A stretch of 64,000 nt of DNA from Bacillota bacterium (lineage in GTDB: Bacteria > Bacillota > Dethiobacteria > DTU022 > UBA8154), in assembly GCA_012798755.1 (NCBI GenBank), contig JAAZMP010000022.1:2047-66046 (forward strand), given 5' to 3'. This document shows positions 1 through 64,000 of the stretch, piece after piece. The notes beneath the pieces were generated by a model that did not search any database, was not told the DNA's origin, and was given only the letters and a program-made list of their open reading frames with translations. Position 1 is the first letter of the stretch, and the number at the start of each line of letters is the position of its first letter. The position numbers were made by a program, and so were the translations under genes.

Positions 1-5
1 GCATT

Positions 6-221
6 TTAAGCGTCAACCTCAATTTCCAGCGGCGCAATAATGGGTGGCTGAAAATCTAATACAGGGTATTCGTCCTCAAAATAAAGCTGCAAGGCTTCTT
101 TTAGATTTGCCAGGGCCTCTTCCATAGTTTCACCCTGGGAGGCGACCTCCACCTCAAGGCTTTTGGCTACATACCATTTTCCTTCTTTGGTTATTACAGC
201 GGTAAGGCGTTTGGTAGCCAT
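6..221 (-). CDS. Type II toxin-antitoxin HicB-family antitoxin (UPF0150-like), 71 aa
   Basis: ORF translation has the HicB/UPF0150 pattern (Y-V-A...G.T.EEAL.N.KEAL.LY.E); small acidic C-terminus; no HicA partner visible inside window. Confidence 0.55.
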   Translation of the reverse strand: MATKRLTAVITKEGKWYVAKSLEVEVASQGETMEEALANLKEALQLYFEDEYPVLDFQPPIIAPLEIEVDA

Positions 222-247
222 TCCTTTACCCCCTTTTTAAGATAAAG

Positions 248-481
248 TCATTTCTTATAATAGTTTACTCTGCTTTCCAAAACTATTACCGGCTCATTGC
301 TATACAGATCATTATTTTTTATATGGTTGCTTTCATGTTTAACCGTTTTAAGTTGCATTTCATAGGCCAGGTTCTGGTTAATATACACATTATAATTACC
401 GTCTGGATCTGTTACCGTCAACCCACGGACTGTTGCTGGCAGATTAATCAACCGAATGAAAGTGTTCATTTGGACCTCCAA
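248..481 (-). CDS. Small ImmA/IrrE-like (DUF955) metallopeptidase fragment with HExxH (HESNH), 77 aa
   Basis: HEXXH motif near C-terminus, immediately downstream of and translationally abutting an XRE regulator (classic XRE/ImmA pair) but far shorter than full-length ImmA. Confidence 0.35.
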   Translation of the reverse strand: MEVQMNTFIRLINLPATVRGLTVTDPDGNYNVYINQNLAYEMQLKTVKHESNHIKNNDLYSNEPVIVLESRVNYYKK

Positions 482-838
482 TTATTCATCCTTTAGGGCT
501 TCAATAATCCTCATGGCTTTTTCGATGTCCTCCTTACTGGCTTTTTGAGATATGCTGAATAGTGTTTTCATTTCTGGCCGTTTGTGAAGGACTTCAAGCA
601 AGTCATTGGTTTCCTTATCAAATGAAGGATGCAAAGGGTTGTTCAATAGCCAGTCAGTAGTTACGTTGAAATACTGGGCGAGTTTAACTAACTTTTCGTA
701 GTCAGGCGTGCTATCGCCTGTTTCATATTTACCATATGTGCTCCTATCAATCCCCAATAATTGAGCTACTTCATTTTGGGTTATCCCTTTTGTGTTTCGC
801 AAGCCTTTTAGTTTTTTCCCTAAGCTCATTTCGATCAC
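482..838 (-). CDS. XRE-family helix-turn-helix transcriptional regulator (phage/ICE repressor-like)
   Basis: N-terminal HTH_3 signature (LKGLRNTKGITQNEVAQLLGIDRSTYGKYETG); promoter region upstream carries direct repeats GTGAAAAAC at 872-880 and 899-907. Confidence 0.75.
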   Translation of the reverse strand: MIEMSLGKKLKGLRNTKGITQNEVAQLLGIDRSTYGKYETGDSTPDYEKLVKLAQYFNVTTDWLLNNPLHPSFDKETNDLLEVLHKRPEMKTLFSISQKASKEDIEKAMRIIEALKDE

Positions 839-871
839 CTCCCTATAAATATTAACTACCTGTTATTGTAT

Positions 872-907
872 GTGAAAAACATTCACATTGCAATATAGGT
901 GAAAAAC
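872..907. promoter_or_regulatory. Putative operator: two direct repeats GTGAAAAAC spaced 27 bp in the promoter region of the XRE gene
   Basis: Exact 9-mer repeated at 872-880 and 899-907 directly upstream of the XRE start (minus strand). Confidence 0.3.
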
Positions 908-1431
908 TTCGCACAGGGGGTTGGCACGTGAATAATCTTCACCTATAATAAATATAACAGTGAAGTTGCTTCACCTTAGAGGTGATGAAGAACTGGCGCA
1001 CAAATTAAGGACGGGTAAAATCACCCTAAATGAGGCACGCAGGGTATGTGGGCTTCAGCCTTTGGAATGTGAGACAGCCAATAGCCGGTGTGTGGTTCTC
1101 AAAGGGTCATGAAATAACAGTCAGCAGTTGGTTTGCCAATGTTGGTTGCTTCTATCATTAGGCTCACATTTCATACCCAATGCTTGACAGCATTCTGGTA
1201 AGGAACTGTTTAACCGGACCTCATTAGTTTTTATTCCGAAATATTCACCAAGGCAATGCAGCAACTCTCTTGAAAAAATCTGATTATGGTTTTTACCAAG
1301 GAAAAGCATGTTGTACCGGTTCACTCTGACCCTATTCATGGAGCATGGACGGCTGTATGAGTGTTACCACAATGTTGAGTGCGGTTTTGAAAACGAAATA
1401 GAAGAAGATGAAATTTAGAGGGGGCCTAAAA

Positions 1432-1617
1432 ATGTCAGACGAAACCCAAAAAACCTGCCCGCGCTGTGGACGGAAAAAAGAAGATTTTGCTGTCGCCTGG
1501 GGCTGGAGCTGCTGCTACCAGCGGTTGCTGGGGCAGGATGAACCAGAGCTGGAGGGAAAAGGCTGGAGTAAGCATATTGAGGACGCAAAAGCTAAGAGGT
1601 TGGCGGGGCCGTGGTAA
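1432..1617 (+). CDS. Hypothetical small Cys-rich (zinc-ribbon-like) protein
   Basis: ORF with CPRCG ... CC motif, RBS-like GAGGGGG 8 nt upstream of the ATG at 1432; no recognisable family. Confidence 0.25.
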   Translation: MSDETQKTCPRCGRKKEDFAVAWGWSCCYQRLLGQDEPELEGKGWSKHIEDAKAKRLAGPW

Positions 1618-2310
1618 TTATTTGACAGGCATTTCAAAGGTAGCAGTTGCTTCGCCAAAAAGATTTTCATAGAAATAAATTTTTACAGAATCAGACTTGG
1701 AATCAATACCAAAAATCATTTGTGCGTGACAGGTAACTCCCTGGGGAATGCTTTGCGGGTAATTGGTAGGCGTATTAGGATATGTATAGCCTATTTTGCC
1801 GGCTGAATCCACAATCTTGAAGGAAATGTCACCGAGGTAAAGATCCTCTTTGTTAGCAATGTTGGTATAAGTATAATCGATTAAAAGAACCTGAGCAGGC
1901 TTTTTATCCGAAAACCGGTTACGTTCAGTCATTTCAGTAACCTCATTGAGTTTAAAACTGTAGAGAACCTTCCCAGAGGAATCTTTTACTGTGTGTTCAT
2001 TTTTTGCAGGGGCCGGGGCGGGTTTTATTGGTGTGGGGGTGCCTGCCACATTAGTTGTTATGACAGCAGTCTCTTTTTCAGCGTCCCAAGCAATATCAGC
2101 ACCCAGGGCCTCACTTACGAATCTGACGGGAACCATGGTTCGTCCTTTAAAATTGATAGCCGGAACATCACCTTTGATTTCCTTACCGTCCACGATAACT
2201 TTTACGATGGGGTAGCCTTCAAAAAGACCGTGCATAGAGGCAAAACTGACAGCACTGAGCAGCAACAATAAAAATACACAGAAGCTTGTTAAAATAATAC
2301 TCTTGCGCAT
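1618..2310 (-). CDS. Secreted protein with copper-amine-oxidase N-terminal (stalk-like) domain plus DUF4352-like beta domain
   Basis: Signal peptide (hydrophobic N-terminus), motif VIVDGKEI...FKGRTMVPVRFVSEALGADIAWDAEKETAVIT typical of Cu-amine-oxidase N-domain repeats; Pro/Thr linker. Confidence 0.55.
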   Translation of the reverse strand: MRKSIILTSFCVFLLLLLSAVSFASMHGLFEGYPIVKVIVDGKEIKGDVPAINFKGRTMVPVRFVSEALGADIAWDAEKETAVITTNVAGTPTPIKPAPAPAKNEHTVKDSSGKVLYSFKLNEVTEMTERNRFSDKKPAQVLLIDYTYTNIANKEDLYLGDISFKIVDSAGKIGYTYPNTPTNYPQSIPQGVTCHAQMIFGIDSKSDSVKIYFYENLFGEATATFEMPVK

Positions 2311-2443
2311 AAAAACACTCCTTCGGATTTAATTGGTTGAACATGGATATTTAAAATATTCTATTAAATAAAACATAATTCCTGCTTTATTTTTTATTTT
2401 ATTGGTGGTGAAATAAATTGAACGTAGGCGAAACTCTTTTAAT

Positions 2444-5017
2444 TCATTTTTGAATACCTTCTACAAGAATTCGCAGATAATTATAATCCTCATTGCGATC
2501 AAAGAAGAGAATATGCTTTTCTGTAAATTTGTCTCTGTTCCATGTACCACCGCCATAATGTTGACGCAATGTTTCATATGGGGTGCTAGAAATTATAAAG
2601 GCATCAAGAGATACATTCTTGATTTCACTTCGAGTTTTAATCCCTTCACTAATTACCGCCAGCCGTTCATGAAGTTGGGCTTTTTCATCGTAAATATACT
2701 CTGTCGCATGCATCATCCCGTGAGGTTCGATAAAAATAATTCGTTGCCCCACCTCATTAATCAACCACATAATAAAATCCGGATAAAACCCACTGTTTTT
2801 GAAAAAATAAACGCCTTTTCCACGACTCAAGTTGCGAAGCAAGAACAGCTCTGTTTCTGCTAACGCGTCTCGTCCATCTCCGTTCAAATATTCTTTTAGA
2901 TCGCTAACAAAACGTGCTTCGCTGTCTTCTAAACCTGAAGGGTTAGCTACCATCTTCTCACCTTTCAACAAAAGAGGCTGATATAGATGACGATCAAAAT
3001 AGATATGCGGAATCTTGGCATCAACGAGTTCAGATAATTGTCCCGGATTTGATTGTATCCTTTCAATAGCGGTTATTAGCTCTAGCTCATCTTTTTTTAT
3101 CTTGGCCGAGTAATTCGCAATTGAATCTTCCCTCAACTTCGCATTAAAAGCTAAATTCGGATCATCGGTATCAAGAATCTTATAGACCATATTTTCCGAA
3201 GCCCATCTTTCACAGTGACCTCGATAAAAACAATCCACATAATTTTGCAAAATATTACTGACCGCACTTTGAAGTAACATCCGTTCAGCAAACGAACTAG
3301 GATTAAAAACAGTTTCATCAGCAATTAGTGTATAGTTTATTTCTTCCATTATTTTTCGGGGTATTTTGGAGCCTATCACTAGATTATCCAGTTCTTTGTG
3401 TTTCTTGTAAGTCAATAAATCCAAATATACTTGATCCCAATCTATTAAATCAAGGTTTTCAATAGCTATCCTTCCAGATTTGCCTCCAAACGCATCCTCA
3501 GTCTCAAACCTTCCTTCACCGCTTGCAATGGCGTGCACTTTTACAGACAGATCTACAGTTAAATTGATGTTTGTGTCTATATCAAGAAGTAAAGCACTAT
3601 CGCTTGCATGTCTCCTATTTTCAATTGATCGAGGCACAACTAAACCTCGCTGCAAGAATTCTGCATTGATAGAAATAGGGACAGACATTTCAACAGTATC
3701 TTCAACATCTAATCCTTCACGTTCTAAGTATTCCCGAAATTCCGACATATAGTTTGCACGCACTGCAAAGATATCCAAAGTTTCCAAAAGCTTCAACTGC
3801 GGTGGATGGTTGCCATCAAGAGCTGCACTTCTTTTAAGTGAAAAGTCTTTTCCGCGTAAACGTACACCGCGACCAAATAGTTGAATAATTAAAGAACCCT
3901 CACTTCTTCCAATATTGAGTAGGCCCATATTAGAAACTCGCCAAGAATTCCAGCCTTCCATAAATTTCCTGGCACCAATTAAAATATTTGTTTTAGAATC
4001 CGCGTTGTTGATTTCATTAAATAAAGAACCGGAGATTGTATCATCTTCCAGTACTATACCTGATGAGTCATCTCTAACTAAGTTCTTAAACGAAGCTGTA
4101 TCTCCAATGTAAATTAAACCAAAATATGCTTCTGCCCCACTTACTTTCAAAGCTAACTCGTCCTGCCTAGCACGTATATCACAAAGATGTAGCGCTCCAC
4201 CCGTTTCAGAATGAAATACTTTTTTTAAAATGTCCGAATATATACTTTCTGCTGAGGATTTTTTTTGTCTCAAGTATTCGAATCGTCCAGCAAAAACATC
4301 CAATCCTTTCGGCGTAGTTAGTCCACTATTACCAGCTAAAAAGCTTTCTATACCCTTAATTACCCAATCGTCTTTATTCTCTAACACGTGATGAAGAAAT
4401 CGTATAATAGTTAAAACATCGCTCCGCCTCTGACGTTTTCGCCTATATATGGCATTCACAGTTAAACCAACAAAAAGCCATAAAGGTTTCTCCAGATTAT
4501 ATGGACGAATTTCGTCATTCTGTTCAGAAAACGCACATAGTTGTTCATAAAAGGAAAGAAGGTTTCCTAACAACAACATTTCTGTTTGAGTTTCTCTAAC
4601 TTCCTCGCGTAGATTTAAAATGCGGAAATTCTTGCCAAAACCGTCACTATAAAAATAAAAATATGAATAGTCAAAGATCATTGACTTGCCGTATTCTATT
4701 GTAAGAGGATCTCGACGAGCCGCGCTTAGCGCTTGCCCAAAGGTTGCGCTATATTCAAAAGTAAAGCCGGTTTCCGCCAATGCTTCGCGATACCCTCGCC
4801 AAACCTCTCCACCTGATCCTTTGTGGCCTTCATCGACAAAAATTAAATTTCGTCCTTCGAATGCTTCTACTGGAACACTTACGCCGCCGCCTCGTTTTTG
4901 CTCTACCAGTTTAGTAATCTCGATAACTTTAACTGCATTATGTTCGAGAAATAACTGGTTAGCGTTCTCGTTTATAGTCTTCTTCTGTCCATCCCTCGGT
5001 TGTCCGCCAAATAACAA
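2444..5017 (-). CDS. res: Type III restriction enzyme Res subunit homolog, N-terminally truncated (DExH box present; helicase motif I/Walker A region absent)
   Basis: DEGH (DEAH-like) box at residue ~62 followed by ...YSATF, as in EcoP15I Res around residue 235; the ~170 residues that normally precede it have no room because the upstream mod gene ends at 4959. Confidence 0.55.
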   Translation of the reverse strand: MLFGGQPRDGQKKTINENANQLFLEHNAVKVIEITKLVEQKRGGGVSVPVEAFEGRNLIFVDEGHKGSGGEVWRGYREALAETGFTFEYSATFGQALSAARRDPLTIEYGKSMIFDYSYFYFYSDGFGKNFRILNLREEVRETQTEMLLLGNLLSFYEQLCAFSEQNDEIRPYNLEKPLWLFVGLTVNAIYRRKRQRRSDVLTIIRFLHHVLENKDDWVIKGIESFLAGNSGLTTPKGLDVFAGRFEYLRQKKSSAESIYSDILKKVFHSETGGALHLCDIRARQDELALKVSGAEAYFGLIYIGDTASFKNLVRDDSSGIVLEDDTISGSLFNEINNADSKTNILIGARKFMEGWNSWRVSNMGLLNIGRSEGSLIIQLFGRGVRLRGKDFSLKRSAALDGNHPPQLKLLETLDIFAVRANYMSEFREYLEREGLDVEDTVEMSVPISINAEFLQRGLVVPRSIENRRHASDSALLLDIDTNINLTVDLSVKVHAIASGEGRFETEDAFGGKSGRIAIENLDLIDWDQVYLDLLTYKKHKELDNLVIGSKIPRKIMEEINYTLIADETVFNPSSFAERMLLQSAVSNILQNYVDCFYRGHCERWASENMVYKILDTDDPNLAFNAKLREDSIANYSAKIKKDELELITAIERIQSNPGQLSELVDAKIPHIYFDRHLYQPLLLKGEKMVANPSGLEDSEARFVSDLKEYLNGDGRDALAETELFLLRNLSRGKGVYFFKNSGFYPDFIMWLINEVGQRIIFIEPHGMMHATEYIYDEKAQLHERLAVISEGIKTRSEIKNVSLDAFIISSTPYETLRQHYGGGTWNRDKFTEKHILFFDRNEDYNYLRILVEGIQK

Positions 5018-6250
5018 TTGTATTACGCCCGTTGCGAGTAGTGCCTTTATGGACTAAATAACGCCTATCGTCATCGTATAGAACTAACCTTTTCTCCACC
5101 GCTAATCCTAAAAGATAAGCAAAAGTCTCAGGTAAGTCAACTACCTTACTTTTTGTCTTCCCACCTGCTTCATCGTTATTACAATGAATGTATAACTCGT
5201 AAGAAAACGGATTGTCCATTTTTTTCACATTTAATAATGTCTCGCTTTTTCTAGTTTCCCATTTTAGCATGTATTGCAACAAATAATCATCAAACTGCAA
5301 AGTTTGTTGCTCAGCAGATTCATCAAAAGTTATGTTATTTAACGAATCCTCATAAGACTCTAGGCGAATAACCTTAACTATACGAGGACTATTTTTTGCT
5401 TCCTCGGGTGTAGCCATCCTACGCGGCTTGCCATTCCGCCATTCAGGTGAAAAAGTAACTTTCTTGATTCTTGGTAAAAGCACTGTATCAAAATACTCGG
5501 CCATCTCTACAAGTATAAACTTTCGGTTGCCACCATCTTCACGATTAAGATTGATAACAGCATGACCGGTAGTGCCTGAACCAGCGAAATAGTCAAAAAT
5601 CTTATCATCTGACCGTGGGCTAATTACACGAATAGAATCTTCTACTAATCCAACAGCCTTAGGATAATCAAAATCACCAAAACGACCAAACAAATTCTTA
5701 ACTTCACGCGTTCCCCAATCTGTTGCCGAATATTCCTTTTTTGCCCACCATGTTGGGGGCGTAACCCCTTCAGGCTGTCGAGCCTTTATATAAAGGCTTA
5801 ACTGTCCACTCCTGTCCTTATCCAGTTTTACCTCTGTTGGGGAATCGGTTAATCGCTCTATACTCCATTTCCATCGTCGGTGTTGACCTTGTTCATCAAT
5901 GGGAAATAGTATCGTTTCTTTCTCTCTCGGCTCTTCTTCCAATATCCACTTTTCGTTAACATCATCCCAAAACATTTCGGGAATGCGGTAACGAAGCATT
6001 GATTCATCTATAAAAATTGGATAATACATTCGCATAGACTCTTCTCTTGTTCCGCCGTGTTTTCTAAAATTGACCCATTCATATTTGCCAAATTCATCGC
6101 GTTCTTTATATCTTCTTTTTTGTTTCTCAGAATGGGCAAATTACCTTTAAAGATCAAACATTTGTTCTGTGACGTTAAGTTAATACCAAAATGGGCATTC
6201 AACAAAATTGAAATCAAAGTCCCCAGCATAGATATACTGCTGTTTGGCAC
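4959..6250 (-). pseudogene. mod: Type III R-M Mod methyltransferase remnant: N-fragment (6008-6250) and C-fragment (4959-6035) in different frames, internal region with motif IV (DPPY) deleted
   Basis: C-fragment carries motif I DYFAGSGTTGHAV and FILVEMAEYFDTV, matching the C-terminal third of beta-class Type III Mod; N-fragment has LIFKGNLPIL resembling the LLIKGDNLEVL block that precedes DPPY; no DPPY in any frame between. Confidence 0.55.
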
Positions 6251-6754
6251 TGTAGGCGGCTGGAGTATTCGCGTACCTCAGATACCCAAAATATCTGCAC
6301 TAGCCAGAGGCAGCCTGGTGATGGAATATATAGGTGGATATTTCTTTCTGGCTTTCAGTATTAGAAAGAACGGCACATCGGTTGCAGGGTCCACTACCAG
6401 TACAGAATATAAAGATAAAACACACAGAAACAATTAGTAGCGGGAAGATAGATATCGAGCCGAACGATTTGATATAGGTATATGGGTGTGCGGAAGATTA
6501 TGGCTACATCTTTGGTTTCAGAATTGGGTATGACGTTTCTTATTCTTATATAGTATGGAACAGATGAGGTTTTAATGGATTAAATGGGAGCACCATAATG
6601 AAATGCAATAATACAAGGAGGTTTTCACATGAACATTAAAAGTTTCACCCCGTTGCGGGGTTTGTTGTTTTCCCGGGCCGTTTTCCACAAAATCATGGTA
6701 ACGCCATGGTTGCATGTTATAATTATTATAATCAACAAGAAAGGGGAAGAAATT

Positions 6755-7525
6755 ATGAACGTTGAAATGATAAAATTTAATTTTGAGGGCCATGACCTGG
6801 TTGGAAGGGCTTATTTCGATAAAAAAATTACCCCTAAAAGGCCCTTGTTAATTCTTTGCCACGGGATTCCGCGAGGCGATGTTTCACCCCAAGAGAAAAA
6901 AACCGATGGCGGCTATGCGGCGCTGGCAGAGCATTGCCTGGCCGAAGGGTTTCCTTGTTTTCATTTTAATTTCCGGGGGACGGGGGAAAGCGGGGGGAAC
7001 TTTGATCTTTCCGGTTGGACAAGGGATCTTACAGCTGTTTTGAATTATTGGGAAAAACGCGGCCTATACAATAGCTTTTATCTGTGGGGTTTTAGCGCGG
7101 GGGGCGCTGTTTCCAGCCATGTGGCTTCAAATGATGAACGTGTAAAAGCTACGGTGCTGGCGGCCAGCCCGGCAGAATTTAAAAGCATTTTTATCCAGGA
7201 GGATCTGGACAGTATTATCTCCCGGCTCCGCGATACCGGCATTCTTAGGGATCCGGGGTTTCCGGAAGATCCCCGCTCTTGGCTTGAAGACATTCACGCG
7301 GTAGATCCACTGGCTTGCATAGGGCGTATATCTCCCCGGCCGCTTTTTATCGTGCACGGGACAGGTGATGATGTAGTTCCTCTTGAGCATGCCCATAAGC
7401 TTTTTGCGCAGGCCGGTGAACCCAAAAAGCTCAAGGTTTTAGAGGGTGCCCAGCACCAGCTGCGCAAGGACGAAGAAGCTGTTTCGGTGTGTTTGGAGTG
7501 GCTCAAAGGCTTGCCGCTTTCCTGA
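6755..7525 (+). CDS. Alpha/beta-fold hydrolase (dienelactone-hydrolase/BAAT-like)
   Basis: LILCHGIP...WGFSAGGAVSSH nucleophile elbow GxSxG, C-terminal HGTGDDVVP...H; start chosen at internal ATG with AAGGGGAAG RBS. Confidence 0.6.
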   Translation: MNVEMIKFNFEGHDLVGRAYFDKKITPKRPLLILCHGIPRGDVSPQEKKTDGGYAALAEHCLAEGFPCFHFNFRGTGESGGNFDLSGWTRDLTAVLNYWEKRGLYNSFYLWGFSAGGAVSSHVASNDERVKATVLAASPAEFKSIFIQEDLDSIISRLRDTGILRDPGFPEDPRSWLEDIHAVDPLACIGRISPRPLFIVHGTGDDVVPLEHAHKLFAQAGEPKKLKVLEGAQHQLRKDEEAVSVCLEWLKGLPLS

Positions 7526-7892
7526 TAGAGCTCCATGTTGTTTCCTTTGGGCAGCATCAGCGAAAGGGGAAAAATGGTTTCCCGCTTGTGCTTCCGGTAT
7601 AGTTTTAACGGTACCATTTGTTTGCTATGGAAAATCCATCTTTCCCCTGGAGCAGGGCATCATTTCACGACAATTGTAGGGGATGATCGATCCGTGTTGA
7701 CATAATTCTTTGTAAGATGATACTATAAATTCATAATAAGGTTTTCAATAAGCATAACCTACTGCTATTTGCCGGAAACAGAGTCAAACGTTGTTAAAAT
7801 TTTTAAGGATAGCATTGGTTTAGAGACGGTGCGTTACCTGTAAATTCAACGTTTTGTTGATTGTTGCAGGCATAGAGGAGGGGGTTTTGAAA

Positions 7893-9170
7893 ATGAACAC
7901 CTACGACTTAGAAAAAACCAGAGATTATAATATGCAATTGCCACATTTTGGTTCCGGCGCTAAAAACGAACCTCAATTGGTAGATTTTATTAACACAAAA
8001 ATTCTTAACGACATACGTGACAAATTCACCCAGGTTACAGGAATACATTGTGTTATAGCGGACACGGACGGCCGGCCGCTGACCAAAATAGATATATTTT
8101 CCCGGTTTTGCAAACTGGTGCGTTCTATCCCGGAGGGTAGAAAAAGGTGTGAAGAATGTGACCGGGTTAACTCTATGATTGCGGCAAAGAAGGGGGAAGC
8201 TATATTTTATAAATGCCACGCCGGGTTAATTGACGCTGCTATGCCTATTGTGCTTAAAAATCAGCACGTAGGCAATTTTTTATGTGGCCAGGTTGCTTTA
8301 CAGGGCGATGAATTGGATCATGATGATATTAAAAAGCGGATAAGTGATCTGAATATAGATGAAAGGCTCTTGTGCCCCTACCTGGCCGAAATTGAGGTTG
8401 TAAGCCAGGAAAAGTTGATAGCCGCACTGGAAATGATGGTATTAATGACAAAGTACATTGTAGAAATGGGTACAGCCAATATAACCCAAAAGCAATTAAT
8501 GACAGAGATGAAAGCCAAAATGGAACTGGAAAATATGCTCAAGGAGGCCGAATATAAAGCACTTTTGGCCCAAGTTAACCCCCATTTTCTATTTAATTGT
8601 CTAAACACTATTGGCCGGGTTGCTTTGACTGAGGGGGCGACAAAAACTCAAGAACTTATATATTCTACCGCAGATATGTTAAGAAGTTTACTTAAACATT
8701 CCGACAGGATTATTCCTGTGACAGAAGAATTAAAATATGTAAAAGACTACCTGGTTATTCAACAAACCCGTTTTGGTGACCGCATTTCAATAGTATATGA
8801 AATCAGCGATGAGGTCAGGAATGCAAAATTACCCAAATTCACCATCCAACCTTTGGTGGAAAATGCCATCGTTCATGGGTTGGAACCGCAGAAAGATGGA
8901 GGAACCTTGCTTGTCAAAGCTGACAGGCAAGGTAACAGTACTATTATAGAAGTAATTGATACAGGTGTGGGGATACCGGAAGCCGAAATGGAGGCACTGC
9001 GTAAATTTGATCAAGAATATAACTCTGCTGGGGAGTACAACGGCCTGGGTTTGTTCAATGTACACCATAGAATACAGCATTACTTTGGCAAAGAATATGG
9101 GTTGGAGCTGAAATCCAGGCCCGGCCGGGGCTGCAAGGTTACCGTTAAGTTGCCCTTCATTAAAGAATGA
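7893..9170 (+). CDS. Sensor histidine kinase with N-terminal PocR sensory domain and LytS/YehU-type His_kinase + HATPase_c
   Basis: PocR-like Cys/His-rich N-domain (CEECDRV...YKCHAGL); NPHFLFNCLNTI (His_kinase family motif); G-boxes DTGVGIP, GLGL; strong RBS AGAGGAGGGGG. Confidence 0.7.
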   Translation: MNTYDLEKTRDYNMQLPHFGSGAKNEPQLVDFINTKILNDIRDKFTQVTGIHCVIADTDGRPLTKIDIFSRFCKLVRSIPEGRKRCEECDRVNSMIAAKKGEAIFYKCHAGLIDAAMPIVLKNQHVGNFLCGQVALQGDELDHDDIKKRISDLNIDERLLCPYLAEIEVVSQEKLIAALEMMVLMTKYIVEMGTANITQKQLMTEMKAKMELENMLKEAEYKALLAQVNPHFLFNCLNTIGRVALTEGATKTQELIYSTADMLRSLLKHSDRIIPVTEELKYVKDYLVIQQTRFGDRISIVYEISDEVRNAKLPKFTIQPLVENAIVHGLEPQKDGGTLLVKADRQGNSTIIEVIDTGVGIPEAEMEALRKFDQEYNSAGEYNGLGLFNVHHRIQHYFGKEYGLELKSRPGRGCKVTVKLPFIKE

Positions 9171-9183
9171 CGGAGGTGTTTTC

Positions 9184-10803
9184 TTGATGTACAGTGTAAT
9201 GATCGTAGATGATGAATACCTGGAGAGAAAAGCCATCAGGGCAATGGTGGAAAAAAATATGCCCAGACTTGAGGTTGTAGGCGAAGGCCAAAATGGCGAT
9301 GAAGCAGTGGAGCTGGCGGTTGATCTGCAACCTCATATTATTTTAATGGATATAAAAATGCCCGGCCGATCGGGTTTGGAGGCTGCCCGGGAGATTACTG
9401 AACACTATCCTGATACCCGGATTATCATACTTACCGCTTTTGATTATTTTGAGTATGCTCACCAGGCTCTTCATATAGGCATAGTTGATTATCTTCTGAA
9501 ACCGGTCCGGCCAAGTGCGCTGCAAAAGGTATTGGATGCTTGTGTTAGCGATCTGGATGCCAAAACTAAAATGCTTGACGAGAATAAAAAGATCAGAAAA
9601 CAACTATCCAAGATGTGGCCCTATATTCAATCATCTTTTATCTTTGATCTTATCAATGGCAATATTGTTGAGGAGCAGGAACTTAAGCAGAGTGCAAGTA
9701 TTTTAGACCTTGATCTGTTTCCTTCGGTAGTAATGGTTATCGGGGTGGAAAAGCCGGAAACTGCAACAAGGTCGCTGCCCGGACTTCAACACCAGCTGAA
9801 CAGGCAAAAAGTGTTTGAGGTTGCCCAAGATGTTTTTAACGACTGTGCATCTGTGCTGATTACACCTGTCTTGGAAGACAAGATAGTGTTGCTGTTACCC
9901 TGCAACAATAAAGATAATATCGAAGCCCAATATAATTTTTATCATAGAAAGGCTGAAAAGATTCTCCGGCGGTTATCCGGTTCAGATATTTCGGTCAGCA
10001 TCGGTGTAGGCCGATTTTATGAAGATATATTCATGATCAGGCGATCCTATCTTGAAGCCTTGGAAAACCAACAAGCTTCTTCATTTGCCGGGGAAAATGA
10101 GATAGTATCTTGTTTAAACTGTGATTCAGCGGCCCAGTGCCAGCAATTTTGCAAGTATCAGGATCTTAATGAATCTGAATTGGTATATTTAATATGTGCA
10201 GGGGATTGGGAAGGGGTTACTAAGTTACTGGATCCCCTTTGGGATGCTATTTGTAAAAGCAATGCAGGTGAAGAACTACAAAAGGCATTGGTTTTGGAAC
10301 TGTTGGTTGTAATTTACCGGGCAGTAATGAGCGGCCCCGATAAGATGGCGATATTTGGCCTCAGCTATATTAAGGAACTGTTGGACAGTGACACTATTGA
10401 TCAGCTGGGGGAGGGTTTCTATGCAGCGGTCAAAGAAATGATGGAAACTGTGAAAAAAAATGATAAGGTTACATCGTCTATGGTAAAAGCGGTACAAAAC
10501 TATATTAACGACAACTACCCCCACGAGGTTTCATTAAAGGATGCCGCCCGGCATGTTCATGTGAGCCCCTGTTATTTAAGCCGTATTTTCAGCAAGCAAG
10601 TGGGCCTGCCTTTTAAGAAATATTTAATTGATGTGCGCCTCAATTCTGCCAAGAAACTGCTGCTTACAACCAATAAACCTGTCGGAGAAATTGCCTTTGA
10701 CGTTGGTTACAATGATGTCAGCTATTTCTGCCGTACTTTTAAACAGCACCAGGGGCTTTCGCCGAATAATTACAGGGCCAATAACGCCTACAATAACGCC
10801 TAG
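9184..10803 (+). CDS. Response regulator with CheY-like receiver and C-terminal AraC-type HTH (YesN-like)
   Basis: Receiver motifs IVDDE...ILMDIKMPGRSG...LLKP; C-terminal AraC signature (YLSRIFSK...GYNDVSYFCRTFKQHQGLSPNNYR). Confidence 0.75.
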   Translation: MMYSVMIVDDEYLERKAIRAMVEKNMPRLEVVGEGQNGDEAVELAVDLQPHIILMDIKMPGRSGLEAAREITEHYPDTRIIILTAFDYFEYAHQALHIGIVDYLLKPVRPSALQKVLDACVSDLDAKTKMLDENKKIRKQLSKMWPYIQSSFIFDLINGNIVEEQELKQSASILDLDLFPSVVMVIGVEKPETATRSLPGLQHQLNRQKVFEVAQDVFNDCASVLITPVLEDKIVLLLPCNNKDNIEAQYNFYHRKAEKILRRLSGSDISVSIGVGRFYEDIFMIRRSYLEALENQQASSFAGENEIVSCLNCDSAAQCQQFCKYQDLNESELVYLICAGDWEGVTKLLDPLWDAICKSNAGEELQKALVLELLVVIYRAVMSGPDKMAIFGLSYIKELLDSDTIDQLGEGFYAAVKEMMETVKKNDKVTSSMVKAVQNYINDNYPHEVSLKDAARHVHVSPCYLSRIFSKQVGLPFKKYLIDVRLNSAKKLLLTTNKPVGEIAFDVGYNDVSYFCRTFKQHQGLSPNNYRANNAYNNA

Positions 10804-10842
10804 GTAATAACAAGTTAGCCGGATTACAGCCGGTAGCGCTAA

Positions 10843-10872
10843 AAACTGCTCTATAATAGGGCAGTTTTTTTA
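10843..10872 (+). terminator. Putative intrinsic terminator after the response-regulator gene
   Basis: AACTGC...GCAGTT stem followed by T7. Confidence 0.4.
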
Positions 10873-11316
10873 TTTATTGACTTTACTGCAAGGCTATTAC
10901 ACCGAAGGATCATGATGTTAAAGCTGTCGCGGCTTTTGTCCTAAGCGATAGGGCTGTCACTTTGAATGCCACCGGCTGCTGTCCTGGGTTTCAGCGAAGG
11001 ATCTTAAAAACCCCGCTATGTCTTTGCCCCATCGTTTAATCCGTAAAAATTATGTCCTTAAAATAGCAGTTTTTTTACATTTAACTTTTCAAGGTTTTTC
11101 TTTTTTTTATTTTGAACAGAAATCAAACAAAAAATTCCCAGGGTCGAACAAGAGTGTTTCCTGACTTTAACGCCTATTGTTTTTACAATTGAATTGAAGG
11201 AGTGGAGCAGTTGTAAACAAGCAGGTTTTGCAGAACGCGGGTAAGGGAGGGATGGCTACAGGCTGGAACCAGGGTTTACTGGAAGTTTCCACAAAAATTT
11301 CCAAGGAGGTAGAAAA

Positions 11317-13839
11317 ATGGCTATAACTAACACGATGTTGGAATACGGGGTGGAACCTTTTGATCAGGATTGGGGAACGGGTAAATCAGGCATGGGTGAC
11401 GGAAATTTTTCGCCTTATCCTAGGATCAACAAATTAAGAAAAATTTTTTTAGACACCCCGCATACGATTGATGAAAAGCGAGCTGTTATTTGGACCGAAA
11501 CTTTGAAAAACAATGTGGAAAAGCCGTACATCGTAAGGTGTGCAGAGGCATTCAGGGAAGTTTTGCGCAGGGTCCCGCTCTACATTAACGAAAACCTCAT
11601 TCTTGGGGACATGGCGGCACCGCCCAGGTCGGCACCTGTTTTCCCGGAATTTTCTTATGATTGGTTTGTTGAAGAATTTGACAGCGCTCCTTTTAATGAA
11701 AGAGACGGTGACCGTTTCGAGTACACCAAGGAAACAGAGGAAATCTTAAAGTCTTTGCATCCCTACTGGAAAGGCAGAACCGTCCACGATCTGGCCAAAA
11801 GCCTGATGACGGATGAAGAGCTTAAAGGGGAAGCAACATACGGCAAGGCTTTGTTTTTTCCGGGGAACTATTTCTTCGGCGGTGTTGGCCACTGTTCGCC
11901 GCGTTTTGAGTTGCTTTTTGAAAAAGGCTGGAAGGGCATACGTGAAAAAATTGAAAAGGCGCAGGCGGCATTGGATCTGAGTACACCCGAAGGCGTGCAG
12001 AAAAACAATTTCTACCGTGCAGAGTTGATTGCTGTTGAGGCAATCTCTATTTATATCCAAAGATATGTCGATGAAGCCCGAAAATTGGCTTCGGAAACAA
12101 AAGATGAGCAAAGAAAAAAGGAACTGCTTAATTGTGCCAAGGTTTGTGAGCGTATTGTAGAAGATCCCCCCACTGATTTCTGGGAGGCTCTGCAGATGGC
12201 CTGGTTTATCACCGTTGCTATCCTCATTGAAAGTAACGGGCACTCCATTGCTTATGGGCGTTTTGATCAGTACATGTATCCTTATTATAAGAAGGCTATT
12301 GCAGAAGGTTCATACACTAAGGACTTTATGCAGGAACTGATCGAATGTTTCTGGATCAAAGTCTGCGAACTTACCAAGATCAGAGACGCGGGTTCAACCC
12401 AGGCCTTTGGCGGTGTGGAAATAGGCGGTCCTTCTCTGACATTGGGCGGTGTGACCCCCGGCGGTGAAGATGCTGTCAATGAACTAAGCTTTATGGGCAT
12501 TGATGCTTTGGCACACCTTAGGCTGCAGGCCCCCTGGGTGACAACCAGGCACCATCCCAACCAACCTTATGAATGGTGGGTAAAATGCACCAAGGTTGCT
12601 AAAATGGGCTTTGGCTTACCTTCATTTTTCAATGATGAAGTCATTATCCCCTCCATGGTCAACAGGGGCAGGGCTATCGAGGATGCACGCGATTATAATG
12701 CCTTGGGCTGTGTAGAACCCGATGCCGGAGGGCGCGAATACGGCTGGCACGACATGTGTTTTTTCAATATGAACAAAGTCTTTGAACTGGCTCTGAACAA
12801 TGGAAGATGTTTGAACTGCAATGACACGTGCCCACGTTATGAATTTTGTGCCGGTGCAGGGAAACAGCTTGGTATCCCGACAGGTTCACTGGCCGATTTT
12901 AAAACCTTTGAAGAGGTCAAAGAAGCCTATGATAAGCAGATGAAACACTGGGTGGACTGCCTTGTCGGATTTTGCAACAGCTGCGATATAGCCCACCAGA
13001 CCAGAAAACCACTGCCCTATCTTTCACTTTTGATCGAAGACTGCATAGAAAAAGGCATCGATGTTACCGCCGGCGGAGCCAGATACAATTTTATTGGCCC
13101 GCAGGGTTTGGCGGCAGCTAACGTTGGTGATGGTTTGGCAGCTATTAAAAAACTTATATTTGAGGAAAAAAAGATTACAGGGGCAGAAATGCTTGATGCC
13201 TTGAAAAAAGACTGGGAGGGCTATGAAGCAATGCATGCCCTTGTTAACAGCAGCAAAGTTCCCCATTACGGCAATGACGATCTTTATGCCGATGAATTGG
13301 CCAGATTTGCTGCTCTTTCTTACTGCAAGCATCTGGAAAAACGCCCTACAGCTCATGGCGGTATTTTCCAACCCGGGCTTTACCCTGTATCCGGAAACAT
13401 CCCCGCCGGTGCCAACAACTGGGCGACCCCGGACGGGAGAAAGGCTGGAGAACCAACAGCGGATGGCGTATCTCCTGTCCATACCTCCAGGGGATCCCAT
13501 GACATTTCCGGCCCCACTGCGGTGGTCAAATCAGTATCTACCCTGGACCATTGCATTGCTTCAAACGGAACCCTTCTCAATATGAAGTTTACACCTTCAA
13601 CGCTGGCCGGGGAAGTGGGCGATGAAAACTTCATCAATATGATGCAGGTCTACTTCCAGCGCAAGGGTATGCACAATCAGATCAACGTTATCAGCAGGGA
13701 AGTCCTTGAGGATGCCGTTAAAAACCCTGAACAGTATAAGGGCCTGATCGTCAGGGTTGCCGGTTACAGTGCATTCTTTACTGAACTTGATCCCAGCCTG
13801 CAGCAGGATCTTATCGAAAGAACGGAGCTGGAATTTTAG
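11317..13839 (+). CDS. Glycyl radical enzyme, dehydratase/eliminase class (single catalytic Cys followed by Glu: GCVEP); 840 aa
   Basis: C-terminal glycyl radical motif RVAGYSAFF; GCVEPDAGG Cys-X-Glu loop (as in CutC/glycerol and diol dehydratases/HypD/IslA rather than PFL CC pair); RBS AAGGAGG. Confidence 0.85.
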   Translation: MAITNTMLEYGVEPFDQDWGTGKSGMGDGNFSPYPRINKLRKIFLDTPHTIDEKRAVIWTETLKNNVEKPYIVRCAEAFREVLRRVPLYINENLILGDMAAPPRSAPVFPEFSYDWFVEEFDSAPFNERDGDRFEYTKETEEILKSLHPYWKGRTVHDLAKSLMTDEELKGEATYGKALFFPGNYFFGGVGHCSPRFELLFEKGWKGIREKIEKAQAALDLSTPEGVQKNNFYRAELIAVEAISIYIQRYVDEARKLASETKDEQRKKELLNCAKVCERIVEDPPTDFWEALQMAWFITVAILIESNGHSIAYGRFDQYMYPYYKKAIAEGSYTKDFMQELIECFWIKVCELTKIRDAGSTQAFGGVEIGGPSLTLGGVTPGGEDAVNELSFMGIDALAHLRLQAPWVTTRHHPNQPYEWWVKCTKVAKMGFGLPSFFNDEVIIPSMVNRGRAIEDARDYNALGCVEPDAGGREYGWHDMCFFNMNKVFELALNNGRCLNCNDTCPRYEFCAGAGKQLGIPTGSLADFKTFEEVKEAYDKQMKHWVDCLVGFCNSCDIAHQTRKPLPYLSLLIEDCIEKGIDVTAGGARYNFIGPQGLAAANVGDGLAAIKKLIFEEKKITGAEMLDALKKDWEGYEAMHALVNSSKVPHYGNDDLYADELARFAALSYCKHLEKRPTAHGGIFQPGLYPVSGNIPAGANNWATPDGRKAGEPTADGVSPVHTSRGSHDISGPTAVVKSVSTLDHCIASNGTLLNMKFTPSTLAGEVGDENFINMMQVYFQRKGMHNQINVISREVLEDAVKNPEQYKGLIVRVAGYSAFFTELDPSLQQDLIERTELEF

Positions 13840-13875
13840 TTCTGGCCGGAAAAGCTGCCTGAAAGGAAGGTTGCC

Positions 13876-14283
13876 ATGAAAATGACATTGGAACTGGCCT
13901 TAAAAATGATCAAAAAGGCCGAGGAAAAAGCCCAATCCATCAATGTGCCACAAATCATTGCCGTAGTTGATGCCGGAGGCAATCTTGTAGCGCAACATCG
14001 TATGGATGGTGCCATACTGGCCAGTATAGATATTTCCTTTAAAAAAGCATATACCGCTGTAGCCACCAAAACACCAAGTCATTTGTTGGGTGCAGCTGCC
14101 CAGGTGGGCGGCCCGCTTTTTGGGTTGAATACAACCAACAACGGCAAAATAGTAATTTTTGGCGGTGGCTACCCGGTTAGTGATGAAAACGGACAGGTTA
14201 TAGGAGCTATTGGAGTTAGCGGCGGATCGGTTGAGGAGGATATGGCCTGCGCAGAAGCAGGGTTGGCGGCAATTAAGTCCTAA
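13876..14283 (+). CDS. DUF336 / GlcG-HbpS-like (PduO C-terminal-domain-like) protein
   Basis: AVVDAGGNLVA...SIDISFKKAYTA...GGGYPV...IGAIGVSGG pattern typical of DUF336 heme-binding family. Confidence 0.6.
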   Translation: MKMTLELALKMIKKAEEKAQSINVPQIIAVVDAGGNLVAQHRMDGAILASIDISFKKAYTAVATKTPSHLLGAAAQVGGPLFGLNTTNNGKIVIFGGGYPVSDENGQVIGAIGVSGGSVEEDMACAEAGLAAIKS

Positions 14284-14379
14284 AATGTCAAAGCCGTTTA
14301 CAGCTGCGTGGTTTGAAGGTAACCCTATTACGCGGGGGGTTATCTTCAAACCCCGGGCTGCGGGAAGGAGGAAAGTATA

Positions 14380-15327
14380 ATGGAACATTTATTGATACCC
14401 ATGGGAGATATAGGTATATGCCATCTGTTGCTTGGCTTTGCAGGGGGGGTACTTGGCGCCTGTTTTGCGGCACTGCCTGCTTTTGCCATATGCGGTATTT
14501 TTGTTTTAATGGGGGTGGCCCTTACTTTTACGGGTGCGGGAAGTTTATTTCTGGACAATATTGCTTTTGGTTGTATCGTTGGGCCGCAAACCGCTTTTGC
14601 CGGGGGGGTTGCGGCAGCGGCATATGCAGCTTCCAGAAAATATTTGGATACCGGCCGGGATGTCTGTACAGCTTTAAGCGGTCTTAACAAGCCTGATGTC
14701 CTTTTGGTGGGCGGGCTGTTTGGTTCACTGGGTGTTGCACTGGTATGGGTGTTTCAAACCTTGCTGCCTTTTGGCTGGAATGGTTTCCATTGGACAGACT
14801 CCCCGGGCCTGACCGTATTTATTTCTGCAATCATTGCCCGTTTGATGTTCGGTAAAACAGGTTTGTTGGGGAAGGTTCCGCAGGGAGAAAACCGTTGGCA
14901 GCCATCGATTGAAAATTCCTGGCTTCCCCAAATGTTTTCCGGTTTTCAGATCTTGGTAATTGGTTTAAGTTTTGGTTTTTTATCAAGTTGCCTTGCACTT
15001 ATAGTGGGTTTTGACAATGGTGGCATAGTTGTCGGGTTTGGCTTGTCTGCCGTAACCTTGTTTTTAATGCAGGCCGGGTTTAACATACCGGTTACACATC
15101 ATATTACCCTGATTGCGGCAGGGGCTTGTGCAGCCAGCGGCGGGAGTTTGCTCTGGGGTGCCATCTTCGGGGCGCTTGCTGCTTTTGTCGGCGAATATGA
15201 AGGGCGGTTGTTTCTGATTTTTGGCGATACCCATATAGATCCGCCGGCCATGGCTATATGGAGTATGTGGATTGTGTTGGTATTGTCCGGTTCCGCGGGC
15301 ATTTTTTCCGCTATTCCTTTGCCTTAG
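14380..15327 (+). CDS. Gly-rich polytopic membrane protein (possible substrate/product permease), family not recognised
   Basis: ~8 predicted hydrophobic helices, RBS AAGGAGGAAAG; sits between the GRE and its activating enzyme. Confidence 0.4.
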   Translation: MEHLLIPMGDIGICHLLLGFAGGVLGACFAALPAFAICGIFVLMGVALTFTGAGSLFLDNIAFGCIVGPQTAFAGGVAAAAYAASRKYLDTGRDVCTALSGLNKPDVLLVGGLFGSLGVALVWVFQTLLPFGWNGFHWTDSPGLTVFISAIIARLMFGKTGLLGKVPQGENRWQPSIENSWLPQMFSGFQILVIGLSFGFLSSCLALIVGFDNGGIVVGFGLSAVTLFLMQAGFNIPVTHHITLIAAGACAASGGSLLWGAIFGALAAFVGEYEGRLFLIFGDTHIDPPAMAIWSMWIVLVLSGSAGIFSAIPLP

Positions 15328-15415
15328 CAGCAAACAGTGATGTTAACCCTGGTATAGGGGTGAAGAAGTTTGTTTGACAGGTTTCACTGCAGACTTGAAC
15401 AATTGGAGGTTTAAG

Positions 15416-16390
15416 ATGAAAAAGGCTAAGGAAATAAAAGGTATTGTCTTCAATGTACAAAGGTATACTGTCCACGACGGACCTGGGACCAGGACGGAAT
15501 TATTTTTGAAAGGTTGTCCCTTGCGGTGTCTCTGGTGCGCCAATCCGGAAGGTTTCCACCGATATGTGGAAATAGGTTTATATGTGGACAGGTGCATAGG
15601 AGTTGACAAGTGCGGCTATTGCCTGGATCTCTGCCCGGATGGCAATAGCCGGGGTATTCTTACCATTGAAAATAACGTGATCACATCGATCGATCGCGAA
15701 TTGTGCAGCAATTGTCTAAAGTGTGCCCAGGCCTGCCCCGGGAACGCCCTGGTGGTATGGGGTGAAACAATGACCGTATCAGAAGCCGTCCGGGAAGTGC
15801 TCAAAGACAGAGAATTTTATGGCAGCAAAGGTGGCGTTACCATTTCCGGAGGCGAACCGTTAGCGCAGTGGGAATTTACTTTGGAGGTTATGAAAGCTTG
15901 CAAGAAAGCGGGGATCCACACCTGTATCGAGAGCACCTTTTATGGTCCCTGGAACGTCATAGAACAGATTCTTGAATACGCAGATTATATTTATACAGAT
16001 ATAAAGCACATGGATTCCGATAAACATAAGGAATATATTGGGGCGGGAAATGAATTGATCCTGGAAAATTTAACCCGCATCAGTAAAATGGGAATCCCCT
16101 ATGTTATCAGAATGCCGGTGATCCCCTACCATAACGATTCGCCGGAAAATGCCAGGGCCACAGCCGCGTTTATCGTTGATGCCATGGGGAATACCGTCAG
16201 GCAGGTTCAGCTGCTGGCCTTCCATGAATATGGGAGGGTAAAATATGATACTTTGGGCCTAAAATACCCCCTGGAGGGGCGCAAATGGCCGGATAGGGTC
16301 GAACAGAAGGCCAGGATCACGGAAATACTTGATATCATGAAATCCTATGGTGTCCCGGCTGTAATCGGAAGTAACGAAAGCGTGGACTAA
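15416..16390 (+). CDS. Glycyl-radical-enzyme activating enzyme (radical SAM, with extra ferredoxin-like Cys clusters)
   Basis: CPLRCLWCANPE radical-SAM CxxxCxxC; additional CxxCxxC...C clusters; GGEPL motif. Confidence 0.8.
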   Translation: MKKAKEIKGIVFNVQRYTVHDGPGTRTELFLKGCPLRCLWCANPEGFHRYVEIGLYVDRCIGVDKCGYCLDLCPDGNSRGILTIENNVITSIDRELCSNCLKCAQACPGNALVVWGETMTVSEAVREVLKDREFYGSKGGVTISGGEPLAQWEFTLEVMKACKKAGIHTCIESTFYGPWNVIEQILEYADYIYTDIKHMDSDKHKEYIGAGNELILENLTRISKMGIPYVIRMPVIPYHNDSPENARATAAFIVDAMGNTVRQVQLLAFHEYGRVKYDTLGLKYPLEGRKWPDRVEQKARITEILDIMKSYGVPAVIGSNESVD

Positions 16391-16450
16391 ACATGCAATA
16401 TCATATTATAAATGCAATCTATGGACAAATAAGGGGAAAGGAGAATAGAT

Positions 16451-18262
16451 ATGTTTGGCTTGATGGGTACAATTTTAAGAATTAATCTCACAGAACGTAC
16501 GGTAAAAAAAGAACCCCTTGACCCCAAGTTGGCAGAACAATATTTAGGGGGAAGGGGGCTGGCCAGTAAAATTCTTTACGATGAAATTGATCCGGCAATT
16601 GATGCACTGGGTCCCGAAAACAAGATTATTTTTTCCATTGGGCCCCTTACCGCTGTCCGTGGGCCGCTTACGGCGAGAAGCATGGTTGTCACCAAAAGTC
16701 CGTTAACCGGTACAATTGCCTGCTCAAACGTAGGCGGATCCTGGGGGGCGCAGATGCGGCAGGCGGGGCATGATATTATTATAGTTGAAGGTAGGGCTGA
16801 AAAGCCGACGTATTTGTGGGTTCACGGCGATGACGTGGAGATACGACCTGCCGATGGGGTTTGGGGTGAAGGTGTTTCCCGGACAACTTCTGTGTTGCGG
16901 GATGAAACAGATGAAAAAGCTGAAGTAATGTGCATAGGGCCGGCCGGAGAAAATCTTTCTTTGATTGCTGCCATTATGAACGAGCACCGGGCTGCCGGGC
17001 GTTCCGGTGTGGGAGCCGTAATGGGGAGTAAAAACCTTAAAGCCCTGGTTATAAGAGGAGTGGGCCGCAAGGCAAAAATAGCTGATCCGGAGGCTTTCAG
17101 CGAAGTTATTAAAAGGTGCCGCAAAAAAATAAAAGACAGCCCGGCTACCGGGATGGGACTGCCGAATCTGGGGACTGCCATGTGTGTGACACCGGTTAAC
17201 GGGGCGGGGGCCTATCCCATCAAAAATGGCCGTCAATCTTTCATGGAGGACGACAGCCTGGTTAACGGAGATGCGCTGGCCGCAAAATACCTGGTTAAAA
17301 AGCAGGGTTGTTCCCACTGTATGATACAGTGCGGCAGGGGTACCGTAGTTACAGAAGGCCCCTATGTATGCGAAGGTGAAGGGCCGGAATATGAAACTTT
17401 GTGGGCCTTGGGCGCTTGTTGCGGAATTCTCGATCGTATTGATGCAACGATAAAAGCCAACCAAATATGTGACGAGCTGGGATTGGACACTATAAGCATG
17501 GGCCTAACAATTTCCTGTGCCATGGATCTTTTTGAAGACGGCCTGATACCACTGGAGGATATTGGTGCCCCCTTGCATTTTGGGGATGCAGCAATGGTGG
17601 TTAAATTAGTCGAAGATACCGGTTATGCAGAAGGCTTTGGCGCTAAATTGGCTTTAGGATCATATCGCTTGGCTGAGCACTATGGCCATCCTGAATATTC
17701 TTTGTCCTGTAAAAAACAGGAAGTAGCTGCCTATGATCCCCGTGGGGCGCAGGCGGTAGGTCTGGGTTATGCAACTTCCAATCGCGGCGCCTGCCATTGC
17801 CGGGCAAACGTCCACCAACAAGAATTGTTGGGTGCAGACCCGGTTGATCCGCATATTATCGAAGGCAAAGCCGAATTGGTAAAATCGAAACAAGATTTTT
17901 GGAGTACAGTTGATGCGGCAGGCGTTTGTGCCTTTTTGTTCTTTGGGATCGCACCCGAAGATCTTTTTGATGCACTCAAAACTGTCACCGGGATGGATTT
18001 TGATGGGAAAAAAGCACAAGAAATTGGCGAACGTATCTGGAATTTGGAAAAATTGTTTAACCTGAAAGCCGGCCTGACAGCAGCAGATGATACCCTGCCT
18101 CCGCGCTATCTTCATGAACCGCCTAAAACAGGTCCCACTGCGGGAATGGTGAACAAACTGGGAGAAATGCTGCCGGAATATTATTCACTTCGGGGTTGGG
18201 ATGATGCAGGCGTACCTACAGCAGAAAAATTGGCGGAGCTAGGTTTGCAGCAGGCGCGATGA
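16451..18262 (+). CDS. Aldehyde:ferredoxin oxidoreductase (tungsten-containing AOR family)
   Basis: N-terminal AFOR_N pattern (ILRINLT...GGRGLASKILYDEI), central Cys motifs CSHC...C, 603 aa typical of AOR. Confidence 0.8.
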   Translation: MFGLMGTILRINLTERTVKKEPLDPKLAEQYLGGRGLASKILYDEIDPAIDALGPENKIIFSIGPLTAVRGPLTARSMVVTKSPLTGTIACSNVGGSWGAQMRQAGHDIIIVEGRAEKPTYLWVHGDDVEIRPADGVWGEGVSRTTSVLRDETDEKAEVMCIGPAGENLSLIAAIMNEHRAAGRSGVGAVMGSKNLKALVIRGVGRKAKIADPEAFSEVIKRCRKKIKDSPATGMGLPNLGTAMCVTPVNGAGAYPIKNGRQSFMEDDSLVNGDALAAKYLVKKQGCSHCMIQCGRGTVVTEGPYVCEGEGPEYETLWALGACCGILDRIDATIKANQICDELGLDTISMGLTISCAMDLFEDGLIPLEDIGAPLHFGDAAMVVKLVEDTGYAEGFGAKLALGSYRLAEHYGHPEYSLSCKKQEVAAYDPRGAQAVGLGYATSNRGACHCRANVHQQELLGADPVDPHIIEGKAELVKSKQDFWSTVDAAGVCAFLFFGIAPEDLFDALKTVTGMDFDGKKAQEIGERIWNLEKLFNLKAGLTAADDTLPPRYLHEPPKTGPTAGMVNKLGEMLPEYYSLRGWDDAGVPTAEKLAELGLQQAR

Positions 18263-18325
18263 AACAAAAGCAATATTTGATTTTTAAAAATTAAAGTTTA
18301 GCTGCCGGTAAGATCTTGGTAATGA

Positions 18326-18362
18326 AAAGCCAATGCTTTCATATTGGGCATTGGCTTTTTCT
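18326..18362 (+). terminator. Intrinsic terminator after AOR gene
   Basis: AAAAGCCAATGC-loop-GCATTGGCTTTTT. Confidence 0.55.
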
Positions 18363-18429
18363 CTTTCTTGACAGCGAAATGCGTTTGTGTTAAAATTATA
18401 TTCGTTGTATAAAGGTTTTATTGTCGCGC

Positions 18430-18507
18430 GGTGGGTGTAGCTCAGCTGGTTAGAGCGCCAGGTTGTGGCCCTGGAGGCCGTGGGTTCGAGTCCCATCACT
18501 CACCCCA
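18430..18507 (+). tRNA. tRNA-His (GTG) with encoded G-1 and CCA
   Basis: Manual fold: G-1 + acceptor GTGGGTG/CACTCAC, D-arm GCTC..GAGC, anticodon loop TTGTGGC (GUG), T-arm GTGGG TTCGAGT CCCAT. Confidence 0.85.
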
Positions 18508-18553
18508 ATCTAAAATTAAATATTTAACTGTATTTAAGCAAAAAAAAAATTGC

Positions 18554-18629
18554 TGGGGTGTAGCCAAGCGGTAAGGCACAGGACTTTGGATCCTGCATTC
18601 CGTAGGTTCGAATCCTACCGCCCCAGCCA
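18554..18629 (+). tRNA. tRNA-Gln (TTG)
   Basis: U1:A72 acceptor TGGGGTG/CGCCCCA, anticodon stem CAGGA/TCCTG with loop CTTTGGA (UUG), T-loop TTCGAAT, CCA encoded. Confidence 0.85.
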
Positions 18630-18703
18630 ATTTTTATTTTTAGGGCTTTAATACGCAAAATCGTTTGTAAAAAAACAAAGTTTTTATAATGCAGCCTTCA
18701 AAT

Positions 18704-20272
18704 TTACATCGCTTCTCCGGTGTCGATCATGCCACGGTTGTTTTTATGATCATAGCCGACAACGGACATGTCCTCGCTATAGGCAAATTCGATAAATCCT
18801 GGATCCATTTTTTCGGTAAAAAAACTGATGATTGGGGTTATGGCCAATGGAACAAGGCAGGCGTACATGCAGGCGCTGACGGTGTCGGTAATTTTGAACA
18901 GGGGCAGGCCGACCGCCAGGGCAAATCCGCATATGCTTCCCGCGATTGCGCCGGCTGTAGTAGTTTTTTTGGAAAGAATACCATAAATGTAGGCGCTCAT
19001 AAAAAAACCGGAGACAGCGCCCCAAGATAGGCCCATCAAAGCTATGATGGCTGCCGGCCGGATCAAAGCAATGGCCAAAGCTGCCAGGATAAACAAGGCA
19101 CTCAGTGCTTTCAGCAGGTGGGTGACCTTGCGTTCGTCCATATCTTTTTTGAGATAGCCCTTAATCAGATCAAGGCCAACTGCGGAGCTGGATACCAGGA
19201 CAAGCCCGGCTAGCGTGGACATGGAGGCGGAAAGAACCAGTAAAAGAACTACGGCCAGAAAAAATTCGGGAAGAATTTTTTCCAAAATTTGTGGAGCAAG
19301 CAGATCAATGTTGGGATTACCGGTAACAGAATCCAGTGGCAACGTATCATAGAACAGATGTGCAAAAAAACCGGGGATATGGACAGAAGTAAGAATGATT
19401 AAGCCAAGGATTGTGCAGACGACACCACCGATTCTTACCAGTTTTGCGTTTTCTATTGCAAAAAATTTCTGAACTAATTGGGGCAGGCCGTTGGGGGCTA
19501 AACTTGTTAGCAGCAACATTGGGATAAAGCCGCCCAGCAAGGCAAAGTTGCCGCCCAAATTCCAGGAGGTAAGCTCTGCACCGGTGATTGGCTCCCCTGA
19601 AGTGGTCGTGGATACAACATCTTTCAGGCGTGCTATTCCGTTTGCCAAACCACCAACTTCCGGTGCCGAAAGTGTAAAGTATACGATGACAATGCCTCCA
19701 ATAAGCATTATAGCTCCTTGTATAACATCAATGGAGGCAGCGGCCCTGTAGCCGCCGATCGTGAGGTAGAAGATTGCAAGTAACGCCATGGCAATAAAGG
19801 AAGTGGTATAGGGAATATGGAATACACTTTCAAACAAATAGCTCAGGCAGGTAAATACGCTTGCCGTGTAGGGCACAAGAAAAATGAAGATAATAAGGCC
19901 GCCCGCTATTTTGAAATAATCGGTATTAAAACGCGCCCTTAAGAAATCCGGCAGGGTTTGTACATCTAGTTTTTCGCTCATACTGCGGCTTCTGCTGCCC
20001 AGCAGAAACCATGTCAGGATGATGCCCAAAAGGACGTTTCCCCAGGCATTATACAAGGCGCCAATACCATAATTCCAGCCGAACTTGCCGGCGTTAACAA
20101 TACATACACCCGACACATACGTAGCTGCAAATGAAAAGGATGTCAGTATGGGGCCGATCGAACGGCCGCCGAGGAGGAACCCTTCACTGCTTTCCACGGC
20201 GGATGATTTGCTTTTAATGCCTACGTACACTATAAAGATCACATACAGGGCCAGCAGCACATACTTTACCAT
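18704..20272 (-). CDS. Sodium:solute symporter family (SSF) transporter
   Basis: 522 aa, ~13 TM segments, SSF-like N-terminal region; RBS AAAGGAGA. Confidence 0.65.
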   Translation of the reverse strand: MVKYVLLALYVIFIVYVGIKSKSSAVESSEGFLLGGRSIGPILTSFSFAATYVSGVCIVNAGKFGWNYGIGALYNAWGNVLLGIILTWFLLGSRSRSMSEKLDVQTLPDFLRARFNTDYFKIAGGLIIFIFLVPYTASVFTCLSYLFESVFHIPYTTSFIAMALLAIFYLTIGGYRAAASIDVIQGAIMLIGGIVIVYFTLSAPEVGGLANGIARLKDVVSTTTSGEPITGAELTSWNLGGNFALLGGFIPMLLLTSLAPNGLPQLVQKFFAIENAKLVRIGGVVCTILGLIILTSVHIPGFFAHLFYDTLPLDSVTGNPNIDLLAPQILEKILPEFFLAVVLLLVLSASMSTLAGLVLVSSSAVGLDLIKGYLKKDMDERKVTHLLKALSALFILAALAIALIRPAAIIALMGLSWGAVSGFFMSAYIYGILSKKTTTAGAIAGSICGFALAVGLPLFKITDTVSACMYACLVPLAITPIISFFTEKMDPGFIEFAYSEDMSVVGYDHKNNRGMIDTGEAM

Positions 20273-20325
20273 AACCGAAAATTCTCCTTTTACCTGATTA
20301 TTGTTAGGTTCTTTTTTAAAATGTT

Positions 20326-20970
20326 TTATTCCTTAAAACTTAAAGCCCCCACGGGGCAAACCTCCACACAAAACCCGCATTCAATACAAGGGGAATCGGC
20401 CAGGCTGGTATCTCCAAAAGTTGTCACCCTACGATCTATTCCACGGCGGGAAAAGCCTATGGCTCCTACTCCGGCTACTTCGTGGTCTTCCCAAACGCAA
20501 CGGCCACAAAGGACACATCTTGTGGGATCGAAGGCAAAAGTATCGGGACTGTCGTCTATAGGCAGATCCTTTACTAAAGGTCTGAAGCGGGTTAGCCTGA
20601 GCTTCAAACGCCGTTCCTTGGCAATTTTTTGCAGTTCACAGGAGCGGTTTTTCGGACATTCCGAACATTTAAGGCGATGATCGGATAGCAATAGCTCAAA
20701 GGCGGTTTTAACCAGGCGATCTACTGCCGGGGATCTGGTTTTGACAACCATACCTTCGGTAACAGCCAAGTTGCATGCCGTAACCGGTTCCCGGTAGCCT
20801 TCAACTTCAACAAAACAAAGGCGACAACTGGCCTGGGGAGGATCTATTTCCTTGACTGCGCAAAGATTGGGGATATAAATATCATTATCCAAAGCCACCC
20901 AGAGCAGTTTTTCACCTTCAGGTGCAGTAATTTCACGGCCGTCTATGGTCAAAGTTATCTTTTTGCTCAT
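20326..20970 (-). CDS. 2Fe-2S + 2x[4Fe-4S] iron-sulfur protein resembling the N-terminal domain of NuoG/HydA (no H-cluster or molybdopterin domain)
   Basis: Fer2 Cys pattern (C..C..C...C) at N-term, NADH-G 4Fe-4S region, two CxxCxxCxxxCP motifs; 4-bp overlap with upstream NuoF-like gene. Confidence 0.65.
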   Translation of the reverse strand: MSKKITLTIDGREITAPEGEKLLWVALDNDIYIPNLCAVKEIDPPQASCRLCFVEVEGYREPVTACNLAVTEGMVVKTRSPAVDRLVKTAFELLLSDHRLKCSECPKNRSCELQKIAKERRLKLRLTRFRPLVKDLPIDDSPDTFAFDPTRCVLCGRCVWEDHEVAGVGAIGFSRRGIDRRVTTFGDTSLADSPCIECGFCVEVCPVGALSFKE

Positions 20971-22880
20971 TTTGCAGACCCACCTTCCTTTTCTTTCAGC
21001 ATTTCAGGCGGTGATAGTTTAATTACAGCATTGTACTGTGGGGGGCAAGTTTTCAAACAGTTATCGCATTTAACGCATTTTTCCTGATCGATGGCCTTGA
21101 GCCCGTCTTCTCTTGTATAAATTGCTTCCGTAGGGCAGCTCCCTACACAAACGTTACAAAGTTTGCTGCACAGTTCCGGGGCAATGTAATAGACGATCAG
21201 ATCCTTGCACATCAAAGCCGGGCAGCGCCCTTCCGTTATGTGTACTATATATTCATCCCAGAAGTACCTCAAGGTTGTAAGCACCGGGTTGGGTGCCGTT
21301 TTTCCCAGGTTGCAAAGCGAACCTGCTTTTATATCTTCGGCTAACTCCCGGAGAAGATCGAGGCTGGCCAGATCTTTTTCCTTGCCTTGCGTAATATCGT
21401 TCAGTATTTCCAGCATGTGTTTTGTCCCCAGCCGGCAAAATGTGCACTTGCCGCAGGATTCTTTCTGGACAAATTCCAGAAAATAGCGGGCAATTCCCAC
21501 CATGCAGTCATCTTCGTTTAAAACTACCAACCCACCTGAGCCCATCATGGCTCCGGCTTCCTCCAGGGAATCGAAGTCGATGGGGACGTCCAGGGCTGAT
21601 TCCGGTAGGCAACCGCCGGAAGGCCCGCCTATCTGCACAGCCTTGAATTCCTTTTCATCGGGGATACCTTCCCCCACATCGTAGATCAGCTGCCGTAGGG
21701 TTGTCCCCATGGGGACCTCCACCAACCCGGAATTGGTTATCTTACCTACAAGTGTAAATACTGCCGTTCCCGGGCTTCCAGGTGTGCCGGTGCTTTTAAA
21801 CCAGTCAGCCCCGTTTTTCATGATTAACGGGACATAGCAAAAGGTTTTGACGTTGTTGACAACGGTAGGTTTGCCACGAAAACCGGAGGTGGTCAGGCGA
21901 GGGGGGCGAGGACGGGGGATGCCCATTTTACCTTCCATAGAGCTAACCAAAGCCGATCCTTCGCCGCAGACAAAAGCTCCCGATCCCTGGAAAACCTTAA
22001 TTTCAAAATCAAAATCGCTGCCCAGTATGGATTTTCCCAGAAACCCTTTTTCCCGGGCCTGTTCAAGTGCGGTTCTAATTGTTCTGATAGCCTGCGGATA
22101 TTCGGCACGAATATAAAAATAACCTTCAGTAGCACCGATGGCATAAGCGGAGATGATAAGTCCTTCGATAACCTGATGGGGGTTGGATTCCAGGATGCTT
22201 CTGTCCATAAAAGCTCCGGGGTCTCCTTCATCGCCGTTGCAGATTACGTATTTGACAGGTTCTTTTTGTTTTCTGCAGGCTTCCCACTTGGTGCCGGCCG
22301 GAAAACCTGCTCCGCCGCGGCCCCGCAAGTTGGCGGATTTGACTTCTTCCAGGACCTCTTCCGGTTCTAAAGTCAAGATCTTGGCCAAAGCGGCATAGCC
22401 GTCTTTATCGATGTAGTGATCTATATCCTCGGGATCAATGAACCCGCAGTGTTCGAGGATCATTTTTTGTTCATAGACTCCCCGGGGGAAGTCGCTGAAG
22501 GTAGGGAAAACATCGTTGGTTTCCAGTGCCACCATGGCAAATTCATAGCAAGGATCATCGTTAACCAGGAAATCTATAACCAGGCGTTTGGCCAGCTCTT
22601 CATCCACATATCCATAACAAAGGGGGGTATGCCCCGGTTTGGCTATTATGGCTAATGGTTCGGCGTAACAATGTCCCATGCAGCCGACATCTATAACCTG
22701 GGCCTCTAATCCATGGCTTTCTATTTCTTTTTTAAATGCTTCTCTTACTTTTTCTGCTCCGGCAGCTTTGCCACAGGTTGCCATTCCCACCAGAACCACG
22801 GGTTTTTGTTTTAAAGCCGTTATTTTTTCCGTAGCCGCTGCTTTAATTTTCTCATAGAGTTCTGTAGATGCTTGACCCAC
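20967..22880 (-). CDS. NuoF-like NADH-binding flavoprotein subunit (FMN, 4Fe-4S) with N-terminal thioredoxin-like 2Fe-2S domain and C-terminal 2x[4Fe-4S] domains (HydB/HndC/StnB-like)
   Basis: GRGGAGFP FMN/NADH motif, SLCxLGxxAxxPV cluster motif, two C-terminal CxxCxxCxxxCP. Confidence 0.8.
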   Translation of the reverse strand: MGQASTELYEKIKAAATEKITALKQKPVVLVGMATCGKAAGAEKVREAFKKEIESHGLEAQVIDVGCMGHCYAEPLAIIAKPGHTPLCYGYVDEELAKRLVIDFLVNDDPCYEFAMVALETNDVFPTFSDFPRGVYEQKMILEHCGFIDPEDIDHYIDKDGYAALAKILTLEPEEVLEEVKSANLRGRGGAGFPAGTKWEACRKQKEPVKYVICNGDEGDPGAFMDRSILESNPHQVIEGLIISAYAIGATEGYFYIRAEYPQAIRTIRTALEQAREKGFLGKSILGSDFDFEIKVFQGSGAFVCGEGSALVSSMEGKMGIPRPRPPRLTTSGFRGKPTVVNNVKTFCYVPLIMKNGADWFKSTGTPGSPGTAVFTLVGKITNSGLVEVPMGTTLRQLIYDVGEGIPDEKEFKAVQIGGPSGGCLPESALDVPIDFDSLEEAGAMMGSGGLVVLNEDDCMVGIARYFLEFVQKESCGKCTFCRLGTKHMLEILNDITQGKEKDLASLDLLRELAEDIKAGSLCNLGKTAPNPVLTTLRYFWDEYIVHITEGRCPALMCKDLIVYYIAPELCSKLCNVCVGSCPTEAIYTREDGLKAIDQEKCVKCDNCLKTCPPQYNAVIKLSPPEMLKEKEGGSAK

Positions 22881-22883
22881 AGT

Positions 22884-23432
22884 CTAGTCTCCTTTCTCCT
22901 CGTTTTCCTCTGCTTCTTTTTGTTCTTCTTCTTGTTCATCTGCTTCAAAAGCCAGCATCAAGCCATCAACCCGGGTGGGCGTTACCTTTCCTTCAATATC
23001 TTCGTTTACCACAACTACAGGGGCGATAGCACAACAACCGACACAGGCAACCGTTTCCAGGCTATATTTACGGTCGCTTGTAGTTTCTCCTTCTCCGATT
23101 TTTAAGTGCCTTTCAAAGGATTCAAGTGCTATGCGGCCCCCGACCATGTAGCAGGCGGTGCCCATACATATCTTTATCTGATGTTTACCCGGGGGATTCA
23201 AACGAAACTGGTTGTAAAAAGTGGTAAGGCCAAAAACATCAACAGAAGGTATGTCCATCGCTTCGGCGATTATTTCCATGGACAAGCCCGGTAAATAACC
23301 AAGGCTATCTTGAACCTCCTGAAGGATAGGTATTAGATTTTCGCGATCACTCCCATGTTTTCCCAGTATTTCGCCTACTTTTTCAATTATAAGTTCTTTT
23401 TCACCTTCCAGAAGTTGTTGCACTAAAAACAT
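22884..23432 (-). CDS. NuoE-like 2Fe-2S thioredoxin-fold subunit (HydC/HndA/StnA-like)
   Basis: CMGTACYMVGG ... CVGCCAIAPVVVVN NuoE signature; acidic C-terminal tail. Confidence 0.75.
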   Translation of the reverse strand: MFLVQQLLEGEKELIIEKVGEILGKHGSDRENLIPILQEVQDSLGYLPGLSMEIIAEAMDIPSVDVFGLTTFYNQFRLNPPGKHQIKICMGTACYMVGGRIALESFERHLKIGEGETTSDRKYSLETVACVGCCAIAPVVVVNEDIEGKVTPTRVDGLMLAFEADEQEEEQKEAEENEEKGD

Positions 23433-23716
23433 CTCCTTTGATGAGGTAGTGTATTATTTAATTAAAAAATTACTTTGTGAATATAATGTGATTTGTAAAC
23501 ACGTCCGCCGTTTTCTATGTTCTTCGGCGTTTTGCTCAAGGTACTTACAGTTTTTAAAAAGATTTTTCAAGTGTTTCCTTTCGCATATTACAACATTATA
23601 ACATAACTTTTGTTTTTGACATTGATAAATAATACTTAAAAATCTTCTGACAAAATTCAAGAAAGCCTGCTAATGATAGCAGGCTTCCAGTGGGGAAGAC
23701 CCCCCATAAATATCAA

Positions 23717-23801
23717 TGGTGCGGGCGAAGGGATTTGAACCCTTACAGGTTGCCCTACAGGATCCTAAGTCCTGCGCGTCTGCCGATTCCGCCACGCCCG
23801 C
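23717..23801 (-). tRNA. tRNA-Leu (TAG), class II long variable arm
   Basis: Reverse complement folds: acceptor GCGGGCG/CGCCCGC, anticodon loop CTTAGGA (UAG), long variable arm, T-loop TTCAAAT, CCA encoded. Confidence 0.8.
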
Positions 23802-24021
23802 ACGTTAGCATAGTTTGATTAGCCTTTTGGATCCGAAAATCCAACCTACCTAAGTATACTATATTTTTTTTCCCATTTCAATGGAAAGAAAAAACCCTCA
23901 TTTTCTTGCAAGAAAGTCAAATTTAACAGCCAGTCCGGCAAAGCCTTGCAATTTGCGGATGTATTTATGATATAATTATATTCCAAGTTAAAAAAAGGCC
24001 CGGATAAACGGCCGGCTGCTT

Positions 24022-24756
24022 TTGTTTACAGAAAGGTTGAGGGCAGTGCTTTATGCCATAAGCGATCTGCACTTATCCCTGGGGGGAGACAAGCCAATGG
24101 ATATCTTTGGGGAGCAGTGGATCGATCATCATTTAAAAATCGAAGAAAACTGGCGCCGTACTGTAAAAGATGACGATACAGTGATCTTGGGAGGAGATCT
24201 ATCCTGGGCACTAAAACTGGAGGAAGCGGAAGAAGATTTAAATTATATACATAGCCTTCCCGGGAAAAAAGTGTTGTTCAAAGGAAATCATGATTACTGG
24301 TGGCAGAGCTATGCTAAAGTAAAAGAGGCCCTCCCGGAAAATGTTTTTGCAGTGCAAAACAATTACTTTCCTTATGAAGGCGGGATTGCCCTTTGCGGCA
24401 CACGGGGCTGGATCGTGCCGGGAACGGAAAATTTTAGCGAACATGATGAAAAAATTTATAAAAGGGAATTAAACCGTCTGAAACTTTCCTTGACAGAAGC
24501 GCTAAAGGACGGCTACAGGAAATTTATCGTTACGCTGCATTACCCGCCATTTACCCCCTGGGGGGAAGAAACAGGATTTGTCGAAATCATGCGCGACTTT
24601 GATGTTAAAATATGTCTATACGGACATCTGCATGGGGTGGATGAACAAAAGGTTGTTCAAGGTGAGATAGGGCCTATACGATATTATTTTACATCCTGCG
24701 ATTACCTTCAATTTAGTCCCATAGCCATAGATGTGAGCGTTTTTGATAAAGTTTGA
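24022..24756 (+). CDS. Calcineurin-like metallophosphoesterase
   Basis: AISDLHLS ... GGDL ... GNHDYWW ... LHYPP ... GHLH metallophosphatase motifs. Confidence 0.6.
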   Translation: MFTERLRAVLYAISDLHLSLGGDKPMDIFGEQWIDHHLKIEENWRRTVKDDDTVILGGDLSWALKLEEAEEDLNYIHSLPGKKVLFKGNHDYWWQSYAKVKEALPENVFAVQNNYFPYEGGIALCGTRGWIVPGTENFSEHDEKIYKRELNRLKLSLTEALKDGYRKFIVTLHYPPFTPWGEETGFVEIMRDFDVKICLYGHLHGVDEQKVVQGEIGPIRYYFTSCDYLQFSPIAIDVSVFDKV

Positions 24757-24951
24757 GAATATGTCATGACATTCCAGACCGGCGGCAATGTGGTCAGTTG
24801 ATTGCCAGGATGTCATCATTGGTTAACAAACCCTGCTTATGTGTATTCCTGATTATAGCTTTGCTTGTTTTAAGTTGCCCCGGTTAGTGTTATAATACCT
24901 GTTAAACAACAAAATGTTTGAAGTTTGCGCTGTAAAATAGGGGGAAAAAAC

Positions 24952-25893
24952 ATGTTGGAAAAGACAAGGCGTTCTGCCGTCATTTTTTTTGTTTTGGTTT
25001 TGCTGATGAGTGCTATGCCTTCCGGCTGTGGAAATGCTGCCAATGATTCTATAGCGGCAACGGTCTACGGCGAAAATATTGAAAGAAAAGATATTGAAGA
25101 TTTTTTAAAACTTGTCTGCCTGTATATGCCTGATTCAGAGGAGGCATATTCTCAGGAGGGGTATGCGGAGCTGCTGGAAGAAAGGGCGTTATGGTATTTA
25201 ATCGAAAGCAAAATTGTAGAACATGAGGTTAAAAGGCTGGGGTTGGAAGTCGATGAACAGAAGGTGGAACAGGAATTTCTGTCAGTAAAAGATGAACTGG
25301 TCAAAGATGTCTATGGCTCGGAAGAAGATTATTTGGCCAGGTTGGATGAATTGGAAATCGGTGAGGATTCCATCAAAAATTTTCATCGCAAGACGCTTTT
25401 TACGGAATTGCTTTACGAACATGTCAGCGAGGATATTTCCGAAGAAGAAGCAAGGTCGTACGTTGAAGAGAACCCCCAGTTTTTAGAAAAGCCGGCCCAG
25501 GTGTATGCTTTCCATATCTTGTTGGAAGATGAGGAAAAAGCCTTTGACGTGCTGGAACTTTTGCAGGAAGGCGCCGATTTTGCAGAAGTTGGCAGGGAAC
25601 ACTCTGTAGACGATTATGTGGAATTGGGGCTGATCAGTTCACATGATGGGTTTGATCCTGCTTTTCTGGAAGCAGCTTTCGAATTGGAACCCGGGGAGAT
25701 CAGCCGCCCAGTAGAAACAGCGTTTGGGTTTCATATCATTAAAATCACGGAAAAAGAGGATGCCGGGGTTTTTGCCTTTGAGGATGTTAAGGAATTTGTG
25801 GTTGCCAGACTGAAAGGTGAAAGCCTGGAAAAATACCTTCAGGAGCTGATGGAAAAAGCTGACATCGAGACCTTTGAAAAAACAAATGAATAA
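24952..25893 (+). CDS. PpiC-type peptidyl-prolyl isomerase lipoprotein (PrsA/SurA-like foldase)
   Basis: Lipobox MPSGC after signal peptide; parvulin domain FHILLEDEEKA...GFHIIKI. Confidence 0.65.
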   Translation: MLEKTRRSAVIFFVLVLLMSAMPSGCGNAANDSIAATVYGENIERKDIEDFLKLVCLYMPDSEEAYSQEGYAELLEERALWYLIESKIVEHEVKRLGLEVDEQKVEQEFLSVKDELVKDVYGSEEDYLARLDELEIGEDSIKNFHRKTLFTELLYEHVSEDISEEEARSYVEENPQFLEKPAQVYAFHILLEDEEKAFDVLELLQEGADFAEVGREHSVDDYVELGLISSHDGFDPAFLEAAFELEPGEISRPVETAFGFHIIKITEKEDAGVFAFEDVKEFVVARLKGESLEKYLQELMEKADIETFEKTNE

Positions 25894-25959
25894 AACCTCT
25901 TTCCTAGATAAATAATAAAAGAGAACCTTCAGTGTGAAACAGTAAAAGGAGGGGATAAG

Positions 25960-26514
25960 GTGAAAGCGACAGGCATTGTACGTAGAATAGATGATCTGGG
26001 CAGGGTTGTAATCCCCAAAGAAATAAGGCGGACGTTGAGAATCCGACAGGGGGATCCGCTGGAGATCTTTGTAGATCGCGATGGGGAGGTTATCTTAAAG
26101 AAATATTCTCCTATTGGTGAATTAGGCGATTTTGCACAGGAATACGCTGATTCCTTGCATGAAGTGATGGGGCATATTGCCTGCATTGCGGATAGGGATA
26201 CAATTATAGCTGTTTCGGGGGCTCCTAAGAAGGAATTCCTTAACCGTCCTCTTAGTACAGCTGTTGAACAGGTGATGGAAAACCGTAAAAGTGTACTGAT
26301 AAATGATACTGCCCAGCATGAGTATTACCGGGAAAGTGACGAAGAAGAACTCTCCAAGTTTTACGCCGAGGTCATTGCCCCTATTATTTCAGAGGGGGAT
26401 CCTATTGGTGCTGTTATTATGGGCACCAGGACCAGGGATGTCAAAATGGCCGAACTGGAATTAAAATTGGTAGAAACGGCGGCAGGCTTTTTAGCCAAAC
26501 AGATGGAGCAATAG
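25960..26514 (+). CDS. spoVT: Stage V sporulation protein T (AbrB-type swapped-hairpin N-domain + GAF)
   Basis: N-terminal GIVRRIDDLGRVVIPKEIRRTLRIRQGDPLEIF AbrB/SpoVT motif; 184 aa; followed by yabM/yabN-like genes as in B. subtilis. Confidence 0.8.
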   Translation: MKATGIVRRIDDLGRVVIPKEIRRTLRIRQGDPLEIFVDRDGEVILKKYSPIGELGDFAQEYADSLHEVMGHIACIADRDTIIAVSGAPKKEFLNRPLSTAVEQVMENRKSVLINDTAQHEYYRESDEEELSKFYAEVIAPIISEGDPIGAVIMGTRTRDVKMAELELKLVETAAGFLAKQMEQ

Positions 26515-26709
26515 AATTGGTTTACATCATTAATGGTCGGTAAATTCGCCTATTCAGGACTATAGCATCATCTGAAATATTCCCCGACTTTAATATTAGA
26601 ATGTAAAATATTTTACCTAAGCGGCAACAGCTAGTTTTTGTTGCCGCTTTTTTCTGGGATAAATGTGTTATAATCAGAGGAGATTTCTTTCAGAGGGGGC
26701 CGGGAAATA

Positions 26710-28335
26710 TTGTTCCGGGGTCAATCATTTATTAAAGGAGCGGTGATCCTTACTTTAGCCGGGCTTTTTGTTCGTGTGCTCGGAGCGGGATTGCGCATTT
26801 TTTTGGCGGCCGTAATGGGGGATGAGGGTATTGGCCTTTACCAGATGGCCTATCCTATCTATGCAACTTTGTTGTCAATTTCCACTGCAGGCATTCCTAT
26901 CGCCATTTCCAAGCTGGTAGCCGAAAATGTTGCTTTCAAGGATCATCGGGGGGCACAGAAGATCTTCAATATATCTTTTGTCATTCTCACCTTCTTGGGG
27001 GCCCTGTTTTCCCTGGTTTTATATTTTGGGGCGGAATTTTTTGCACAAAATATTGTTAAGGAACCCCGTGCCTACTATCCATTGGTCTGTATTTCACCGG
27101 CAATTTTGTTCGTAACGATGCTTTCTGCATTCCGGGGGTATTTCCAAGGTTTCCAGGCCATGTTGCCCACAGCGGTTTCACAGATCATCGAACAATGCGG
27201 CAGAGTCGTTGTAATCATTGTTTTAGTTTTTTTGCTCCTGCCCAGGGGGTTGGAATTTGCCGCTGCAGGAGCTGCTTTTGGGGCGGTCGCCGGCTCTTTT
27301 TTAGGGCTGCTTTTTCTCCTGTTTTTGTATTTCCGAAACCGGAGGAAATATATTCAAAAGATAAAAAAACAAGTAGTCCGGCGGGATTTCGGTATTGGTG
27401 AAACAATTTACCGGATCCTGGCTTTATCCATCCCCATTACATTGGGAAGCCTGGTTATCCCTGTGGTTAATATGATCGATCTTAGTGTAGTCCCCCTAAG
27501 GCTTCATCAAGTGGGGTATTCCACGAAAGAAGCTACAGCACTTTACGGCCAGCTTACAGGTATGGCCAACTCTATTATACAATTTCCTCTTATTTTAACC
27601 ATAGCGTTGGCTATGAGCCTGGTGCCGGCGATCTCAGAGGCGCAAACCCTACGCAACGATTTACTTGTAAAAAACAGAACGGAACTGGCTATGCGCTTTA
27701 CGTTGTTTTTCAGCATTCCGGCTTCATTTGGACTTTATGTTTTAGCAAAACCCACTACAATTGTCCTTTTTGAAAATGCCCCGGCAGCCTATCCTTTGGC
27801 GATGATGTCCTTTGGGCTGATATTTATGTCTTTATACATTGCTACTTCCGGAATTTTACAGGGCTTGGGATATGTGCTGGAACCAGTCAAGTACATGGTT
27901 TTTGGTACTATTATAAAGTTTGTTTTGAGCTGGTATTGGACAGCGGATCCCCGGCTGCATATCGGCGGTGCGGCGCTGGCTACAGTAGCTAGTTTTTTCA
28001 TTGCTTCTTTATTAAACATCAGAAAAGTAAGTAAAATTACAGGATGGCGTTTCAACTTCAATGAACTGCTCTTCAAGCCTCTGGTTGCAGCCTCTTTTAT
28101 GGCCTGGAGTGTCCATCTTGCTTATGGAACTATCGCCGGAGGATTTTTGCCGTTATTTTCTGCAAGGTTAGCACAGGCGCTATCCTTACTGCTTTCAATC
28201 CTGATCGGCTTGTTCATTTTTGTCCTGGTGATGTTTTTGGTAAGAGCCGTCCGCAAGGAAGATCTTGAAGCCGTACCGCACATAGGGCCTCATCTTGTGA
28301 AATTAACACGGAAATTAAATCTATTGGGAAGGTAA
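26710..28335 (+). CDS. MOP-superfamily polysaccharide/lipid-II flippase (YabM/SpoVB-like)
   Basis: 541 aa, 14 TM, Wzx/MurJ-like; syntenic position of B. subtilis yabM. Confidence 0.65.
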   Translation: MFRGQSFIKGAVILTLAGLFVRVLGAGLRIFLAAVMGDEGIGLYQMAYPIYATLLSISTAGIPIAISKLVAENVAFKDHRGAQKIFNISFVILTFLGALFSLVLYFGAEFFAQNIVKEPRAYYPLVCISPAILFVTMLSAFRGYFQGFQAMLPTAVSQIIEQCGRVVVIIVLVFLLLPRGLEFAAAGAAFGAVAGSFLGLLFLLFLYFRNRRKYIQKIKKQVVRRDFGIGETIYRILALSIPITLGSLVIPVVNMIDLSVVPLRLHQVGYSTKEATALYGQLTGMANSIIQFPLILTIALAMSLVPAISEAQTLRNDLLVKNRTELAMRFTLFFSIPASFGLYVLAKPTTIVLFENAPAAYPLAMMSFGLIFMSLYIATSGILQGLGYVLEPVKYMVFGTIIKFVLSWYWTADPRLHIGGAALATVASFFIASLLNIRKVSKITGWRFNFNELLFKPLVAASFMAWSVHLAYGTIAGGFLPLFSARLAQALSLLLSILIGLFIFVLVMFLVRAVRKEDLEAVPHIGPHLVKLTRKLNLLGR

Positions 28336-28393
28336 AATGTTGAGAAGCCAAAACTAACGAAAAAAATATCATAACTAAACTAGGGAGGCTTTT

Positions 28394-29854
28394 ATGCCGG
28401 AATTATATTTGATCGGCCTGGGTAAAGGTGAGGCAAATTCGTTAAAAATACTGGAACAACCAGAATTCTCCGGGATCAGCACCTGTATATTTCACTCTGC
28501 TTCTCCACATTTAAAAGAACTGCTAAGGAAGATGGGCTTACGTGTTATCAATTTAGCGGAAGCAATTAAAAACTCCCCGGAATGCTCACTAAAAGATCTA
28601 CACAAAAAAACGGTAGGGCTTGTTTGGAATGTCTTGGAGAAAGAGGAAAAAGCCGCATTATTTCTGCCGGGAAGACCTTGGGCCGGCGAAGCAACAGTGA
28701 AAATATTATCTTCACAGATGCCAGATAAGGTGTCTTTGCATGTCATAAAAGGTAATGACATTGGAGGGCCTATTCTGGATTTTTTGGACAGAGAAATGTC
28801 CACAGATTTCTCCAGGGGTATTTCTTTCCATGATGCCCATTTCCTGGAAGATCTTTTGGATCCCCCGCGTAGCCAGCTTATTATAACGCATCCTTGCAAC
28901 AAATTTCTCATTTTCAACATCAAAAGGATTTTATCCGGGTTTTACCCACCGGAACACAATATCAATATCCTGCAGTTTGATCACAAAGGTTTGCTGACCC
29001 TGTTAAAAGTACAGCCCTTGGGGCAAATTGAAAAGGCAGGGGCCTTTAACTGCTGGACCTTTTTCCACCTTACTCCATCACCATATCATTCTTTCGGCGA
29101 TATGGCTTCGGTAATGAAACAGCTACGCACCCCGGAAGGTTGCCCCTGGGACAGGCAGCAGGATCACTTTTCCCTCAAACCGTATCTTTTGGAAGAGGCT
29201 TATGAGGTTGTGGAGGCTATCAATAGAAAAAACCCCGGCGAGCTTTGCGAAGAGCTGGGGGATCTGCTGCTGCAGGTTATTTTTCACAGTGAACTGGCCA
29301 GGGAAAAAGGGGATTTTTCCCTTTGGCAGGTGATCGATGGCCTGACCCGCAAAATATACCGGCGCCATCCCCATGTATTCGGAGATGCACAAATATCTGA
29401 CGCCACCGGGGTCAAGGTGAAATGGGAAGAAATTAAACAACAGGAAAAGGGCCGGGAAAAAACTGATCTATTTGCTACGCCGGAGGTGTTGCCCGCTCTT
29501 ATGCGCGCACAAAAAATCCAAAAAAAAGCTGCCGTTTTAGGCTTTGATTGGCCCGACATCAGCGGTGCCGCCGGGAAATTATATGAGGAAATAGAAGAGC
29601 TCCAAGCTGCGTATGCCCAAAAACACAGGGAAAAAATAGAAGAAGAGCTGGGCGACGTATTCTTTGCCCTGGTAAATATGGCCCGCTTTTTGAAAGTAGA
29701 TGCCGAAACAGCGCTCCATTCCACAATAGAAAAATTTATACGCCGCTTCCGCTACATCGAAAAACAAGTACAGCTCCGGGGCGGCGACTACTCATCTTTT
29801 ACCCTCAAAGAACTAGACAACTGGTGGCAAGAAGCCAAAAACCAAGAAAACTAA
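28394..29854 (+). CDS. YabN-like protein: N-terminal tetrapyrrole-methylase-like domain fused to tandem MazG NTP-pyrophosphohydrolase domains
   Basis: MazG signature KQLRTPEGCPWDRQQDH...EEAYEV...ELGDLLLQV and second MazG repeat (EELGDVFFALVNMARF). Confidence 0.75.
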   Translation: MPELYLIGLGKGEANSLKILEQPEFSGISTCIFHSASPHLKELLRKMGLRVINLAEAIKNSPECSLKDLHKKTVGLVWNVLEKEEKAALFLPGRPWAGEATVKILSSQMPDKVSLHVIKGNDIGGPILDFLDREMSTDFSRGISFHDAHFLEDLLDPPRSQLIITHPCNKFLIFNIKRILSGFYPPEHNINILQFDHKGLLTLLKVQPLGQIEKAGAFNCWTFFHLTPSPYHSFGDMASVMKQLRTPEGCPWDRQQDHFSLKPYLLEEAYEVVEAINRKNPGELCEELGDLLLQVIFHSELAREKGDFSLWQVIDGLTRKIYRRHPHVFGDAQISDATGVKVKWEEIKQQEKGREKTDLFATPEVLPALMRAQKIQKKAAVLGFDWPDISGAAGKLYEEIEELQAAYAQKHREKIEEELGDVFFALVNMARFLKVDAETALHSTIEKFIRRFRYIEKQVQLRGGDYSSFTLKELDNWWQEAKNQEN

Positions 29855-29856
29855 AA

Positions 29857-29977
29857 CCTGACAGGGGGACGGTTCTCTGACAGGGGGACGGTTCTCTGAC
29901 ACGGGAGTTGAATCGAATCGACCTGACAGGGGGACGTGACAGGGGGACGGTTCTCTGACACGGGAGTTGAATCGCAA
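29857..29977. repeat. Tandem array (4 copies, one truncated) of ~22-bp motif TGACAGGGGGACGGTTCTCTGACA
   Basis: Direct reading of sequence; same family as repeats at 30372-30396, 58368-58600, 60085-60247, 62616-62640. Confidence 0.8.
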
Positions 29978-30371
29978 AAAAACCCTTTTTAAACAGTTCC
30001 TGTCGGTTAGATTACCCGCTTAATTTGGAATGATAATAACACCTTCTTTTAACAATTCCCCAACCTATCCCCATGTATATCCAATGGTGGAATCCCGCCC
30101 GGCTTTACCATGTGTGGGTAGGGATCGGCTGCAAAGACTAAAAAGTTGCGCCCCAGTGTTTTTACTGGGAATACCAAATTTGTTTTTGTTAGGCTGGTAT
30201 TTTAGGGATAAATTCTTTCTGCAGTGTTAGACTAGAACTGAACGTGCTGCAAGTGTGGCACTGCTTGCCACTTCATTTTCATTTTATGATTTTCATATTG
30301 GCAGGATCCTTCAGGCTGTTCCTGAAAAATGGCGGGGAAAAGCTCTCTTCATCTCCTTATTAGAATTATCC

Positions 30372-30396
30372 GTGTCAGAGAACCGTCCCCTTGTCA
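30372..30396. repeat. Inverted solo copy of the same motif (TGTCAGAGAACCGTCCCCTTGTCA)
   Basis: Reverse complement equals TGACAAGGGGACGGTTCTCTGACA; together with 29857-29977 bounds a ~540-bp noncoding segment. Confidence 0.75.
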
Positions 30397-30467
30397 TGTT
30401 TTGTGATTTTGCTTGGCATCTGGTACGTTGTTTTAAGCACTTAATTTTGCCAAAAGGGGTAATGTAA

Positions 30468-31496
30468 ATGTTTGGTAACCGGGGTTTGATTGGAAAATTT
30501 TGTTCTTTTGTTGTTATTTTCTTTTTGATTGTGGTGGCGGCAGTGCCCATGCCTGGGTGTCAAACGGGGTTTTTCCAACCTGCCGAACCTTTCTATCGCA
30601 GTAGTCCAAGCCCTGAATCCCGATCTGCGCCTTCTGTTCCTTCGCAGATAGAGGCGGGGGAAAGACAAGAGCCGGTTATTTCCGTGTATATTGCTGAAAA
30701 AGAAACAGTGGAAGAAATGAATATGGAGGAATACATAGCCGGGGTAGTAGCCGGAGAGATGGATCCAAAATGGCCCCTGGCGGCGCTTGCGGCGCAGGCC
30801 ATTATTGCCAGGACTTTCACTTTACAAAAAATTGATGAAGCCGGTGGGGTTCCCCATCGCGATGCACACGCTTCTACAGATGTTGAGGAATTTCAGGCAT
30901 ATAATGTAGAGGATATAACCGACAAAGTAAGGGAAGCTGTAAGGATAACAAAAGGCATAGTGGCCTGTCACAACAACAGGTACATCAGGGCTTGGTTCAG
31001 CGCATATGCCGGCCCGAAAACAGCGCAGGCCGATGAAGGTTTGGCTTTCAACAGCAACCCCTCCTATATTAAAGTGGTTGATAACCCCGGGCAGGATATA
31101 GTGCCTCCCGAAGAGGGCGAATGGTCGGCCGATTTCCCGTTGGAACAGGTGAAGGACATTGTGACGCGGGCGACAGGAAAGGATCCGGGTCCCATAAAGG
31201 AGGTCAAAATTGCTGAATACGGCCCCTCCGGACGCGCCGCCTACTTTACGGTAAACAACCGGAAAATCTCCGGAACAGCTTTGCGGCTGGGGCTTGGCAG
31301 CACAGAAATGCGTTCGACATTTGTTAAAGACATAAGCATCGACGGTGATATGCTGCATATGTCGGGGGTCGGTTACGGGCATGGCGTGGGAATGTGCCAG
31401 TGGGGTGCTCGTGCTTTGGCCGAAAAAGGGAACTCCCCGGAGGAAATCATCAATTATTTTTTCGAAGATATTGATGTTATGTCGCTATGGGAATAG
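30468..31496 (+). CDS. SpoIID/LytB-domain protein (stage II sporulation protein D-like lytic transglycosylase)
   Basis: Signal/TM N-terminus; conserved SpoIID blocks AQAIIARTF...AWFSAYAGPKT...GHGVGMCQWGA. Confidence 0.7.
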   Translation: MFGNRGLIGKFCSFVVIFFLIVVAAVPMPGCQTGFFQPAEPFYRSSPSPESRSAPSVPSQIEAGERQEPVISVYIAEKETVEEMNMEEYIAGVVAGEMDPKWPLAALAAQAIIARTFTLQKIDEAGGVPHRDAHASTDVEEFQAYNVEDITDKVREAVRITKGIVACHNNRYIRAWFSAYAGPKTAQADEGLAFNSNPSYIKVVDNPGQDIVPPEEGEWSADFPLEQVKDIVTRATGKDPGPIKEVKIAEYGPSGRAAYFTVNNRKISGTALRLGLGSTEMRSTFVKDISIDGDMLHMSGVGYGHGVGMCQWGARALAEKGNSPEEIINYFFEDIDVMSLWE

Positions 31497-31594
31497 GCTG
31501 TCATGCTATACCCCTGTCTTACTTCACCCGCAGGTTTTCCCGTGGCATATTTAAGATCTCTCCCCAATATAATGGTAAGAAAGGGGAGGATATC

Positions 31595-31897
31595 ATGGAT
31601 GAAAACAAATACATTACCCGGCAGCAGGAGCGTCATAGGCTGGTAGTAGACAACAGGGAAAAAATTGAAGTTTCTGGGGTAACAAACGTTGATAGCTTCG
31701 ATGATCAGGAGATAATTTTGGAAACAGAACAGGGTCTTTTAGCGATGCGGGGAGAAAATTTGCATATTAAACATTTGAACCTGGAACAAGGGGAACTGAA
31801 TATTGAGGGTTTTCTATTGGAATTTGCTTATTCAGAGGAAAGAGGCTCACGGCTGAGGGATCGGGGTAAAGGCTTCTTCGAACGTCTTTTTAAATAA
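31595..31897 (+). CDS. yabP: Sporulation protein YabP
   Basis: 100-aa protein, RLVVDNREKIEVSGVTNVDSFDDQEIILET pattern; RBS AAAGGGGAGGA; followed by yabQ/divIC/yabR as in Bacilli. Confidence 0.7.
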   Translation: MDENKYITRQQERHRLVVDNREKIEVSGVTNVDSFDDQEIILETEQGLLAMRGENLHIKHLNLEQGELNIEGFLLEFAYSEERGSRLRDRGKGFFERLFK

Positions 31898-32346
31898 TGG
31901 ATGCTGCAACTATTGAACAGCAATTTGTCGTTTTGTTATTTTTAGGTGCCGCCGGGGTAGCAGTCGGGGCGGTTTTTGATTTTTCCAAGGCCGGAGGCGC
32001 AGTATTTCATATTTCCAGGAGAATGCTCTTCTTTGCAGATCTTTTTACCTGTTTAGTAGCAGCTTTAGCAATATTCCAACTTCTTTTTCTGACTAACTGG
32101 GGAGAAGTAAGGCTTTACGTTTTTTTGGCGCTATCCTTGGGCCTTATTCTTTATTATGCTTTTTTAAGTCGTCATTTATATCGTTCATTTTTGTCCTTTT
32201 TCCAGGGCATAATGTATATAATTTTAAAAATTTTAAAAACAAGGATGTTTATGCAGGATTATTTAAACAAACAGAGAATACATTATAAACGGTTCATTAA
32301 TCGCTTGAAGGAATTTTCTAAGAGGGAAAACCGGCATGACCGCTAA
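31897..32346 (+). CDS. yabQ: Spore cortex biosynthesis membrane protein YabQ-like
   Basis: Small 3-4 TM protein in conserved position after yabP; start overlaps yabP stop. Confidence 0.5.
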   Translation: MDAATIEQQFVVLLFLGAAGVAVGAVFDFSKAGGAVFHISRRMLFFADLFTCLVAALAIFQLLFLTNWGEVRLYVFLALSLGLILYYAFLSRHLYRSFLSFFQGIMYIILKILKTRMFMQDYLNKQRIHYKRFINRLKEFSKRENRHDR

Positions 32347-32638
32347 AATTGTAAAGTACCCCCGTCGAAAAAATCTAACCAGGAAACTTATTATAGCAGT
32401 TATTATAATTTGTATCCTTGTTTCCTTCTGTCTTTTAATAAGACAAACTATCCGTTACCTGCATGTTAAAGCCGACATACAAGCTTTGGAGTCGGAAATA
32501 GAGATGATGAAATCAGAGAATGAACACCTGGAAAAGGAAATTATACTCTTACAGGACAAGGAGTATTTAGAAATAAAAGCGCGAAAACACTTGGGTATGG
32601 TCCGCCCCGGCGAAATAATTTTTTTTGTAGGTGATTGA
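32336..32638 (+). CDS. divIC: Septum formation initiator (DivIC/FtsB family)
   Basis: Single TM then coiled coil (LESEIEMMKSENEHLEKEIILLQDKEYLEIKARKHLGMVRPGEIIFF). Confidence 0.6.
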   Translation: MTAKIVKYPRRKNLTRKLIIAVIIICILVSFCLLIRQTIRYLHVKADIQALESEIEMMKSENEHLEKEIILLQDKEYLEIKARKHLGMVRPGEIIFFVGD

Positions 32639-32732
32639 GGCAAAAAGTTCAGAACTCTTGACAATTTACTGTAAGAAGGTATAATCTAGCGTAGAAATAT
32701 TTATATTTTGATAAGGAGGATTTTTTCTTCAT

Positions 32733-33170
32733 ATGTCGTCCATAGAAGTTGGAAAAATTGTGGAAGGGGTGGTAACGGGCATAACAAATTTCGGAGCGTT
32801 CATCTTACTACCCAACGGAGAAACGGGCTTGGTCCATATCTCCGAAGTAGCCGATACCTATGTAAAGGATATCAATGACTATTACCAAAGGAAAGACAAG
32901 GTCAAGGTAAAAGTTCTTTCTATAAACGGGGATGGAAAGATTGGACTTTCGATCAAGCGCGCACTGCCGGGAAAAAAGGAAAAAGATTCCTCGCACAGAG
33001 CTACCTACCGCAGAGGCACCCGTTCTTCCAAAGGGGCCGACATGTCCTTCGAGGACAAACTGGCCAAGTTTTTAAAAGACAGCGATGAAAAGCAGCAGGA
33101 CCTAAAACGTAATTTTGAATCCAAAAGAGGGAGAGGGTCATTGCGGCAGGGTTTTGCCAGGGACTTATAA
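32733..33170 (+). CDS. yabR: S1 RNA-binding domain protein YabR-like
   Basis: S1 motif GKIVEGVVTGITNFGAFILLPNGETGLVHISEVA. Confidence 0.7.
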   Translation: MSSIEVGKIVEGVVTGITNFGAFILLPNGETGLVHISEVADTYVKDINDYYQRKDKVKVKVLSINGDGKIGLSIKRALPGKKEKDSSHRATYRRGTRSSKGADMSFEDKLAKFLKDSDEKQQDLKRNFESKRGRGSLRQGFARDL

Positions 33171-33256
33171 ATATAGATCATACATTATAGAGTAAAACAG
33201 TCACCTAGAGCGGATCAGCAAAAACGCTGAACTTTAATAATCTATATTTGGTATGG

Positions 33257-33281
33257 AAGGCGCCGGAAGGCGCTTTTTTTA
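33257..33281 (+). terminator. Intrinsic terminator after yabR
   Basis: GGCGCCggaaGGCGC + T7. Confidence 0.5.
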
Positions 33282-33621
33282 TATTTTGGTAACCGGCCGA
33301 CCATGCACAAAGCCGCCATGTTGGTAATCGCAGCTGTCATTTTGGATACAGTTTTGCTCGAATGACAATGCTACAAAAAAATTATATCTTATTTGATCGA
33401 CAAGATAACATAAAGAATTCGGATATTAATTGTGAAAATAATCTGATTTCGTACATGCTTTACTTGAAGATAAGGAGATAGGGCTTTTTTTTGTCACAAT
33501 AATTGTTTTTAACAAGTCTTCTAAACCTTCCTCTTCTGACAGACTTTACCTGCAGCGACAGCTATAATAACGTTACGGCTTGTCCTTTTAAGCAGGAAGA
33601 GAACTGAAGCAGAAAGGGGTA

Positions 33622-35799
33622 ATGCACTTGTGGAAAAGCAACCCGGGGTTCCGGTTTCCCTGGCAAATGGAAAAAACCGGATTTAAAAAATTTCCTCAAG
33701 CTTTTAGGAAAAAGGTTTCCAAAGTAAAATTCAATTTTGAGGTGCTGCTCTGGCTCATAGCTTCTTTTTTTATCAGCCGTGCCTCCATTATGGGAGAGAT
33801 AACGCCCTTTGCCTTTATTTTTTGGGCACAGGCCTTCAGCCGGCGGCCGGGCAAAAGGCTGCCGGTAACATTGGCTGTACTTAGTGGGTGGGCCCTTTCT
33901 TCCGCCGGCATTTTCCCACCCTGGTTTTTGCCGGCAGCCATGCTGTTATGGCTTACCCTGGATTTCCTGGCCGGGAAAATATTTAAAAAGAAAATTGCCC
34001 TTTCTTTTACCCTACCGTTGACAATTATAATATTGCGCTTGCCCTTGCTTCATTGGTTTCATTTCACGGTTTATGAAGCTTTTGCCGTAGGGCTGGAGGT
34101 GGCCCTGGCCATTCTTTTGCCGCCGCTTTTACAGCCATTTTTGGAAGAACTGAAAACCGAAGATAAAAGCAGGCTTTCCCCGGAGGCCATTGTTGGGGGC
34201 AGCCTGCTTTTTTCGCTTATTTTTTTAGGGATGAGCGATCTTGTCATTATGGGCAGTATTAAACTTATAAATGTTGTCGCTCCTTTGCTTATTTTGGTAG
34301 GGGCTTTTCTCTGGGGACCTGTTGTAGGGGTTGTAGCAGGTATCGTTTTGGGTTTGTTCCTGAGTTTTGGCAACCCGGCCTTGTTTCCTTATATCGGAGC
34401 ACTGGGTACTGCAGGGTTGACGGCGGGATTGCTGCGCCCTTACCACCGCTTGTGGATAGCCACGGGGTACTTTTGTATTTTGCGTTTTCTGGCTTATTAT
34501 AGTTTTGAAGGGGGCTATATTTTAACCCATATATGGGAAGATTTTATTGTAGTGCTTATTTTTTTGTTAGTGCCCCTTGCTGTTTGGGAAAGGCTTATGG
34601 ATTCCAAATTTTCCTGGCCGTTCAAGGTTGAAGATGAAGAAAAACTAAAGTATGCCGTGGCGAAACACATCAAAAACTTCGCCGCTGTTTTTCAAGAGTT
34701 GGCGACTACTTTCCGGCCTTTGCTGCAGGTGGAAGAGGTGCGCTCCAAAAGTGATTTTTCGCCCCTGATAGAGAATTTCGTTCAGAAGGTATGTGCATCT
34801 TGCAAGTTTCAGGAACGCTGTTGGCAAAGTGATCTGGCCAATCAATACCGCAGAGTGCTGGCCATGCTTTCCGCAGCGGAGGAAAACGATAAATTTTCGG
34901 AAAGGTTTATTCCTGTCAAATTGAGAAGATATTGCCCCCGGCAGAAGGAAATGGTAAAAGCAGTAAACCACATGAGGGAAATTTATCGCCTTAATTGTTA
35001 CTGGCAGGAAAAAATGTACGAAAACCGCCTGCTTGTTTCCGGCCAGTTGGAAGGGGTTTCTTCAATCATGCAAAAGCTGGCAAAGGAACTAAAACTGGAA
35101 GCAGTGGAAAAACGAAAACATACTGAAAACGAAAGCATCCGCTTTGCGGCAGAGATCGGTGTTGCCCAGGTTGCGAAAGACGGCCAGACGGTAACGGGAG
35201 ATAGCTATGCCGTGCTTCCTTTGAAGGACGGGAAACAGGCTATCATAATAAGCGACGGTATGGGCAGCGGTAAAAAGGCGCGTCTGTCCAGCCTGTCCAC
35301 GGTTAAACTGATGAAACATTTGTTGGAGATAGGGTTTCGTCGTGAAATGATCATCAGCACTCTAAATACACTGTTATGCCTGGGGTACCCCTCAGAAAGG
35401 TTCTCTACCCTTGACCTGGCTTTTCTTAATCTGCACTCCGGAGAAATAGAACTATATAAGCTTGGGGCACCGCCCAGCTTTTTGAAAAAAGGGGAAATGA
35501 TCCGGACTGTTGGTTCTGTTTCGTTGCCCGTGGGCATACTGGAGGATATTTCCCCGGCCAAAGAATGTTTGGAAGTTCCCGACGGCGGTGTTTTGGTTAT
35601 GGTTACAGATGGCCTGGTAGATGCCCGGCAGGAAAACGATGAAAACTGGATTGTAGGCGCCCTGCAGGAAATACCCCATGACCATCCGCAGGTTATCGCC
35701 GACCGCCTAATCGAAGAGGCTTGTTATCGTTGGCCCCGGGGGGTTCAGGATGACTTAACGGTCCTGGTAAGCCGCCTGAAGCCTTTGTTTGGGAAATAA
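33622..35799 (+). CDS. spoIIE: Stage II sporulation protein E (polytopic membrane domain + PP2C serine phosphatase)
   Basis: 10 TM N-domain; C-terminal PP2C motifs GDSYAVLPL...IIISDGMGSG...MVTDGLVD; position before tilS-hpt-ftsH as in B. subtilis. Confidence 0.85.
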   Translation: MHLWKSNPGFRFPWQMEKTGFKKFPQAFRKKVSKVKFNFEVLLWLIASFFISRASIMGEITPFAFIFWAQAFSRRPGKRLPVTLAVLSGWALSSAGIFPPWFLPAAMLLWLTLDFLAGKIFKKKIALSFTLPLTIIILRLPLLHWFHFTVYEAFAVGLEVALAILLPPLLQPFLEELKTEDKSRLSPEAIVGGSLLFSLIFLGMSDLVIMGSIKLINVVAPLLILVGAFLWGPVVGVVAGIVLGLFLSFGNPALFPYIGALGTAGLTAGLLRPYHRLWIATGYFCILRFLAYYSFEGGYILTHIWEDFIVVLIFLLVPLAVWERLMDSKFSWPFKVEDEEKLKYAVAKHIKNFAAVFQELATTFRPLLQVEEVRSKSDFSPLIENFVQKVCASCKFQERCWQSDLANQYRRVLAMLSAAEENDKFSERFIPVKLRRYCPRQKEMVKAVNHMREIYRLNCYWQEKMYENRLLVSGQLEGVSSIMQKLAKELKLEAVEKRKHTENESIRFAAEIGVAQVAKDGQTVTGDSYAVLPLKDGKQAIIISDGMGSGKKARLSSLSTVKLMKHLLEIGFRREMIISTLNTLLCLGYPSERFSTLDLAFLNLHSGEIELYKLGAPPSFLKKGEMIRTVGSVSLPVGILEDISPAKECLEVPDGGVLVMVTDGLVDARQENDENWIVGALQEIPHDHPQVIADRLIEEACYRWPRGVQDDLTVLVSRLKPLFGK

Positions 35800-36008
35800 A
35801 TCTTTGAAGCAAGCTGTAACAATTTTTTTAGGAAGAAGGAATTTCTTCTTGCGGTCAAGAAACCTTGTACGTCAGAGGTGTCAGGTGCTAACGCCGGGGG
35901 TGAGTTTAACAACGTGGCGGCTTTGCGCATAACCGGATGGTTACAAAAAATTGCCTTTGGCAATGAAATTTATCGTGATTGTTGGCAGGAGGCTAGTTTT
36001 TTTCCGTA

Positions 36009-37511
36009 ATGTATGATCTGCAGGAACGAATAAAGAAAACCATTTTTGAGGAACAACTGATAAACGATGGTGATCGGATAATTGCTGCTGTTTCAGGGGG
36101 GGCGGACTCCCTTTCTTTATTATATATCCTAAATGAAATAAGACAGGAAAAGTCCATATCTTTTTCCCTCCACGTTGCCCATCTCAACCACGGCTTAAGA
36201 GGCAAACAAGCCCGCGGTGATGCCGAATACGTCCGGCAGGAAGCCGAAAAAGCGGGACTGCCCTGTACAGTTGGCATAGCTGATACTATCGCTTTCGGCA
36301 GGCGGCATAAGCTTTCGATTGAAGATGCCGCCAGGCGATTGCGTTACAGATTTTTGGAACAGTTGTCTTTAAGAATAGGCGCAACCGGTATAGCCGTGGG
36401 CCACAACCGCGATGATCAAGCCGAAACCCTTCTTCTTAACCTACTGCGGGGGACGGGCTTGGATGGGCTTTCTGGTATGAAATTTAAAAGGAAGATGAAA
36501 ACGGGAACCCATACTTTAATTAGGCCCCTGCTGGGAATCAGCAGGAGCGATATCGAAAAATATTGCCGTCATAAGAAACTTTCACCGCGCCTTGATGCAA
36601 CCAACCGGGACACCCGTTTTTTGCGCAATAAAATACGTTTGGAACTGCTGCCTTTTCTGGAAAAAGAGTACAACCCCAACATACGCAAAGGCCTGGAGCA
36701 GCTCTCTTACCTTTTGACCCAGGACAGGAATTTTTTGCAGGGCGCCGCTTTGCGCCGCTTAAACCGGATTATCCTCAAAGAAGAAGCGGCGTCACACTTG
36801 GAATTGGATTTAAAAACGTTGGTGGATGAACATGCCGCCATGCAGGGGAGGATTTTACGTCTGGCTTTTCAGAGGTTGCTGGGGGCAATCCCGCGCGAAG
36901 TCGGCTACAGGCACATCCAGGCAGTTTTAAAACTTTGCCGTGAAGGCCCGCCGCACGGAACCCTTGATCTTCCTTCAGGCCTTAAAATAGCAAGGAGTTA
37001 CAATACACTGGAAATAGTTTGCGGAAAAAGCACCAAGCATTCCCGAACGGAGGATTTGAGTCCCTTTTATCTTGCGGTTCCCGGGGAAAAAGCTATTCCC
37101 GGCCACAACTTTTTTTTACAGGCGGCGGTACTCTCCCCGGAGAGTCTTTCCTGGCCGCCGGAACAGCAAAGAGAAGCTTATTTAGATTATGATCAAGCGG
37201 CTAAATTGGCCGGGGCAGCCAATGTTGCCCCCGGCATCGTTACTTCCGGTAGCAACAAGGATTCCTTGCTGCTTTTTGTCAGGCCGCGGCGTGAAGGCGA
37301 TCTTTTTTATCCTTTGGGAGCGCCCGGAAGAAAAAAACTTAAAGAATATTTTATCGATCAGAAGATCCCTTTAAAAAAACGGGATCAAATTCCTTTGGTT
37401 TTGGCCGGTGACCATATTATCTGGATAGCCGGCAAACAAATTTCCCATGATTGCAGGGTCACGGATGATACAAAAAAAGTTCTTGTATTGAAGCTCACGC
37501 CGGGTAGCTGA
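36009..37511 (+). CDS. tilS: tRNA(Ile)-lysidine synthetase
   Basis: PP-loop SGGADS motif (AAVSGGADSLSLLY), 500 aa with C-terminal TilS domain. Confidence 0.85.
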   Translation: MYDLQERIKKTIFEEQLINDGDRIIAAVSGGADSLSLLYILNEIRQEKSISFSLHVAHLNHGLRGKQARGDAEYVRQEAEKAGLPCTVGIADTIAFGRRHKLSIEDAARRLRYRFLEQLSLRIGATGIAVGHNRDDQAETLLLNLLRGTGLDGLSGMKFKRKMKTGTHTLIRPLLGISRSDIEKYCRHKKLSPRLDATNRDTRFLRNKIRLELLPFLEKEYNPNIRKGLEQLSYLLTQDRNFLQGAALRRLNRIILKEEAASHLELDLKTLVDEHAAMQGRILRLAFQRLLGAIPREVGYRHIQAVLKLCREGPPHGTLDLPSGLKIARSYNTLEIVCGKSTKHSRTEDLSPFYLAVPGEKAIPGHNFFLQAAVLSPESLSWPPEQQREAYLDYDQAAKLAGAANVAPGIVTSGSNKDSLLLFVRPRREGDLFYPLGAPGRKKLKEYFIDQKIPLKKRDQIPLVLAGDHIIWIAGKQISHDCRVTDDTKKVLVLKLTPGS

Positions 37512-37571
37512 CTTTTGGCGGGGATTGGCCGGGATACATTTGAAAATATACATTATCGGAGGGATACTGAA

Positions 37572-38105
37572 ATGCTGCCAGGGAAAACGAAGGTTTTGCT
37601 TACGCGGGAACAGATTAGGAAAAAGGTGAAACATTTGGCTGCCGACATTGCCCGTGACTATGAGGGAAAAAAACCGCTGCTGATCTGCGTTTTAAAAGGA
37701 GCAGTAGTATTCTTGTCGGATCTAATGCGTAATTTATCTATTTCCGTAGAAATTGATTTTATGGCTGTTTCCAGCTACGGAAGTTCTACCGCCAGTTCCG
37801 GAGTAGTGCGTATTTTAAAGGACCTGGAAGCAAGCATCGAACAAAAAGATGTAATTATTATCGAAGACATAGTTGACACCGGGTTGACGCTCAGCTATTT
37901 GCGCGAAAACCTTCTTTCCCGCAACCCCGGATCTCTTAAAATAGCATCTCTTTTGGATAAGCCGGAACGCCGGGTGGCGGACGTGGAGCCGGACTATTGC
38001 GGATTTCGTATTCCCGATGAATTCGTAGTTGGATACGGACTGGATTACGATGAAAAGTACCGAAATTTACCCGATCTATGTATTTTGCTTGAGTTTGGCA
38101 AATAA
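37572..38105 (+). CDS. hpt: Hypoxanthine-guanine phosphoribosyltransferase
   Basis: PRTase motif VIIIEDIVDTGLTL; start at internal ATG with GGAGGGA RBS. Confidence 0.8.
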   Translation: MLPGKTKVLLTREQIRKKVKHLAADIARDYEGKKPLLICVLKGAVVFLSDLMRNLSISVEIDFMAVSSYGSSTASSGVVRILKDLEASIEQKDVIIIEDIVDTGLTLSYLRENLLSRNPGSLKIASLLDKPERRVADVEPDYCGFRIPDEFVVGYGLDYDEKYRNLPDLCILLEFGK

Positions 38106-38189
38106 ATATGATAAAATGCTTTAATATACTAAGCGCTATTTTAGCGTTATTCTTAAGCGTTTAATCTGCAGGGGAGGAGGTCATGCACT

Positions 38190-40139
38190 TTGAACAGCCG
38201 TTTTTTACGACAGGTCACTTTTTATCTTTTACTTCTCTTGATTGCTGTGGCTTTGATACAGACTTTCAGCGGGACGCCGGAGGTAGTCCGCGATATTAGA
38301 TATTACCCTGATTTTATCGAAATGATCGAAAAAGGGGAGATTACCGAAGTAAAGCTGGTTGGAGATCATGCTATAGAGGCTTCGCATGTAGACGGTTCGA
38401 AAATCAAAACTTTTAAGCCAGCGGATGATGAGCTTACAGCAAGGTTGATGGAACAAAAGATTCCCCTGGATCCTCACCCGGAACAGCAGCCGCCATGGTG
38501 GTCCACTCTTTTGACTTATTTAATTCCCTTCATTCTTATCATCGGACTCTTTTTCTTTTTTATGCAGCACACACAGGGTGGCGGGAACAGAGTTATGAAT
38601 TTTGGGAGGAGCAGAGCAAAACTTTACGATGCCGAACGCAAAAAAGTTACCTTTGACCATGTAGCCGGAGCCGATGAAGAAAAATACGAACTCCAGGAAA
38701 TTGTAGAATTTTTAAAAGATCCCCGGAAATTTAATGAACTTGGTGCCCGTATACCCAAAGGGGTGCTCCTGGTGGGTCCCCCGGGGACGGGAAAAACACT
38801 TCTGGCCAGGGCGGTGGCCGGAGAGGCAGGGGTTCCTTTTTTCAGTATAAGCGGATCTGATTTTGTAGAGATGTTTGTAGGGGTGGGAGCCTCCCGTGTA
38901 AGAGATCTCTTCGAAAATGCCAAGAAAAATTCTCCCTGTATTGTTTTCATAGATGAAATCGACGCCGTGGGCAGGCAGCGTGGGGCCGGCCTGGGCGGAG
39001 GGCATGATGAAAGGGAGCAGACTTTGAACCAACTGCTGGTGGAAATGGATGGGTTCGATATAAACACAGGGATAATCATCCTTGCCGCTACTAACAGGCC
39101 GGATATCCTTGACCCTGCTCTGTTGAGGCCGGGCCGTTTTGACAGGCAAGTTACCGTTTACCTTCCCGATGTCAAAGGCCGGGAAGAAATTTTGAAGGTG
39201 CATATTAAAGGTAAACCCATAGCACCCGAGGTTGATTTGAAAGTTATAGCCAGAAGAACGCCTGGTTTTACCGGTGCCGACATAGAAAACCTTGTCAACG
39301 AGGCTGCCCTTCTGGCGGCCCGCCGGGATAAAAAAACCATTAACACAGGTGAAGTCGAAGAGGCCATTGATCGGGTCATTGCCGGCCCGGAAAAGAAAAG
39401 CCGTGTGATCAGCGAATTCGAAAAAAGGATCGTTGCTTTTCACGAAGCCGGCCATGCACTGGTTGGATACCTGCTGCCGAAAACGGATCCCGTGCATAAA
39501 GTATCTATCATACCCCGAGGAAAAGCCGGGGGCTATACCTTGATGCTTCCGGAAGAAGATCGTTATTATATGACCCGCTCCGAACTACTGGACAGGGTAG
39601 CAACCTTGATGGCCGGAAGGGTAGCCGAGGAAATTGCCTTCGATGAAATAAGCACAGGTGCACAAAATGATCTGGAGCGCAGTACAGCTATCGTGCGCCA
39701 GATGATCATGGAGTACGGCATGAGTGAATCCTTGGGACCCATCACCTTGGGAAGCAAACACGAGCAGGTTTTTTTAGGCCGTGATTTGCATAGAAATCGT
39801 GATTTTAGCGAGGAAATTGCCAAGGCCATAGATAAAGAAATACGCCGTACGGTAGATGAGTGCTACAACATGGCCAAAGATCTCATCGTCAAGAACCGTT
39901 CTAAGCTGGATGCCATTGCCGAAGCCCTGCTGGAAAGAGAGACATTGGATGCTACAGAAATTGCCGCCATTATGGAGGGCAAATCCTTGGATGAGCTGGA
40001 AGCGGAAGAAAAAGCAAAAGAACTGGATGCTAAACCGCAAAAGTCATGGGAGGAAGAAAAGAAAGAAAAAGTTAGCAAAGTCAAAGTAATATTCCGTGAA
40101 AAAGGGGACATCCGCAGGGAACCACAAAAAGAAGTATAA
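38190..40139 (+). CDS. ftsH: ATP-dependent zinc metalloprotease FtsH
   Basis: AAA Walker A GPPGTGKT, Walker [19 protein letters not shown] zinc site; TTG start 9 nt after GGGGAGGAGG. Confidence 0.9.
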
Positions 40140-40149
40140 GAAACTTATA

Positions 40150-40173
40150 GCCGGGAAATTCCCGGTTTTTTTT
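40150..40173 (+). terminator. Intrinsic terminator after ftsH
   Basis: AGCCGGGAAATTCCCGG + T8. Confidence 0.6.
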
Positions 40174-40419
40174 ATGTACGTTACCCACTAAATAGCTGTA
40201 ATTGTACTAAATAAAGTGAAAAAATTAACTATCCGTAGCAGGAATTTGATTTTCAATGTAGAAATACGTTTTGTAAGGGAAAGCAAGTTTAATGAGCCGT
40301 ATTAATGAAAATATTCGGAAAATTAATCTTCGAAAGGGGGGCTGAAAGAAGAAAGCAGAAACAAGTTAAACGGGTTTTATTATAGTAAAAAAACAAAACT
40401 CAAGGAGGCTTAGGTCTAA

Positions 40420-42183
40420 ATGGCACTTGATCCAACTAAACATGCTGATTGGGAAATTGCTGAAGAGGCAGAATCGCGGATGAAGACAGTCTATCAGCTG
40501 GGAGAGGAGCTGGGACTGGAAAAGGAGGAACTTCTTCCCCATGGTCACTATGTGGCTAAGGTAGACTTCAAGAAGGTTCTGGAACGTCTTAAAGATAGGC
40601 CGGATGGCAAATATGTCGATGTGACGGCTATTACCCCCACTCCTTTGGGAGAAGGGAAGTCTACTTCCCTGGTAGGATTGGTTCAGGGGCTTGGTAAACG
40701 CGGCAAGAGTGTTATCGGTACGATGAGACAGCCTTCCGGCGGCCCGACGATGAACGTCAAAGGTTCCGCTGCTGGCGGCGGCTTGGCCCAGTGTATTCCT
40801 TTAACCGAATTTTCTTTAGGGTTGACCGGGGATATTAACGCCGTGATGAATGCCCATAACCTGGCTATGGTTGCTTTGACATCCCGTATGCAGCACGAAT
40901 TTAACTACAGTGACAATTTCCTAAACAAAATCAATCTTAAAAGGCTGAACATTGATCCCAGGAATGTAGAAATGAAATGGATCATGGACTTCTGTGCCCA
41001 AGCACTGCGTGACATTGTCATCGGTATTGGGGGCAAAATGGACGGTTTCATGATGAAATCCGGTTTTGCCATCGCTGTTTCCTCGGAAATCATGGCTATT
41101 TTGTCCGTGGCTACCGATCTGAAAGATATGAGAGAACGTATGGGCAAAATTGTAGTAGCTTATGACAAAAAAGGCAATCCGGTAACCACCGCCGATCTGG
41201 AAGTAGACGGCGCGATGACTGCTTGGATGGTAGATGCCTTAAATCCCAACTTGATGCAGACCTTGGAAGGACAGCCCATGCTCATCCACGCCGGGCCCTT
41301 TGCCAATATCGCTGTGGGCCAGTCTTCGGTTGTTGCGGATCGCATTGCTCTTAAGATGGCTGACTATACGATTACAGAATCCGGTTTTGCCGCTGACATC
41401 GGCTTTGAAAAATTCTGGAACATTAAATGCCGTATGTCCGGACTGAAACCGCATTGTGCTGTTTTGGTTGCTACGATCAGGGCTCTGAAGTGTCATGGTG
41501 GAGCACCGCTGCCTTTACCGGGCCGTCCCCTGGATGAAGGCTATGAAAAAGAAAATATTCCCTGGGTAGAGGCCGGCTGTGAAAACCTGATTCACCTTAT
41601 TAACGTTATTAAGAGATCTGGTGTCAACCCGGTTGTATGTATTAATGCTTTCCACACCGATACAGACAAAGAAATCGAAACCGTGCGCCGCTTGGCCGAA
41701 GAAGCAGGGGCAAGGGTGGCCCTTTCGAGGCATTGGCAGTATGGCGGGGACGGTGCTCTTGAACTTGCCGATGCTGTAGTTGAAGCCTGTGAAGAAGAAT
41801 CTGAGTTCAAGTATCTTTATGAACTGGATGTTCCCCTGCGTGAACGCATTGACCTGATCGCCAAGGTGGTTTACGGTGCTTCCGGGGTAGATTATTCGGC
41901 TGAAGCTTTGGCCAAGGCTAAGAGAATGGAACAAGATCCCGAACTGCAAAAACTTTGTACCTGTATGGTTAAGACACACCTTAGTTTAACCGACAATCCC
42001 ATGCTCAAAGGTGTGCCCAAAGACTGGAATCTTTTCGTCCGGGATATCCTTACTTACGGTGGTGCCGGATTTGTTGTTCCGGTAGCCGGAACGATCAGTT
42101 TGATGCCTGGTACAGGTTCCAACCCGGCCTACCGTCGTATCGACGTTGATGTAGAAACAGGCAAGGTTAAAGGCTTGTTCTAG
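40420..42183 (+). CDS. fhs: Formate--tetrahydrofolate ligase family protein (587 aa, somewhat divergent)
   Basis: P-loop [19 protein letters not shown] block, overall FTHFS architecture. Confidence 0.75.
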
Positions 42184-42244
42184 ATAAAGTTTTTGTACCA
42201 GTATATTTCGTAAAACAATATAGTACGCCAAACAACAAAAATGA

Positions 42245-42360
42245 TGGCTGGCAGAGTAGGTGTTGTGCGTAAAGTGCTAAGGGATGGGAAGTTGCCCTTA
42301 GACGAAGGGTGCCCAATTGGCAGGCGACCTGCGACATAACACCGCATCCGCTGTCACACA
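42245..42360 (+). ncRNA. THF (tetrahydrofolate) riboswitch
   Basis: AGAGTAGG...TGCGT-AAGTGC...GGGAAG...GGGTGCCC-ATTGG...GGCGA-CTGCG-CATA...GCATCCGCTGT blocks as I recall them from the Rfam THF (folT) motif; immediately upstream of an ECF S-component. Confidence 0.7.
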
Positions 42361-42440
42361 AGAGCAAGAGCTATAAACACCTCTTTTCCTCTTGGATGTG
42401 GCAGCCTGCCCATCCTTAAGGGAAGGGAGGTGTATCCTTT

Positions 42441-43016
42441 TTGAAGGGTAGAATTTCTACGCAGATGTTGACAAGGATGGCCCTGTTGATCGCCCTGGCA
42501 ATCATTGCTGAAAGAGTTTTAAGCATACGTATACCCCTGGGCGGTACAGAAGGTTTTCGTCTTGGTTTCGGGTCGTTGCCTATTGTCTTTTCCGGCATTT
42601 TTATGGGGCCGTTGGCCGGAGGATTGGTTGGGGCTATCGCTGATCTGGCCGGTTATTTTATTAACCCCTTTGGTCCGTACATGCCTCATTTTACCTTAAC
42701 TTCTACTTTAAGGGGAGTCATCCCCGGGCTGGTTATATTGCTGGCCAGTAGAGGGAGGCGTGAAGTGGGCGTTTTCCCCTTGTTTCTTGCTGTAGTGGCC
42801 ATGTTTGTAATAGTAAATATCCTGATTCTTCCTTATTTCCAGGAAATATTATTTGGCTTACTGCGTGTTGTTGTCGTTCCGACAAAAATAGTGGAAGCTG
42901 CCATTAACATCCCGGTTTATACGGTAATACTTTTTACACTGGGGAAAGTTATGGAGAGAGTCTTTGTTTCCGGCTACGATAAGAATGTTTTGCGTCTTTC
43001 GGGCCGGTTGTGGTAG
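42441..43016 (+). CDS. folT: ECF transporter S-component, folate family (FolT-like)
   Basis: 191 aa, 5-6 TM, ECF-S fold pattern; preceded by THF riboswitch. Confidence 0.65.
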   Translation: MKGRISTQMLTRMALLIALAIIAERVLSIRIPLGGTEGFRLGFGSLPIVFSGIFMGPLAGGLVGAIADLAGYFINPFGPYMPHFTLTSTLRGVIPGLVILLASRGRREVGVFPLFLAVVAMFVIVNILILPYFQEILFGLLRVVVVPTKIVEAAINIPVYTVILFTLGKVMERVFVSGYDKNVLRLSGRLW

Positions 43017-43098
43017 GTAAAAAGAGCAAAGGGCCTAAATGTATGACACAGAGGCCCTTTGCTCCCATCTTTGCTAGCGGCATAAACAATATGGCAAT

Positions 43099-43899
43099 AT
43101 GTCAAGCGAAAGGGTGATCGGGTTGCTCCTGGCGATAGATGTTGGCAATACCAATATAATGTTAGGGGTATACGATGGAAAAGAGCTGAGAAAAAGCTGG
43201 CGTATTTCTACCGATCGCGAGCAGACGGATGATGAGTACGGGATTTTGATCCGCAACCTTTTTCAACAAAATGCCCTGCAGGCAGAATGCATCAATGCGA
43301 TGATCATTTCATCCGTTGTACCGCCGCTTCGCTACCCCCTGCAAAAAATGGCTTTAAGGTATTTTAATGTATCCCCCTTAATTGTAGGGCCGGGGATAAA
43401 GACAGGCTTGAACATTTTATTTGACAACCCCAGGGAGGTGGGTGCAGACCGCGTCGTAAATTCAGTCGCAGCCATAGAATTATATGGCGGGCCTTTAATC
43501 ATCGTGGATTTTGGTACGGCAACTACATTCTGCGCTATCTCCGAAAAGGAGGAATATTTAGGAGGGGCTATAGCACCTGGAATCAATATTTCTATGGAGG
43601 CCCTCTTTCAAAAGGCCGCCAAGTTGCCCCGGGTTGAACTGATCAGGCCCTCCAAGGTTATTGGGAAGGATACTATTGCCAGCATGCAGTCTGGCATACT
43701 GTTTGGGTTTGTGGGGCAGGTTGATGGCATCGTTAAACGCATGCTCAAGGAATTTCCCCAAAAACCAAAGGTTTTGGCTACAGGTGGGTTGGCGGGCCTT
43801 ATTGCCAAAGAATCTGAGACCATTGAAGAAGTAAATTATCTTTTGACACTGGAAGGCTTGAGGATAATCTATGAGAGAAATACCCCCACACGCCAGTAA
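43099..43899 (+). CDS. coaX: Type III pantothenate kinase
   Basis: [11 protein letters not shown]-terminal motif, GTATT, 266 aa. Confidence 0.85.
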
Positions 43900-44106
43900 A
43901 GTGGTTGGCGGTTATAAATAAATTATTTATAAAGCGATTTTTTGGCAGGAATTTGACAGCAAATAAGAGAAATTATTAACAAAGAGTATCTAGAGGTATC
44001 TATAAGGGGGTAAAAGGAGGAATTGAGCTAAGTATAAAAATTATCAAACGATTCTTAAAGAAATGGTGGATCAAATAATATCGCTGTTCGAAGAGGTGAT
44101 GCGCTT

Positions 44107-44502
44107 ATGGATGATTATATCGCTAAGGTGGTTTTTCGCTACGTAACGCTCGTTGTCATTATTTACGGTTTTTATGTTATTCTTCACGGTAGCGCTTCTC
44201 CCGGCGGCGGTTTTGCCGGAGGATCAATACTGGCCATGGGTATACTCATTTATTTCTTGGTCTTTGGCGAACATTGGAGGGGGAGGTTAAGGGAGGCCCC
44301 CATGGATGTGGCTATTTTATTTTTAGGCCTTGGGGCTGCAGTGGAGGGCATCAAATTTTTAGTTCCTCAGAAACATGGATTGGTTGGTGCTCCGGGGACG
44401 TTGTTTGGCGGAGGATGGGTCAGCCTGGCAAATTTCTGTATCGGGACGCTGGTGGCCTGCTCCATTTTGACCATTATTTATCTTTTGGTGAAGGAGGAGT
44501 GA
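44107..44502 (+). CDS. Mrp/Mnh antiporter MnhB-domain-like small membrane subunit
   Basis: 4 TM, Gly-rich GGGFAGG segment; first gene of Mrp-like cluster. Confidence 0.4.
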   Translation: MDDYIAKVVFRYVTLVVIIYGFYVILHGSASPGGGFAGGSILAMGILIYFLVFGEHWRGRLREAPMDVAILFLGLGAAVEGIKFLVPQKHGLVGAPGTLFGGGWVSLANFCIGTLVACSILTIIYLLVKEE

Positions 44503-44509
44503 AGCGGCA

Positions 44510-44887
44510 ATGACGATTGACTTTTCTGTGCTGTTATTAAATTATCCTTATTTTATTTCTATAATCATTTTTTGTTTGGGCTGTTTATGTATTCTTACCC
44601 AGCATAATTTACTAAAAAAAGTAATTGGTATCAATATTATGCAGTCGGGCATTTTTCTATTCTATATTGCCTTGGGTAATATCAAGGGCGGCATTGCTCC
44701 AATCTATGATCCTGGTTTGCCGGAGGCCACCTTGTACATTAACCCTTTGACTTCCACTCTAATTTTGACCGGTATAGTCGTAGGCTTCAGCGTAACAGCC
44801 TTTGCCCTGGCTCTCATCGTAAAACTCCATCAATTTTACGGTACGATTCACGCTTCTGAGATTATTAGGATGAGATCATTAGGATGA
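44510..44887 (+). CDS. mrpC: Mrp antiporter subunit C (NuoK-like)
   Basis: ~120 aa, 3 TM, NuoK/MnhC pattern. Confidence 0.65.
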   Translation: MTIDFSVLLLNYPYFISIIIFCLGCLCILTQHNLLKKVIGINIMQSGIFLFYIALGNIKGGIAPIYDPGLPEATLYINPLTSTLILTGIVVGFSVTAFALALIVKLHQFYGTIHASEIIRMRSLG

Positions 44888-44888
44888 G

Positions 44889-46385
44889 GTGACAAAAAAG
44901 ATGCATTTGTGGGAAAATATGCCTTTCTTTTTAGTAATCGGATCACTGGTTGGAGCCTTTGTTATGGCTATGTTTGCCCGCTGGAAAAAGGAATGGTGCC
45001 CCTATCTTACGATTATCAGCGTGGGCTTTTCCTTTATTCTCAGCTGTATTATAATGTCCCGGGTGGCCGGGGGGGAAATAATCCACTACTATGCCGGAGG
45101 CTGGCGCCCTCCTTGGGGTATTGAAATGATGATCGACGAATTGGGTGCAGTAATGCTGCTGCTTCTTTCGGGAAGTTTTTTGTTGATCGCCATTTATTGT
45201 ATTTATGCCGTACCCAAAGAGATCCATCCCTCTGTTTCCGGCTGGTATTATACATGCTTCCTTTTAACGCTTTCAGCGATGATGGGCATGGTGGCTACAA
45301 ACGACTTTTTTAACCTTTTCGTGATGGTCGAGGTCACGGGTATCGGGGCTTGCGCGCTGGTGGCCGCCAAAGGGGAAAAACTTTCCACGGAAGCTGCTCT
45401 TCGTTATTTGATTCTATCTTCTATTGGGGCAGCCTTTCTTTTGTTTGCCATCGCTTTTGCCTACCAGCTTACCGGAAATTTGAATATGACCTATGTTGCT
45501 GCAGAACTTGCCAATATCAGAACCCAGTATCCGGTTATCATCTGGGTCATGATCAGCTTTTTTACAGTTGGACTGGGGCTGAAGGCAGCACTTTTCCCTT
45601 TGCATATCTGGCTGCCGGATGCGCACTCTTCCGCCCCTTCACCTTCCAGCGCCATTCTTTCCGGCCTGGTAGTGAAAGTGTATATTGTTTCTATCATGAG
45701 AGTGTACTTCCTGGTCTTCGGTTTTGATATTTTTACAGGAACGTATATGCGTTATCTGATCCTGGCTATGGCTACGTTGGCCATACTTTTTGGTTCTTTC
45801 TTTGCCTTCGTCCAGGTGAACCTGAAGCGCCGGCTGGCTTACTCTACTGTGGCCCAAATCGGTTATATCTTTCTTGGTTTTGGACTGGGAACGGTATGGG
45901 GTATCACGGCGGCTATGCTGCATATTATCATTCACGCTTTTATGAAGGTGTGCCTCTTTTTGTCCGCCGGAGCGATTCATTATCAGACGGGCAGGAAGAA
46001 GGTTACGGAGTTTGTAGGCCTGGGCTATCAAATGCCGGTGACTATGGTTTCCTTTACGATTGCCTCACTTTCTATGATTGGCATACCGCTTTTCGGGGGT
46101 TTTATTACGAAATACGGGATTGCCCTGGGCAGCCTGGAGGCGGACAATCCTTATTTCATTGCTTTGATCGTTTTAAGCGGGCTGCTGAATGCCTCCTACT
46201 ATCTGCCGTTAATTTGGCAGGCTTACTTTGTATCGGGCCCGAGAATCAAACTAAAAATGGATGCTGTCCCCTTAAGCATGTTGGTGCCTATTATGATCAT
46301 GGCTGCAGGGGTCATTTATATGGGGGTTTTCCCCGGTGGGGCTTTGAACTTCCTGGGTAAAGCGGTCACCAGGTTTTTACTATAA
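44889..46385 (+). CDS. mrpD: Mrp antiporter subunit D (NuoM/N-like proton-conducting subunit)
   Basis: PF00361-type core (WLPDAHS...), 498 aa. Confidence 0.75.
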   Translation: MTKKMHLWENMPFFLVIGSLVGAFVMAMFARWKKEWCPYLTIISVGFSFILSCIIMSRVAGGEIIHYYAGGWRPPWGIEMMIDELGAVMLLLLSGSFLLIAIYCIYAVPKEIHPSVSGWYYTCFLLTLSAMMGMVATNDFFNLFVMVEVTGIGACALVAAKGEKLSTEAALRYLILSSIGAAFLLFAIAFAYQLTGNLNMTYVAAELANIRTQYPVIIWVMISFFTVGLGLKAALFPLHIWLPDAHSSAPSPSSAILSGLVVKVYIVSIMRVYFLVFGFDIFTGTYMRYLILAMATLAILFGSFFAFVQVNLKRRLAYSTVAQIGYIFLGFGLGTVWGITAAMLHIIIHAFMKVCLFLSAGAIHYQTGRKKVTEFVGLGYQMPVTMVSFTIASLSMIGIPLFGGFITKYGIALGSLEADNPYFIALIVLSGLLNASYYLPLIWQAYFVSGPRIKLKMDAVPLSMLVPIMIMAAGVIYMGVFPGGALNFLGKAVTRFLL

Positions 46386-46406
46386 TTATCAGGGGAGTGA
46401 TTTTTA

Positions 46407-46934
46407 ATGTCTTCAAACCGCTCGCTGCTGGATGGTTTTAAGCGGGATCTGGGTGGCTCGCTGCTTATCGCTGTCCTGATGCTGGGCTTTTGGCTGCTTG
46501 TGTCCGATAGTTTACATTGGCAGCATCTGCTCACAGGAGTCATTATTGCCTTTTTCACGACTGTACTTTGGAACCAAATTACGGCCGAAGAAAAAGGGAA
46601 AACAAACATTACCTTGTACCGGATTTTCCTTTTTGCACGCTATTTTGTTTACCTTGTATGGGAAATAATCAAAGCAAACTATGTGGTGGCTTGTATAGTT
46701 CTTAATCCTAAGATGCCCATATCGCCGAGTGTTATTACCATGAAAATAGATCTAAAAAAAGATCTGGTACGTGTTCTTTTTGCTAATTCCATCACTCTTA
46801 CGCCGGGTACTGTGACGGTGGAACTGGAAGGCGACCGCCTTACCGTTCACGGTATAACGAAAGAGCACGTTGAGGGTTTGCGCGACTGGTATCTTTTAGA
46901 TATGGCCAGAGAACTGGAAGAAAGCGGTGATTAA
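46407..46934 (+). CDS. mrpE: Mrp antiporter subunit E
   Basis: MnhE pattern with LTPGTV segment, 175 aa. Confidence 0.6.
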   Translation: MSSNRSLLDGFKRDLGGSLLIAVLMLGFWLLVSDSLHWQHLLTGVIIAFFTTVLWNQITAEEKGKTNITLYRIFLFARYFVYLVWEIIKANYVVACIVLNPKMPISPSVITMKIDLKKDLVRVLFANSITLTPGTVTVELEGDRLTVHGITKEHVEGLRDWYLLDMARELEESGD

Positions 46935-47202
46935 AATGTTGGATGCTATTCTAAATTTCTATTCCATTGGCCTGGCTGTTTTGGGCCTGGCAGCGCTCTA
47001 CAGGGCCTATGCCGGTCCCTCTGCTACAGATCGCATCGTGGCCATGAACCCGATCACCACGGCCATCGCGCTGTATATACTAATCTATTCTTACAGGTTT
47101 GATCAATACCATTATGTTGATGTGGCCCTGCTCTTTGTGCTGGCAAGCTTTGTGGGTACTATTGCTATTCTCAAGCTGCTGCGTGACGGCAGGATAATCT
47201 AG
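46927..47202 (+). CDS. mrpF: Mrp antiporter subunit F
   Basis: 91 aa, 3 TM, MnhF-like. Confidence 0.55.
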   Translation: MIKMLDAILNFYSIGLAVLGLAALYRAYAGPSATDRIVAMNPITTAIALYILIYSYRFDQYHYVDVALLFVLASFVGTIAILKLLRDGRII

Positions 47203-47304
47203 CCTTGGGGCATACTGGTTTTGGTCCTGGAAAATACATTGGTTGCCGGTCTTTGTCCGCGTGGAACAGAAACACACTTTTTGTGAAGGAGGCGGGGAAA
47301 CCAG

Positions 47305-47670
47305 ATGGATGTGGTAAAAGATGTCATCGTGATAATCCTTTTGCTCGGGGGCTATTTTTTCCTGGCAGCAGCTGTAATCGGTTTAATCAGGCTCCCTGAT
47401 GTTTACAACCGCATGCATGCCATGGGGAAATATGATACCTTGGGTGCCGGCCTGGCCTTACTGGCCATGGTGATTTTAGTGCAAGGAGCATCCAATGTCA
47501 TCAAAGTGCTGATGATTATGGGGATGATCCTGATCGTGAGCCCCGTAATGACGCACCTGATAATGAAAACAGCCTATGACAAAGGTACGCCCATGGTGAA
47601 AGGTACCTTTAATTTAAATGTTTACGATCAGAAAAAGGGCAAGTTGTCGAAGGAAGAAGGTGAGCGATAA
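47305..47670 (+). CDS. mrpG: Mrp antiporter subunit G
   Basis: MnhG pattern (LIRLPDVY.R.HA.GK). Confidence 0.7.
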   Translation: MDVVKDVIVIILLLGGYFFLAAAVIGLIRLPDVYNRMHAMGKYDTLGAGLALLAMVILVQGASNVIKVLMIMGMILIVSPVMTHLIMKTAYDKGTPMVKGTFNLNVYDQKKGKLSKEEGER

Positions 47671-47671
47671 A

Positions 47672-47920
47672 ATGATCATTGCGCCGGAATATATTATGTT
47701 TTTGCTGCTTACGCTGTTGGTGCTTGCAATTATGGCGATCTTTATTTTTGATGATCTTCTGCTCATGGCCATTGTTTATGGAGGATACGGGGTTGTTATG
47801 GCTTTTGTCTGGCAGATGCTCAATGCGCCGGATATTGCTATTACCGAGGCAGCAGTGGCGGTAGCATCTTCTGTCTTGATGATTACAGTTATATCACGAT
47901 TGGGGAGGCGACCGGAATGA
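47672..47920 (+). CDS. DUF4040/MnhB-N-terminal-domain-like small membrane protein
   Basis: 83 aa, 3 TM, position and size like MbhD/E-type subunits. Confidence 0.4.
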   Translation: MIIAPEYIMFLLLTLLVLAIMAIFIFDDLLLMAIVYGGYGVVMAFVWQMLNAPDIAITEAAVAVASSVLMITVISRLGRRPE

Positions 47921-48216
47921 ACTTCAACTGGCGTGAATTTGTCTTTATTGGCGCAACCGTTGTGGTGGTAGCCCTGATAGCTGCAATCTTACTGTTATCG
48001 ATCATGGAAATGCCTGTCTATGGGGAGGTGACGAACCCGACCAATAATTATGTGACAGGCCGCTATGTGGATATGGGCAGCATTGAAAGCGGTGGATCAA
48101 ACTTGGTTGCTAACATCGTGTTGGATTACCGCGGCTACGATACTTTATTGGAAACGACCGTGATATTTACCGCTGTAATGTCTATCATGGTGCTTTGGGG
48201 GGTTAAAAAGGAATAA
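47917..48216 (+). CDS. mrpB: Mrp antiporter subunit B (MnhB domain)
   Basis: NLVANIVLDYRGYDTLLETTVIFTAV MnhB signature. Confidence 0.6.
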   Translation: MNFNWREFVFIGATVVVVALIAAILLLSIMEMPVYGEVTNPTNNYVTGRYVDMGSIESGGSNLVANIVLDYRGYDTLLETTVIFTAVMSIMVLWGVKKE

Positions 48217-48285
48217 AGGCGCAGCGTCTTTTCAGGCAAATGCGTTGCAGGTACTCTGGTTTGAAATATCTCCGGAAAAAAAGAG

Positions 48286-49764
48286 GTGAAGCTAGTGGAA
48301 ATCGTTTCAAATTTACCGCTTTATGCCGTCATAATCCCAATCATTGGAGCGCTACTGCTTATTTTTATTGCCGAAAAAAGGGACGAAATTCGTAATCCTC
48401 TGGCGCTGCTTACCAGCTTTATTACAGCCATAATAGTTGTGCATGTTATACAACAGGTGCTTAAGGGGAATTTCCTATCCTATAAGTTGTGTCAAATCAT
48501 GCCCGGGCTGGAGTTCTCCTTTCGGGTTGATCCTTTAGGAGCACTTTTTGGTGGAGTAGCCTCTGTGCTCTGGGTATTTACTGTGCTTTATTCTATTGGG
48601 TATATGTCTTTTGGACATAACAGAAGGCGCTTCTTTATATTCTTTCTGCTATCCTTAAGCGTTACTATGGGTATTGCTTTTGCGGCAAACCTGTTTACGC
48701 TTTACCTTTTTTATGAACTGTTAACATTAGTTACTTATCCTTTAGTGATCCACGAAGGCCAGGAAAAAGATCATAAGGCTGGCTTGCGCTATATTATTTA
48801 CAGCTTTTCCGGTGCGGGGCTGGTTCTTTTTGCCCTTTTTGCCACCTTTGGGTTCGCCGGCAATCTGGATTTTGTACAGGGGGGTATTTTTGGGGAGGTT
48901 GTAAGGACGGCACCGCTGGCATTGACCGTTATTTTTACTGCTTATATCCTGGGCTTTGGTGTCAAGGCCGCAATTATGCCGCTTCATGCCTGGCTCCCGT
49001 CAGCTATGGTTGCCCCGACACCCGTTAGTGCTTTGCTTCACGCCGTCGCTGTTGTAAAGTCGGGTGTGTTCTGCATTCTAAGGGTCATGTATTCGGTCTA
49101 TGGTACTTCAGCCATGATTGACCTTAATTTGGGGTTAGGTGTTGTTATTCTGGTTTCTATTACCATCATCCTGGCGTCGATCATTGCTTTGCGACAGGAT
49201 GTTCTTAAACGAAGATTGGCCTACTCTACAATCAGCCAGCTTGGTTATATAACGTTGGGCGGCGCTTTGCTGACACAGTTGGGGCTGACAGGCGGCATGT
49301 TGCATTTGTTAAACCACGCCCTGCTGAAAATAACGCTCTTTTTCTGTGCCGGTGCAATTATTACAATGACCGGCAAAGAGAAAATAAGCGAGCTTAACGG
49401 TGTAGGCAGGCGTATGCCTATTACCATGCTGGCCTTTACGGTGGGAAGTATCGGTATGGTGGGGATACTGCCCGTAAATGGGTTTATATCCAAATGGTAT
49501 CTCCTGACAGGCAGTTTGGAGGCGCACATGCCTATAATTATTGCAGTCCTAATCGTTAGCGCTGTTTTGAATGCCTGTTATTTCTTCCCTATTATTATCG
49601 CTGCTTTTTTCAAAAAAGGTGATTTTGCTCCTCCAGGAAGCATGGAGGCACCGCTTTCGATGTTGCTCCCGATTGCAGTATTGGCTTTAACCTGCCTTGT
49701 TTTCGGAGTAAAACTCGATCTTACGGTCCCCTTTGTAAGCGATGTTGTAAGTTACCTTTTTTAA
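48286..49764 (+). CDS. Second MrpD/NuoN-like proton-conducting subunit
   Basis: PF00361 core (HAWLPSAMVAPTPVSALLHA), 492 aa. Confidence 0.7.
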   Translation: MKLVEIVSNLPLYAVIIPIIGALLLIFIAEKRDEIRNPLALLTSFITAIIVVHVIQQVLKGNFLSYKLCQIMPGLEFSFRVDPLGALFGGVASVLWVFTVLYSIGYMSFGHNRRRFFIFFLLSLSVTMGIAFAANLFTLYLFYELLTLVTYPLVIHEGQEKDHKAGLRYIIYSFSGAGLVLFALFATFGFAGNLDFVQGGIFGEVVRTAPLALTVIFTAYILGFGVKAAIMPLHAWLPSAMVAPTPVSALLHAVAVVKSGVFCILRVMYSVYGTSAMIDLNLGLGVVILVSITIILASIIALRQDVLKRRLAYSTISQLGYITLGGALLTQLGLTGGMLHLLNHALLKITLFFCAGAIITMTGKEKISELNGVGRRMPITMLAFTVGSIGMVGILPVNGFISKWYLLTGSLEAHMPIIIAVLIVSAVLNACYFFPIIIAAFFKKGDFAPPGSMEAPLSMLLPIAVLALTCLVFGVKLDLTVPFVSDVVSYLF

Positions 49765-49874
49765 AAAATATAAAGTGGTATGGCGGGCGGCTTTGCTGTA
49801 GGCCGGAAAACAGCATAAGTCCAAGGTTGATAACAATATAGCGATCTAAATTAGCAAACAAGGAAGTGATCTAG

Positions 49875-51614
49875 TTGAGCCTTTTGTTATTATCAGTTGT
49901 TGCGCCGGTCATAGTATTTCCTGCCGTGCTTTTTCTTTCACAAAAGTGGCGCCGGGCAATCATGTTGATTTATATTGCCGGGCTGATCTATCTGGCCTTT
50001 TATCTCCTGTCCGGCGTTGAATTGGGCAGCCTTACCTTAATGTCAAAAAATCTGACATTGTTTTCGTTTAGCAGCCATCCTTACAGTAAAATTGCCGGCT
50101 TTGGTTTTCTGTTTGTGGGAGCCATTGGGCTTCTTTATGGCCTTGATGTCTCCAAGCCCGGGGAACAGGCGGTATTGTTAGGAGCAATAGGCAGTGCAAT
50201 AGGTGTTTGCTTTGCTGATAACTTCATTACCTTTCTTTTCTTTTGGGAGACCTTAACCTTAACCACTGCAGCTTTGGTTTTCCTAAAGAGAACACCGCAT
50301 GCTGTACGTATGGCTTTTCGGATGTTGCTCTTTTCATTGATGAGTGGCTTTTTCTTATTGATTGGAATAATACTTCAATACAATGCCACAGGTACTTTTG
50401 AATTAATGTTTCCGGTGGCCGGACTTACATTTTTCATTTTGGGCATCGGCATAAAAACCGCTTTTTTGCCTTTACACCTTTGGGTTCCCTGGGGATACCC
50501 CGCAGCCAGTTTTCCTTGCAGTGTTTTATTGGCGGCTCTATGTACAAAGGTTGGCGTCTATGCCGTGGCACGGTTGCTCCCACCTGGTAACTTGATTTAT
50601 ATCATGGGGGCCTGTATGGCTATCTATGCAGTTATCGCGGCTCTTCTCCAAAACGATCTGCGCCATCTGCTTTCATACAGTATTATCAGCAAGGTTGGGT
50701 TTATGGTTTGCGGTGTAGGTATCGGAGTACCCCTGGCAATAGACGGCGGGTTTTTATTTCTGATACATCATATGTTTTATAAAGCGCTGCTTTTTATGTG
50801 CGCAGGTGCCTTGATCTATACGGTGGGAACGGAAAATTTTCAAAAGTTACAGCACCGCGAAGAAGCCCCGGTGGGCGAAAAGGGCCCTTCACCCTTGTGG
50901 AAAGCCTTGCCGGTAGCTTTTATCGGGGCATTGGTAGGGGCGCTGGCTATCTCAGGCACCCCTCCTTTTAACGGCTATGTAGGTAAGCATTTAATAAAAC
51001 ATGCAGTAGCGGCAGCAGATCCGGCGGCAGGGTTGGTTTTAACGCTGGCCAGTATAGCAACAGCGCTTTGTTTTTGCAAGTTCGTATATTTTGGTTTCAT
51101 TAAAGCCTGGGGGAAAATCCGCAGGAAATTGACCTTCAGCATGCAGGCAGCTATCGTTATATTGTCTGCCGGCTGTCTGATAACAGGCATCTGGCCGCAA
51201 CTTTTGGCATCACTTACGCCCTATGGTTCATCGCTTAATGTTTATACCGCGGAAGGTATCTTTGCCGCGCTAAAACCAATTGCTTATGGGATAATATTAT
51301 TTGCTCTCCTAGCCAAGTCGCTGGGAAGGGAAATCAAATTGTTCTTGCCTGCCGGTGGTGTAAGATTAGTTGTAGATGATGCCTTGACCGGCGCTTATAG
51401 CAATGCTTTGAATTCGCTACGTGTTTTCAGAGAAAAGAGCTACCGTTTCGCTTTTAAAATGATGCAGAAAACAGATTATAAGCCGGGCCAGAACAGGGTT
51501 TTCCAATTTATTAACGTTTGTAACATAGATTTCGATGTCCTAATGCTTTTAGGGATGTTGGGCCTGGCGCTGTTTTTCCTGTTTTGTCTTCAGTTTGGAT
51601 TTCTGGCTATCTGA
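49875..51614 (+). CDS. NuoL/MrpA-N-domain-like proton-conducting membrane subunit, paralog 1 (579 aa)
   Basis: NuoL-like N-terminus, LHLWVPWGY ... HHMFYKALLFMCAG core; TTG start after AAGGAAG. Confidence 0.7.
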   Translation: MSLLLLSVVAPVIVFPAVLFLSQKWRRAIMLIYIAGLIYLAFYLLSGVELGSLTLMSKNLTLFSFSSHPYSKIAGFGFLFVGAIGLLYGLDVSKPGEQAVLLGAIGSAIGVCFADNFITFLFFWETLTLTTAALVFLKRTPHAVRMAFRMLLFSLMSGFFLLIGIILQYNATGTFELMFPVAGLTFFILGIGIKTAFLPLHLWVPWGYPAASFPCSVLLAALCTKVGVYAVARLLPPGNLIYIMGACMAIYAVIAALLQNDLRHLLSYSIISKVGFMVCGVGIGVPLAIDGGFLFLIHHMFYKALLFMCAGALIYTVGTENFQKLQHREEAPVGEKGPSPLWKALPVAFIGALVGALAISGTPPFNGYVGKHLIKHAVAAADPAAGLVLTLASIATALCFCKFVYFGFIKAWGKIRRKLTFSMQAAIVILSAGCLITGIWPQLLASLTPYGSSLNVYTAEGIFAALKPIAYGIILFALLAKSLGREIKLFLPAGGVRLVVDDALTGAYSNALNSLRVFREKSYRFAFKMMQKTDYKPGQNRVFQFINVCNIDFDVLMLLGMLGLALFFLFCLQFGFLAI

Positions 51615-51827
51615 AAAAAATATAAAATTGGCCTTGAGGAAATCCTGCAAATATGATATATTGACATTGAGTATACAAATATAAGTCAAAAATATAGATA
51701 ATATAGACAAAAATTTGGTTGCATCGGTTAATTTTGATGGTGCGCCTCCCCGGTAAAAAAATAATAATCATTGTTTTTAGGGAAATGGCTCTTCCTAAAA
51801 AACAATAAAAATTTGCATCTGTTTATA

Positions 51828-51866
51828 CAGCCCTTTTTCCTATTATGGAGCCGGGGCTTTTTTTAT
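51828..51866 (+). terminator. Intrinsic terminator following hairpin copy A
   Basis: AGCCC...GGGCT + T7. Confidence 0.45.
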
Positions 51867-51976
51867 GAATGGGAAAAAAGGTCGATGCAATGCAGCACGG
51901 TAAGTTCTCTTGGAACTGCTGAATGAGCTCAATTTTAACAAAAAACGAGCCAAATAATTAACCCCGGAGGTCAGCA

Positions 51977-52603
51977 GTGAACAAAAAAACCGTACGGGTG
52001 CTTCTGGCAGAGAAGCATACATTGTTTCGGCAATGCTTGGCAGGAATGTTGGGCAATGAAGGTATTCAGGTCGTAGGCGAAACGGATCGTGCCGCCGAAG
52101 TGCCAGAGCTTTACCGTTCCGGTAAACCAGACCTGGTCATAACCGACATCCAGCTATCTGATGGGAATGCACTGGATCTTCTTGCCGATTTTTTCACCAA
52201 ACATCCAAAACTGCCTGTCCTGATCATATCCAGCTATTATGAACCTGAAATGGTCGAAAAGGCGCTATCCCTGGGTGTAAAAGGTTATTATACCAAACAG
52301 TCACTTTTAGATGAAATCAGCGAGGCAATTTTAAAAGTTGTTGATGGAGAAAGGGCCTTCCACAATGACGTCCTGGACACTTTACTGCTTTCTTTCCAAA
52401 AAAAACGCCGCCGCACATTAAAAGACGATGAAATTAAGATCTTAAAACTATGCAGCGAAGGTAAGTCCTATACCGAAATTTCCTCAGAACTTTTCATCGG
52501 AGAAAGGACCTTTTACCGAAAACTTAATAACATTTTTGATAAACTGGGAGTAATCAACAAAGCACAAGCGCTGACTGTGGCCATTAGAAAAGGTTTAATT
52601 TAA
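51977..52603 (+). CDS. LuxR/NarL-family response regulator with atypical receiver (acidic pocket DD replaced by EK) and LuxR HTH
   Basis: VLLAEKHTLFRQ instead of canonical DDH; phospho-Asp context LVITDIQL retained; C-terminal LuxR HTH (KSYTEISSELFIGERTFYRKLNNIFDKLG); GTG start after GGAGG. Confidence 0.65.
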   Translation: MNKKTVRVLLAEKHTLFRQCLAGMLGNEGIQVVGETDRAAEVPELYRSGKPDLVITDIQLSDGNALDLLADFFTKHPKLPVLIISSYYEPEMVEKALSLGVKGYYTKQSLLDEISEAILKVVDGERAFHNDVLDTLLLSFQKKRRRTLKDDEIKILKLCSEGKSYTEISSELFIGERTFYRKLNNIFDKLGVINKAQALTVAIRKGLI

Positions 52604-53160
52604 AAAAGCAAAGCTGAAAAAGAACTTGATCGCCTGGCAAGACCCTACAAAAAGAATGCAGGGGAAAGGCGGCAGGTCCCAGCATTTTTCTTTGAGCTTA
52701 AACTGTAAGTCCCGGGATCCTTGGGGCAAAGCCCTGGGGATCCTTTGGATCCACCCCCCGATCGAACCCCGCCGTTTATCATTTCTGACAAGTGCAGCTA
52801 TCAGCTGCCATTTTAAATTCCCTGTGATCCATCATTTTTGGCCAAAGATTATACCTTCGAAAGTATATTGGCAATTTTTTTTATTGCAGGCAATATATAA
52901 GTCGTGGCAAATTACTGCCAAATATACTGCAATATATGACGTTGAGATGGCAGTTGTACTACTATGAAAGGGTAAATAATTCTGATATTATAAAATAAAA
53001 AGAACTTGGAGATGGCTCCTCCAAAAGGTTTCAATGAACAATATTCAAAAGGCGAACCTCCCCCGGTAGCGATTTTAACACGGTTTGCGTCTATTTGACA
53101 ACAATCATTATATTTGCCATTTCGTGGCAATATTTGACGCAACTTCTGACGTGTGAACTT

Positions 53161-53192
53161 GCTGCCCAGCATATGAGCCGGGCAGTTTTTTG
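53161..53192 (+). terminator. Intrinsic terminator following hairpin copy B
   Basis: CTGCCC-loop-GGGCAG + T6. Confidence 0.55.
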
Positions 53193-53433
53193 TTTGGTGA
53201 TGGGGAAAACAGCTAAATTTGACATAGGAAAGGGTGGATTCAAATGATTTAAAAAAATTTCCGAGCAATTTTCGGACCTTGAAATTGCAGTTCCAATTAT
53301 GCCGGCAATGCGCTTAAATTATGACTATGTTTTGGCAGCCATATCCCCCGGTTGGGAATTGGCTTGAGGGAAACGGTAAATTTTAACTAGGCGAAGGTTA
53401 TATCAACAATATGATAAAAAAGGAGTGTTTTAA

Positions 53434-55194
53434 ATGACCATTTTGTTATTATCTGTGGTTGCTCCAATTATAGTATCACCTGCTGTGCTATTGCTTTCGC
53501 AAAAGTGGCGTAGAATTTTGCTGCAAACTTACATTGTGGGGCTTCTCTTTTTAGCGTTTTATCTGTTAAGTGGCATTGAACTGGGAAATTATACTTTGTT
53601 TGCTGATTCTGCTCATCATTTGAAAACAAACCTGACATTTTTTTCGTTTAGTGAACACTCTTACAGTAAAATTGCGGCCTTCGGATTTCTGTTTGTGGGT
53701 GCTATGGGGCTGCTTTTTGGCCTCGATGTATCCAAGCCAAGTGAACAGGCCCTGTCGTTGGGCGCCATAGCTGCTGCCATAGGTGTTTGTTTTGCCGATA
53801 ATTTTCTTACTTTTCTCTTCTTTTGGGAGATCCTTACTTTAACTACCGCTGCTCTGGTGTTTTTAAAAAGAACACCTCATGCTGTTCGTATGGCTTACAG
53901 GATGTTGTTCTTCTCGCTGGCAAGTGGTTTTTCGTTACTGGTGGGTATAATTTTGCAGTATAACGCTGTAGGAACCTTTGAATTAATGTATCCGGTAGCG
54001 GGACTGTCTTTCTTTATTTTGGGTATAGGTATAAAAACCGCTTTTTTACCGCTGTATTTCTGGCTTCCATGGGGTTATGCCGCTGCAAGTTTTCCCAGTA
54101 GCGTTTTGCTGGCAGTGTTGTGTACAAAGGTCGGCGTATACGCTGTAGCGCGGATTCTGCCGCCGAGTAACTTTATTGTTATGATGGGGGCATGTATGGC
54201 AATTTTTGCCGTTGTCATGGCCTTGCTTCAGAATAACCTGCGCCGTTTCTTATCGTATCACATAATCAGCCAGGTCGGGTATATGGTTGCAGCAGTAGGG
54301 CTGGGTGTATCTTTTTCCATAGATGGTGGATTCTTGCATCTTCTTAATCATATGTTTTACAAAGCCCTGCTTTTCATGAGTGTGGGAGCTTTAATATTTA
54401 CCGCGAGGACGGAAAATTTCCAAAAGTTAAGCTCTGCTGAAAATTCCATCGTAGAAGCAGGAAAACGTTCACCTTTGTGGAAAGCCTTGCCCGCAGCATT
54501 CGTTGGTGCCCTGGTCGGTTCACTTGCTATTTCCGGTACCCCTTTGTTTAACGGTTATGTAGGGAAATATCTTATAAAAAATGCCATGAGTGGCGTACAG
54601 CCGGCGGAAATTTTACTGATGATAACCAGCGTAGGTACGGTTTTATGTTTTTGCAAGTTTATCTACTTCGGTTTTATCAAAGCACGGGCCAAAATACGCA
54701 AACGGCTGACTTCAAGCATGCAAACGGCCATTGTTATATTATCTGCAAGCTGTTTGATTACAGGCATCCGGCCGCAGCTTTTGGCAAGCATACTTCCCTA
54801 TAGCTCATCCCTTGAAGTTTATACGATGGAAGGAATAGTAATGGCCATGTTGATATTAGCATCAGGAGTGGTTATGTTTGCACTACTGCACAGGGTCCTG
54901 GAAAAGGAAATAAAATTGTCTTTTCCTGCAACTATTAAATCCGCTTTAAATATTTTGCCCGGTATATACAGTAGCCTATCGAATGTTACAGGAGCAGTCA
55001 GCAGCAGATTTCATTACTTATATTTTGGCTGCAGGCAGAAGTTAAATACAAAGGTAAACAAAATTAAGACCTCGCAATTTGCATATGCCACGAGCATAGA
55101 TTTTGATACATTACTTCTCATGGGTATGTTGGGAATAGTATTGACGCTGTTCTTTTGCCTGCAATTTGGTCTTTTCCGTATCATAATTTCGTAA
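53434..55194 (+). CDS. NuoL/MrpA-N-domain-like membrane subunit, paralog 2 (586 aa)
   Basis: Co-linear with paralog 1 (same N-terminus MxxLLLSVVAPxIVxPAVL, same C-terminal NIDFD..LLxGMLG tail); RBS AAAAGGAG. Confidence 0.7.
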   Translation: MTILLLSVVAPIIVSPAVLLLSQKWRRILLQTYIVGLLFLAFYLLSGIELGNYTLFADSAHHLKTNLTFFSFSEHSYSKIAAFGFLFVGAMGLLFGLDVSKPSEQALSLGAIAAAIGVCFADNFLTFLFFWEILTLTTAALVFLKRTPHAVRMAYRMLFFSLASGFSLLVGIILQYNAVGTFELMYPVAGLSFFILGIGIKTAFLPLYFWLPWGYAAASFPSSVLLAVLCTKVGVYAVARILPPSNFIVMMGACMAIFAVVMALLQNNLRRFLSYHIISQVGYMVAAVGLGVSFSIDGGFLHLLNHMFYKALLFMSVGALIFTARTENFQKLSSAENSIVEAGKRSPLWKALPAAFVGALVGSLAISGTPLFNGYVGKYLIKNAMSGVQPAEILLMITSVGTVLCFCKFIYFGFIKARAKIRKRLTSSMQTAIVILSASCLITGIRPQLLASILPYSSSLEVYTMEGIVMAMLILASGVVMFALLHRVLEKEIKLSFPATIKSALNILPGIYSSLSNVTGAVSSRFHYLYFGCRQKLNTKVNKIKTSQFAYATSIDFDTLLLMGMLGIVLTLFFCLQFGLFRIIIS

Positions 55195-55281
55195 GATCAA
55201 CAGGCAGTATATAGCCAAATAAATGGAACAAAGCAAACAGGATCCTTGATCACTGGCAAAGCCCAGCCTTAAGTAGCTATA

Positions 55282-55307
55282 CGGGGGCGGGCTTTGCCCC
55301 TTTTTTT
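55282..55307 (+). terminator. Intrinsic terminator after paralog 2
   Basis: GGGGCgggctttGCCCC + T7. Confidence 0.5.
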
Positions 55308-55778
55308 GCAGACCCTGCTAAAACATAGTGAAAAGGAATTGCCTTCATATGTAACCAATGGCAATACCGGTTTCGATCTTCTGGCGCAAACAAACCCTAA
55401 AATCACCCAAATGGGTTAGCTCTAGTCTCTTCCTTAAATTACTAGAGGGTTACTTCCAAATTACCCCCTAACGCCTATTGTCAAGATCGAATATATGTGA
55501 TAAGATACATATTAATTATATAAATTTAAATAGTTGGAAGAGACAACAAAGTTGGAATATTTTTTTAGGTGCCCCCCGGTTAAAAATATTGGTTCCTGAT
55601 AGCGTTTTCGGGAATGGCTCTCCCGGAAAGTTGTTCGGCAGGGTATAACCTTGTCCTACAAAGTACTAATTCAGAAACAATTAGCATTATTAAATAAATT
55701 CCTGCTCTGCGCAAACTTTGTCAGGTCATGGCAGGATACTATCATATCTTTGCAAATTACTGACACTTATGTGGCAGC

Positions 55779-55808
55779 TACCCCCCTATTACGGGGGGTT
55801 TTTTTTTG
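55779..55808 (+). terminator. Intrinsic terminator preceding hairpin copy D
   Basis: CCCCCCtattacGGGGGG + T9. Confidence 0.55.
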
Positions 55809-55999
55809 ATACTATAAAATAAAAGACCCTTCGGAGATGGCTCCTCCGAAGGGTATTAAGAGGCAGCACCACAAAGGCGCTCCCCCGGTAACAGCAACAT
55901 TATAGCATTTATAGCTTTTATTGTCTACATGTATTTGTGATTTTTTGTACATGCAAGCAAAAAAAAGTGCCTAAGTGTGCCGAATTTACAAATTATGTG

Positions 56000-56035
56000 C
56001 TGCCTAGCTTACGAGCCGGGCGGCTTTTTTGTTTT
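56000..56035 (+). terminator. Intrinsic terminator following hairpin copy D
   Basis: GCTGCC...GGCGGC + T6, homologous in position to the terminator at 53161. Confidence 0.45.
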
Positions 56036-56253
56036 TATAGGAAATTATGTCCCCAATAAGGAGGTGAGCCGGCAAAAAACATAAATTTGCTTAAATGGAA
56101 CATTTTGGATCAATGTGCGTGGAACAGCTTTTTCAAATAGCAGGATTTGTAGGTTACTTGTTTAGGAAATACAGCAGTTGTGGCAGTTCATAGGCAATAA
56201 AACCGAAGTAATTTTATCTTTCATACCTCAAAATTTACAGGGAAGTGATCTGG

Positions 56254-57996
56254 ATGAACTTTTTAGCATTGTCAATATTTGCCCCTGTGATAGTATCTCC
56301 AGTCATTATGTTTATTTCACAGAAGCGCCGGAGAGCCCTGATGCTGGTATATATTGCGGGGCTTCTTTTTCTGGCGTTTTATCTGTTGGCCGGGACCAAG
56401 TTAGGAGGTTACGTTGCATTTGCTGATTCAGCTTTTCAGTTGGAAACGAAGCTGACACTGTTTTCGTTCAGCGAACATCCCTACAGCAAAATAGCCGCTT
56501 TTGGATTCTTATTTGTAGGAGCTATTGGACTGCTGTATGGTCTGGATGTTTCCAAACCCTCAGAACAGGCTGTAGCCTTGGTTGCAGTTGCCAGCGCTTT
56601 GGGTGTAGCTTTTGCTGATAATTTCCTTACTTTTCTTTTCTTCTGGGAAACGTTAACCCTGTCTACTGCTGCACTCGTCTTTTTAAGAAGAACACCGCAT
56701 GCCGTAAGCATGGCTTACCGTTTACTGTTCTTTTCGCTCATGAGCGGCTTTATGCTGTTAGTGGGAATTATACTTCAGTATAACGCTACGGGGACTTTTG
56801 CACTGATGTACCCGGAAGCAGGACTTATCTTTTTCATCTTAGGTATAGGTATCAAAACGGCTTTTTTACCTTTGCATTTTTGGGTTCCCTGGGGTTACCC
56901 GGCTGCCAATTTTCCCAGCAGTGTTCTTTTGGCGGCCCTTTGCACAAAGGTGGGAGTTTACGCGGTAGCTCGGGTTCTTCCTCCCAGCAATTTTATCAAT
57001 ATCATGGGCGCTGTCATGGCTATATTTGCGGTCACCATGGCCCTTTTGCAAAGCGATCTGCGCAAGCTGCTTTCCTATCACATAATTAGCCAGGTAGGTT
57101 ACATGGTTGCGGGAGTGGGTCTGGGTATTTCCCTTTCCGTAGACGGCGGGCTTCTGCACTTAGTCAATCATATGATTTATAAAGCACTTCTTTTTATGAG
57201 TGCAGGTGCCGTTATTTTTGCTGTTGGAACGGAAAGCTTACATGATCTACATGTTCCCGGGGAAACTGCTGGCAAGGATAAACCATTGCTTTGGAAGGCG
57301 CTTCCTGTTGCTTTTGTAGGGGCACTTGTGGGGGCGCTGGCTATTTCCGGGACACCTCTTTTCAACGGCTATGTCAGCAAATACTTACTAAAAAATGCCA
57401 TGCAAGGCGTAAACCCGGCCGGTTGGCTGTTGAATGTAGCCAGTGTGGGAACGGCTCTTTCCTTCAGCAAATTTGTATATTTCGGATTTATCAAGGGTAG
57501 AGCAAAAATACAAAACAAATTGACCTTGAGCATGCAGGCTGCCATAGCGGTACTGTCCATTAGCTGTATTGCAACGGGTATCTGGCCGCGCTCTTTGTCA
57601 ACATTGTTGCCCCATGCTTCTTCGCTAAAAGTCTATTCATTATCCGGGGTGGTAACAGCTGCAGGCTTAGTAATTCTGGGGATAGCGTGTTTCATCCTGT
57701 TGTCTGAAGCCTTGCAAAAAGAAATAAAACTTTCTTTGCCCGTTTCTATAAAGTTGGCCGTGGATAGGGCCGCTCTTAGCACATACAGCAACATACTGAA
57801 AGCAATGGGGGCTTTTAAAGACCTTGTCTTTCATTCTGCATTTCGTTTAATGCAAAAAACGGATTACAAGCCGGGGAAAAGCGGTGTTTTCCATTTTATT
57901 AACGTAGCTAACATTGATTTTGATGTTATGCTGCTCATGGCTATGCTGGGGGTTACCTTGGTCTTCTTGTTCAGCACATTCGGCGCAGGATTTTAA
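56254..57996 (+). CDS. NuoL/MrpA-N-domain-like membrane subunit, paralog 3 (~580 aa)
   Basis: Co-linear with paralogs 1 and 2; leader AGGGAAGTGATCTGGATG nearly identical to paralog 1 leader. Confidence 0.7.
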   Translation: MNFLALSIFAPVIVSPVIMFISQKRRRALMLVYIAGLLFLAFYLLAGTKLGGYVAFADSAFQLETKLTLFSFSEHPYSKIAAFGFLFVGAIGLLYGLDVSKPSEQAVALVAVASALGVAFADNFLTFLFFWETLTLSTAALVFLRRTPHAVSMAYRLLFFSLMSGFMLLVGIILQYNATGTFALMYPEAGLIFFILGIGIKTAFLPLHFWVPWGYPAANFPSSVLLAALCTKVGVYAVARVLPPSNFINIMGAVMAIFAVTMALLQSDLRKLLSYHIISQVGYMVAGVGLGISLSVDGGLLHLVNHMIYKALLFMSAGAVIFAVGTESLHDLHVPGETAGKDKPLLWKALPVAFVGALVGALAISGTPLFNGYVSKYLLKNAMQGVNPAGWLLNVASVGTALSFSKFVYFGFIKGRAKIQNKLTLSMQAAIAVLSISCIATGIWPRSLSTLLPHASSLKVYSLSGVVTAAGLVILGIACFILLSEALQKEIKLSLPVSIKLAVDRAALSTYSNILKAMGAFKDLVFHSAFRLMQKTDYKPGKSGVFHFINVANIDFDVMLLMAMLGVTLVFLFSTFGAGF

Positions 57997-58367
57997 AAGA
58001 GAAGATAAAAGAAATTTGAACGCTCAATTGATAGGCGCTGCAGAATCTTCTGTGGCGCTTATTGATTTGTTTAGGAAATAATTGCAGATCCCATCCTAAA
58101 AAAAACAACCAAAATAAAGCAGGTCAAAGCAAAAAAGGATATCAATATCAACAAATTAACTTTATTCATACCTACTGACCTCCAAAACAATATTTACTAT
58201 CCTCCCAGGCCGAGCATTTCTTTGCAAATTGCTGGTGGCCTGTTTTGGAACCAGCCCTGCTTTAAAACCAAAGTGGGAATTGATGGATGAGTTTTAAGAA
58301 TACGCCATTACCACTTTATAACAGAATAAGAAAAAAAGCAACGTTCATTTTGTAGTTCCTGTTACAA

Positions 58368-58600
58368 GGTGTCAAGGGGACGGTTCTCTGTCACCAACGG
58401 CGGTGTTCGGGAGGTGTCAGGGGGACGGTTCTCTGTCACCTTAGTTATTTAAAATAAGATCACAGCATTATCGGGATGACAGAGAACCGTCCCCCTGACA
58501 CCTCCCAGCATTATCGGGGTGACAGAGAACCGTCCCCCTGACACCTTTTGGTGACACTGCCGGCTTTTACCGACGCTTTCGAACCGTCCCCCTGACACCT
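58368..58600. repeat. Left inverted-repeat arm: several copies, in both orientations, of the 27-bp motif GTGTCAGGGGGACGGTTCTCTGTCACC with CAGCATTATCGGG linkers
   Basis: Direct reading; reverse complement of 60085-60247 matches it with only a few mismatches over ~150 bp. Confidence 0.85.
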
Positions 58601-58673
58601 CCTTTGTCATCTTTTGATCATCATTTCGTGATGGAATTATAAAAACGGGCTTTTACAGTGATTTTGGAAGGGT

Positions 58674-58973
58674 TCAGCGCTGTTTCTTTAATTCTTCAAT
58701 CTCATTTTCCAAAGCCCGGATCCGATCCAGAAGTTTCAAAATAACACCCGTTCCTGCCAGATTTACACCCAGCATGCGCTGCAGGCGAATGGCTTGAAAA
58801 ATACGTTGGATCTGATCCGCACGGATCATATTTTCTCGAATTTCAATAACACCCAGTTCGTCCATTTTTTTCAATATTTCATAGGACAATCCCACTGATT
58901 CAATTTCCACCCAGGAGTAACCCTCACATAGTTCGGGTTCGAAACAATATAGCTGCAGGTGAATTTTTTTCAT
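58674..58973 (-). CDS. cbpM: MerR-like chaperone-modulator protein (CbpM-like), 99 aa
   Basis: Small MerR-type protein immediately downstream of a CbpA-like DnaJ gene; coiled C-terminus (RIRALENEIEELKKQR). Confidence 0.5.
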   Translation of the reverse strand: MKKIHLQLYCFEPELCEGYSWVEIESVGLSYEILKKMDELGVIEIRENMIRADQIQRIFQAIRLQRMLGVNLAGTGVILKLLDRIRALENEIEELKKQR

Positions 58974-58979
58974 AAAGCA

Positions 58980-60029
58980 TCACCCTTTAGTGTGTAATTT
59001 GGCGAGTTTTCGGTAAAGTTCTTTTTCTTCAGTGCCCATCTGTGACGGCAGATCGATAACAACTTTGTAAATGATATCGCCGCGTTTTCCATCCTTTTTC
59101 AATAGCCCCTTTTGGGCCAAGCGAAGTTTTTTGCCCCGGCGGACTTGCGGGGGCACAATCAGTCGAACGGATCCATCAAGTGTCGGAACTTCTACCTTGT
59201 CGCCCAGCACGGCTTGCCAGGGGGATAGCACCAAGTCTGCTTCCAAATTATCACCCTGTATGGAAAACACCGGATGTGGTGCCAGTTTTATTTTCAGGTA
59301 CAAGTCACCCGGTTCACCGCCGGCGGTGGAACTTCCCTGTTCTTTTAAACGTATTTTACTGCCCGGGCGGGCATCAGGCGGCACCTTAATTTTTAAAGTT
59401 TTAGCCCCGGGGATTTGCCCGCTACCGGCACACCGGGAACAAAAGGTGTTTCCGGCAATTCCGGATCCCCCGCAGGCAGGGCAAAAATCTTGGGTGGCAA
59501 GCCGGACAATTTTTTCACTATTGCGGTATATTTCCTCCAAAGTTACCTCCAGTTCGGCTTCTACATCCATTCCTCTACGGGGCTGCTGCTGCGGCCCGGC
59601 ATCATAAAAGAATTCCCGTGAATATCCCCCGCGGCCCAAATCTTCAAAAATAGCCGAGAAGAAATCACTAAACCCGGTATCAGCTGCACCTTCACCGGAG
59701 GTATAAAATCTAAATCCTCCTTGGGCGGCGGGATCTTGTTGTGCAAAATCCCGGTAGTCAAATTCATCTCCATGTTGCCAATTAGCTCCCAAACGATCAT
59801 ATTTGGATCTTTTGTCCGGATCACCCAGAACGGCGTATGCTTCGTTTATTTTTTTGATTTTTTCTTCTGCTTTTTCTTTATCTTTGCCTGAATGAAGGTC
59901 AGGATGATGTTGGCGGGCCAGTTTGCGATAGGCTTTTTTTATATCTTGCTGGGAAGCATCCCGGGAGAGGCCCAAGATTTCATAATAATCCTGAAATTCG
60001 ATTGCCATTTTCGTGTTCACCGCTTTCAA
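58980..60029 (-). CDS. cbpA: DnaJ-class co-chaperone (CbpA-like: J-domain, Gly/Phe region, one CxxCxG-type zinc knuckle, C-terminal substrate domains)
   Basis: J domain with HPD (YYEILGL...YRKLARQHHPDL), CPACGGSG...CSRCAGSG, DnaJ C-terminal blocks. Confidence 0.75.
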   Translation of the reverse strand: MKAVNTKMAIEFQDYYEILGLSRDASQQDIKKAYRKLARQHHPDLHSGKDKEKAEEKIKKINEAYAVLGDPDKRSKYDRLGANWQHGDEFDYRDFAQQDPAAQGGFRFYTSGEGAADTGFSDFFSAIFEDLGRGGYSREFFYDAGPQQQPRRGMDVEAELEVTLEEIYRNSEKIVRLATQDFCPACGGSGIAGNTFCSRCAGSGQIPGAKTLKIKVPPDARPGSKIRLKEQGSSTAGGEPGDLYLKIKLAPHPVFSIQGDNLEADLVLSPWQAVLGDKVEVPTLDGSVRLIVPPQVRRGKKLRLAQKGLLKKDGKRGDIIYKVVIDLPSQMGTEEKELYRKLAKLHTKG

Positions 60030-60084
60030 AAAACAATTACTAGATGATAAGGGAACGGGGCGTTAAGGGGATCGGTGTCGGATG

Positions 60085-60247
60085 TGTCAAGGGAAGGTGT
60101 CAGGGGGACGTTTCTCTGTCACCCCGATAATGCTGGAGGTGTCAGGGGGACGGTTCTCTGTCACCCCGATAATGCTGTGATCTTATTTTAAATAACTAAG
60201 GTGACAGAGAACCGTCCCCCTGACACCGTCCCGTCCCCCTGACACCG
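60085..60247. repeat. Right inverted-repeat arm (inverted copy of 58368-58600)
   Basis: Direct reading; includes same CCCGATAATGCTG linkers and the 37-nt segment TTAGTTATTTAAAATAAGATCACAGCATTATCGGG in reverse complement. Confidence 0.85.
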
Positions 60248-60462
60248 TCTCCTGATACCGACATCCCTAACGTCTTCGTGCATCCATTCTTTGTCTTACT
60301 TATTATCTCATATTCTATGTGGCGAAGTAAATTCCTGTAGGAATAAAAAAAGCATGATTGCAATATTGCTGCAAATCATCGGCCTGAAAAAATAATTGCA
60401 GGATTCAAGAAATATTCGCCGAAATTGGTAATGAATAGATTTTAGTTAGGGAGGCTGTTGTT

Positions 60463-61878
60463 ATGCACTCTTCTAATTTAACGCGGCTGTCAAAAATGCA
60501 AAAAGTCTTTGTATACATACTGTTCATTTCCTTATTTATTACAGCAATGGGGTTTACATGTGCGGAAGCTTCTTCCGGCATCACAATTTTTGTCAATGGC
60601 GAATTTTTGGAAACCGAAGCAGCGCCCGTTATAATTGAAGACAGGACGATGGTACCGATGCGGGCAATTTTCGAGGCTTTAGGTGCTACTGTTACATGGG
60701 ATGACGAAACAAAAAGAATCACCGGGATAAGAGGCGGCACCCATGTTGTCCTATTTCTGGAAAAAAAACAGGCCTTAATAAACGGGAAATTCGAATATTT
60801 GGAAGTTCCCCCCATGCTCATTAACGGCAGAACCATGGTCCCCGCACGGTTTGTAGCTGAAAGCCTGGGCGCAAAGGTTGAATGGTACAATGATGCCAGA
60901 GTGGTGAACATAAATTTGGCAGGTGTAGGCCCTATCCCGGATGTCGCAGTTACAAGCAATGAAAAAAAGTTTAGTCCGGCGGAAATATATTCCCTGGCAA
61001 GCCCCGCTGTTTTATACATTGAAACCTACGATGGATCTGGAAAACCATTCAAATTGGGAAGTGCCATCATAGCAGAAAAAAATGGTAAGATAATCACGAA
61101 TTACCATATAATAGAGGGTGCAACCGATGCGAAAGTTTTTCTGGTCGATGGCCGCTCTTTTCACATTAGCAAGGTGTTGAATTATAATAAAGAAAAAGAT
61201 ATTGCTGTTTTAAAAATCAACGCCGACAACCTTCCAGTAATTTCCCTTGGCGACTCTGATGCGCTGGAAAATGGGGACAAGGTGGTTGTTATCGGCAGTC
61301 CTTTGGGGTTGGCGGATACTGTTTCCGATGGCCTGATCAGTAATAAACGCAGGATGATAGGTGGCAATCATTATATCCAGACATCGGCTCCGATATCGCC
61401 GGGCAACAGCGGAGGTCCTCTGCTTAATGAAAATGCCGAAGCAATCGGGATCATGACTTTGACGATCCTGGAAGGCCAAAACCTTAATTTTGCTATACCA
61501 ATTAATGAAATTAAGCCCTATTTGTCGGGCAATATAGGTATTACCCTTGCCGAACTAACCAGAAGGGAGACGATAAAACCACCAACGGAATTACGGGCAA
61601 AGGCTTTATCTTCGAGCGAAATACTGATAAGTTGGAACAAGGTAAAGGGTGCGGATTATTATTATGCTTACTACAGCTATAGCTATAACGGGCCCTATTA
61701 TGCTTTTGTAGACAGATTCGGAAGAAAAACCAAAATATATACCACCAGTTTGACTGCTTACGGGGTACCCAGGGGTACAACAAGCTATTACAAAGTAACT
61801 GCAGTAAAAGATGGGATTGAATCCGATTATAGCAAAGCAGTATCCGCCACCACATTTAGAAGCGTTCCCATTCTATAG
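60463..61878 (+). CDS. Secreted trypsin-like (S1/HtrA-type) serine peptidase with two N-terminal copper-amine-oxidase-N-like stalk domains and a C-terminal FN3-like domain
   Basis: Signal peptide; two RTMVP(M/A)R(A/F)... stalk repeats; catalytic Ser context GNSGGPL, His and Asp upstream (TNYHII, DIAVLKI); FN3-like tail. Confidence 0.7.
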   Translation: MHSSNLTRLSKMQKVFVYILFISLFITAMGFTCAEASSGITIFVNGEFLETEAAPVIIEDRTMVPMRAIFEALGATVTWDDETKRITGIRGGTHVVLFLEKKQALINGKFEYLEVPPMLINGRTMVPARFVAESLGAKVEWYNDARVVNINLAGVGPIPDVAVTSNEKKFSPAEIYSLASPAVLYIETYDGSGKPFKLGSAIIAEKNGKIITNYHIIEGATDAKVFLVDGRSFHISKVLNYNKEKDIAVLKINADNLPVISLGDSDALENGDKVVVIGSPLGLADTVSDGLISNKRRMIGGNHYIQTSAPISPGNSGGPLLNENAEAIGIMTLTILEGQNLNFAIPINEIKPYLSGNIGITLAELTRRETIKPPTELRAKALSSSEILISWNKVKGADYYYAYYSYSYNGPYYAFVDRFGRKTKIYTTSLTAYGVPRGTTSYYKVTAVKDGIESDYSKAVSATTFRSVPIL

Positions 61879-61890
61879 GAAAAGGAGTTT

Positions 61891-62613
61891 GTGCATGTGC
61901 TAATTCAAGCAAACAAAAACAAAAAACTAAACATCAAAGTTGGAGACAACGAATATTTACGCATCCCTATTACCACACATACAATCATGCCGGGTGATGA
62001 TTTATTTGCAGTTATCGAACAGTATGCAACAGATTACCTCCAGGAGGGAGATATCTTATTTGTGGCCGAAAAAATTGTGGCTATCAGCCAAGGCCGCGCT
62101 TTTCCGTTAAATAGCATAAAGCCACGTTGGTTTGCCTATTTTTTATCCAAATTTGTCACCAAAACACCGTATGGCATTGGCCTGGGGATACCGGAAACCA
62201 TGGAGATGGCCCTGCGTGAGTGCGGCTTTTTCCGCATTTTTTTCGCCGCCGTGATATCGGCAATCACAAAAATTTTTAAACGCAAAGGTGATTTCTACCG
62301 CATTGCCGGACCAAAAGCACGGGCAATCGACGGGCCAACTGCAGGAACTATTCCCCCTTATGACAACTATGTTGTACTGGGGCCGGAAAACCCCTCCCTT
62401 GTTGCAACAAAAATCAAAGATTTATTTACAGAAAAGATCGAAGTAATCATTGTGGACATAAATGATCTGGGCGGCAACATCTTAGGTGCGAGTTTTAACG
62501 GCTTGGACGAGCCATTTTGTATTAATATCTTAAAGGACAATCCACTTGGCCAAGGGAAAGAAAGCACACCTTTGGGCATTATTCGGGAGGTTGTTCCTGA
62601 AAAAACAGCGTAA
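61891..62613 (+). CDS. CofE-like (F420-0:gamma-glutamyl ligase family) protein
   Basis: MPGDDLFAVIE ... EGDILFVAEKIVAISQGRA pattern of the CofE/FbiB-N family; 240 aa. Confidence 0.5.
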   Translation: MHVLIQANKNKKLNIKVGDNEYLRIPITTHTIMPGDDLFAVIEQYATDYLQEGDILFVAEKIVAISQGRAFPLNSIKPRWFAYFLSKFVTKTPYGIGLGIPETMEMALRECGFFRIFFAAVISAITKIFKRKGDFYRIAGPKARAIDGPTAGTIPPYDNYVVLGPENPSLVATKIKDLFTEKIEVIIVDINDLGGNILGASFNGLDEPFCINILKDNPLGQGKESTPLGIIREVVPEKTA

Positions 62614-62615
62614 AG

Positions 62616-62640
62616 GTGACAGGGGGACGGTTTTTCTATC
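62616..62640. repeat. Degenerate solo copy of the dyad motif (GGTGACAGGGGGACGGTTTTTCTATC)
   Basis: Direct reading, 3 bp after CofE-like stop. Confidence 0.6.
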
Positions 62641-62710
62641 GCCGAAAGAGATATCTTAGGCTACAAAAAGCGTTTTTACGCGAAAAAAAGTAAGGTGGTA
62701 AGTTGGTATT

Positions 62711-64000
62711 ATGCTGGACATTTTGATTAAAAATGCCAAAATCATAGATGGCACGGGTGCACCTTGGTTTCGGGGAAACGTAGGAATTAAAGAAGACAAG
62801 ATAGCCTACATAGGGAAAGATAACCTTGGATCCAAAAGAACAATAGATGCCGGGGATGCAGTTGTAGCTCCGGGATTTATTGATATTCACTGCCATTCTG
62901 ATTTTGTCTACTTTTCCGATCCCGCCAACCTTAAAAAGCTTGCCCAGGGTGTAACCACAGAAGTAAACGGCAACTGCGGTATTTCTGCAGCGCCGCTGTC
63001 AGAAAAATATAGAAAAGAAATAGCGGATTACGCCGGTACTATTCAAGTCAGCGAAGATCTTGAATGCAATTGGCAGACCTTGGGGCAGTATTTGGAGGAA
63101 ATAGAAAACCTGCCCCTTGCCATTAATGTGGCAACGTGGGTTGGCCAGGGCACGGTAAGAGCGGCAGTCATGGGTTTTGAGGATCGAGCTGCCACCAACG
63201 AAGAAATGGCACAAATGAAAACAATGCTGGAGGAAAGCATGGATGCCGGTGCTTTTGGGATCAGCACCGGGCTTTCTTATCCGCCGGGAGTGTATACCTC
63301 TACCGGGGAACTTGTAGAATTATGCAAACATGTAGCGGCCCGGGGCGGTATCTACTGCACTCACATCAGAAGCGAATCTGATCAGCAGCTTGAGGCGCTA
63401 AAAGAAGCAATACACATTGGGGTCAAAGCCGGGCTGCCGGTTCAGATTGCGCATCATAAAATATGTGGCCAGGCAAATTGGGGCCAATCAAAGGATACTT
63501 TAGCGCTTATCGATCGGGCAAGATCGGGAGGCCATGATGTAACGTTGGATCAGTACCCATATTTGGCGGCCAACACAACTTTAAATGCACTTTTGCCCCC
63601 CTGGAGCCAAATTGGCGGGGTGCAATCCCTTCTTAACCGTTTAAAAAGCGAAGATGTCCGTATGAAGATCAAGCATGAAATAAATGAAGATACAAGCTGG
63701 GAAAATCCTGTCCGTTCTTGCGGAGGGTGGCAAAGCATTCTTATCATATCGGCTCCCAAAACGCCCCAATATGAGGGAAAAACCATGTTAGAAGCCGCCC
63801 AAAAAGCAAATAAAGAGCCTGGGGATTTGATATTTGATATCATAATCGCCAACAAGGGCAAAACAGCAGGCTGTATGTTTATGATGGAAGAAAAAGATGT
63901 CAAAAACATTATGCGCCATCCAGCAACAATGGTTGCTTCCGATGGGATACCATCACCTCCCGGAGCCAAATCCCACCCTCGCATGGCAGGCGCCTTTGCC
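62711..64000 (+). CDS. N-acyl-D-amino-acid deacylase (D-aminoacylase, amidohydrolase superfamily), 3' end beyond window
   Basis: ILIKNAKIIDGTGAPWFRGNVGIKEDKIAYIG ... PGFIDIHCHSD metal-binding HxH; open to window end. Confidence 0.65.
   Translation, partial: MLDILIKNAKIIDGTGAPWFRGNVGIKEDKIAYIGKDNLGSKRTIDAGDAVVAPGFIDIHCHSDFVYFSDPANLKKLAQGVTTEVNGNCGISAAPLSEKYRKEIADYAGTIQVSEDLECNWQTLGQYLEEIENLPLAINVATWVGQGTVRAAVMGFEDRAATNEEMAQMKTMLEESMDAGAFGISTGLSYPPGVYTSTGELVELCKHVAARGGIYCTHIRSESDQQLEALKEAIHIGVKAGLPVQIAHHKICGQANWGQSKDTLALIDRARSGGHDVTLDQYPYLAANTTLNALLPPWSQIGGVQSLLNRLKSEDVRMKIKHEINEDTSWENPVRSCGGWQSILIISAPKTPQYEGKTMLEAAQKANKEPGDLIFDIIIANKGKTAGCMFMMEEKDVKNIMRHPATMVASDGIPSPPGAKSHPRMAGAFA

Follow-up and report, generated by a model that had tools for sequence, protein, structure and literature searches.

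A dehydratase-type glycyl radical enzyme operon predicted to pass its aldehyde product to a stand-alone aldehyde:ferredoxin oxidoreductase

Results

The genes at 7893-18262 of the window (the whole 64-kb stretch of DNA analysed, from an anaerobic Bacillota genome) are best explained as a two-unit catabolic locus, in which a small hydroxylated substrate is probably converted to an aldehyde by a glycyl radical enzyme (GRE) and then to an acid by an aldehyde:ferredoxin oxidoreductase (AOR). The central reading, that the AOR receives the aldehyde formed by the GRE, is supported by synteny.

Locus architecture and transcription units

ORF calls together with Pfam and NCBIfam matches confirm all seven genes in the order, at the coordinates and with the motifs given in the initial annotation, all on the + strand. 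The first (7893..9170; the ORF opens with TTG at 7854, while ATG 7893 is the likely start) encodes a kinase with PocR (1.4e-47), His_kinase (1.6e-24) and HATPase_c (8.9e-15) domains, predicted to be cytoplasmic because its sequence contains no hydrophobic segment. The second (9184..10803) encodes a response regulator combining Response_reg (1.5e-25), GGDEF_2 (3.2e-13) and AraC-type HTH_18 (1.3e-23) domains. Both have orthologues in the related locus L094, where the kinase (74% identical) holds the same position and the regulator is 63% identical. A core of PocR kinase, AraC-type regulator, GRE and activase recurs across the GRE clade, and the order kinase-regulator-GRE-activase is likewise found in the Clostridium loci L036 and L051.

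The regulator and GRE genes are separated by a 513-bp gap (10804-11316) that matches no Rfam family. Previously described as a ~510-bp leader, it consists mostly of terminator, regulatory DNA and promoter, with a 5'UTR of only ~120 nt. A strong intrinsic terminator (10841..10869, +; 13-pair stem followed by a T-run) coincides with inverted repeat I2 (93% complementary) and would end the kinase-regulator unit. The GRE operon promoter, CTGACT-17-TACAAT (11161..11189, +), was located by consensus scan and by alignment of four loci (window, L094, L090 and L003), in which the -35/-10 block is conserved. A/T-rich blocks upstream of this promoter are also conserved and may be binding sites for the regulator. 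Between the start of the GRE gene and the end of the AOR gene (11317..18262) no terminator is predicted, the 60-bp activase-AOR gap included, and a strong intrinsic terminator (18324..18360, +; 15-pair stem, then a T-run) marks the operon end. The locus is accordingly predicted to comprise two transcription units, kinase-regulator and GRE-DUF336-DUF7973-activase-AOR. Downstream of the second terminator lie a promoter-like sequence (11/12 match) and a pair of tRNA genes.

The earlier statement that the locus has no microcompartment shell gene, no PduP-type or CoA-acylating aldehyde dehydrogenase gene and no alcohol dehydrogenase (ADH) gene holds for the entire window. Searches by tblastn across the 64 kb return no BMC shell, Fe-ADH or MIP homologue, the window ORFs of at least 150 aa contain no Aldedh or ADH domain, and no PduP, PduL or PduQ gene is found at the locus. 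No WorS-like gene adjoins the AOR gene, and the operon genes include no ferredoxin gene, no ammonia-handling or alcohol-handling gene, no TauE-type exporter and no sulfonate uptake family.

The GRE and its clade-specific active-site loop

The GRE (11317..13839, +; 840 aa; PFL-like 1.2e-199, Gly_radical 4.8e-29) carries both motifs ascribed to it from the first reading, the Cys-X-Glu loop GCVEP (residues 464-468) and the glycyl radical motif RVAGYS (residues 813-818). Its catalytic residues by alignment are H192, H309, S310, C465, E467, D479, Y689 and G816. The GCVEP loop aligns with C433 and E435 of glycerol dehydratase (GD), and H192, S310, D479 and Y689 align with GD His164, Ser282, Asp447 and Tyr640, so that all checked catalytic residues of glycerol and propanediol dehydratases are kept, the GD set being the one that we take to be catalytic. 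The best PDB matches are 1r8w, 5i2a and 9rco. With 121 bits against the PFL model (TIGR01255) and 296 bits against that of 4-hydroxyphenylacetate decarboxylase, the enzyme falls in neither of these groups and sits with the dehydratases, in keeping with its initial placement. A Cys-X-Glu loop is a criterion of the GRE eliminase class (PMC13450708). Contrary to the earlier assumption, not all members of the class release an aldehyde, since HypD yields pyrroline-5-carboxylate (PMC13450708). The window enzyme is predicted to be an oxygen-sensitive 1,2-eliminase of the dehydratase type, and its clade is uncharacterised.

Members of this clade are at least 65% identical to the window GRE, and the clade is sister to an HpfG-like group with which it shares, as a superclade, a loop insertion and a 4-Cys insertion (residues 498-511). 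The clade loop signature, GGVE[ILMV]GG, contains a one-residue insertion and is unlike that of every characterised dehydratase: in the window GRE the loop GGVEIGGPS (residues 365-373; 12409..12435, +) stands where GD has GGYPM-YQN and propanediol dehydratase (PD) has AGYSL-FQN. Among 34 clade sequences examined, 33 have Glu368, and the sole exception is a gut enzyme with a MIP and Fe-ADH context. At the position of GD Ser642 the window enzyme has Val691, as in PD, and at that of GD Tyr339 it has a Gly within the inserted loop. We take these two GD residues to contact the C3-OH, a role reportedly described with structures 1R9D and 5I2G. Of the hydrophobic C3 pocket of PD (Phe344/Val696), the Val is present (V691), while the inserted loop takes the place of the Phe. 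The clade loop suggests a substrate preference unlike those of the C. butyricum GD and the Roseburia and Raoultella PDs.

Activase and accessory proteins

The GRE-activating radical SAM enzyme (15374..16390, +; probable ATG at 15416) scores 317.8 bits against TIGR02494 (cutoff 174) and contains the motif CPLRCLWC (CX3CX2C) and a ferredoxin-like CSNCLKCAQAC. The HbpS-like/DUF336 small protein (13876..14283, +; Pfam 4.1e-43), whose orthologues in L093 and L094 are 81-84% identical, finds its best PDB matches in EfgA (6bws, 4.5e-30), 2a2l (4.8e-30) and the PduO DUF336 domain (5cx7), and is possibly an accessory that binds or senses an aldehyde or small molecule. The integral membrane protein between these two (14380..15327, +; 315 aa, 14.6% Gly) is assigned to DUF7973 (PF25928) through the identical database protein P0241, named 'permease' by NCBI; its AF2 model (pLDDT 93.6) has no match among solved folds. 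Its gene fills the slot held by a MIP channel in L004, and the protein is probably a carrier for the substrate or the acid product. The permease gene has decayed in L094 and L003 and is therefore dispensable.

The AOR and its linkage to the GRE

The AOR (16451..18262, +; AFOR_N 3.2e-79, AFOR_C 5.8e-131) is of the stand-alone, single-subunit type. It matches WorL (9mqx_D, 657 bits) and the P. furiosus AOR (1aor, 592 bits), its cofactor and catalytic residues are intact (C287, C290, C294 and C493 for the [4Fe-4S] cluster, and E313), and a CH dipeptide at 448-449 lies near the position of P. furiosus His448. It is predicted to be a single-subunit member of the tungstopterin family, using tungsten and ferredoxin.

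The four closest AOR relatives are 71-75% identical, the next dropping to 56%, and all four adjoin a GRE and an activase. The order GRE-DUF336-DUF7973-activase-AOR is repeated in L094 (GRE 84% and AOR 75% identical to the window, activase-AOR gap of 88 bp) and L093 (82%, 73% and 37 bp), and all four operon genes compared rank the three genomes (window, L093 and L094) in one order of identity, a pattern of co-divergence. At L095/L096 an AOR of this subclade adjoins a different GRE, one that has a BMC shell gene beside it, so the AOR and a microcompartment are not strict alternatives. Within 10 kb an AOR occurs at 7 of 176 GRE loci, a sample drawn mostly from the gut propanediol-dehydratase-like group (~40-44% identical), to which none of the seven belongs. 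AORs from outside the subclade adjoin other GREs of the GRE superclade (L008, L025 and L098). No AOR is present in the recovered DNA of the GRE relatives L089 (83%), L090 (82%), L003 (77%) and L092 (72%), which in three of the four reaches only 0.7-3.3 kb past the activase, nor in that of any deeper clade member examined. As close relatives of the GRE lack the AOR within that DNA, the GRE works without it, and the coupling is lineage-specific and optional. The coupling originally proposed, with the AOR standing in for a microcompartment route, is supported: synteny, co-divergence and the lack of a terminator speak for a GRE-to-AOR link, with the qualification that the link is optional and not a strict alternative to a shell.

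The rarity of the AOR among clade loci, most of which lack it, would also fit a recently inserted general aldehyde detoxifier that is not a dedicated partner of the GRE, as would a weak promoter-like match (9/12; 16446-16473) overlapping the AOR start and the broad substrate ranges of AORs (PMC12318220). We consider such a chance neighbour unlikely, however, given that three genomes retain the two genes side by side, with AORs 73-77% identical and one divergence order in all operon genes, that a fourth member of the subclade is likewise GRE-linked, beside a different GRE, that no terminator-like site is predicted between activase and AOR, and that unrelated AORs adjoin GREs of the superclade.

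The substrate of the GRE

The substrate is most likely a small neutral 1,2-diol. A diol had been suggested by the PocR sensor and the DUF336 protein, and the neighbours of relatives add to this hint, with Fe-ADH and MIP genes beside the GRE at the gut locus L004 and PduCDE and Fe-ADH near the clade GRE of Natranaerofaba. The PD-like Val691, the loss of GD Tyr339 and the conserved Glu368 of the clade loop count against a firm assignment.

The same loop lies on the C3/leaving-group side, and its insertion and nearly invariant Glu368, whose single exception belongs to the gut enzyme in a classic diol context, would suit a substrate other than a simple diol, in which Glu368 binds an extra group. 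Candidates are ethanolamine, 3-amino-1,2-propanediol, a 2-alkoxyethanol or PEG-type ether, and a C4 polyol, and the clade hosts include Syntrophotalea and Desulfovibrionaceae. This is quite improbable, as the PocR sensors, the His/Asp/Ser dehydratase triad and the MIP, Fe-ADH and PduCDE neighbours favour neutral diols, the pocket-facing orientation of Glu368 is an assumption from sequence, and the operon is devoid of genes for handling ammonia or alcohol.

The top-scoring curated models, HpfG for the GRE (NF048009, 924 bits) and HpfH for the activase (NF048008, 386 bits), together with the sister relationship to HpfG-like enzymes and a known oxidative branch from 3-sulfopropionaldehyde to 3-sulfopropionate (PMC11489063), could point to a (2S)-dihydroxypropanesulfonate dehydratase of the HpfG type, with the AOR making 3-sulfopropionate in place of HpfX/HpfYZ. 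We regard this as very improbable: both scores lie below the cutoffs (1000 and 500), five more clade members (P0008, P0023, P0030, L093 and L094) reach 912-979 bits on the HpfG model, against 1025-1261 for HpfG-like relatives, sequences that pass the cutoff have xGRGxGGES, with an Arg (putatively the cationic residue for the sulfonate) where the clade has GVE, neither the HpfD-type Fe-ADH (window) nor an exporter or sulfonate uptake gene (operon) accompanies the GRE, HpfD and the exporter being sulfonate-pathway neighbours (PMC11489063), and the gene between DUF336 and activase encodes a permease here, its place being taken in a relative by a MIP channel for neutral solutes. The cutoff of the NCBI HpfG model lies close to the scores of enzymes unlikely to be sulfonate dehydratases, which is a warning for its use.

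Discussion

GRE eliminases produce toxic aldehydes, and the described solutions are a microcompartment with a CoA-acylating dehydrogenase, or reduction to an alcohol. In the two-unit catabolic scheme that we favour, the cytoplasmic PocR kinase would sense a compound inside the cell and phosphorylate the AraC-type response regulator, which would activate the conserved promoter at 11161-11189 and so produce one transcript from the GRE to the terminator past the AOR. Through the activase Gly816 would acquire the radical, a thiyl radical at Cys465 would take H from C1, Glu467 would deprotonate the C1-OH and His192 would protonate the C2 leaving group, whose loss would give the aldehyde. The stand-alone AOR would then oxidise the aldehyde directly to the carboxylate with reduction of ferredoxin, so that the route would need no CoA and no shell and yield no alcohol co-product; a dedicated scavenger AOR, not encapsulation, would hold the aldehyde low, and the low-potential electrons could go to H2 or ion pumping. 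A cost of letting an AOR oxidise the aldehyde directly is the loss of substrate-level phosphorylation, which counts against this explanation, as does the lack of a ferredoxin gene in the operon.

If true, an operon-encoded AOR co-evolving with a GRE would be a third solution to the aldehyde problem, one that stores in ferredoxin all the reducing power of the aldehyde/acid couple and suits syntrophic or H2-producing digester organisms. It is conceivable, though we put it forward tentatively, that the GGVE[ILMV]GG clade has a new eliminase activity on a substrate other than glycerol, 1,2-propanediol or DHPS and that, with its co-evolving AOR, it forms an undescribed shell-free, CoA-free route from substrate to acid that gives reduced ferredoxin. 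The clade, widespread and uncharacterised with an active-site loop of its own, is a concrete target for enzyme discovery, as are its DUF336 and DUF7973 partners, both conserved and annotated without function. BfuABC-like genes lie at 20326-23432 on the strand opposite to the operon, with a truncated A subunit, and are not found at L093 or L094; in the window genome the GRE-AOR route might feed this module.

Comparison with known systems

Among solved GREs the closest match is the B12-independent glycerol dehydratase of the C. butyricum DhaB1/DhaB2 locus (1r8w; 700 bits, 43% identity), with which the checked His, Ser, Cys-X-Glu, Asp, Tyr and Gly residues are all shared. The order kinase-regulator-GRE-activase reportedly matches that locus as well (Raynaud et al. 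2003), which has the DhaS/DhaA two-component system and DhaT. Relative to it, the window GRE has an insertion-bearing loop in place of Tyr339, Val for Ser642 and the 4-Cys insertion; the DUF336 and DUF7973 genes are inserted, and after the activase comes an AOR in place of a DhaT-type 1,3-propanediol dehydrogenase. The PDs of Roseburia inulinivorans (5i2a) and Raoultella planticola (9rco), of GRM3/GRM5 microcompartments, are 43-44% identical, share the catalytic residues and, like the window GRE, have Val at the GD Ser642 position, and such loci often have a DUF336 gene nearby, as here. The window GRE differs in having lost PD Phe344, a shell gene occurs at none of the clade loci examined as against 60 of the 176 GRE loci, and the aldehyde would go to the AOR and not to PduP/PduL/PduQ. 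HpfG/HpfH share the loop and 4-Cys insertions, but the window proteins fall below both cutoffs, have Val-Glu for the loop Arg and lack sulfonate neighbours.

The AOR matches P. furiosus AOR and WorL of the Acetomicrobium mobile WorABCSL complex over its full length, sharing the [4Fe-4S] Cys, Glu and His residues, and like the monomeric type has no adjacent small subunit (PMC12318220). It differs from both in being encoded at the end of a GRE operon and in belonging to a small GRE-linked subclade, and from the bifurcating WorABCSL in that no WorS gene is adjacent, the BfuABC-like genes being on the opposite strand. The same physiological logic is seen in the cytoplasmic W-AORs of Pelobacter and Desulfovibrio, aldehyde sinks that oxidise acetaldehyde, derived from ethanol, diols or choline, without CoA and with formation of reduced ferredoxin (PMC4275255, PMC4215793). 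D. alaskensis encapsulates its GRE (CutC), and its AOR has an indirect role by way of ethanol. Whereas the AOR genes of Pelobacter and Desulfovibrio are unlinked to the aldehyde-producing enzyme, here the two are linked.

Gene content and transcription of the locus

Six-frame ORFs, Pfam and NCBIfam recover the seven plus-strand genes claimed in the initial annotation. These are a kinase with PocR, His_kinase and HATPase_c domains (7893-9170, the ORF opening at 7854) that lacks a hydrophobic segment and is therefore predicted to be cytoplasmic, a REC, GGDEF_2 and AraC-HTH regulator (9184-10803), the glycyl radical enzyme (GRE; 840 aa, 11317-13839), a DUF336/HbpS-like protein (13876-14283), a 315-aa membrane protein with 14.6% glycine (14380-15327), the radical SAM activase (15374 or 15416 to 16390) and an aldehyde:ferredoxin oxidoreductase (AOR; 603 aa, 16451-18262). 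The GRE (NMB40617.1) and AOR (NMB40621.1) are deposited in GenBank under a Bacillota MAG. Both GRE motifs proposed by eye are present, GCVEP at residues 464-468 and RVAGYS at residues 813-818. The claimed absence of a shell and of aldehyde and alcohol dehydrogenases also holds: tblastn with queries from related loci gave no match to a BMC shell, Fe-ADH or MIP channel in the 64-kb window, and no aldehyde or alcohol dehydrogenase domain occurs among window ORFs of at least 150 aa.

The regulator and GRE genes are separated by a gap of 513 bp (10804-11316), which had been described as a 510-bp leader. The gap is real but is not mainly leader, since it contains both a terminator, a 13-pair hairpin with a T-run 3' of the regulator gene (10841-10869), and a -35/-10 match (CTGACT-17-TACAAT, 11161-11189) lying in the only block conserved in an alignment of the window with the related loci L094, L090 and L003. 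It thus comprises terminator, regulatory DNA, promoter and a 5'UTR of ~120 nt ahead of the GRE. A riboswitch or leader RNA was ruled out because no Rfam family matches the gap at E ≤ 1 and its repeats, the terminator hairpin excepted, are short chance-like pairs.

Downstream of this promoter the successive gaps between genes are 36, 96, 46 and 60 bp. Terminator-like matches inside the operon genes are weak, the terminator scan found none in the 60-bp activase-AOR gap, where a Shine-Dalgarno sequence is present, and a 15-pair terminator follows the AOR (18324-18360). From these terminator, promoter and gap signals we infer that the GRE, DUF336, permease (the membrane protein), activase and AOR genes are co-transcribed. 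Directly beyond the operon terminator, a near-consensus promoter (11/12 match, TTGACA-17-TAAAAT with extended TG; region 18368-18629) drives tRNA-His (18431-18507) and tRNA-Gln (18554-18629).

Elsewhere the window encodes sporulation genes and formate-tetrahydrofolate ligase. Just upstream of the locus on the minus strand (2444-6035), an 857-aa ORF lacking Pfam matches overlaps the gene for a 358-aa N6/N4 DNA methylase, and the two may form a restriction-modification or defence module. A long Mrp-type cluster (44107-57996) holds MnhB, C, D, E, F, G and MbhE-like genes plus another four Proton_antipo_M subunits, and a LuxR-type response regulator (51977-52603) splits it; it showed no hydrogenase catalytic subunit.

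Active site and classification of the GRE

The closest solved structures are C. butyricum glycerol dehydratase (GD; 1r8w, 700 bits), Roseburia 1,2-propanediol dehydratase (PD; 5i2a, 683 bits) and 9rco (674 bits), the Raoultella planticola GRM3 1,2-propanediol dehydratase (PMC12756279), with 43-44% identity to all three. Membership of the PFL, 4-hydroxyphenylacetate decarboxylase (HPAD), CutC, HypD and IslA/HpsG families was rejected, the scores lying far under each cutoff; the enzyme reaches only 121 bits against the PFL model and 296 bits against the HPAD model, and so falls outside the two clades whose membership the initial annotation had named as contrary to its proposal. In a residue-level alignment GD His164, His281/Ser282, Cys433/Glu435, Asp447, Tyr640 and the glycyl Gly correspond to H192, H309/S310, C465/E467, D479, Y689 and G816 of the window GRE (the roles of the Cys, Glu and His in GRE eliminases are summarised in PMC13450708). 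No residues equivalent to the Arg/Gln/Arg sulfonate triad of C-S lyases align near H192 or Y689. Val691 occupies the position of GD Ser642 and PD Val696, and the position of GD Tyr339 and PD Phe344 falls within the loop GGVEIGGPS, which has a one-residue insertion compared with GGYPM-YQN in GD and AGYSL-FQN in PD; we take both positions to be contacts to substrate C3.

This loop marks a clade. FGGVE[ILMV]GG.SLT and GLYPVS are common to 29 full-length database relatives at least 65% identical, the hosts of the clade including Bacillota, Syntrophotalea acetylenivorans, a Desulfovibrionaceae MAG and Natranaerofaba, and 33 of 34 examined clade sequences retain Glu368. The top curated family is HpfG, the dihydroxypropanesulfonate (DHPS) dehydratase, at 924 bits, short of its 1000-bit cutoff, and the five other clade members scored reach 912-979 bits. 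More distant relatives lie above the cutoff (1025-1261 bits), and the best of them have xGRGxGGES, with an arginine where the clade has Val-Glu; the HpfG sulfonate-binding residues are those inferred from such above-cutoff sequences. HpfG membership was rejected on the sub-cutoff score and the missing loop arginine. In a neighbour-joining tree the clade and this HpfG-like superclade are sister groups, and GD and PD branch outside them. Given the scores, loop and tree, the window GRE is, as judged from its sequence, a dehydratase-type eliminase of an uncharacterised clade rather than an HpfG, GD or PD.

The enzyme also carries a four-Cys insertion (C498, C501, C505 and C511; C-x2-C-x3-C-x5-C; residues 498-511, window 12808-12849), which may be a structural metal site. 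It is missing in solved GD and PD and present in most of the HpfG-like superclade; this sharing, together with a Cys-rich insertion at the same position in relatives with GD-type loops, indicates that it is not clade-specific.

Conservation of the GRE-AOR pairing

Across the 12 gene contexts examined, plus two scans as background, related GRE loci share a recurring core of PocR kinase, AraC-type regulator, GRE and activase, to which DUF336 is often added. At the gut loci L004/L005 (GRE 69% identical) Fe-ADH adjoins the regulators and a MIP channel takes the slot of the window permease, and the Natranaerofaba locus L007 (65%) has Fe-ADH, the B12-dependent PduCDE and a DUF336 gene. Two Clostridium loci (L036 and L051, 44%) keep the kinase-regulator-GRE-activase order of the window, which is the dhaS-dhaA-dhaB1-dhaB2 arrangement. 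There is no AOR 3' of the activase at L089, L090/L091, L003 and L092 (GRE 83%, 82%, 77% and 72%), where the recovered DNA stops 0.7-3.3 kb past the activase in three of the four, nor at any of the deeper clade loci examined.

The AOR itself has four close relatives (71-75% identical), the next being 56% identical, and all three of those looked up are GRE-linked. L094 encodes kinase, regulator, GRE, DUF336, activase and AOR at 74, 63, 84, 84, 74 and 75% identity to the window, with a partial DUF7973 (membrane protein) remnant before the activase. In L093, from a 2.59-Mb genome, GRE, DUF336, DUF7973, activase and AOR (82, 81, 71, 71 and 73%) are preceded by a sigma-54 activator that contains GAF and PAS domains. 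The activase-AOR gaps are 60 bp in the window, 37 bp in L093 and 88 bp in L094. Pairwise identities among these three loci have the same rank order for GRE, DUF336, activase and AOR, so the operon has been inherited as a unit. AOR-bearing and AOR-less loci are intermixed within one tight Bacillota subclade of the GRE tree, which argues for loss or relocation of the AOR in some lineages. L095/L096 (L095 1-8871) combines a PocR-domain gene, the AOR (71%), MetK, an 872-aa GRE, an activase and a BMC shell gene. Its GRE is a different enzyme, 44% identical to that of the window and also HpfG-like (919 bits). An AOR and a BMC shell gene can thus occur together at one GRE locus. The placing of MetK, a SAM synthetase, beside a radical SAM activase is unusual.

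Genome and metagenome GRE scans (at least 600 rows each, mostly gut propanediol-dehydratase-type, with few clade members among the matches listed) were used solely as background for how often AOR and BMC genes co-occur with a GRE. Among 176 GRE loci an AOR lies within 10 kb only at the window and subclade loci and at three others (Pelotomaculum schinkii L008, L025 and L098), which have unrelated AORs (~30% identical) and other superclade GREs; shell genes occur in 60 of the 176, none of them in the clade. By these counts GRE-AOR adjacency is rare overall, recurrent in the superclade and of more than one origin. The L008 genes (2195-17429) run from a sigma-54 activator through Fe-ADH, the AOR (32% identical) and an MFS transporter to two tandem HpfG-like GREs, then DUF336 and the activase; NCBI annotates the two GREs as benzylsuccinate synthase and HPA decarboxylase, and each name is almost certainly mistaken. 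In L025 (700-12500, a Bacillota MAG) ABC ATPases, a URO-D-like methyltransferase, a corrinoid-binding protein, Fe-ADH and two tandem AORs are followed by an apparently frameshifted GRE (56% identical), a gene set that suggests demethylation feeding a GRE/AOR route.

The AOR and accessory proteins

The AOR aligns over its full length, scoring 657 bits with Acetomicrobium mobile WorL (9mqx_D) and 592 bits with P. furiosus AOR. It retains the cluster ligands C-x2-C-x3-C and C493, as well as E313, and a CH dipeptide at 448-449 lies close to the position of P. furiosus His448. No small-subunit gene adjoins it, so it resembles the single-subunit type (PMC12318220), and as a member of the AOR family it would be expected to contain tungsten and use ferredoxin. 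In the protein database a 150-aa fragment represents the cluster that contains NMB40621.1, which explains the lack of a 100% match in the homologue search; the same artefact could mask further full-length proteins.

Convergent with the operon, the minus strand encodes a BfuABC-type flavin electron-bifurcation core (20326-23432, with 18704-20272), followed by a sodium:solute symporter gene. Its C subunit is NuoE-like, its B subunit is NuoF-like (637 aa; 674 bits to 9bov_B, 577 bits to WorB), and its 214-aa A subunit has the N-terminal Fe-S domain but not the catalytic C-terminal domain, as in WorA. These genes are not conserved beside the operons of L093 and L094, which leaves any connection with the AOR speculative, and they were left out of the proposed system.

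The top solved matches of the DUF336 protein are EfgA (6bws, 4.5e-30), 2a2l, which is OrfY from the Klebsiella dha regulon, and 5cx7, a DUF336 domain of PduO. EfgA is a formaldehyde sensor, and its authors observed that DUF336 genes accompany aldehyde-forming pathways in a role not known (PMC8153426); the window protein might, hypothetically, bind or sense aldehyde. The membrane protein belongs to DUF7973 (PF25928, NCBI name "permease"; ~1,000 homologues found). Its AlphaFold model is confident (pLDDT 93.6, pTM 0.91), and a Foldseek search of the PDB returned nothing better than E = 0.04 and TM = 0.2, so the predicted structure may represent an undescribed membrane fold. Within otherwise intact operons the DUF7973 gene survives only as N- and C-terminal remnants in L003 (5813-6204) and is truncated in L094 (7802-8303), and is thus dispensable; the DUF336 gene is frameshifted in L089 (6604-6922).

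Proposed route, substrate and comparison with known systems

The observed gene content, residues and synteny frame a route whose chemistry and electron acceptor we infer as follows. Substrate would enter the cell, possibly via DUF7973, and be detected inside it by the PocR kinase, the phosphorylated AraC-type regulator would activate the conserved promoter, and the activase would generate the Gly816 radical. Cys465, Glu467 and His192 would then mediate H-abstraction and elimination of the C2 group to yield an aldehyde, which the AOR would oxidise to the acid with reduction of ferredoxin.

The gene contexts of related loci point to a small neutral diol, and a short neutral 1,2-diol (1,2-propanediol, ethylene glycol or a longer diol) is the substrate to which we give somewhat under an even chance. 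Some other compound, such as an amino-alcohol, glycol ether or polyol, is a less likely candidate. Glycerol ranks somewhat lower again, and DHPS is very improbable.

No description of a GRE-AOR operon was found in the literature searched on glycyl radical enzymes with AOR or tungsten, and a 2026 GRE review mentions neither AOR nor tungsten. The design would forgo substrate-level phosphorylation and gain very low-potential electrons, keeping aldehyde low without a shell. Tungsten AORs have been described as aldehyde scavengers in Pelobacter and, indirectly, in D. alaskensis on choline (PMC4275255, PMC4215793). The components are of known kinds and the operon is not categorically new; what is new is a dedicated GRE-AOR pairing whose genes co-diverge, together with a distinct clade of GRE and two proteins without an assigned function.

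Follow-up and report, generated by a model that had tools for sequence, protein, structure and literature searches.

The mrp gene cluster and its intergenic hairpins

The window, by which we mean the whole 64,000-nucleotide stretch that was analysed, holds an mrp operon whose final gene, MrpD-like paralog 1 (49875-51614, plus strand), is followed on the same strand by a NarL/FixJ-type response-regulator gene encoding a receiver domain and a GerE HTH (51977-52603) and by two further MrpD-like genes, paralog 2 (53434-55194) and paralog 3 (56245-57996). An earlier, sequence-only reading had called the three paralogs MrpA/NuoL-like; instead, they have PF00361 only, and their best NCBIfam match is 'Na+/H+ antiporter subunit D'. 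Paralog 1 is found in all relatives, including L090-L093, which possess neither the regulator gene nor the elements described below, and the regulator gene occupies the same position in L081, L084 and L088.

Four hairpins with the loop ATGGCTC had been reported from this cluster, and all are present, with loops at 51785-51791 (copy A), 53012-53018 (B), 55614-55620 (C) and 55837-55843 (D). All four are intergenic, lie within 4.1 kb and have contiguous stems of 5-11 pairs. The heptamer itself is not enriched in the window (9 occurrences versus 8.1 expected), and copies A-D are its only occurrences in a hairpin loop when a stem of at least 4 pairs is required. As had been proposed, the stems differ while complementarity is kept and the loop stays identical, and the differences extend to swaps of the two loop-closing pairs (GGAG/CUCC, GGGA/UCCC, GGAA/UUCC). 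Because homologous loci of two other lineages carry these elements at matching positions and with an unaltered loop, the hairpins are not a product of chance; the combination of covarying stems and an invariant loop likewise supports the earlier suggestion that selection acts on a folded single strand rather than on a symmetric DNA site.

A conserved box near each copy was also part of the sequence-only reading, and a CCCCGGTW motif does accompany all four hairpins (51748, 53061, 55574 and 55883), but it is strictly kept only as CCCCGGT. The pattern occurs 10 times in the window versus 4.3 expected, a count reached in 1 of 100 shuffles. Box and hairpin do not keep one order: in A and C the box comes first, upstream of the hairpin, and in B and D it lies downstream. 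Terminators follow A, B and D, as had been noted (51848, 53175 and 56013, each carrying GAGCCGGG), the terminator behind copy C (55780-55799) is a different one, and the flanking sequence common to B and D was confirmed. Three related uncultured Bacillota lineages share the whole arrangement; across them more than 14 copies have an identical loop despite diverging stems and flanks, and one additional contig, L102, carries a B/D-type copy upstream of one further PF00361 gene. A covariance model and a metagenome scan give copies only in this locus type, and not the scattered distribution of a REP/BIME-like repeat; the element family is a narrow one, restricted to this type of locus.

Two classes of element with opposite strand preference

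Folding separates the copies into two classes. In all six class 1 copies, A and C among them, the plus-strand fold is the better one, by 1.8-8.1 kcal/mol, and five of the six have the longer contiguous P1 stem on that strand. In all eight class 2 copies (B, D and six homologues) it is the minus-strand fold that is better, by 5.2-18.1 kcal/mol, and seven have the longer contiguous P1 stem on the minus strand, each with at least one G·U pair in the stem. The consensus helices of class 2, taken as minus-strand sequence, comprise 166 Watson-Crick, 59 G·U and 16 mismatched cells; on the plus strand, where G·U becomes A·C, the figures are 166, 6 and 69. Many of these G·U cells are inherited rather than independent events. 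The consensus two-hairpin structure leaves 93% of cells paired, versus 53-69% when the partners are slid, and covariation is thin in a set of three lineages only, with 4 pairs showing double changes, a number matched by 18 of 500 shuffles.

Class 2 elements appear to be minus-strand genes for sRNAs of ~70-100 nt. In each, a near-consensus sigma-A promoter would drive an RNA that starts with a short 5' tail, (U)UACC, and continues through the G-rich hairpin P2' to a hairpin P1' that, with the U-tract behind it, would serve as the sRNA's own intrinsic terminator. The minus-strand promoter reads TAGACA, exactly 17 nt, TGnTATAAT in eight of the nine copies listed (one has TATAAC), and its spacer is just 51% identical between copies. 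The predicted sRNA of copy D (55805-55892, minus) runs from the 5' tail GUUACC through P2' and P1', with the loop GAGCCAU, to the tract CUUUUAUUUU, behind a predicted promoter at 55899-55927 (TAGACA-17-TGcTATAAT, 11 of 12 consensus positions). Copy D matches the covariance model with 98 bits (E 2.4e-28), is the top-ranked minus-strand terminator-like site, and folds at -38.8 kcal/mol (z -5.1) on the minus strand and -28.7 (z -3.4) on the plus; its homologue L081D reaches a minus-strand z of -5.9. Copy B (52981-53070, minus), with 5' end ACCGGGGG, P2', P1' with the same loop, and a U-tract, is the most degenerate class 2 copy: its promoter deviates (TTGTCA-18-TGnTAAAAT, 53072-53101, minus) and its minus-strand fold, although the better by 5.2 kcal/mol, has a z of only -0.37. 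It still matches the covariance model (60.8 bits, E 1.9e-16) and is a minus-strand terminator-like site; taken with the U-tracts, both the B and the D hairpin rank among the region's best such sites on that strand. In B and L102 the predicted start leaves nearly no 5' tail.

It is highly improbable that the minus-strand transcript is instead the mRNA of a small protein, such as MVLPLEALRRSHLRRAFL, or one partner in a type I toxin-antitoxin system. Several copies do have a Shine-Dalgarno-like GGGGGGUG 7 nt 5' of an AUG or GUG, and an open frame spans the hairpin; against this, a frameshift across the hairpin in L102, caused by a 1-nt indel, leaves the RNA structure intact, copy B has a different N-terminus and no well-placed Shine-Dalgarno, the start position in L138 is AUA, and the start codon lies within the stable P2'. 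The peptide would be basic, not a hydrophobic toxin, and the stem changes are compensatory for pairing rather than synonymous.

A simpler account would make the hairpins ordinary, partly bidirectional terminators or insulators between tandem duplicates, with no dedicated RNA regulation and with loop and box alike through recent duplication, gene conversion or use as response-regulator DNA sites. Every hairpin has a T or A run beside one side, the copies arose through segmental duplication, and the operator-like palindromes TGGCA-N6-TGCCA and TTGTC-N5-7-GACAA lie in the same spacers. Terminator loops, however, are normally free to vary, and here the loop has not varied despite the diverged stems and flanks; the class-specific G·U asymmetry shows that RNA pairing on one particular strand is under selection, each class 2 hairpin lies behind a promoter of exact spacing, and covarying stems are needless for a DNA site. 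We consider this account improbable.

The sequence-only reading had taken the four copies for an aptamer-plus-terminator leader duplicated together with a transporter gene. Intrinsic terminators do belong to the system, but the copies are not one sense-strand leader, and copy A precedes the response-regulator gene, not a transporter. A four-copy sense-strand riboswitch is not supported, given the permuted order of box and hairpin and given class 2, with its minus-strand folding and conserved minus-strand promoter and terminator. A scan against Rfam release 15, including whatever Na+ and Li+ riboswitch families that release contains, gave no family match at the gathering score or up to E=10. 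A conserved multi-helix ligand pocket is absent from the copies, which have only two short invariant single-stranded motifs, and since the two motifs are complementary between the classes they suggest RNA-RNA recognition. By sequence analysis, then, there are strand classes of opposite preference, with promoter and terminator signatures, mutual complementarity and a predicted pairing of box and terminator; that the four hairpins represent two complementary RNA classes on opposite strands, and not one repeated aptamer, is the reading that these features favour.

The class 1 leader and its predicted pairing with a putative sRNA

On the plus strand, class 1 copy A presents the order P2, box, P1, terminator and regulator gene. 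A sigma-A-type promoter for this leader is predicted at 51634-51662 by a consensus scan only (TTGAGG-17-TATATT with TG), and TGnTATAAT-like boxes lie at the equivalent position in L081 and L084. Helix P2, from predicted folds (51717-51746), has as its 3' arm GGUGCGCC, which is the left part of what had originally been described as the box, and in L084A it contains two G·U pairs on the plus strand. The box proper, CCCCGGTA (51748-51755), is the predicted antiterminator strand and the predicted binding site of the sRNA 5' end; it is followed by P1, an inverted repeat with the loop AUGGCUC (51763-51813), and by an attenuator or terminator, AGCCC...GGAGCCGGGGCU-U7 (51829-51864), whose 3' arm GCCGGGG complements the box. 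This terminator shows one change in ~35 nt over three lineages, in which the neighbouring proteins are only 66-75% identical. A GAGCCA motif, also kept in three lineages, lies at 51947-51952 (plus), ~15 nt 5' of the regulator gene's Shine-Dalgarno, and is complementary to the P1 loop.

Copy C (55570-55629, plus; box 55574-55581, P1 55605-55629, with a G·U pair on the plus strand) aligns with A, next with the start of the regulator gene 5' UTR, and next with the region upstream of B. This alignment marks C as what remains of a duplicated leader after deletion of its regulator gene: the module of leader, regulator gene, sRNA gene and mrpD-like gene was duplicated in tandem, with loss of the regulator gene from the second copy. 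Between C and D lies a strong plus-strand terminator, ACCCCCC...GGGGGGT-U9 (55780-55808), which is degenerated in B-type copies. Two further plus-strand terminators with a GAGCC loop separate the sRNA genes from the paralogs downstream, one between B and paralog 2 (53160-53191), whose stem covaries (CUGCCC/GGGCAG versus CUGCCU/AGGCAG), and one between D and paralog 3 (55998-56029), with G·U pairs on the plus strand. Every plus-strand terminator retains GAGCC, which also recurs close to the ribosome-binding site of the regulator gene; the model developed below explains this only in part.

In the minimum free energy structure of the complete leader, in all three lineages, CCCCGGU pairs with GCCGGGG and the terminator is not formed; in this modelling the pairing of box and GCCGGGG is a predicted antiterminator. 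Left to itself, the leader would thus use its single-stranded box CCCCGGUA to capture the terminator 3' arm, and transcription would enter the regulator gene. Such alternative folds, the strongly conserved single-stranded motifs and the cation-antiporter setting are also what one would look for if a ligand or protein (a cation, pH or an RNA-binding protein) bound the box and P1 loop of a class 1 attenuator, with class 2 irrelevant or a set of decoys. This is unlikely: there is no Rfam match at any threshold; a hairpin loop and an 8-nt strand take the place of a multi-helix core; the element precedes a regulator gene rather than a transporter, in a family limited to three lineages; no RNA-binding protein gene was found nearby, the regulator's output domain being GerE DNA-binding and not ANTAR; and the exact complements of both motifs in a neighbouring promoter-bearing RNA gene are left unexplained.

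Those complements suggest a different partner for the leader. The predicted sRNA loop GAGCCAU is a 7-nt complement of the class 1 P1 loop, and the sRNA 5' end (UACCGGGG...) complements the box region over 8 contiguous nt, or 10-15 nt with G·U or one mismatch. Loop and box are the sole blocks invariant in both classes, and they are mutually complementary between predicted sRNA and leader; the duplex energy is -9.8 kcal/mol between the loops and -15.5 where 8-9 nt pair at the box. Cofolding of leader and sRNA gave sRNA-box pairing plus the terminator in all six combinations; the same flip to the terminator, at a similar energy gain, is seen with 58-79% of dinucleotide-shuffled sRNAs, so that the leader is near a tipping point and cofolding is uninformative on this particular sRNA. 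Most of the box-pairing sequence is buried within the sRNA's own stable P2', and the target sites stand in opposite order relative to the sRNA's antisense strand, which makes one continuous duplex over both contacts impossible. In our model the first contact would be loop-loop kissing, after which the sRNA 5' end would pull the box off the terminator arm, the terminator would form and regulator expression would be attenuated.

Alternatively, the action of the sRNAs might be confined to cis: as countertranscripts they would target plus-strand leaders on the mRNAs of the MrpD-like paralogs, leaders that would start at a TGnTATTAT box just 5' of each hairpin and be attenuated at the downstream plus-strand terminator, and the resemblance to class 1 would reflect common descent alone. 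The geometry is that of pT181, pIP501 and RnaG; an sRNA gene lies upstream of every extra PF00361 gene, L102 included; and between each sRNA gene and its paralog there is a conserved plus-strand terminator with a covarying stem and plus-strand G·U. The extended -10 box (TGn) upstream of P1 is kept on the plus strand too, but it overlaps the complement of the sRNA U-tract, so its conservation proves nothing. A strong terminator stands immediately upstream in D-type copies, and of these plus-strand leaders only the window copies and that of L102 retain the pairing of box and terminator, which is not preserved beside class 2 copies in the L081 and L084 lineages. The cis-only account also leaves unexplained why class 1 retains an invariant loop and box, with plus-strand G·U, in three lineages, and it strikes us as rather unlikely, if the least so of the alternatives weighed here.

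Relation to known RNA switches

Countertranscript attenuation, as in pT181 RNAI/II, pIP501 RNAIII, pAMbeta1 and the RnaG/icsA system of Shigella (PMC2879508), offers the closest parallels: a small RNA, highly structured and supplied with a promoter and terminator of its own (here predicted), recognition through complementary hairpin loops and a single-stranded stretch (likewise predicted), and a target mRNA leader that folds as an antiterminator or an intrinsic terminator upstream of the regulated gene. There is precedent for sRNA-induced terminator formation via kissing contacts (PMC2879508). Unlike in those systems, the best-supported target here, the class 1 leader, is not opposite the sRNA gene and lies 1.2-4 kb away, and with the sites permuted the action would be in trans, through only 7 plus 8-15 nt of pairing. 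The Rfam scan found no similarity to ctRNA families. A 7-nt complementary loop pair, together with a second, single-stranded contact that would make the complex more stable, also recalls trans-acting loop-seed sRNAs and the kissing of plasmid R1 and ColE1 (cited in PMC2879508), although the predicted outcome here is control of termination, not of translation or replication. The locus is moreover chromosomal, an antiporter and response-regulator cluster rather than a plasmid replication system.

A YUNR U-turn motif is typical of fast-pairing antisense RNA loops, and the loops here are without one. With the cation riboswitches, the DUF1646 Na+ motif and the nhaA-I Li+ motif, the elements share a cation/proton antiporter neighbourhood and an intrinsic terminator as expression platform; unlike them, they have neither an Rfam match nor a conserved aptamer core, half of the copies lie on the other strand, and the sense-strand copy precedes a regulator gene.

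Our preferred interpretation, to which we give slightly less than an even chance, is an RNA-against-RNA attenuation switch in an Mrp antiporter cluster, in which the sRNA would act in trans on the class 1 leader. That sRNA and leader are synthesised, that they meet and in which direction the effect runs we infer from the arrangement of these sequences. The same sRNAs may additionally act in cis, antisense to plus-strand transcripts that cross the sRNA genes toward the MrpD-like paralogs.

Repeated elements among the MrpD-like genes

Downstream of an mrp (mnh) operon (~44-49.8 kb of the window) lie three paralogous genes of ~580 amino acids each that match PF00361 only (49875-51614, 53434-55194 and 56245-57996), together with a gene for a NarL/FixJ-type response regulator consisting of receiver and GerE domains (51977-52603). 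The paralogs had been described as MrpA/NuoL-like from the sequence alone, a description that does not hold: their best NCBIfam match, below its cutoff, is 'Na+/H+ antiporter subunit D', and they are therefore termed MrpD-like. The four ATGGCTC-loop hairpins described among these genes are present, with loops at 51785 (A), 53012 (B), 55614 (C) and 55837 (D). The window contains no excess of the heptamer as such (9 copies versus 8.1 expected), and only the copies of A, B, C and D lie within a hairpin loop. A CCCCGGTW box adjoins every one of the four hairpins; this motif occurs 10 times in the window versus 4.3 expected, a count reached in 1 of 100 shuffles. In addition, GAGCCGGG is present within the terminators 3' of A, B and D.

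Read on the plus strand, the parts follow the order box, hairpin, terminator in A and C (class 1), and the order hairpin, box, ~95 nt, terminator in B and D (class 2). The spacer between C and D is a copy of the segment running from A through the regulator gene to B, from which the regulator coding sequence has been deleted: behind C come a decayed A-type terminator, the first ~50 nt of the regulator gene 5' UTR, and then sequence found upstream of B. Despite the decayed terminator, C retains its loop, box and plus-strand G·U pairs, and it may act as a decoy or may merely be young.

Homologues of the encoded proteins are found in uncultured Bacillota (Dethiobacter-like and Syntrophomonadaceae-like), many of them from biogas reactors. 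When 80 homologous loci out of 185,579 species genomes were compared, the elements were absent from 79, locus L001 being the sole carrier. In closer relatives such as L090-L093 paralog 1 stands straight after the operon, without regulator gene, extra paralogs or elements; in the nearest other relatives the gene abuts the preceding gene without a leader, and the motif matches there are chance occurrences inside coding regions. The full layout of operon, paralog 1, element, regulator gene, element, paralog 2, one or more elements and paralog 3 recurs in two more lineages, L081/L088 and L084, on contigs that encode the closest homologues. Of the 60 loci picked up when metagenomes were scanned for hairpin and box together, ~50 are random matches, as expected from the information content of the pattern, and only ~7 are real, all of them from the same three lineages; the scan also picked up one further contig (L102/L110). 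From the locus comparisons and the scan together it follows that the element family is real and conserved but narrow, being confined to three uncultured lineages.

On L102 (3300-4290 of contig FZPS01000090.1) and L110, a class 2-type element with a plus-strand terminator precedes a different PF00361 gene (MrpD/NuoN-like), so that the association of the element with such genes extends beyond the three paralogs of the window. The L102/L110 element sits on a short separate contig.

Two classes on opposite strands

Folding of the box-to-hairpin segment on both strands separates the two classes. The minus strand is the more stable in all eight class 2 copies folded, by 5.2-18.1 kcal/mol, and the plus strand in all six class 1 copies, by 1.8-8.1 kcal/mol. 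In an alignment of nine class 2 copies, the helices of the consensus two-hairpin structure, taken as minus-strand RNA, comprise 166 Watson-Crick cells, 59 G·U cells and 16 unpaired ones, many of the G·U cells being inherited from common ancestors so that independent events number ~10, not 59; the same helices on the plus strand comprise 166 Watson-Crick, 6 G·U and 69 unpaired cells. For internal pairs only, the minus strand has 27 G·U and 13 mismatches, versus 6 and 34 on the plus strand. The contiguous stem of P1, the helix closed by the conserved loop, is longer on the minus strand in 7/8 class 2 copies and on the plus strand in 5/6 class 1 copies, and the P1 wobble pair falls on the favoured strand in every case. 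Fold energy, G·U bookkeeping and stem length thus agree, and are consistent with class 2 belonging to the minus strand and class 1 to the plus strand.

The sequence-only reading had envisaged an aptamer-plus-terminator leader (riboswitch or attenuator) duplicated along with the transporter-like gene behind it. Three things speak against one sense-strand aptamer recurring before each regulated gene: the minus-strand folding of B and D, the permuted order of box and hairpin in the two classes, and the position of A, which stands before the regulator gene. Its suggestion of a Na+/Li+-type riboswitch found no family match in Rfam 15, whether the whole window was scanned with the gathering scores or the 48.5-59.5 kb interval with E<=10; the interval gave only noise (microRNA and snoRNA models), the Na+/Li+ riboswitch classes being covered as far as the release includes them. 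The riboswitch reading is supported only in part, by RNA structure and terminators; an aptamer, and a single strand for all copies, are not supported. Elsewhere in the window Rfam finds a THF riboswitch and three tRNAs, and recovery of the former at 42250 shows that the scan works. This THF (tetrahydrofolate) riboswitch (42250-42355, plus strand; 77 bits, E 6e-16) lies in a region that in related loci stands between formate-tetrahydrofolate ligase and ECF-transporter S-component genes, upstream of the mrp operon.

Spurious Rfam matches to MIR2646 and mir-128 arise from a repeat cluster at 58371-58600, between paralog 3 and a DnaJ-like gene. The cluster is built as nested inverted repeats from a ~27-nt unit (GGTGTCAGGGGGACGGTTCTCTGTCACC and its complement) present five or more times, forms one long perfect hairpin on the minus strand (-118 kcal/mol, z -14), and looks like a REP/MITE-like repetitive palindromic element.

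Two other identities were considered for the hairpins and rejected. ANTAR antitermination employs two tandem hairpins, whose hexaloops have A at position 1 and G at position 4, with an ANTAR-domain protein nearby; the loops here are of 7 nt, and the output domain of the adjacent regulator is a GerE/LuxR HTH, not ANTAR. As for single-stranded DNA hairpins of the integron attC or IS200/IS605 type, no recombinase or transposase is found nearby, and the loop is conserved, not the stem base.

Predicted small RNA genes and a candidate attenuator

Just beyond the box, the minus strand of class 2 carries a predicted promoter composed of TAGACA, exactly 17 nt and TGnTATAAT in 8 of the 9 listed copies (TATAAC in one); window copy B differs, with TTGTCA-18-TGnTAAAAT. 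The first 13 positions of the spacer show only 51% identity among copies, and fixed hexamers at a fixed spacing with free spacer sequence are the signature of a promoter. A minus-strand promoter was also looked for in the class 1 copies, which have no conserved -35/-10 there. On the minus strand the class 2 hairpin consists of a GC-rich stem followed by CUUUUUAUUUU, and the B and D hairpins are among the best minus-strand terminator-like sites of the region. The predicted RNA of ~70-100 nt, depending on the start (1-22 nt separate the -10 box and the YUACC tail), comprises a short 5' tail, helix P2' (~12 pairs) and the loop-bearing helix P1'. Its fold is stable in D (-38.8 kcal/mol, z -5.1) and in the L081 copy L081D (-43.3 kcal/mol, z -5.9); B is degenerate (z -0.37). 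At the level of sequence only, class 2 therefore has a predicted promoter of its own and a predicted intrinsic terminator, the marks of the small RNA (sRNA) gene of a countertranscript attenuation system.

An open frame that runs through the class 2 hairpin on the minus strand raised the alternative of a small protein or a type I toxin-antitoxin. The frame is broken by a 1-nt indel in L102 and is divergent in window copy B and in L138 while the RNA pairing is kept, and a coding role was therefore rejected. A covariance model built from the class 2 copies and searched against the 64-kb window and 28 related loci matched only B and D in the window (E 2e-16 and 2e-28, respectively) and only syntenic copies in the related loci; the element is therefore not a dispersed REP-like repeat. 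That the hairpins might be scattered REP/BIME-like sequences, the outcome that would have undone the earlier account, is accordingly not borne out, as model and metagenome scan yield only this locus type plus random matches. A weak match to the model at 23646-23714 on the minus strand (16 bits, E 0.04), beside a tRNA at 23720-23801, is probably just a terminator hairpin.

Two conserved inverted repeats accompany the class 2 units: TGGCA-N6-TGCCA upstream of each (52903-52920 and 55747-55770), and TTGTC-N5-7-GACAA, which overlaps the sRNA -35 box on the minus strand (near 53096-53130 and 55920-55945). Speculatively, a dimeric DNA-binding protein could use both as operators; the adjacent NarL-type regulator is a possible candidate, and its binding there would close a feedback loop.

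Behind a promoter-like site at 51634-51662, the RNA of the class 1 leader has, from ~51717 on, helix P2 and then the box and P1. The terminator that follows, at 51829-51864, shows a single change in ~35 nt between lineages in which the flanking proteins share only 66-75% identity. In the whole-leader MFE structures of three lineages the terminator is absent, and the box CCCCGGU pairs with GCCGGGG, the 3' arm of the terminator, in a helix that encloses P1; from this predicted pairing the box is best read as the antiterminator strand. The predicted antiterminator and terminator folds are mutually exclusive, occupation of the box allowing the terminator to form.

Every plus-strand terminator keeps GAGCC (or GAGCU) in its loop, and GAGCCA is kept ~15 nt upstream of the regulator gene's Shine-Dalgarno sequence. 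GAGCC(A) is the complement of the plus-strand P1 loop and has the same sequence as the sRNA loop, and GAGCC may be a competing intramolecular partner of the P1 loop. The motif is conserved as GAGCC, or as GAGCU, where wobble is still possible; pairing of the two within one leader was not retained as the main switch, as the invariant loop offers no covariation and GAGCC is already paired in the predicted antiterminator. Two further partners considered for the box, the Shine-Dalgarno-like GGAGGUGA/GGGGGUGA beyond the plus-strand terminators and the ribosome-binding site of the regulator gene, were also set aside, there being complementarity in some copies, without covariation.

A strong Shine-Dalgarno-like GGAGGTGA/GGGGGTGA is located 30-40 nt after each class 2 plus-strand terminator (53225-53240 and 56058-56070) and is conserved in the equivalents in L081, L084, L102 and L138. 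In several copies a start-stop or a mini-ORF of 5-7 codons follows (e.g. ATG TGA, ATG TAA), and site and mini-ORF could constitute a leader peptide or ribosome stand-by site. The B copies of L081 and L084 have at this site the remnant of the N-terminus of a gene like that on L102. In the 5' region of paralog 2 (53344-53372, plus strand), a box-like CCCCCGGTT and, behind it, GGGAATTGGCTTGAGGG have the look of a class 1 box plus loop that has degenerated, and they are a partial complement of the sRNA 5' end and loop; this site is not conserved in the L081 or L084 lineages.

Loop and box are the only blocks invariant in both classes. With the two classes working on opposite strands, each block in a class 1 RNA is the complement of its counterpart in a class 2 RNA. 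The sRNA loop GAGCCAU can form 7 pairs with the leader loop AUGGCUC (-9.8 kcal/mol), and the sRNA 5' UUACCGGGG can pair with leader CCCCGGUAA (-15.5 kcal/mol). Against the box region, the sRNA 5' end has 8 contiguous pairs on CCCCGGUA in the window. Read by hand, pairing continues into the GGYGC stretch of the box and, with G·U or one mismatch allowed, lengthens to 10-15 pairs in the three lineages: L081 has 15 contiguous pairs, three of them G·U, and in the window and L084 one mismatch separates 9-10 pairs from a further 4-6. Complementarity between sRNA and leader, loop-loop contacts included, is thus found upstream of the terminator. RNAduplex applied to long sequences gave only long interrupted duplexes, which are meaningless. 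Cofolding yielded sRNA-box pairing plus terminator in 6/6 leader/sRNA pairs, and also in 58-79% of dinucleotide-shuffled sRNAs; since shuffled sRNAs switch the leader as well, this shows only that the leader is poised between two folds, and nothing specific to the sRNA.

A proposed sRNA-and-attenuator pair

The best reading of these observations, given slightly less than an even chance, pairs an sRNA with an attenuator, as a variant of transcription attenuation by antisense RNA. Sequence analysis supports its first elements, namely that class 2 genes would produce a minus-strand sRNA, that the box would sequester the terminator arm so that the class 1 leader can be read through, and that sRNA and leader would bear complementary loop and box motifs. 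In the steps proposed to follow, loop-loop kissing would nucleate binding on the leader under synthesis, the box would be captured by the sRNA 5' end, and the terminator would form, attenuating the regulator gene. The class 1 leader is not opposite the sRNA genes, which lie 1.2 and 4 kb downstream with their sites permuted, and the arrangement is therefore not a cis one. The sRNAs may have an additional effect in cis, on plus-strand RNAs running through the sRNA genes in the direction of the paralogs; each sRNA gene is separated from its paralog by a conserved plus-strand terminator that has G·U pairs on that strand, and box-terminator pairing at these terminators is kept only in the window copies and L102.

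The logic of the proposed mechanism resembles the countertranscript attenuation of pT181, pIP501, pAMbeta1 and RnaG on icsA, in which kissing contacts precede the duplex and an intrinsic terminator then appears on the nascent mRNA (PMC2879508). The pair proposed here differs from these in its trans action, its permuted target sites and its chromosomal antiporter/regulator locus, and it has no similarity to any Rfam ctRNA family.

A broader reading, doubtful as it stands, would see a duplicating and self-contained regulatory cassette, in which an sRNA derived from a rearranged copy of its target leader mimics the terminator arm (GAGCC and CCGGGG), competes for the loop and antiterminator box of the leader, and sets the level of the regulator, which may in turn control the sRNA promoters and the extra MrpD-like subunits. 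If true, this would be plasmid-type countertranscript attenuation made chromosomal and trans-acting and wired into a feedback loop.

As proposed, the mechanism would be neat and testable; with the family confined to three uncultured lineages, its reach is limited. For annotation, the locus illustrates that motifs identical on one DNA strand may come from two complementary RNAs, one from each strand, and that counting G·U versus A·C cells can distinguish such RNAs. If the model is right, sRNA control of transcription termination would have here one of its rare chromosomal cases in Bacillota, away from plasmid replication, with an sRNA acting in trans on a leader through two permuted recognition sites. 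The model would also mean that a gene duplicated in tandem along with its regulatory RNA can give rise to a small RNA-protein circuit, in this case around extra Mrp antiporter subunits of syntrophic or biogas-reactor bacteria.

Follow-up and report, generated by a model that had tools for sequence, protein, structure and literature searches.

Inverted arms around a cbpAM operon as probable clusters of a dispersed REP/REPIN-like repeat family in anaerobic Bacillota

The window, i.e., the whole 64,000-nt stretch of contig JAAZMP010000022.1 that was analysed, contains two genes, cbpA and cbpM, separated by 6 nt and encoding a J-domain protein with a DnaJ_C domain followed by a small MerR_2 (CbpM-family) protein (Table 1). 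The pair is kept in all relatives, and the co-chaperone assignment is sequence-based. A TTG codon at 60029, chosen by the ORF finder as the start of cbpA, finds no support in alignment with relatives. The neighbours of the operon are genes for an Mrp antiporter and a protease, an F420-ligase-like gene and genes for amidohydrolases. The conserved promoter block overlaps a promoter-like site predicted in the window and may resemble a sigma-H promoter. The operon is enclosed by two arms, inverted repeats spaced 1.6 kb apart, between which only cbpA and cbpM are located, as the initial annotation of this DNA had stated.

Table 1. Features of the cbpAM locus and of other repeat sites in the window
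Feature	Coordinates	Strand	Remarks
Repeat site	29859..29965	+	four direct copies of the core, with one 19-nt tandem pair; starts 4 nt past stop of MazG-domain gene
Solitary core copy, A variant	30378..30396	-	~70 nt upstream of next gene
Left arm	58366..58602	.	five motif copies; 3' flank of cbpM, 71 nt past cbpM stop
Left-arm copy F1	58368-58395	+	1 mismatch
Left-arm copy F2	58413-58440	+	
93-nt hairpin unit, left copy	58413..58505	+	28-mer, 34-nt AT-rich loop (58441-58474), inverted 28-mer
Two tandem 43-nt modules, left arm	58460..58545	-	CAGCATTATCGGGR + inverted 28-mer
Left-arm copy R1	58475-58502	-	1 mismatch
Left-arm copy R2	58518-58545	-	
Left-arm partial copy R3	58581-58602	-	
cbpM-like gene	58674..58973	-	99 aa, MerR_2 / PF13591
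cbpA-like gene	58980..60008	-	342 aa from ATG at 60008; DnaJ + DnaJ_C (PF00226 + PF01556)
cbpA leader + ribosome-binding site	60009..60036	-	TTGTTTTTTGAAAGCGGTGAACACGAAA; common to all related cbpAM loci (alignment A2)
Insertion with right arm, predicted long 5'UTR	60037..60301	-	alignment A2
Right arm	60079..60258	.	motif-copy cluster
Right-arm partial copy	60085-60094	+	
Right-arm copy F1'	60096-60123	+	1 mismatch
93-nt hairpin unit, right copy	60135..60227	-	inverted relative to left copy
Right-arm copy F2'	60138-60165	+	
Right-arm copy R1'	60200-60227	-	
Right-arm partial copy R	60233-60246	-	
cbpAM promoter block	60302..60336	-	AGGAATT-N14-GAATATGAGATAAT; outside arms; conserved with 7 related lineages (alignment A2)
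Degenerate solitary copy	62615..62635	+	3 nt past stop of F420-ligase-like gene, ~75 nt before next gene

The two copies of the 93-nt unit were found to be 99% complementary in a repeat search of the window, and BLAST of an independent assembly extended the likeness to a 141-nt block (58408-58547 vs 60094-60233, 97.2% complementary), beyond which the arms are only about 75-77% alike. The earlier description of near-perfect arms of ~150 bp is therefore fair for the 141-nt block, but the full spans of 233 and 163 nt are not near-identical. The tandem duplication of the 43-nt module is present in the right arm as well (60095-60177). The proposal that each arm is a long hairpin is borne out by RNA folding, which gives a nested hairpin for the left arm (MFE -165.7 kcal/mol, z = -12.0) and a hairpin for the right one (-132.9 kcal/mol, z = -9.2); folded as DNA, the 93-nt unit reaches -33.9 kcal/mol (z = -11.7). 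The AT-rich linker reported for the arms was also recovered (34-38 nt, ~26% GC). The 8-bp inverted ends ascribed to the 27/28-mer, on the other hand, are complementary in the window at only seven of eight positions, with a T.T or A.A mismatch.

The consensus of the repeated unit is GTGWCAGGGGGACGGTTCTCTGWCAC, and its basic element is a 19-nt core able to repeat in tandem, TGWCAGGGGGACGGTTCTC. In the consensus of 83 instances, conservation ends at 26 nt and the W positions vary independently. The 27-mer has eight matches in the window at up to three mismatches, compared with 0.00 expected from shuffles, and the 14-nt core has 14 matches compared with 0.24 expected. The spacing between units is variable (19, 30-36 or 43-54 nt). 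The two single-unit variants of the window fold no better than shuffled sequences (z = -1.4 and +0.9), while the TGACA...TGTCA variant does fold (-7 kcal/mol, z = -3.1). The 14-nt core is invariant across different orders or classes of Bacillota, which is unusual for selfish REP-type repeats and could mean recognition by a host protein. Searches of Rfam at gathering and permissive thresholds returned only spurious miRNA-like hairpin matches, and the literature search produced no paper containing the motif string. CtsR, CIRCE, HAIR, Spo0A-box and SinR-box sequences do not fit in spacing or sequence, and the distribution of the motif is not regulon-like; the initial annotation was right that the structure is not a CRISPR array, a CIRCE or CtsR element or a canonical IS.

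The motif is not specific to cbpAM but belongs to a dispersed family. Three sites elsewhere in the window were missed by the initial annotation (29859-29965, 30378-30396 and 62615-62635; Table 1), and all 13 copies in the window fall within the non-coding 16.6% of its sequence. Outside the window, about six further clusters were found on contigs that belong to this organism or its sample. One of them, among two sites on the same contig just past the window, is a complete third 93-nt hairpin, loop included, at an unrelated locus (L001:567-658); the JGI sample contributed additional sites (L060, L061), the contigs being interrupted at the repeat. In total, roughly 75 kb of sequence from the organism or sample contains about 11 clusters, all non-coding, and at this density the probability of two adjacent spacers being occupied by chance is roughly 0.25-0.4. 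A first metagenome scan with a window-specific 25-mer gave no match, since the contigs of the organism break inside the arm; a second scan recovered the organism.

Outside this organism, 38 loci of other Bacillota contain the exact 24-mer; the isolates Syntrophaceticus schinkii and Desulfofundulus thermobenzoicus are among the hosts. These copies, single, tandem or head-to-head, are nearly always intergenic and often begin 0-10 nt past a stop codon; head-to-head pairs occur at L021, L025, L035 and L036, and clusters, as in the arms, at L022 and L043. Most copies, in this and in other genomes, adjoin unrelated genes or sit within operons of unrelated function. The repeat family thus occupies the intergenic DNA of an uncultured Dethiobacteria-related biogas bacterium and of several anaerobic Bacillota. 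The regulatory reading of the initial annotation was tied to the motif not being a dispersed IS/MITE-type repeat unlinked to cbpAM; the searches revealed just such unlinked intergenic copies, many of them, both in the sequences of this organism and in those of other Bacillota, although the family is not a known one. Entire units are gained and lost by clusters even where strains are near-identical: in two Desulfofundulus strains with 100% identical flanks the sole differences are whole-unit indels of 62 nt and 37 nt. No larger element is shared across the 38 loci (BLASTN), and at the sites inspected no transposase is linked in cis to the repeat: around 37 sites in at least 12 genomes, searched to a distance of 2-8 kb (BLASTP, Pfam), neither a recurrent neighbour protein nor a transposase turned up. 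A RAYT or Y1 transposase was found neither near these 37 sites nor in the list of 25 Pfam families for the window; RAYT is typically single-copy per genome. The three 93-nt copies and the solitary units lack a target-site duplication, and direct repeats at their edges come solely from units duplicated in tandem (L044). Nor was a conserved target sequence seen at the sites inspected. Plasmid and phage collections contain no match to the motif; three 18-mer matches in viral contigs were dismissed as chance, all of them being within coding sequence and without the TGWCA flanks.

How the repeat came to surround cbpAM can be addressed by comparing related loci. The motif is absent from seven of the eight related cbpAM lineages. 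In alignment A2, the window retains the ancestral promoter block beyond the right arm and, on the inner side of that arm, the ancestral leader, the distance between them being ~265 nt in the window vs ~15-25 nt in relatives. The arm therefore entered an existing locus, and the alignment shows an in situ insertion of ~250 nt carrying the right arm into the cbpAM 5'UTR. The opposite course of events, in which the arms acted as the ends of a composite transposon-like element and brought cbpAM here as a captured operon, is very improbable. The inverted orientation of the arms, with motif copies at their outer ends, would suit it, and the neighbourhood of cbpAM is different in every related lineage; however, relatives are only ~77% identical, so that lost synteny is uninformative, and the neighbouring protease has no ortholog of more than 51% identity. 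A captured operon would also have had to leave its promoter behind and to meet an identical one at the landing site, which is implausible, and neither a target duplication at the outer ends of the arms nor a transposase was found. The suggestion that a miniature inverted-repeat element is involved was correct insofar as the building block is MITE/REPIN-like, but it did not capture the operon, the ancestral promoter and leader of which are in place.

In one related lineage, L048, cbpAM is enclosed by one inverted pair of 22 nt that shares the AGAACCGTCCC core. One copy lies directly upstream of the same leader and the other 14 nt past the cbpM stop, and their relative orientation is that seen in the window. 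The L048 operon adjoins tRNA genes, a setting that could also speak for capture. The lineage is not sister to that of the window, and the two brackets may therefore be independent acquisitions. In all three motif-bearing lineages inspected (the window, L048 and D. thermobenzoicus) motif copies adjoin cbpM, which hints at a non-random association of the motif with this gene. The cbpAM loci of Syntrophomonadaceae (L064-L066) have no spacer and no motif; these MAGs differ from the motif-bearing ones, so that the loci are uninformative here.

The initial annotation had also offered the 27/28-mers as operators of the MerR-like CbpM, and another stress regulator of cbpAM might be considered in its place. 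That the operon has several copies on either side, that the unit has partially dyadic ends and that the motif of D. thermobenzoicus lies next to cbpM and also upstream of clpB could be taken in this sense. It is, however, the least credible of the readings weighed here, and for the MerR-like protein it was rejected: most copies lie by unrelated genes, most cbpAM loci do not have the motif, its position is downstream of, and not within, the conserved promoter, and the spacing between units varies. Moreover, CbpM-type proteins do not have the residues with which MerR regulators bind DNA; they act by binding the J-domain of CbpA (PMC4063869).

The arms could, alternatively, constitute an invertible ON/OFF segment, in which recombination between the 93-141-nt arms would flip the 1.6-kb cbpAM region away from the fixed promoter. 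The geometry is suitable, as the arms are inverted, 99% identical over the 93-nt unit and separated by 1.6 kb, and flipping would silence the operon because the promoter lies outside. The arms are also closer to each other than to the rest of the family, as continuing exchange between them would allow, and an A/G difference between the two 43-nt modules of the left arm is swapped in one of the assemblies (L002). All four assemblies that span an arm (L001-L004) nevertheless show a single orientation, at the consensus level at which a rare RecA-mediated inversion would not show, and no invertase or recombinase gene is present nearby (gene table of L001, window). The arms are, in addition, generic members of a family found at many loci, and short contigs that break within them are expected for any repeat longer than the assembly k-mer. 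The switch is thus improbable, and the proposal of an invertible or mobilisable cassette is unsupported.

It is also worth considering that the arms function at the level of RNA, as a selected device in which the arms of the 5'UTR and the 3'UTR would pair into a dsRNA stalk and RNase III cleavage or stabilisation of the mRNA would tune a stationary-phase chaperone pair. With the promoter block positioned beyond the right arm, transcription is predicted to run through both arms. The predicted MFE structure of the full transcript has 178 inter-arm base pairs (-798.8 vs -691.9 kcal/mol with local pairing only), the cofold of the arms reaches -351.8 kcal/mol vs -262.0 for arms folded separately, and the bracket of L048, possibly acquired independently, has the same relative orientation. 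Each arm is, however, self-complementary and would fold on itself co-transcriptionally; seven of the eight related lineages have no bracket; repeat density alone yields bracketed genes elsewhere, e.g., a small ORF in L061; and the bracket cases number two. Such a device is therefore considered unlikely. A broader proposal, to which we give an equally small chance, is that the 26-nt motif could be the recognition sequence of a protein widely conserved or transferred among anaerobic spore-forming Bacillota, a Firmicutes counterpart of the REP-RAYT system, co-opted at least twice to bracket the cbpAM mRNA with a dsRNA stalk that controls its processing or stability.

The reading that we prefer, and consider probable, is that the arms are BIME-like clusters of a dispersed, non-coding REP/REPIN-like repeat family and not a switch, a captured cassette or an operator. 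According to it, units would spread in trans by means of an enzyme; a mechanism of the HUH/Y1 type, as in REP/RAYT, is in keeping with the lack of target duplications. Units are often paired head-to-head into REPIN/MITE-like hairpins, represented here by the 93-nt unit with its conserved AT-rich loop, and slippage or unequal recombination may later lengthen and shorten the clusters. A repeat composite of ~140 nt now lies, inverted, on either side of cbpAM, one copy in the 3' flank and one in the 5'UTR. The arms share 141 nt at 97% and a common internal tandem duplication, and resemble each other more than either resembles the third 93-nt copy, so the basic unit did not simply insert twice, independently; their near-identity may result from duplication of one arm or from gene conversion between the arms. 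What counts against the repeat-family explanation, besides this likeness of the arms, the invariant core and the recurrence of copies next to cbpM, is that neither a mobilising enzyme nor a target duplication or conserved target sequence was found at the sites inspected. For the operon, the expected outcome would be an mRNA that starts ~290 nt upstream of the ATG and has very stable hairpins at both ends. The two hairpins could alternatively pair with each other, forming a duplex of at least 140 bp around the coding region. The effect would probably concern mRNA stability or processing, rather than that of an operator or a switch; REP elements act as stabilisers of mRNA 3' ends.

REP, REPIN and BIME sequences are well studied in Proteobacteria, and the literature search found no description of them in Firmicutes. 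The family presented here is unusual in its invariant core across distant anaerobic Bacillota, in a half-unit that spreads alone and in having no enzyme linked in cis. It breaks metagenome assemblies at its sites and can be taken for a regulatory element or a switch, as in the initial annotation. At the cbpAM locus such a repeat has separated a conserved promoter from its leader, a clean natural case that supplies a testable model for the remodelling of 5'UTRs and mRNA ends by selfish repeats.

If the predicted RNA outcome is considered, the arms resemble the 16S/23S processing stalks of rrn operons, in which complementary 5' and 3' segments form a dsRNA stem. The likeness is limited to this outcome, as the arms are generic repeats, each folding on itself, and RNase III processing is here only proposed.

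REP families are usually species- or genus-specific, while the core described here is identical across orders or classes. The features of the REP/BIME sequences of Enterobacteria and the REPIN-RAYT systems of Pseudomonas, as set out in PMC3733652 and PMC3116915, recur here in part: the units are short (20-40 nt), non-coding and extragenic, located mainly just downstream of genes and within operons, and present as single units, hairpin-forming inverted pairs (REPINs) and mosaic clusters (BIMEs), with no target duplication and with clusters that vary among strains. The REPIN-like 93-nt inverted doublet is present three times. By the definitions given in PMC3733652, however, GTGWCAGGGGGACGGTTCTCTGWCAC has no GTAG head and carries CGTC internally; a single unit is not reliably palindromic, and no RAYT or other Y1 transposase was found near the 37 sites. 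In the text of the 2013 survey of tagged REPs, Firmicutes are unmentioned among the phyla with such elements (PMC3733652). The CGTC-tagged REPs described there (Di Nocera et al., 2013; PMC3733652) share with the present family the CGTC, the prevalence of head-to-head dimers and the lack of a dedicated transposase. Their tag, as described, is terminal and unpaired, with a stem of 8-9 bp, a loop of 4-5 nt and a CCA tail, whereas here CGTC lies inside a 12-nt central core with imperfect flanking ends of at most 7 bp; on this structural basis membership in the CGTC-REPs was ruled out (PMC3733652).

The second group of relevant elements is bacterial MITEs, such as Correia of Neisseria and RUP, BOX and SPRITE of pneumococcus. 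The 93-nt unit is similar to them in size, in its 28-nt terminal inverted repeats and short AT-rich core, and in its stable hairpin, occurrence at unrelated loci and possible 5'UTR site with co-transcription. Correia elements are known to supply -35 boxes, and one variant copy of the motif supplies a TTGACA -35 box according to promoter prediction. Unlike MITEs, the family has neither a target-site duplication nor a parent IS with matching ends at the 38 loci, and its 26-nt half spreads alone, as solitary copies and tandem arrays, which the half-units of MITEs do not normally do.

The cbpAM operon (minus strand) is enclosed by two inverted clusters of a short repeat motif, and this arrangement, proposed in the initial annotation, is real. 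The 27-mer is found eight times in the window (0.00 expected) and the 14-nt core 14 times (0.24 expected). Both arms form long nested hairpins when folded (z = -12.0 for the left and -9.2 for the right one), and within each the same 42-43-nt module is duplicated in tandem (repeat families D1 and D2). Gene and domain annotation places only a DnaJ+DnaJ_C protein and a 99-aa MerR_2 protein between them, as had been described. The near-perfect identity claimed for ~150 bp holds over 93-141 nt, a small correction of its extent; the proposed dyad of the 27-mer is imperfect in the single unit. Although genuine, the finding has a largely ordinary mechanism. The readings as operators and as a captured operon are rejected, and that of an invertible segment is unsupported. 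The remaining interest lies in an undescribed repeat family, a core invariant across orders, and the recurrence of the motif beside cbpM.

Coordinates of the arms, motif copies and other features (window positions unless a locus is named)
Feature	Location	Strand	Details
Inverted arms, 93 nt	58413-58505 vs 60135-60227		99% complementary (repeat analysis of region)
Extended inverted block, 141 nt	58408-58547 vs 60094-60233		97.2% (via independent assembly)
Left arm, wider	58366-58602	both	five copies of 28-mer GGTGTCAGGGGGACGGTTCTCTGTCACC
Right arm, wider	60079-60258	both	~four-and-a-half copies of 28-mer GGTGTCAGGGGGACGGTTCTCTGTCACC
Promoter-like block	60336-60302	minus	A2; AGGAATT-N14-GAATATGAGATACAAT
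Leader and ribosome-binding site	60036-60009	minus	A2
Core copies	29859-29965		four direct, two as 19-nt tandem; start 4 nt past stop codon
Core copy	30378-30396	minus	
Core copy	62615-62635		3 nt past stop codon
Third 93-nt hairpin unit	L001 567-658		
Inverted pair	L048 3840-3860 and 5245-5265		22 nt
Spacers compared	L062 5311-5567 vs L063 3129-3410		cbpM-clpB spacer in a near-identical pair of Desulfofundulus strains
66-aa ORF	57971-58170	minus	GGAGG ribosome-binding site
Promoter-like site of 66-aa ORF	58347-58375	minus	TTGACA-17-CAAAAT, 10/12
THF riboswitch	42250-42355	plus	77 bits vs gathering score 36
Proton_antipo_M genes	~49856-51259, 53416-54836, 56237-57636	plus	Mrp/Nuo-type

The motif is absent around cbpAM in seven of eight related lineages, whose regions upstream of cbpA were aligned (alignment A2). 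Two blocks are conserved there, a promoter-like AGGAATT-N14-GAATATGAGAT(A)CAAT and, 15-25 nt downstream, a leader with a ribosome-binding site (TTGTTTCTGAAAGCGGTGAAC). Because both are present in the window with ~265 nt, including the right arm, between them, this arm is an insertion into the 5'UTR of an already existing cbpAM locus. The suggestion that a MITE captured the operon is thereby ruled out, since the ancestral promoter block lies outside the right arm and the leader inside; had the arms carried cbpAM in, the promoter would have stayed behind. The 27-mers were also proposed as operators of the MerR-like regulator. This is rejected: the arm is downstream of the promoter, the wrong place for the operator of a MerR-type activator, and CbpM-type proteins do not have the DNA-binding residues of MerR regulators, acting via binding to the CbpA J-domain (PMC4063869). 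The AGGAATT-N14-GAATATGAGATACAAT block is also found upstream of cbpA in Dethiobacteria-like loci (L045, L047, L049, L053, L054, L055 and L057). It appears to resemble the Bacillus sigma-H consensus, which would fit stationary-phase CbpA expression.

If the conserved promoter is used, the right arm would lie within a ~290-nt 5'UTR, and transcription would continue past the cbpM stop to reach the left arm 71 nt farther on, a search for intrinsic terminators having found none ahead of that arm. In the minimum free energy fold of the predicted 1961-nt transcript the arms pair with each other (178 inter-arm base pairs; -798.8 kcal/mol vs -691.9 with pairing limited to local spans); kinetically, each arm should fold on itself first. 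Either way, the modelled cbpAM mRNA would have very stable structures at both ends, which, by analogy with REP elements, should give exonuclease protection or be RNase III substrates. A small hydrophobic 66-aa ORF has just one promoter-like site, whose -35 box lies within the outermost A-variant motif copy in the left arm (GTGTCAAGGGG, other strand); the repeat could donate a promoter element to this ORF.

A bracket around cbpAM is also seen in L048, a Dethiobacteria MAG locus not sister to the window, where one inverted pair (GGCAGGGGYAAGAACCGTCCC) lies directly upstream of the same conserved leader and 14 nt after cbpM, sharing with the window motif only an 11-nt core (AGAACCGTCCC). This locus is directly downstream of a tRNA cluster, itself after dnaG-sigA. 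In Desulfofundulus thermobenzoicus (gene order groEL-dnaK-grpE-cbpA-cbpM-clpB) the 257-nt cbpM-clpB spacer contains a cluster of copies. The motif adjoins cbpM in all three motif-bearing lineages inspected. The adjacency may be accidental, since these spacers are among the longer ones; at an occupancy of 4 or 5 out of 44 spacers, two neighbouring occupied ones are expected by chance with a probability of ~0.25-0.4. Selection for a bracket is the other, improbable reading.

A metagenomic strain whose CbpA is identical to that of D. thermobenzoicus has the same cbpM-clpB spacer except for two whole-unit indels: 62 nt containing a forward copy and 37 nt containing a reverse one, each flanked by motif direct repeats. 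Such differences between near-identical strains indicate that motif clusters grow and shrink quickly, probably via slippage or unequal recombination. Because target duplications are absent and the half-unit spreads independently, an HUH/Y1-type or similar trans-acting mechanism might, by analogy only, bring solitary copies to new sites. In MAG074 the half-motif GGTGTCAGGGG runs in short tandem arrays, e.g., in loci L034 and L020. A perfect GC-rich palindrome in the D. thermobenzoicus dnaK-grpE spacer (L062 ~3455-3490; GTAACGTCCCCTCC-ccgg-tGGAGGGGACGTTAC) shares GGGGACG with the motif core.

The proposed inversion of the cassette is unsupported at the consensus level. Four assemblies from different datasets (L001-L004) each cover one whole arm or more; their identity to the window is 99.97-100%, and cbpAM has the window orientation in all four. 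No inverted segment was found in these consensus contigs, which a rare subpopulation could escape. Short contigs ending inside the arms (L005, L006, L058, L059) are expected for any repeat longer than the assembler k-mer. The two tandem 43-nt left-arm modules differ by a single A/G (58476 vs 58519), and this is swapped in L002, either by real exchange between tandem copies or through assembly ambiguity.

The motif is not dedicated to cbpAM. Its core (TGWCAGGGGGACGGTTCTC) is also present at three further window sites, all 13 window copies falling within the non-coding 16.6%, and two additional sites follow on the same contig directly past the window end. The host is an uncultured bacterium of biogas-fermenter metagenomes, with its nearest CbpA homologs in Dethiobacteria MAGs (71-77% identity). 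Of the two sites past the window end, one (L001 567-658) contains the entire 93-nt hairpin unit for a third time, with the same AT-rich loop and unrelated genes on either side. A JGI sample contains the window organism (L058, 100% identical to the window) and further motif loci (L060, L061); another small ORF enclosed by inverted copies is among its loci, and three of four JGI contigs break at the repeat. As for other window features, the THF (tetrahydrofolate) riboswitch lies in the spacer just before ORF 42441-43013, formate-tetrahydrofolate ligase (FTHFS) being encoded elsewhere in the window; the three serial Proton_antipo_M paralogs are ~70% identical in DNA, with a response regulator between two of them.

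Among Bacillota, with one genome per species, 38 loci carry the exact 24-mer TGWCAGGGGGACGGTTCTCTGWCA; their genomes include the isolates Syntrophaceticus schinkii (Thermoanaerobacterales) and D. thermobenzoicus (Peptococcaceae), Syntrophomonadaceae MAGs and a rumen MAG with ~20 motif sites. Copies are nearly always exact and intergenic, often 0-10 nt from a stop codon (in some, the motif's own TGA is the stop) and shortly upstream of the next gene's ribosome-binding site, arranged singly, in tandem (periods 19-54 nt) or as head-to-head pairs. The consensus of 83 instances is GTGWCAGGGGGACGGTTCTCTGWCAC, with conservation ending at 26 nt. Other repeats were also noticed: aaaggggacacacctcccttagcgcgtaaactcttggtttgg flanks motif copies in MAG074 (L019 ~2356-2559; L028 ~2739-2942), and an unrelated ~80-nt palindromic repeat occupies at least two loci in rumen MAG RGIG2887 (L018 6948-7024; L036 3236-3318).

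Comparison of the loci found no larger common element and no recurrent protein family, transposase in particular, near motif sites; Rfam and plasmid and phage records gave no match, and no paper on the motif was found in the searched literature. The 2013 REP survey places tagged REPs in eight phyla, and Firmicutes are not mentioned in its text (PMC3733652). The family behaves like REP/BIME/REPIN elements and small MITEs, yet, at the loci compared, does not fit the definition of any: it has neither the GTAG head nor the terminal CGTC tag by which the survey text defines REPs (PMC3733652), and its unit is not reliably palindromic; the RAYT of REPINs was not found near motif sites; and, compared with MITEs, its loci have no target-site duplication or parent IS. 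The cbpAM arms are one locus where two clusters of this REP- and MITE-like family either happen to sit, or came by duplication to sit, inverted relative to each other.
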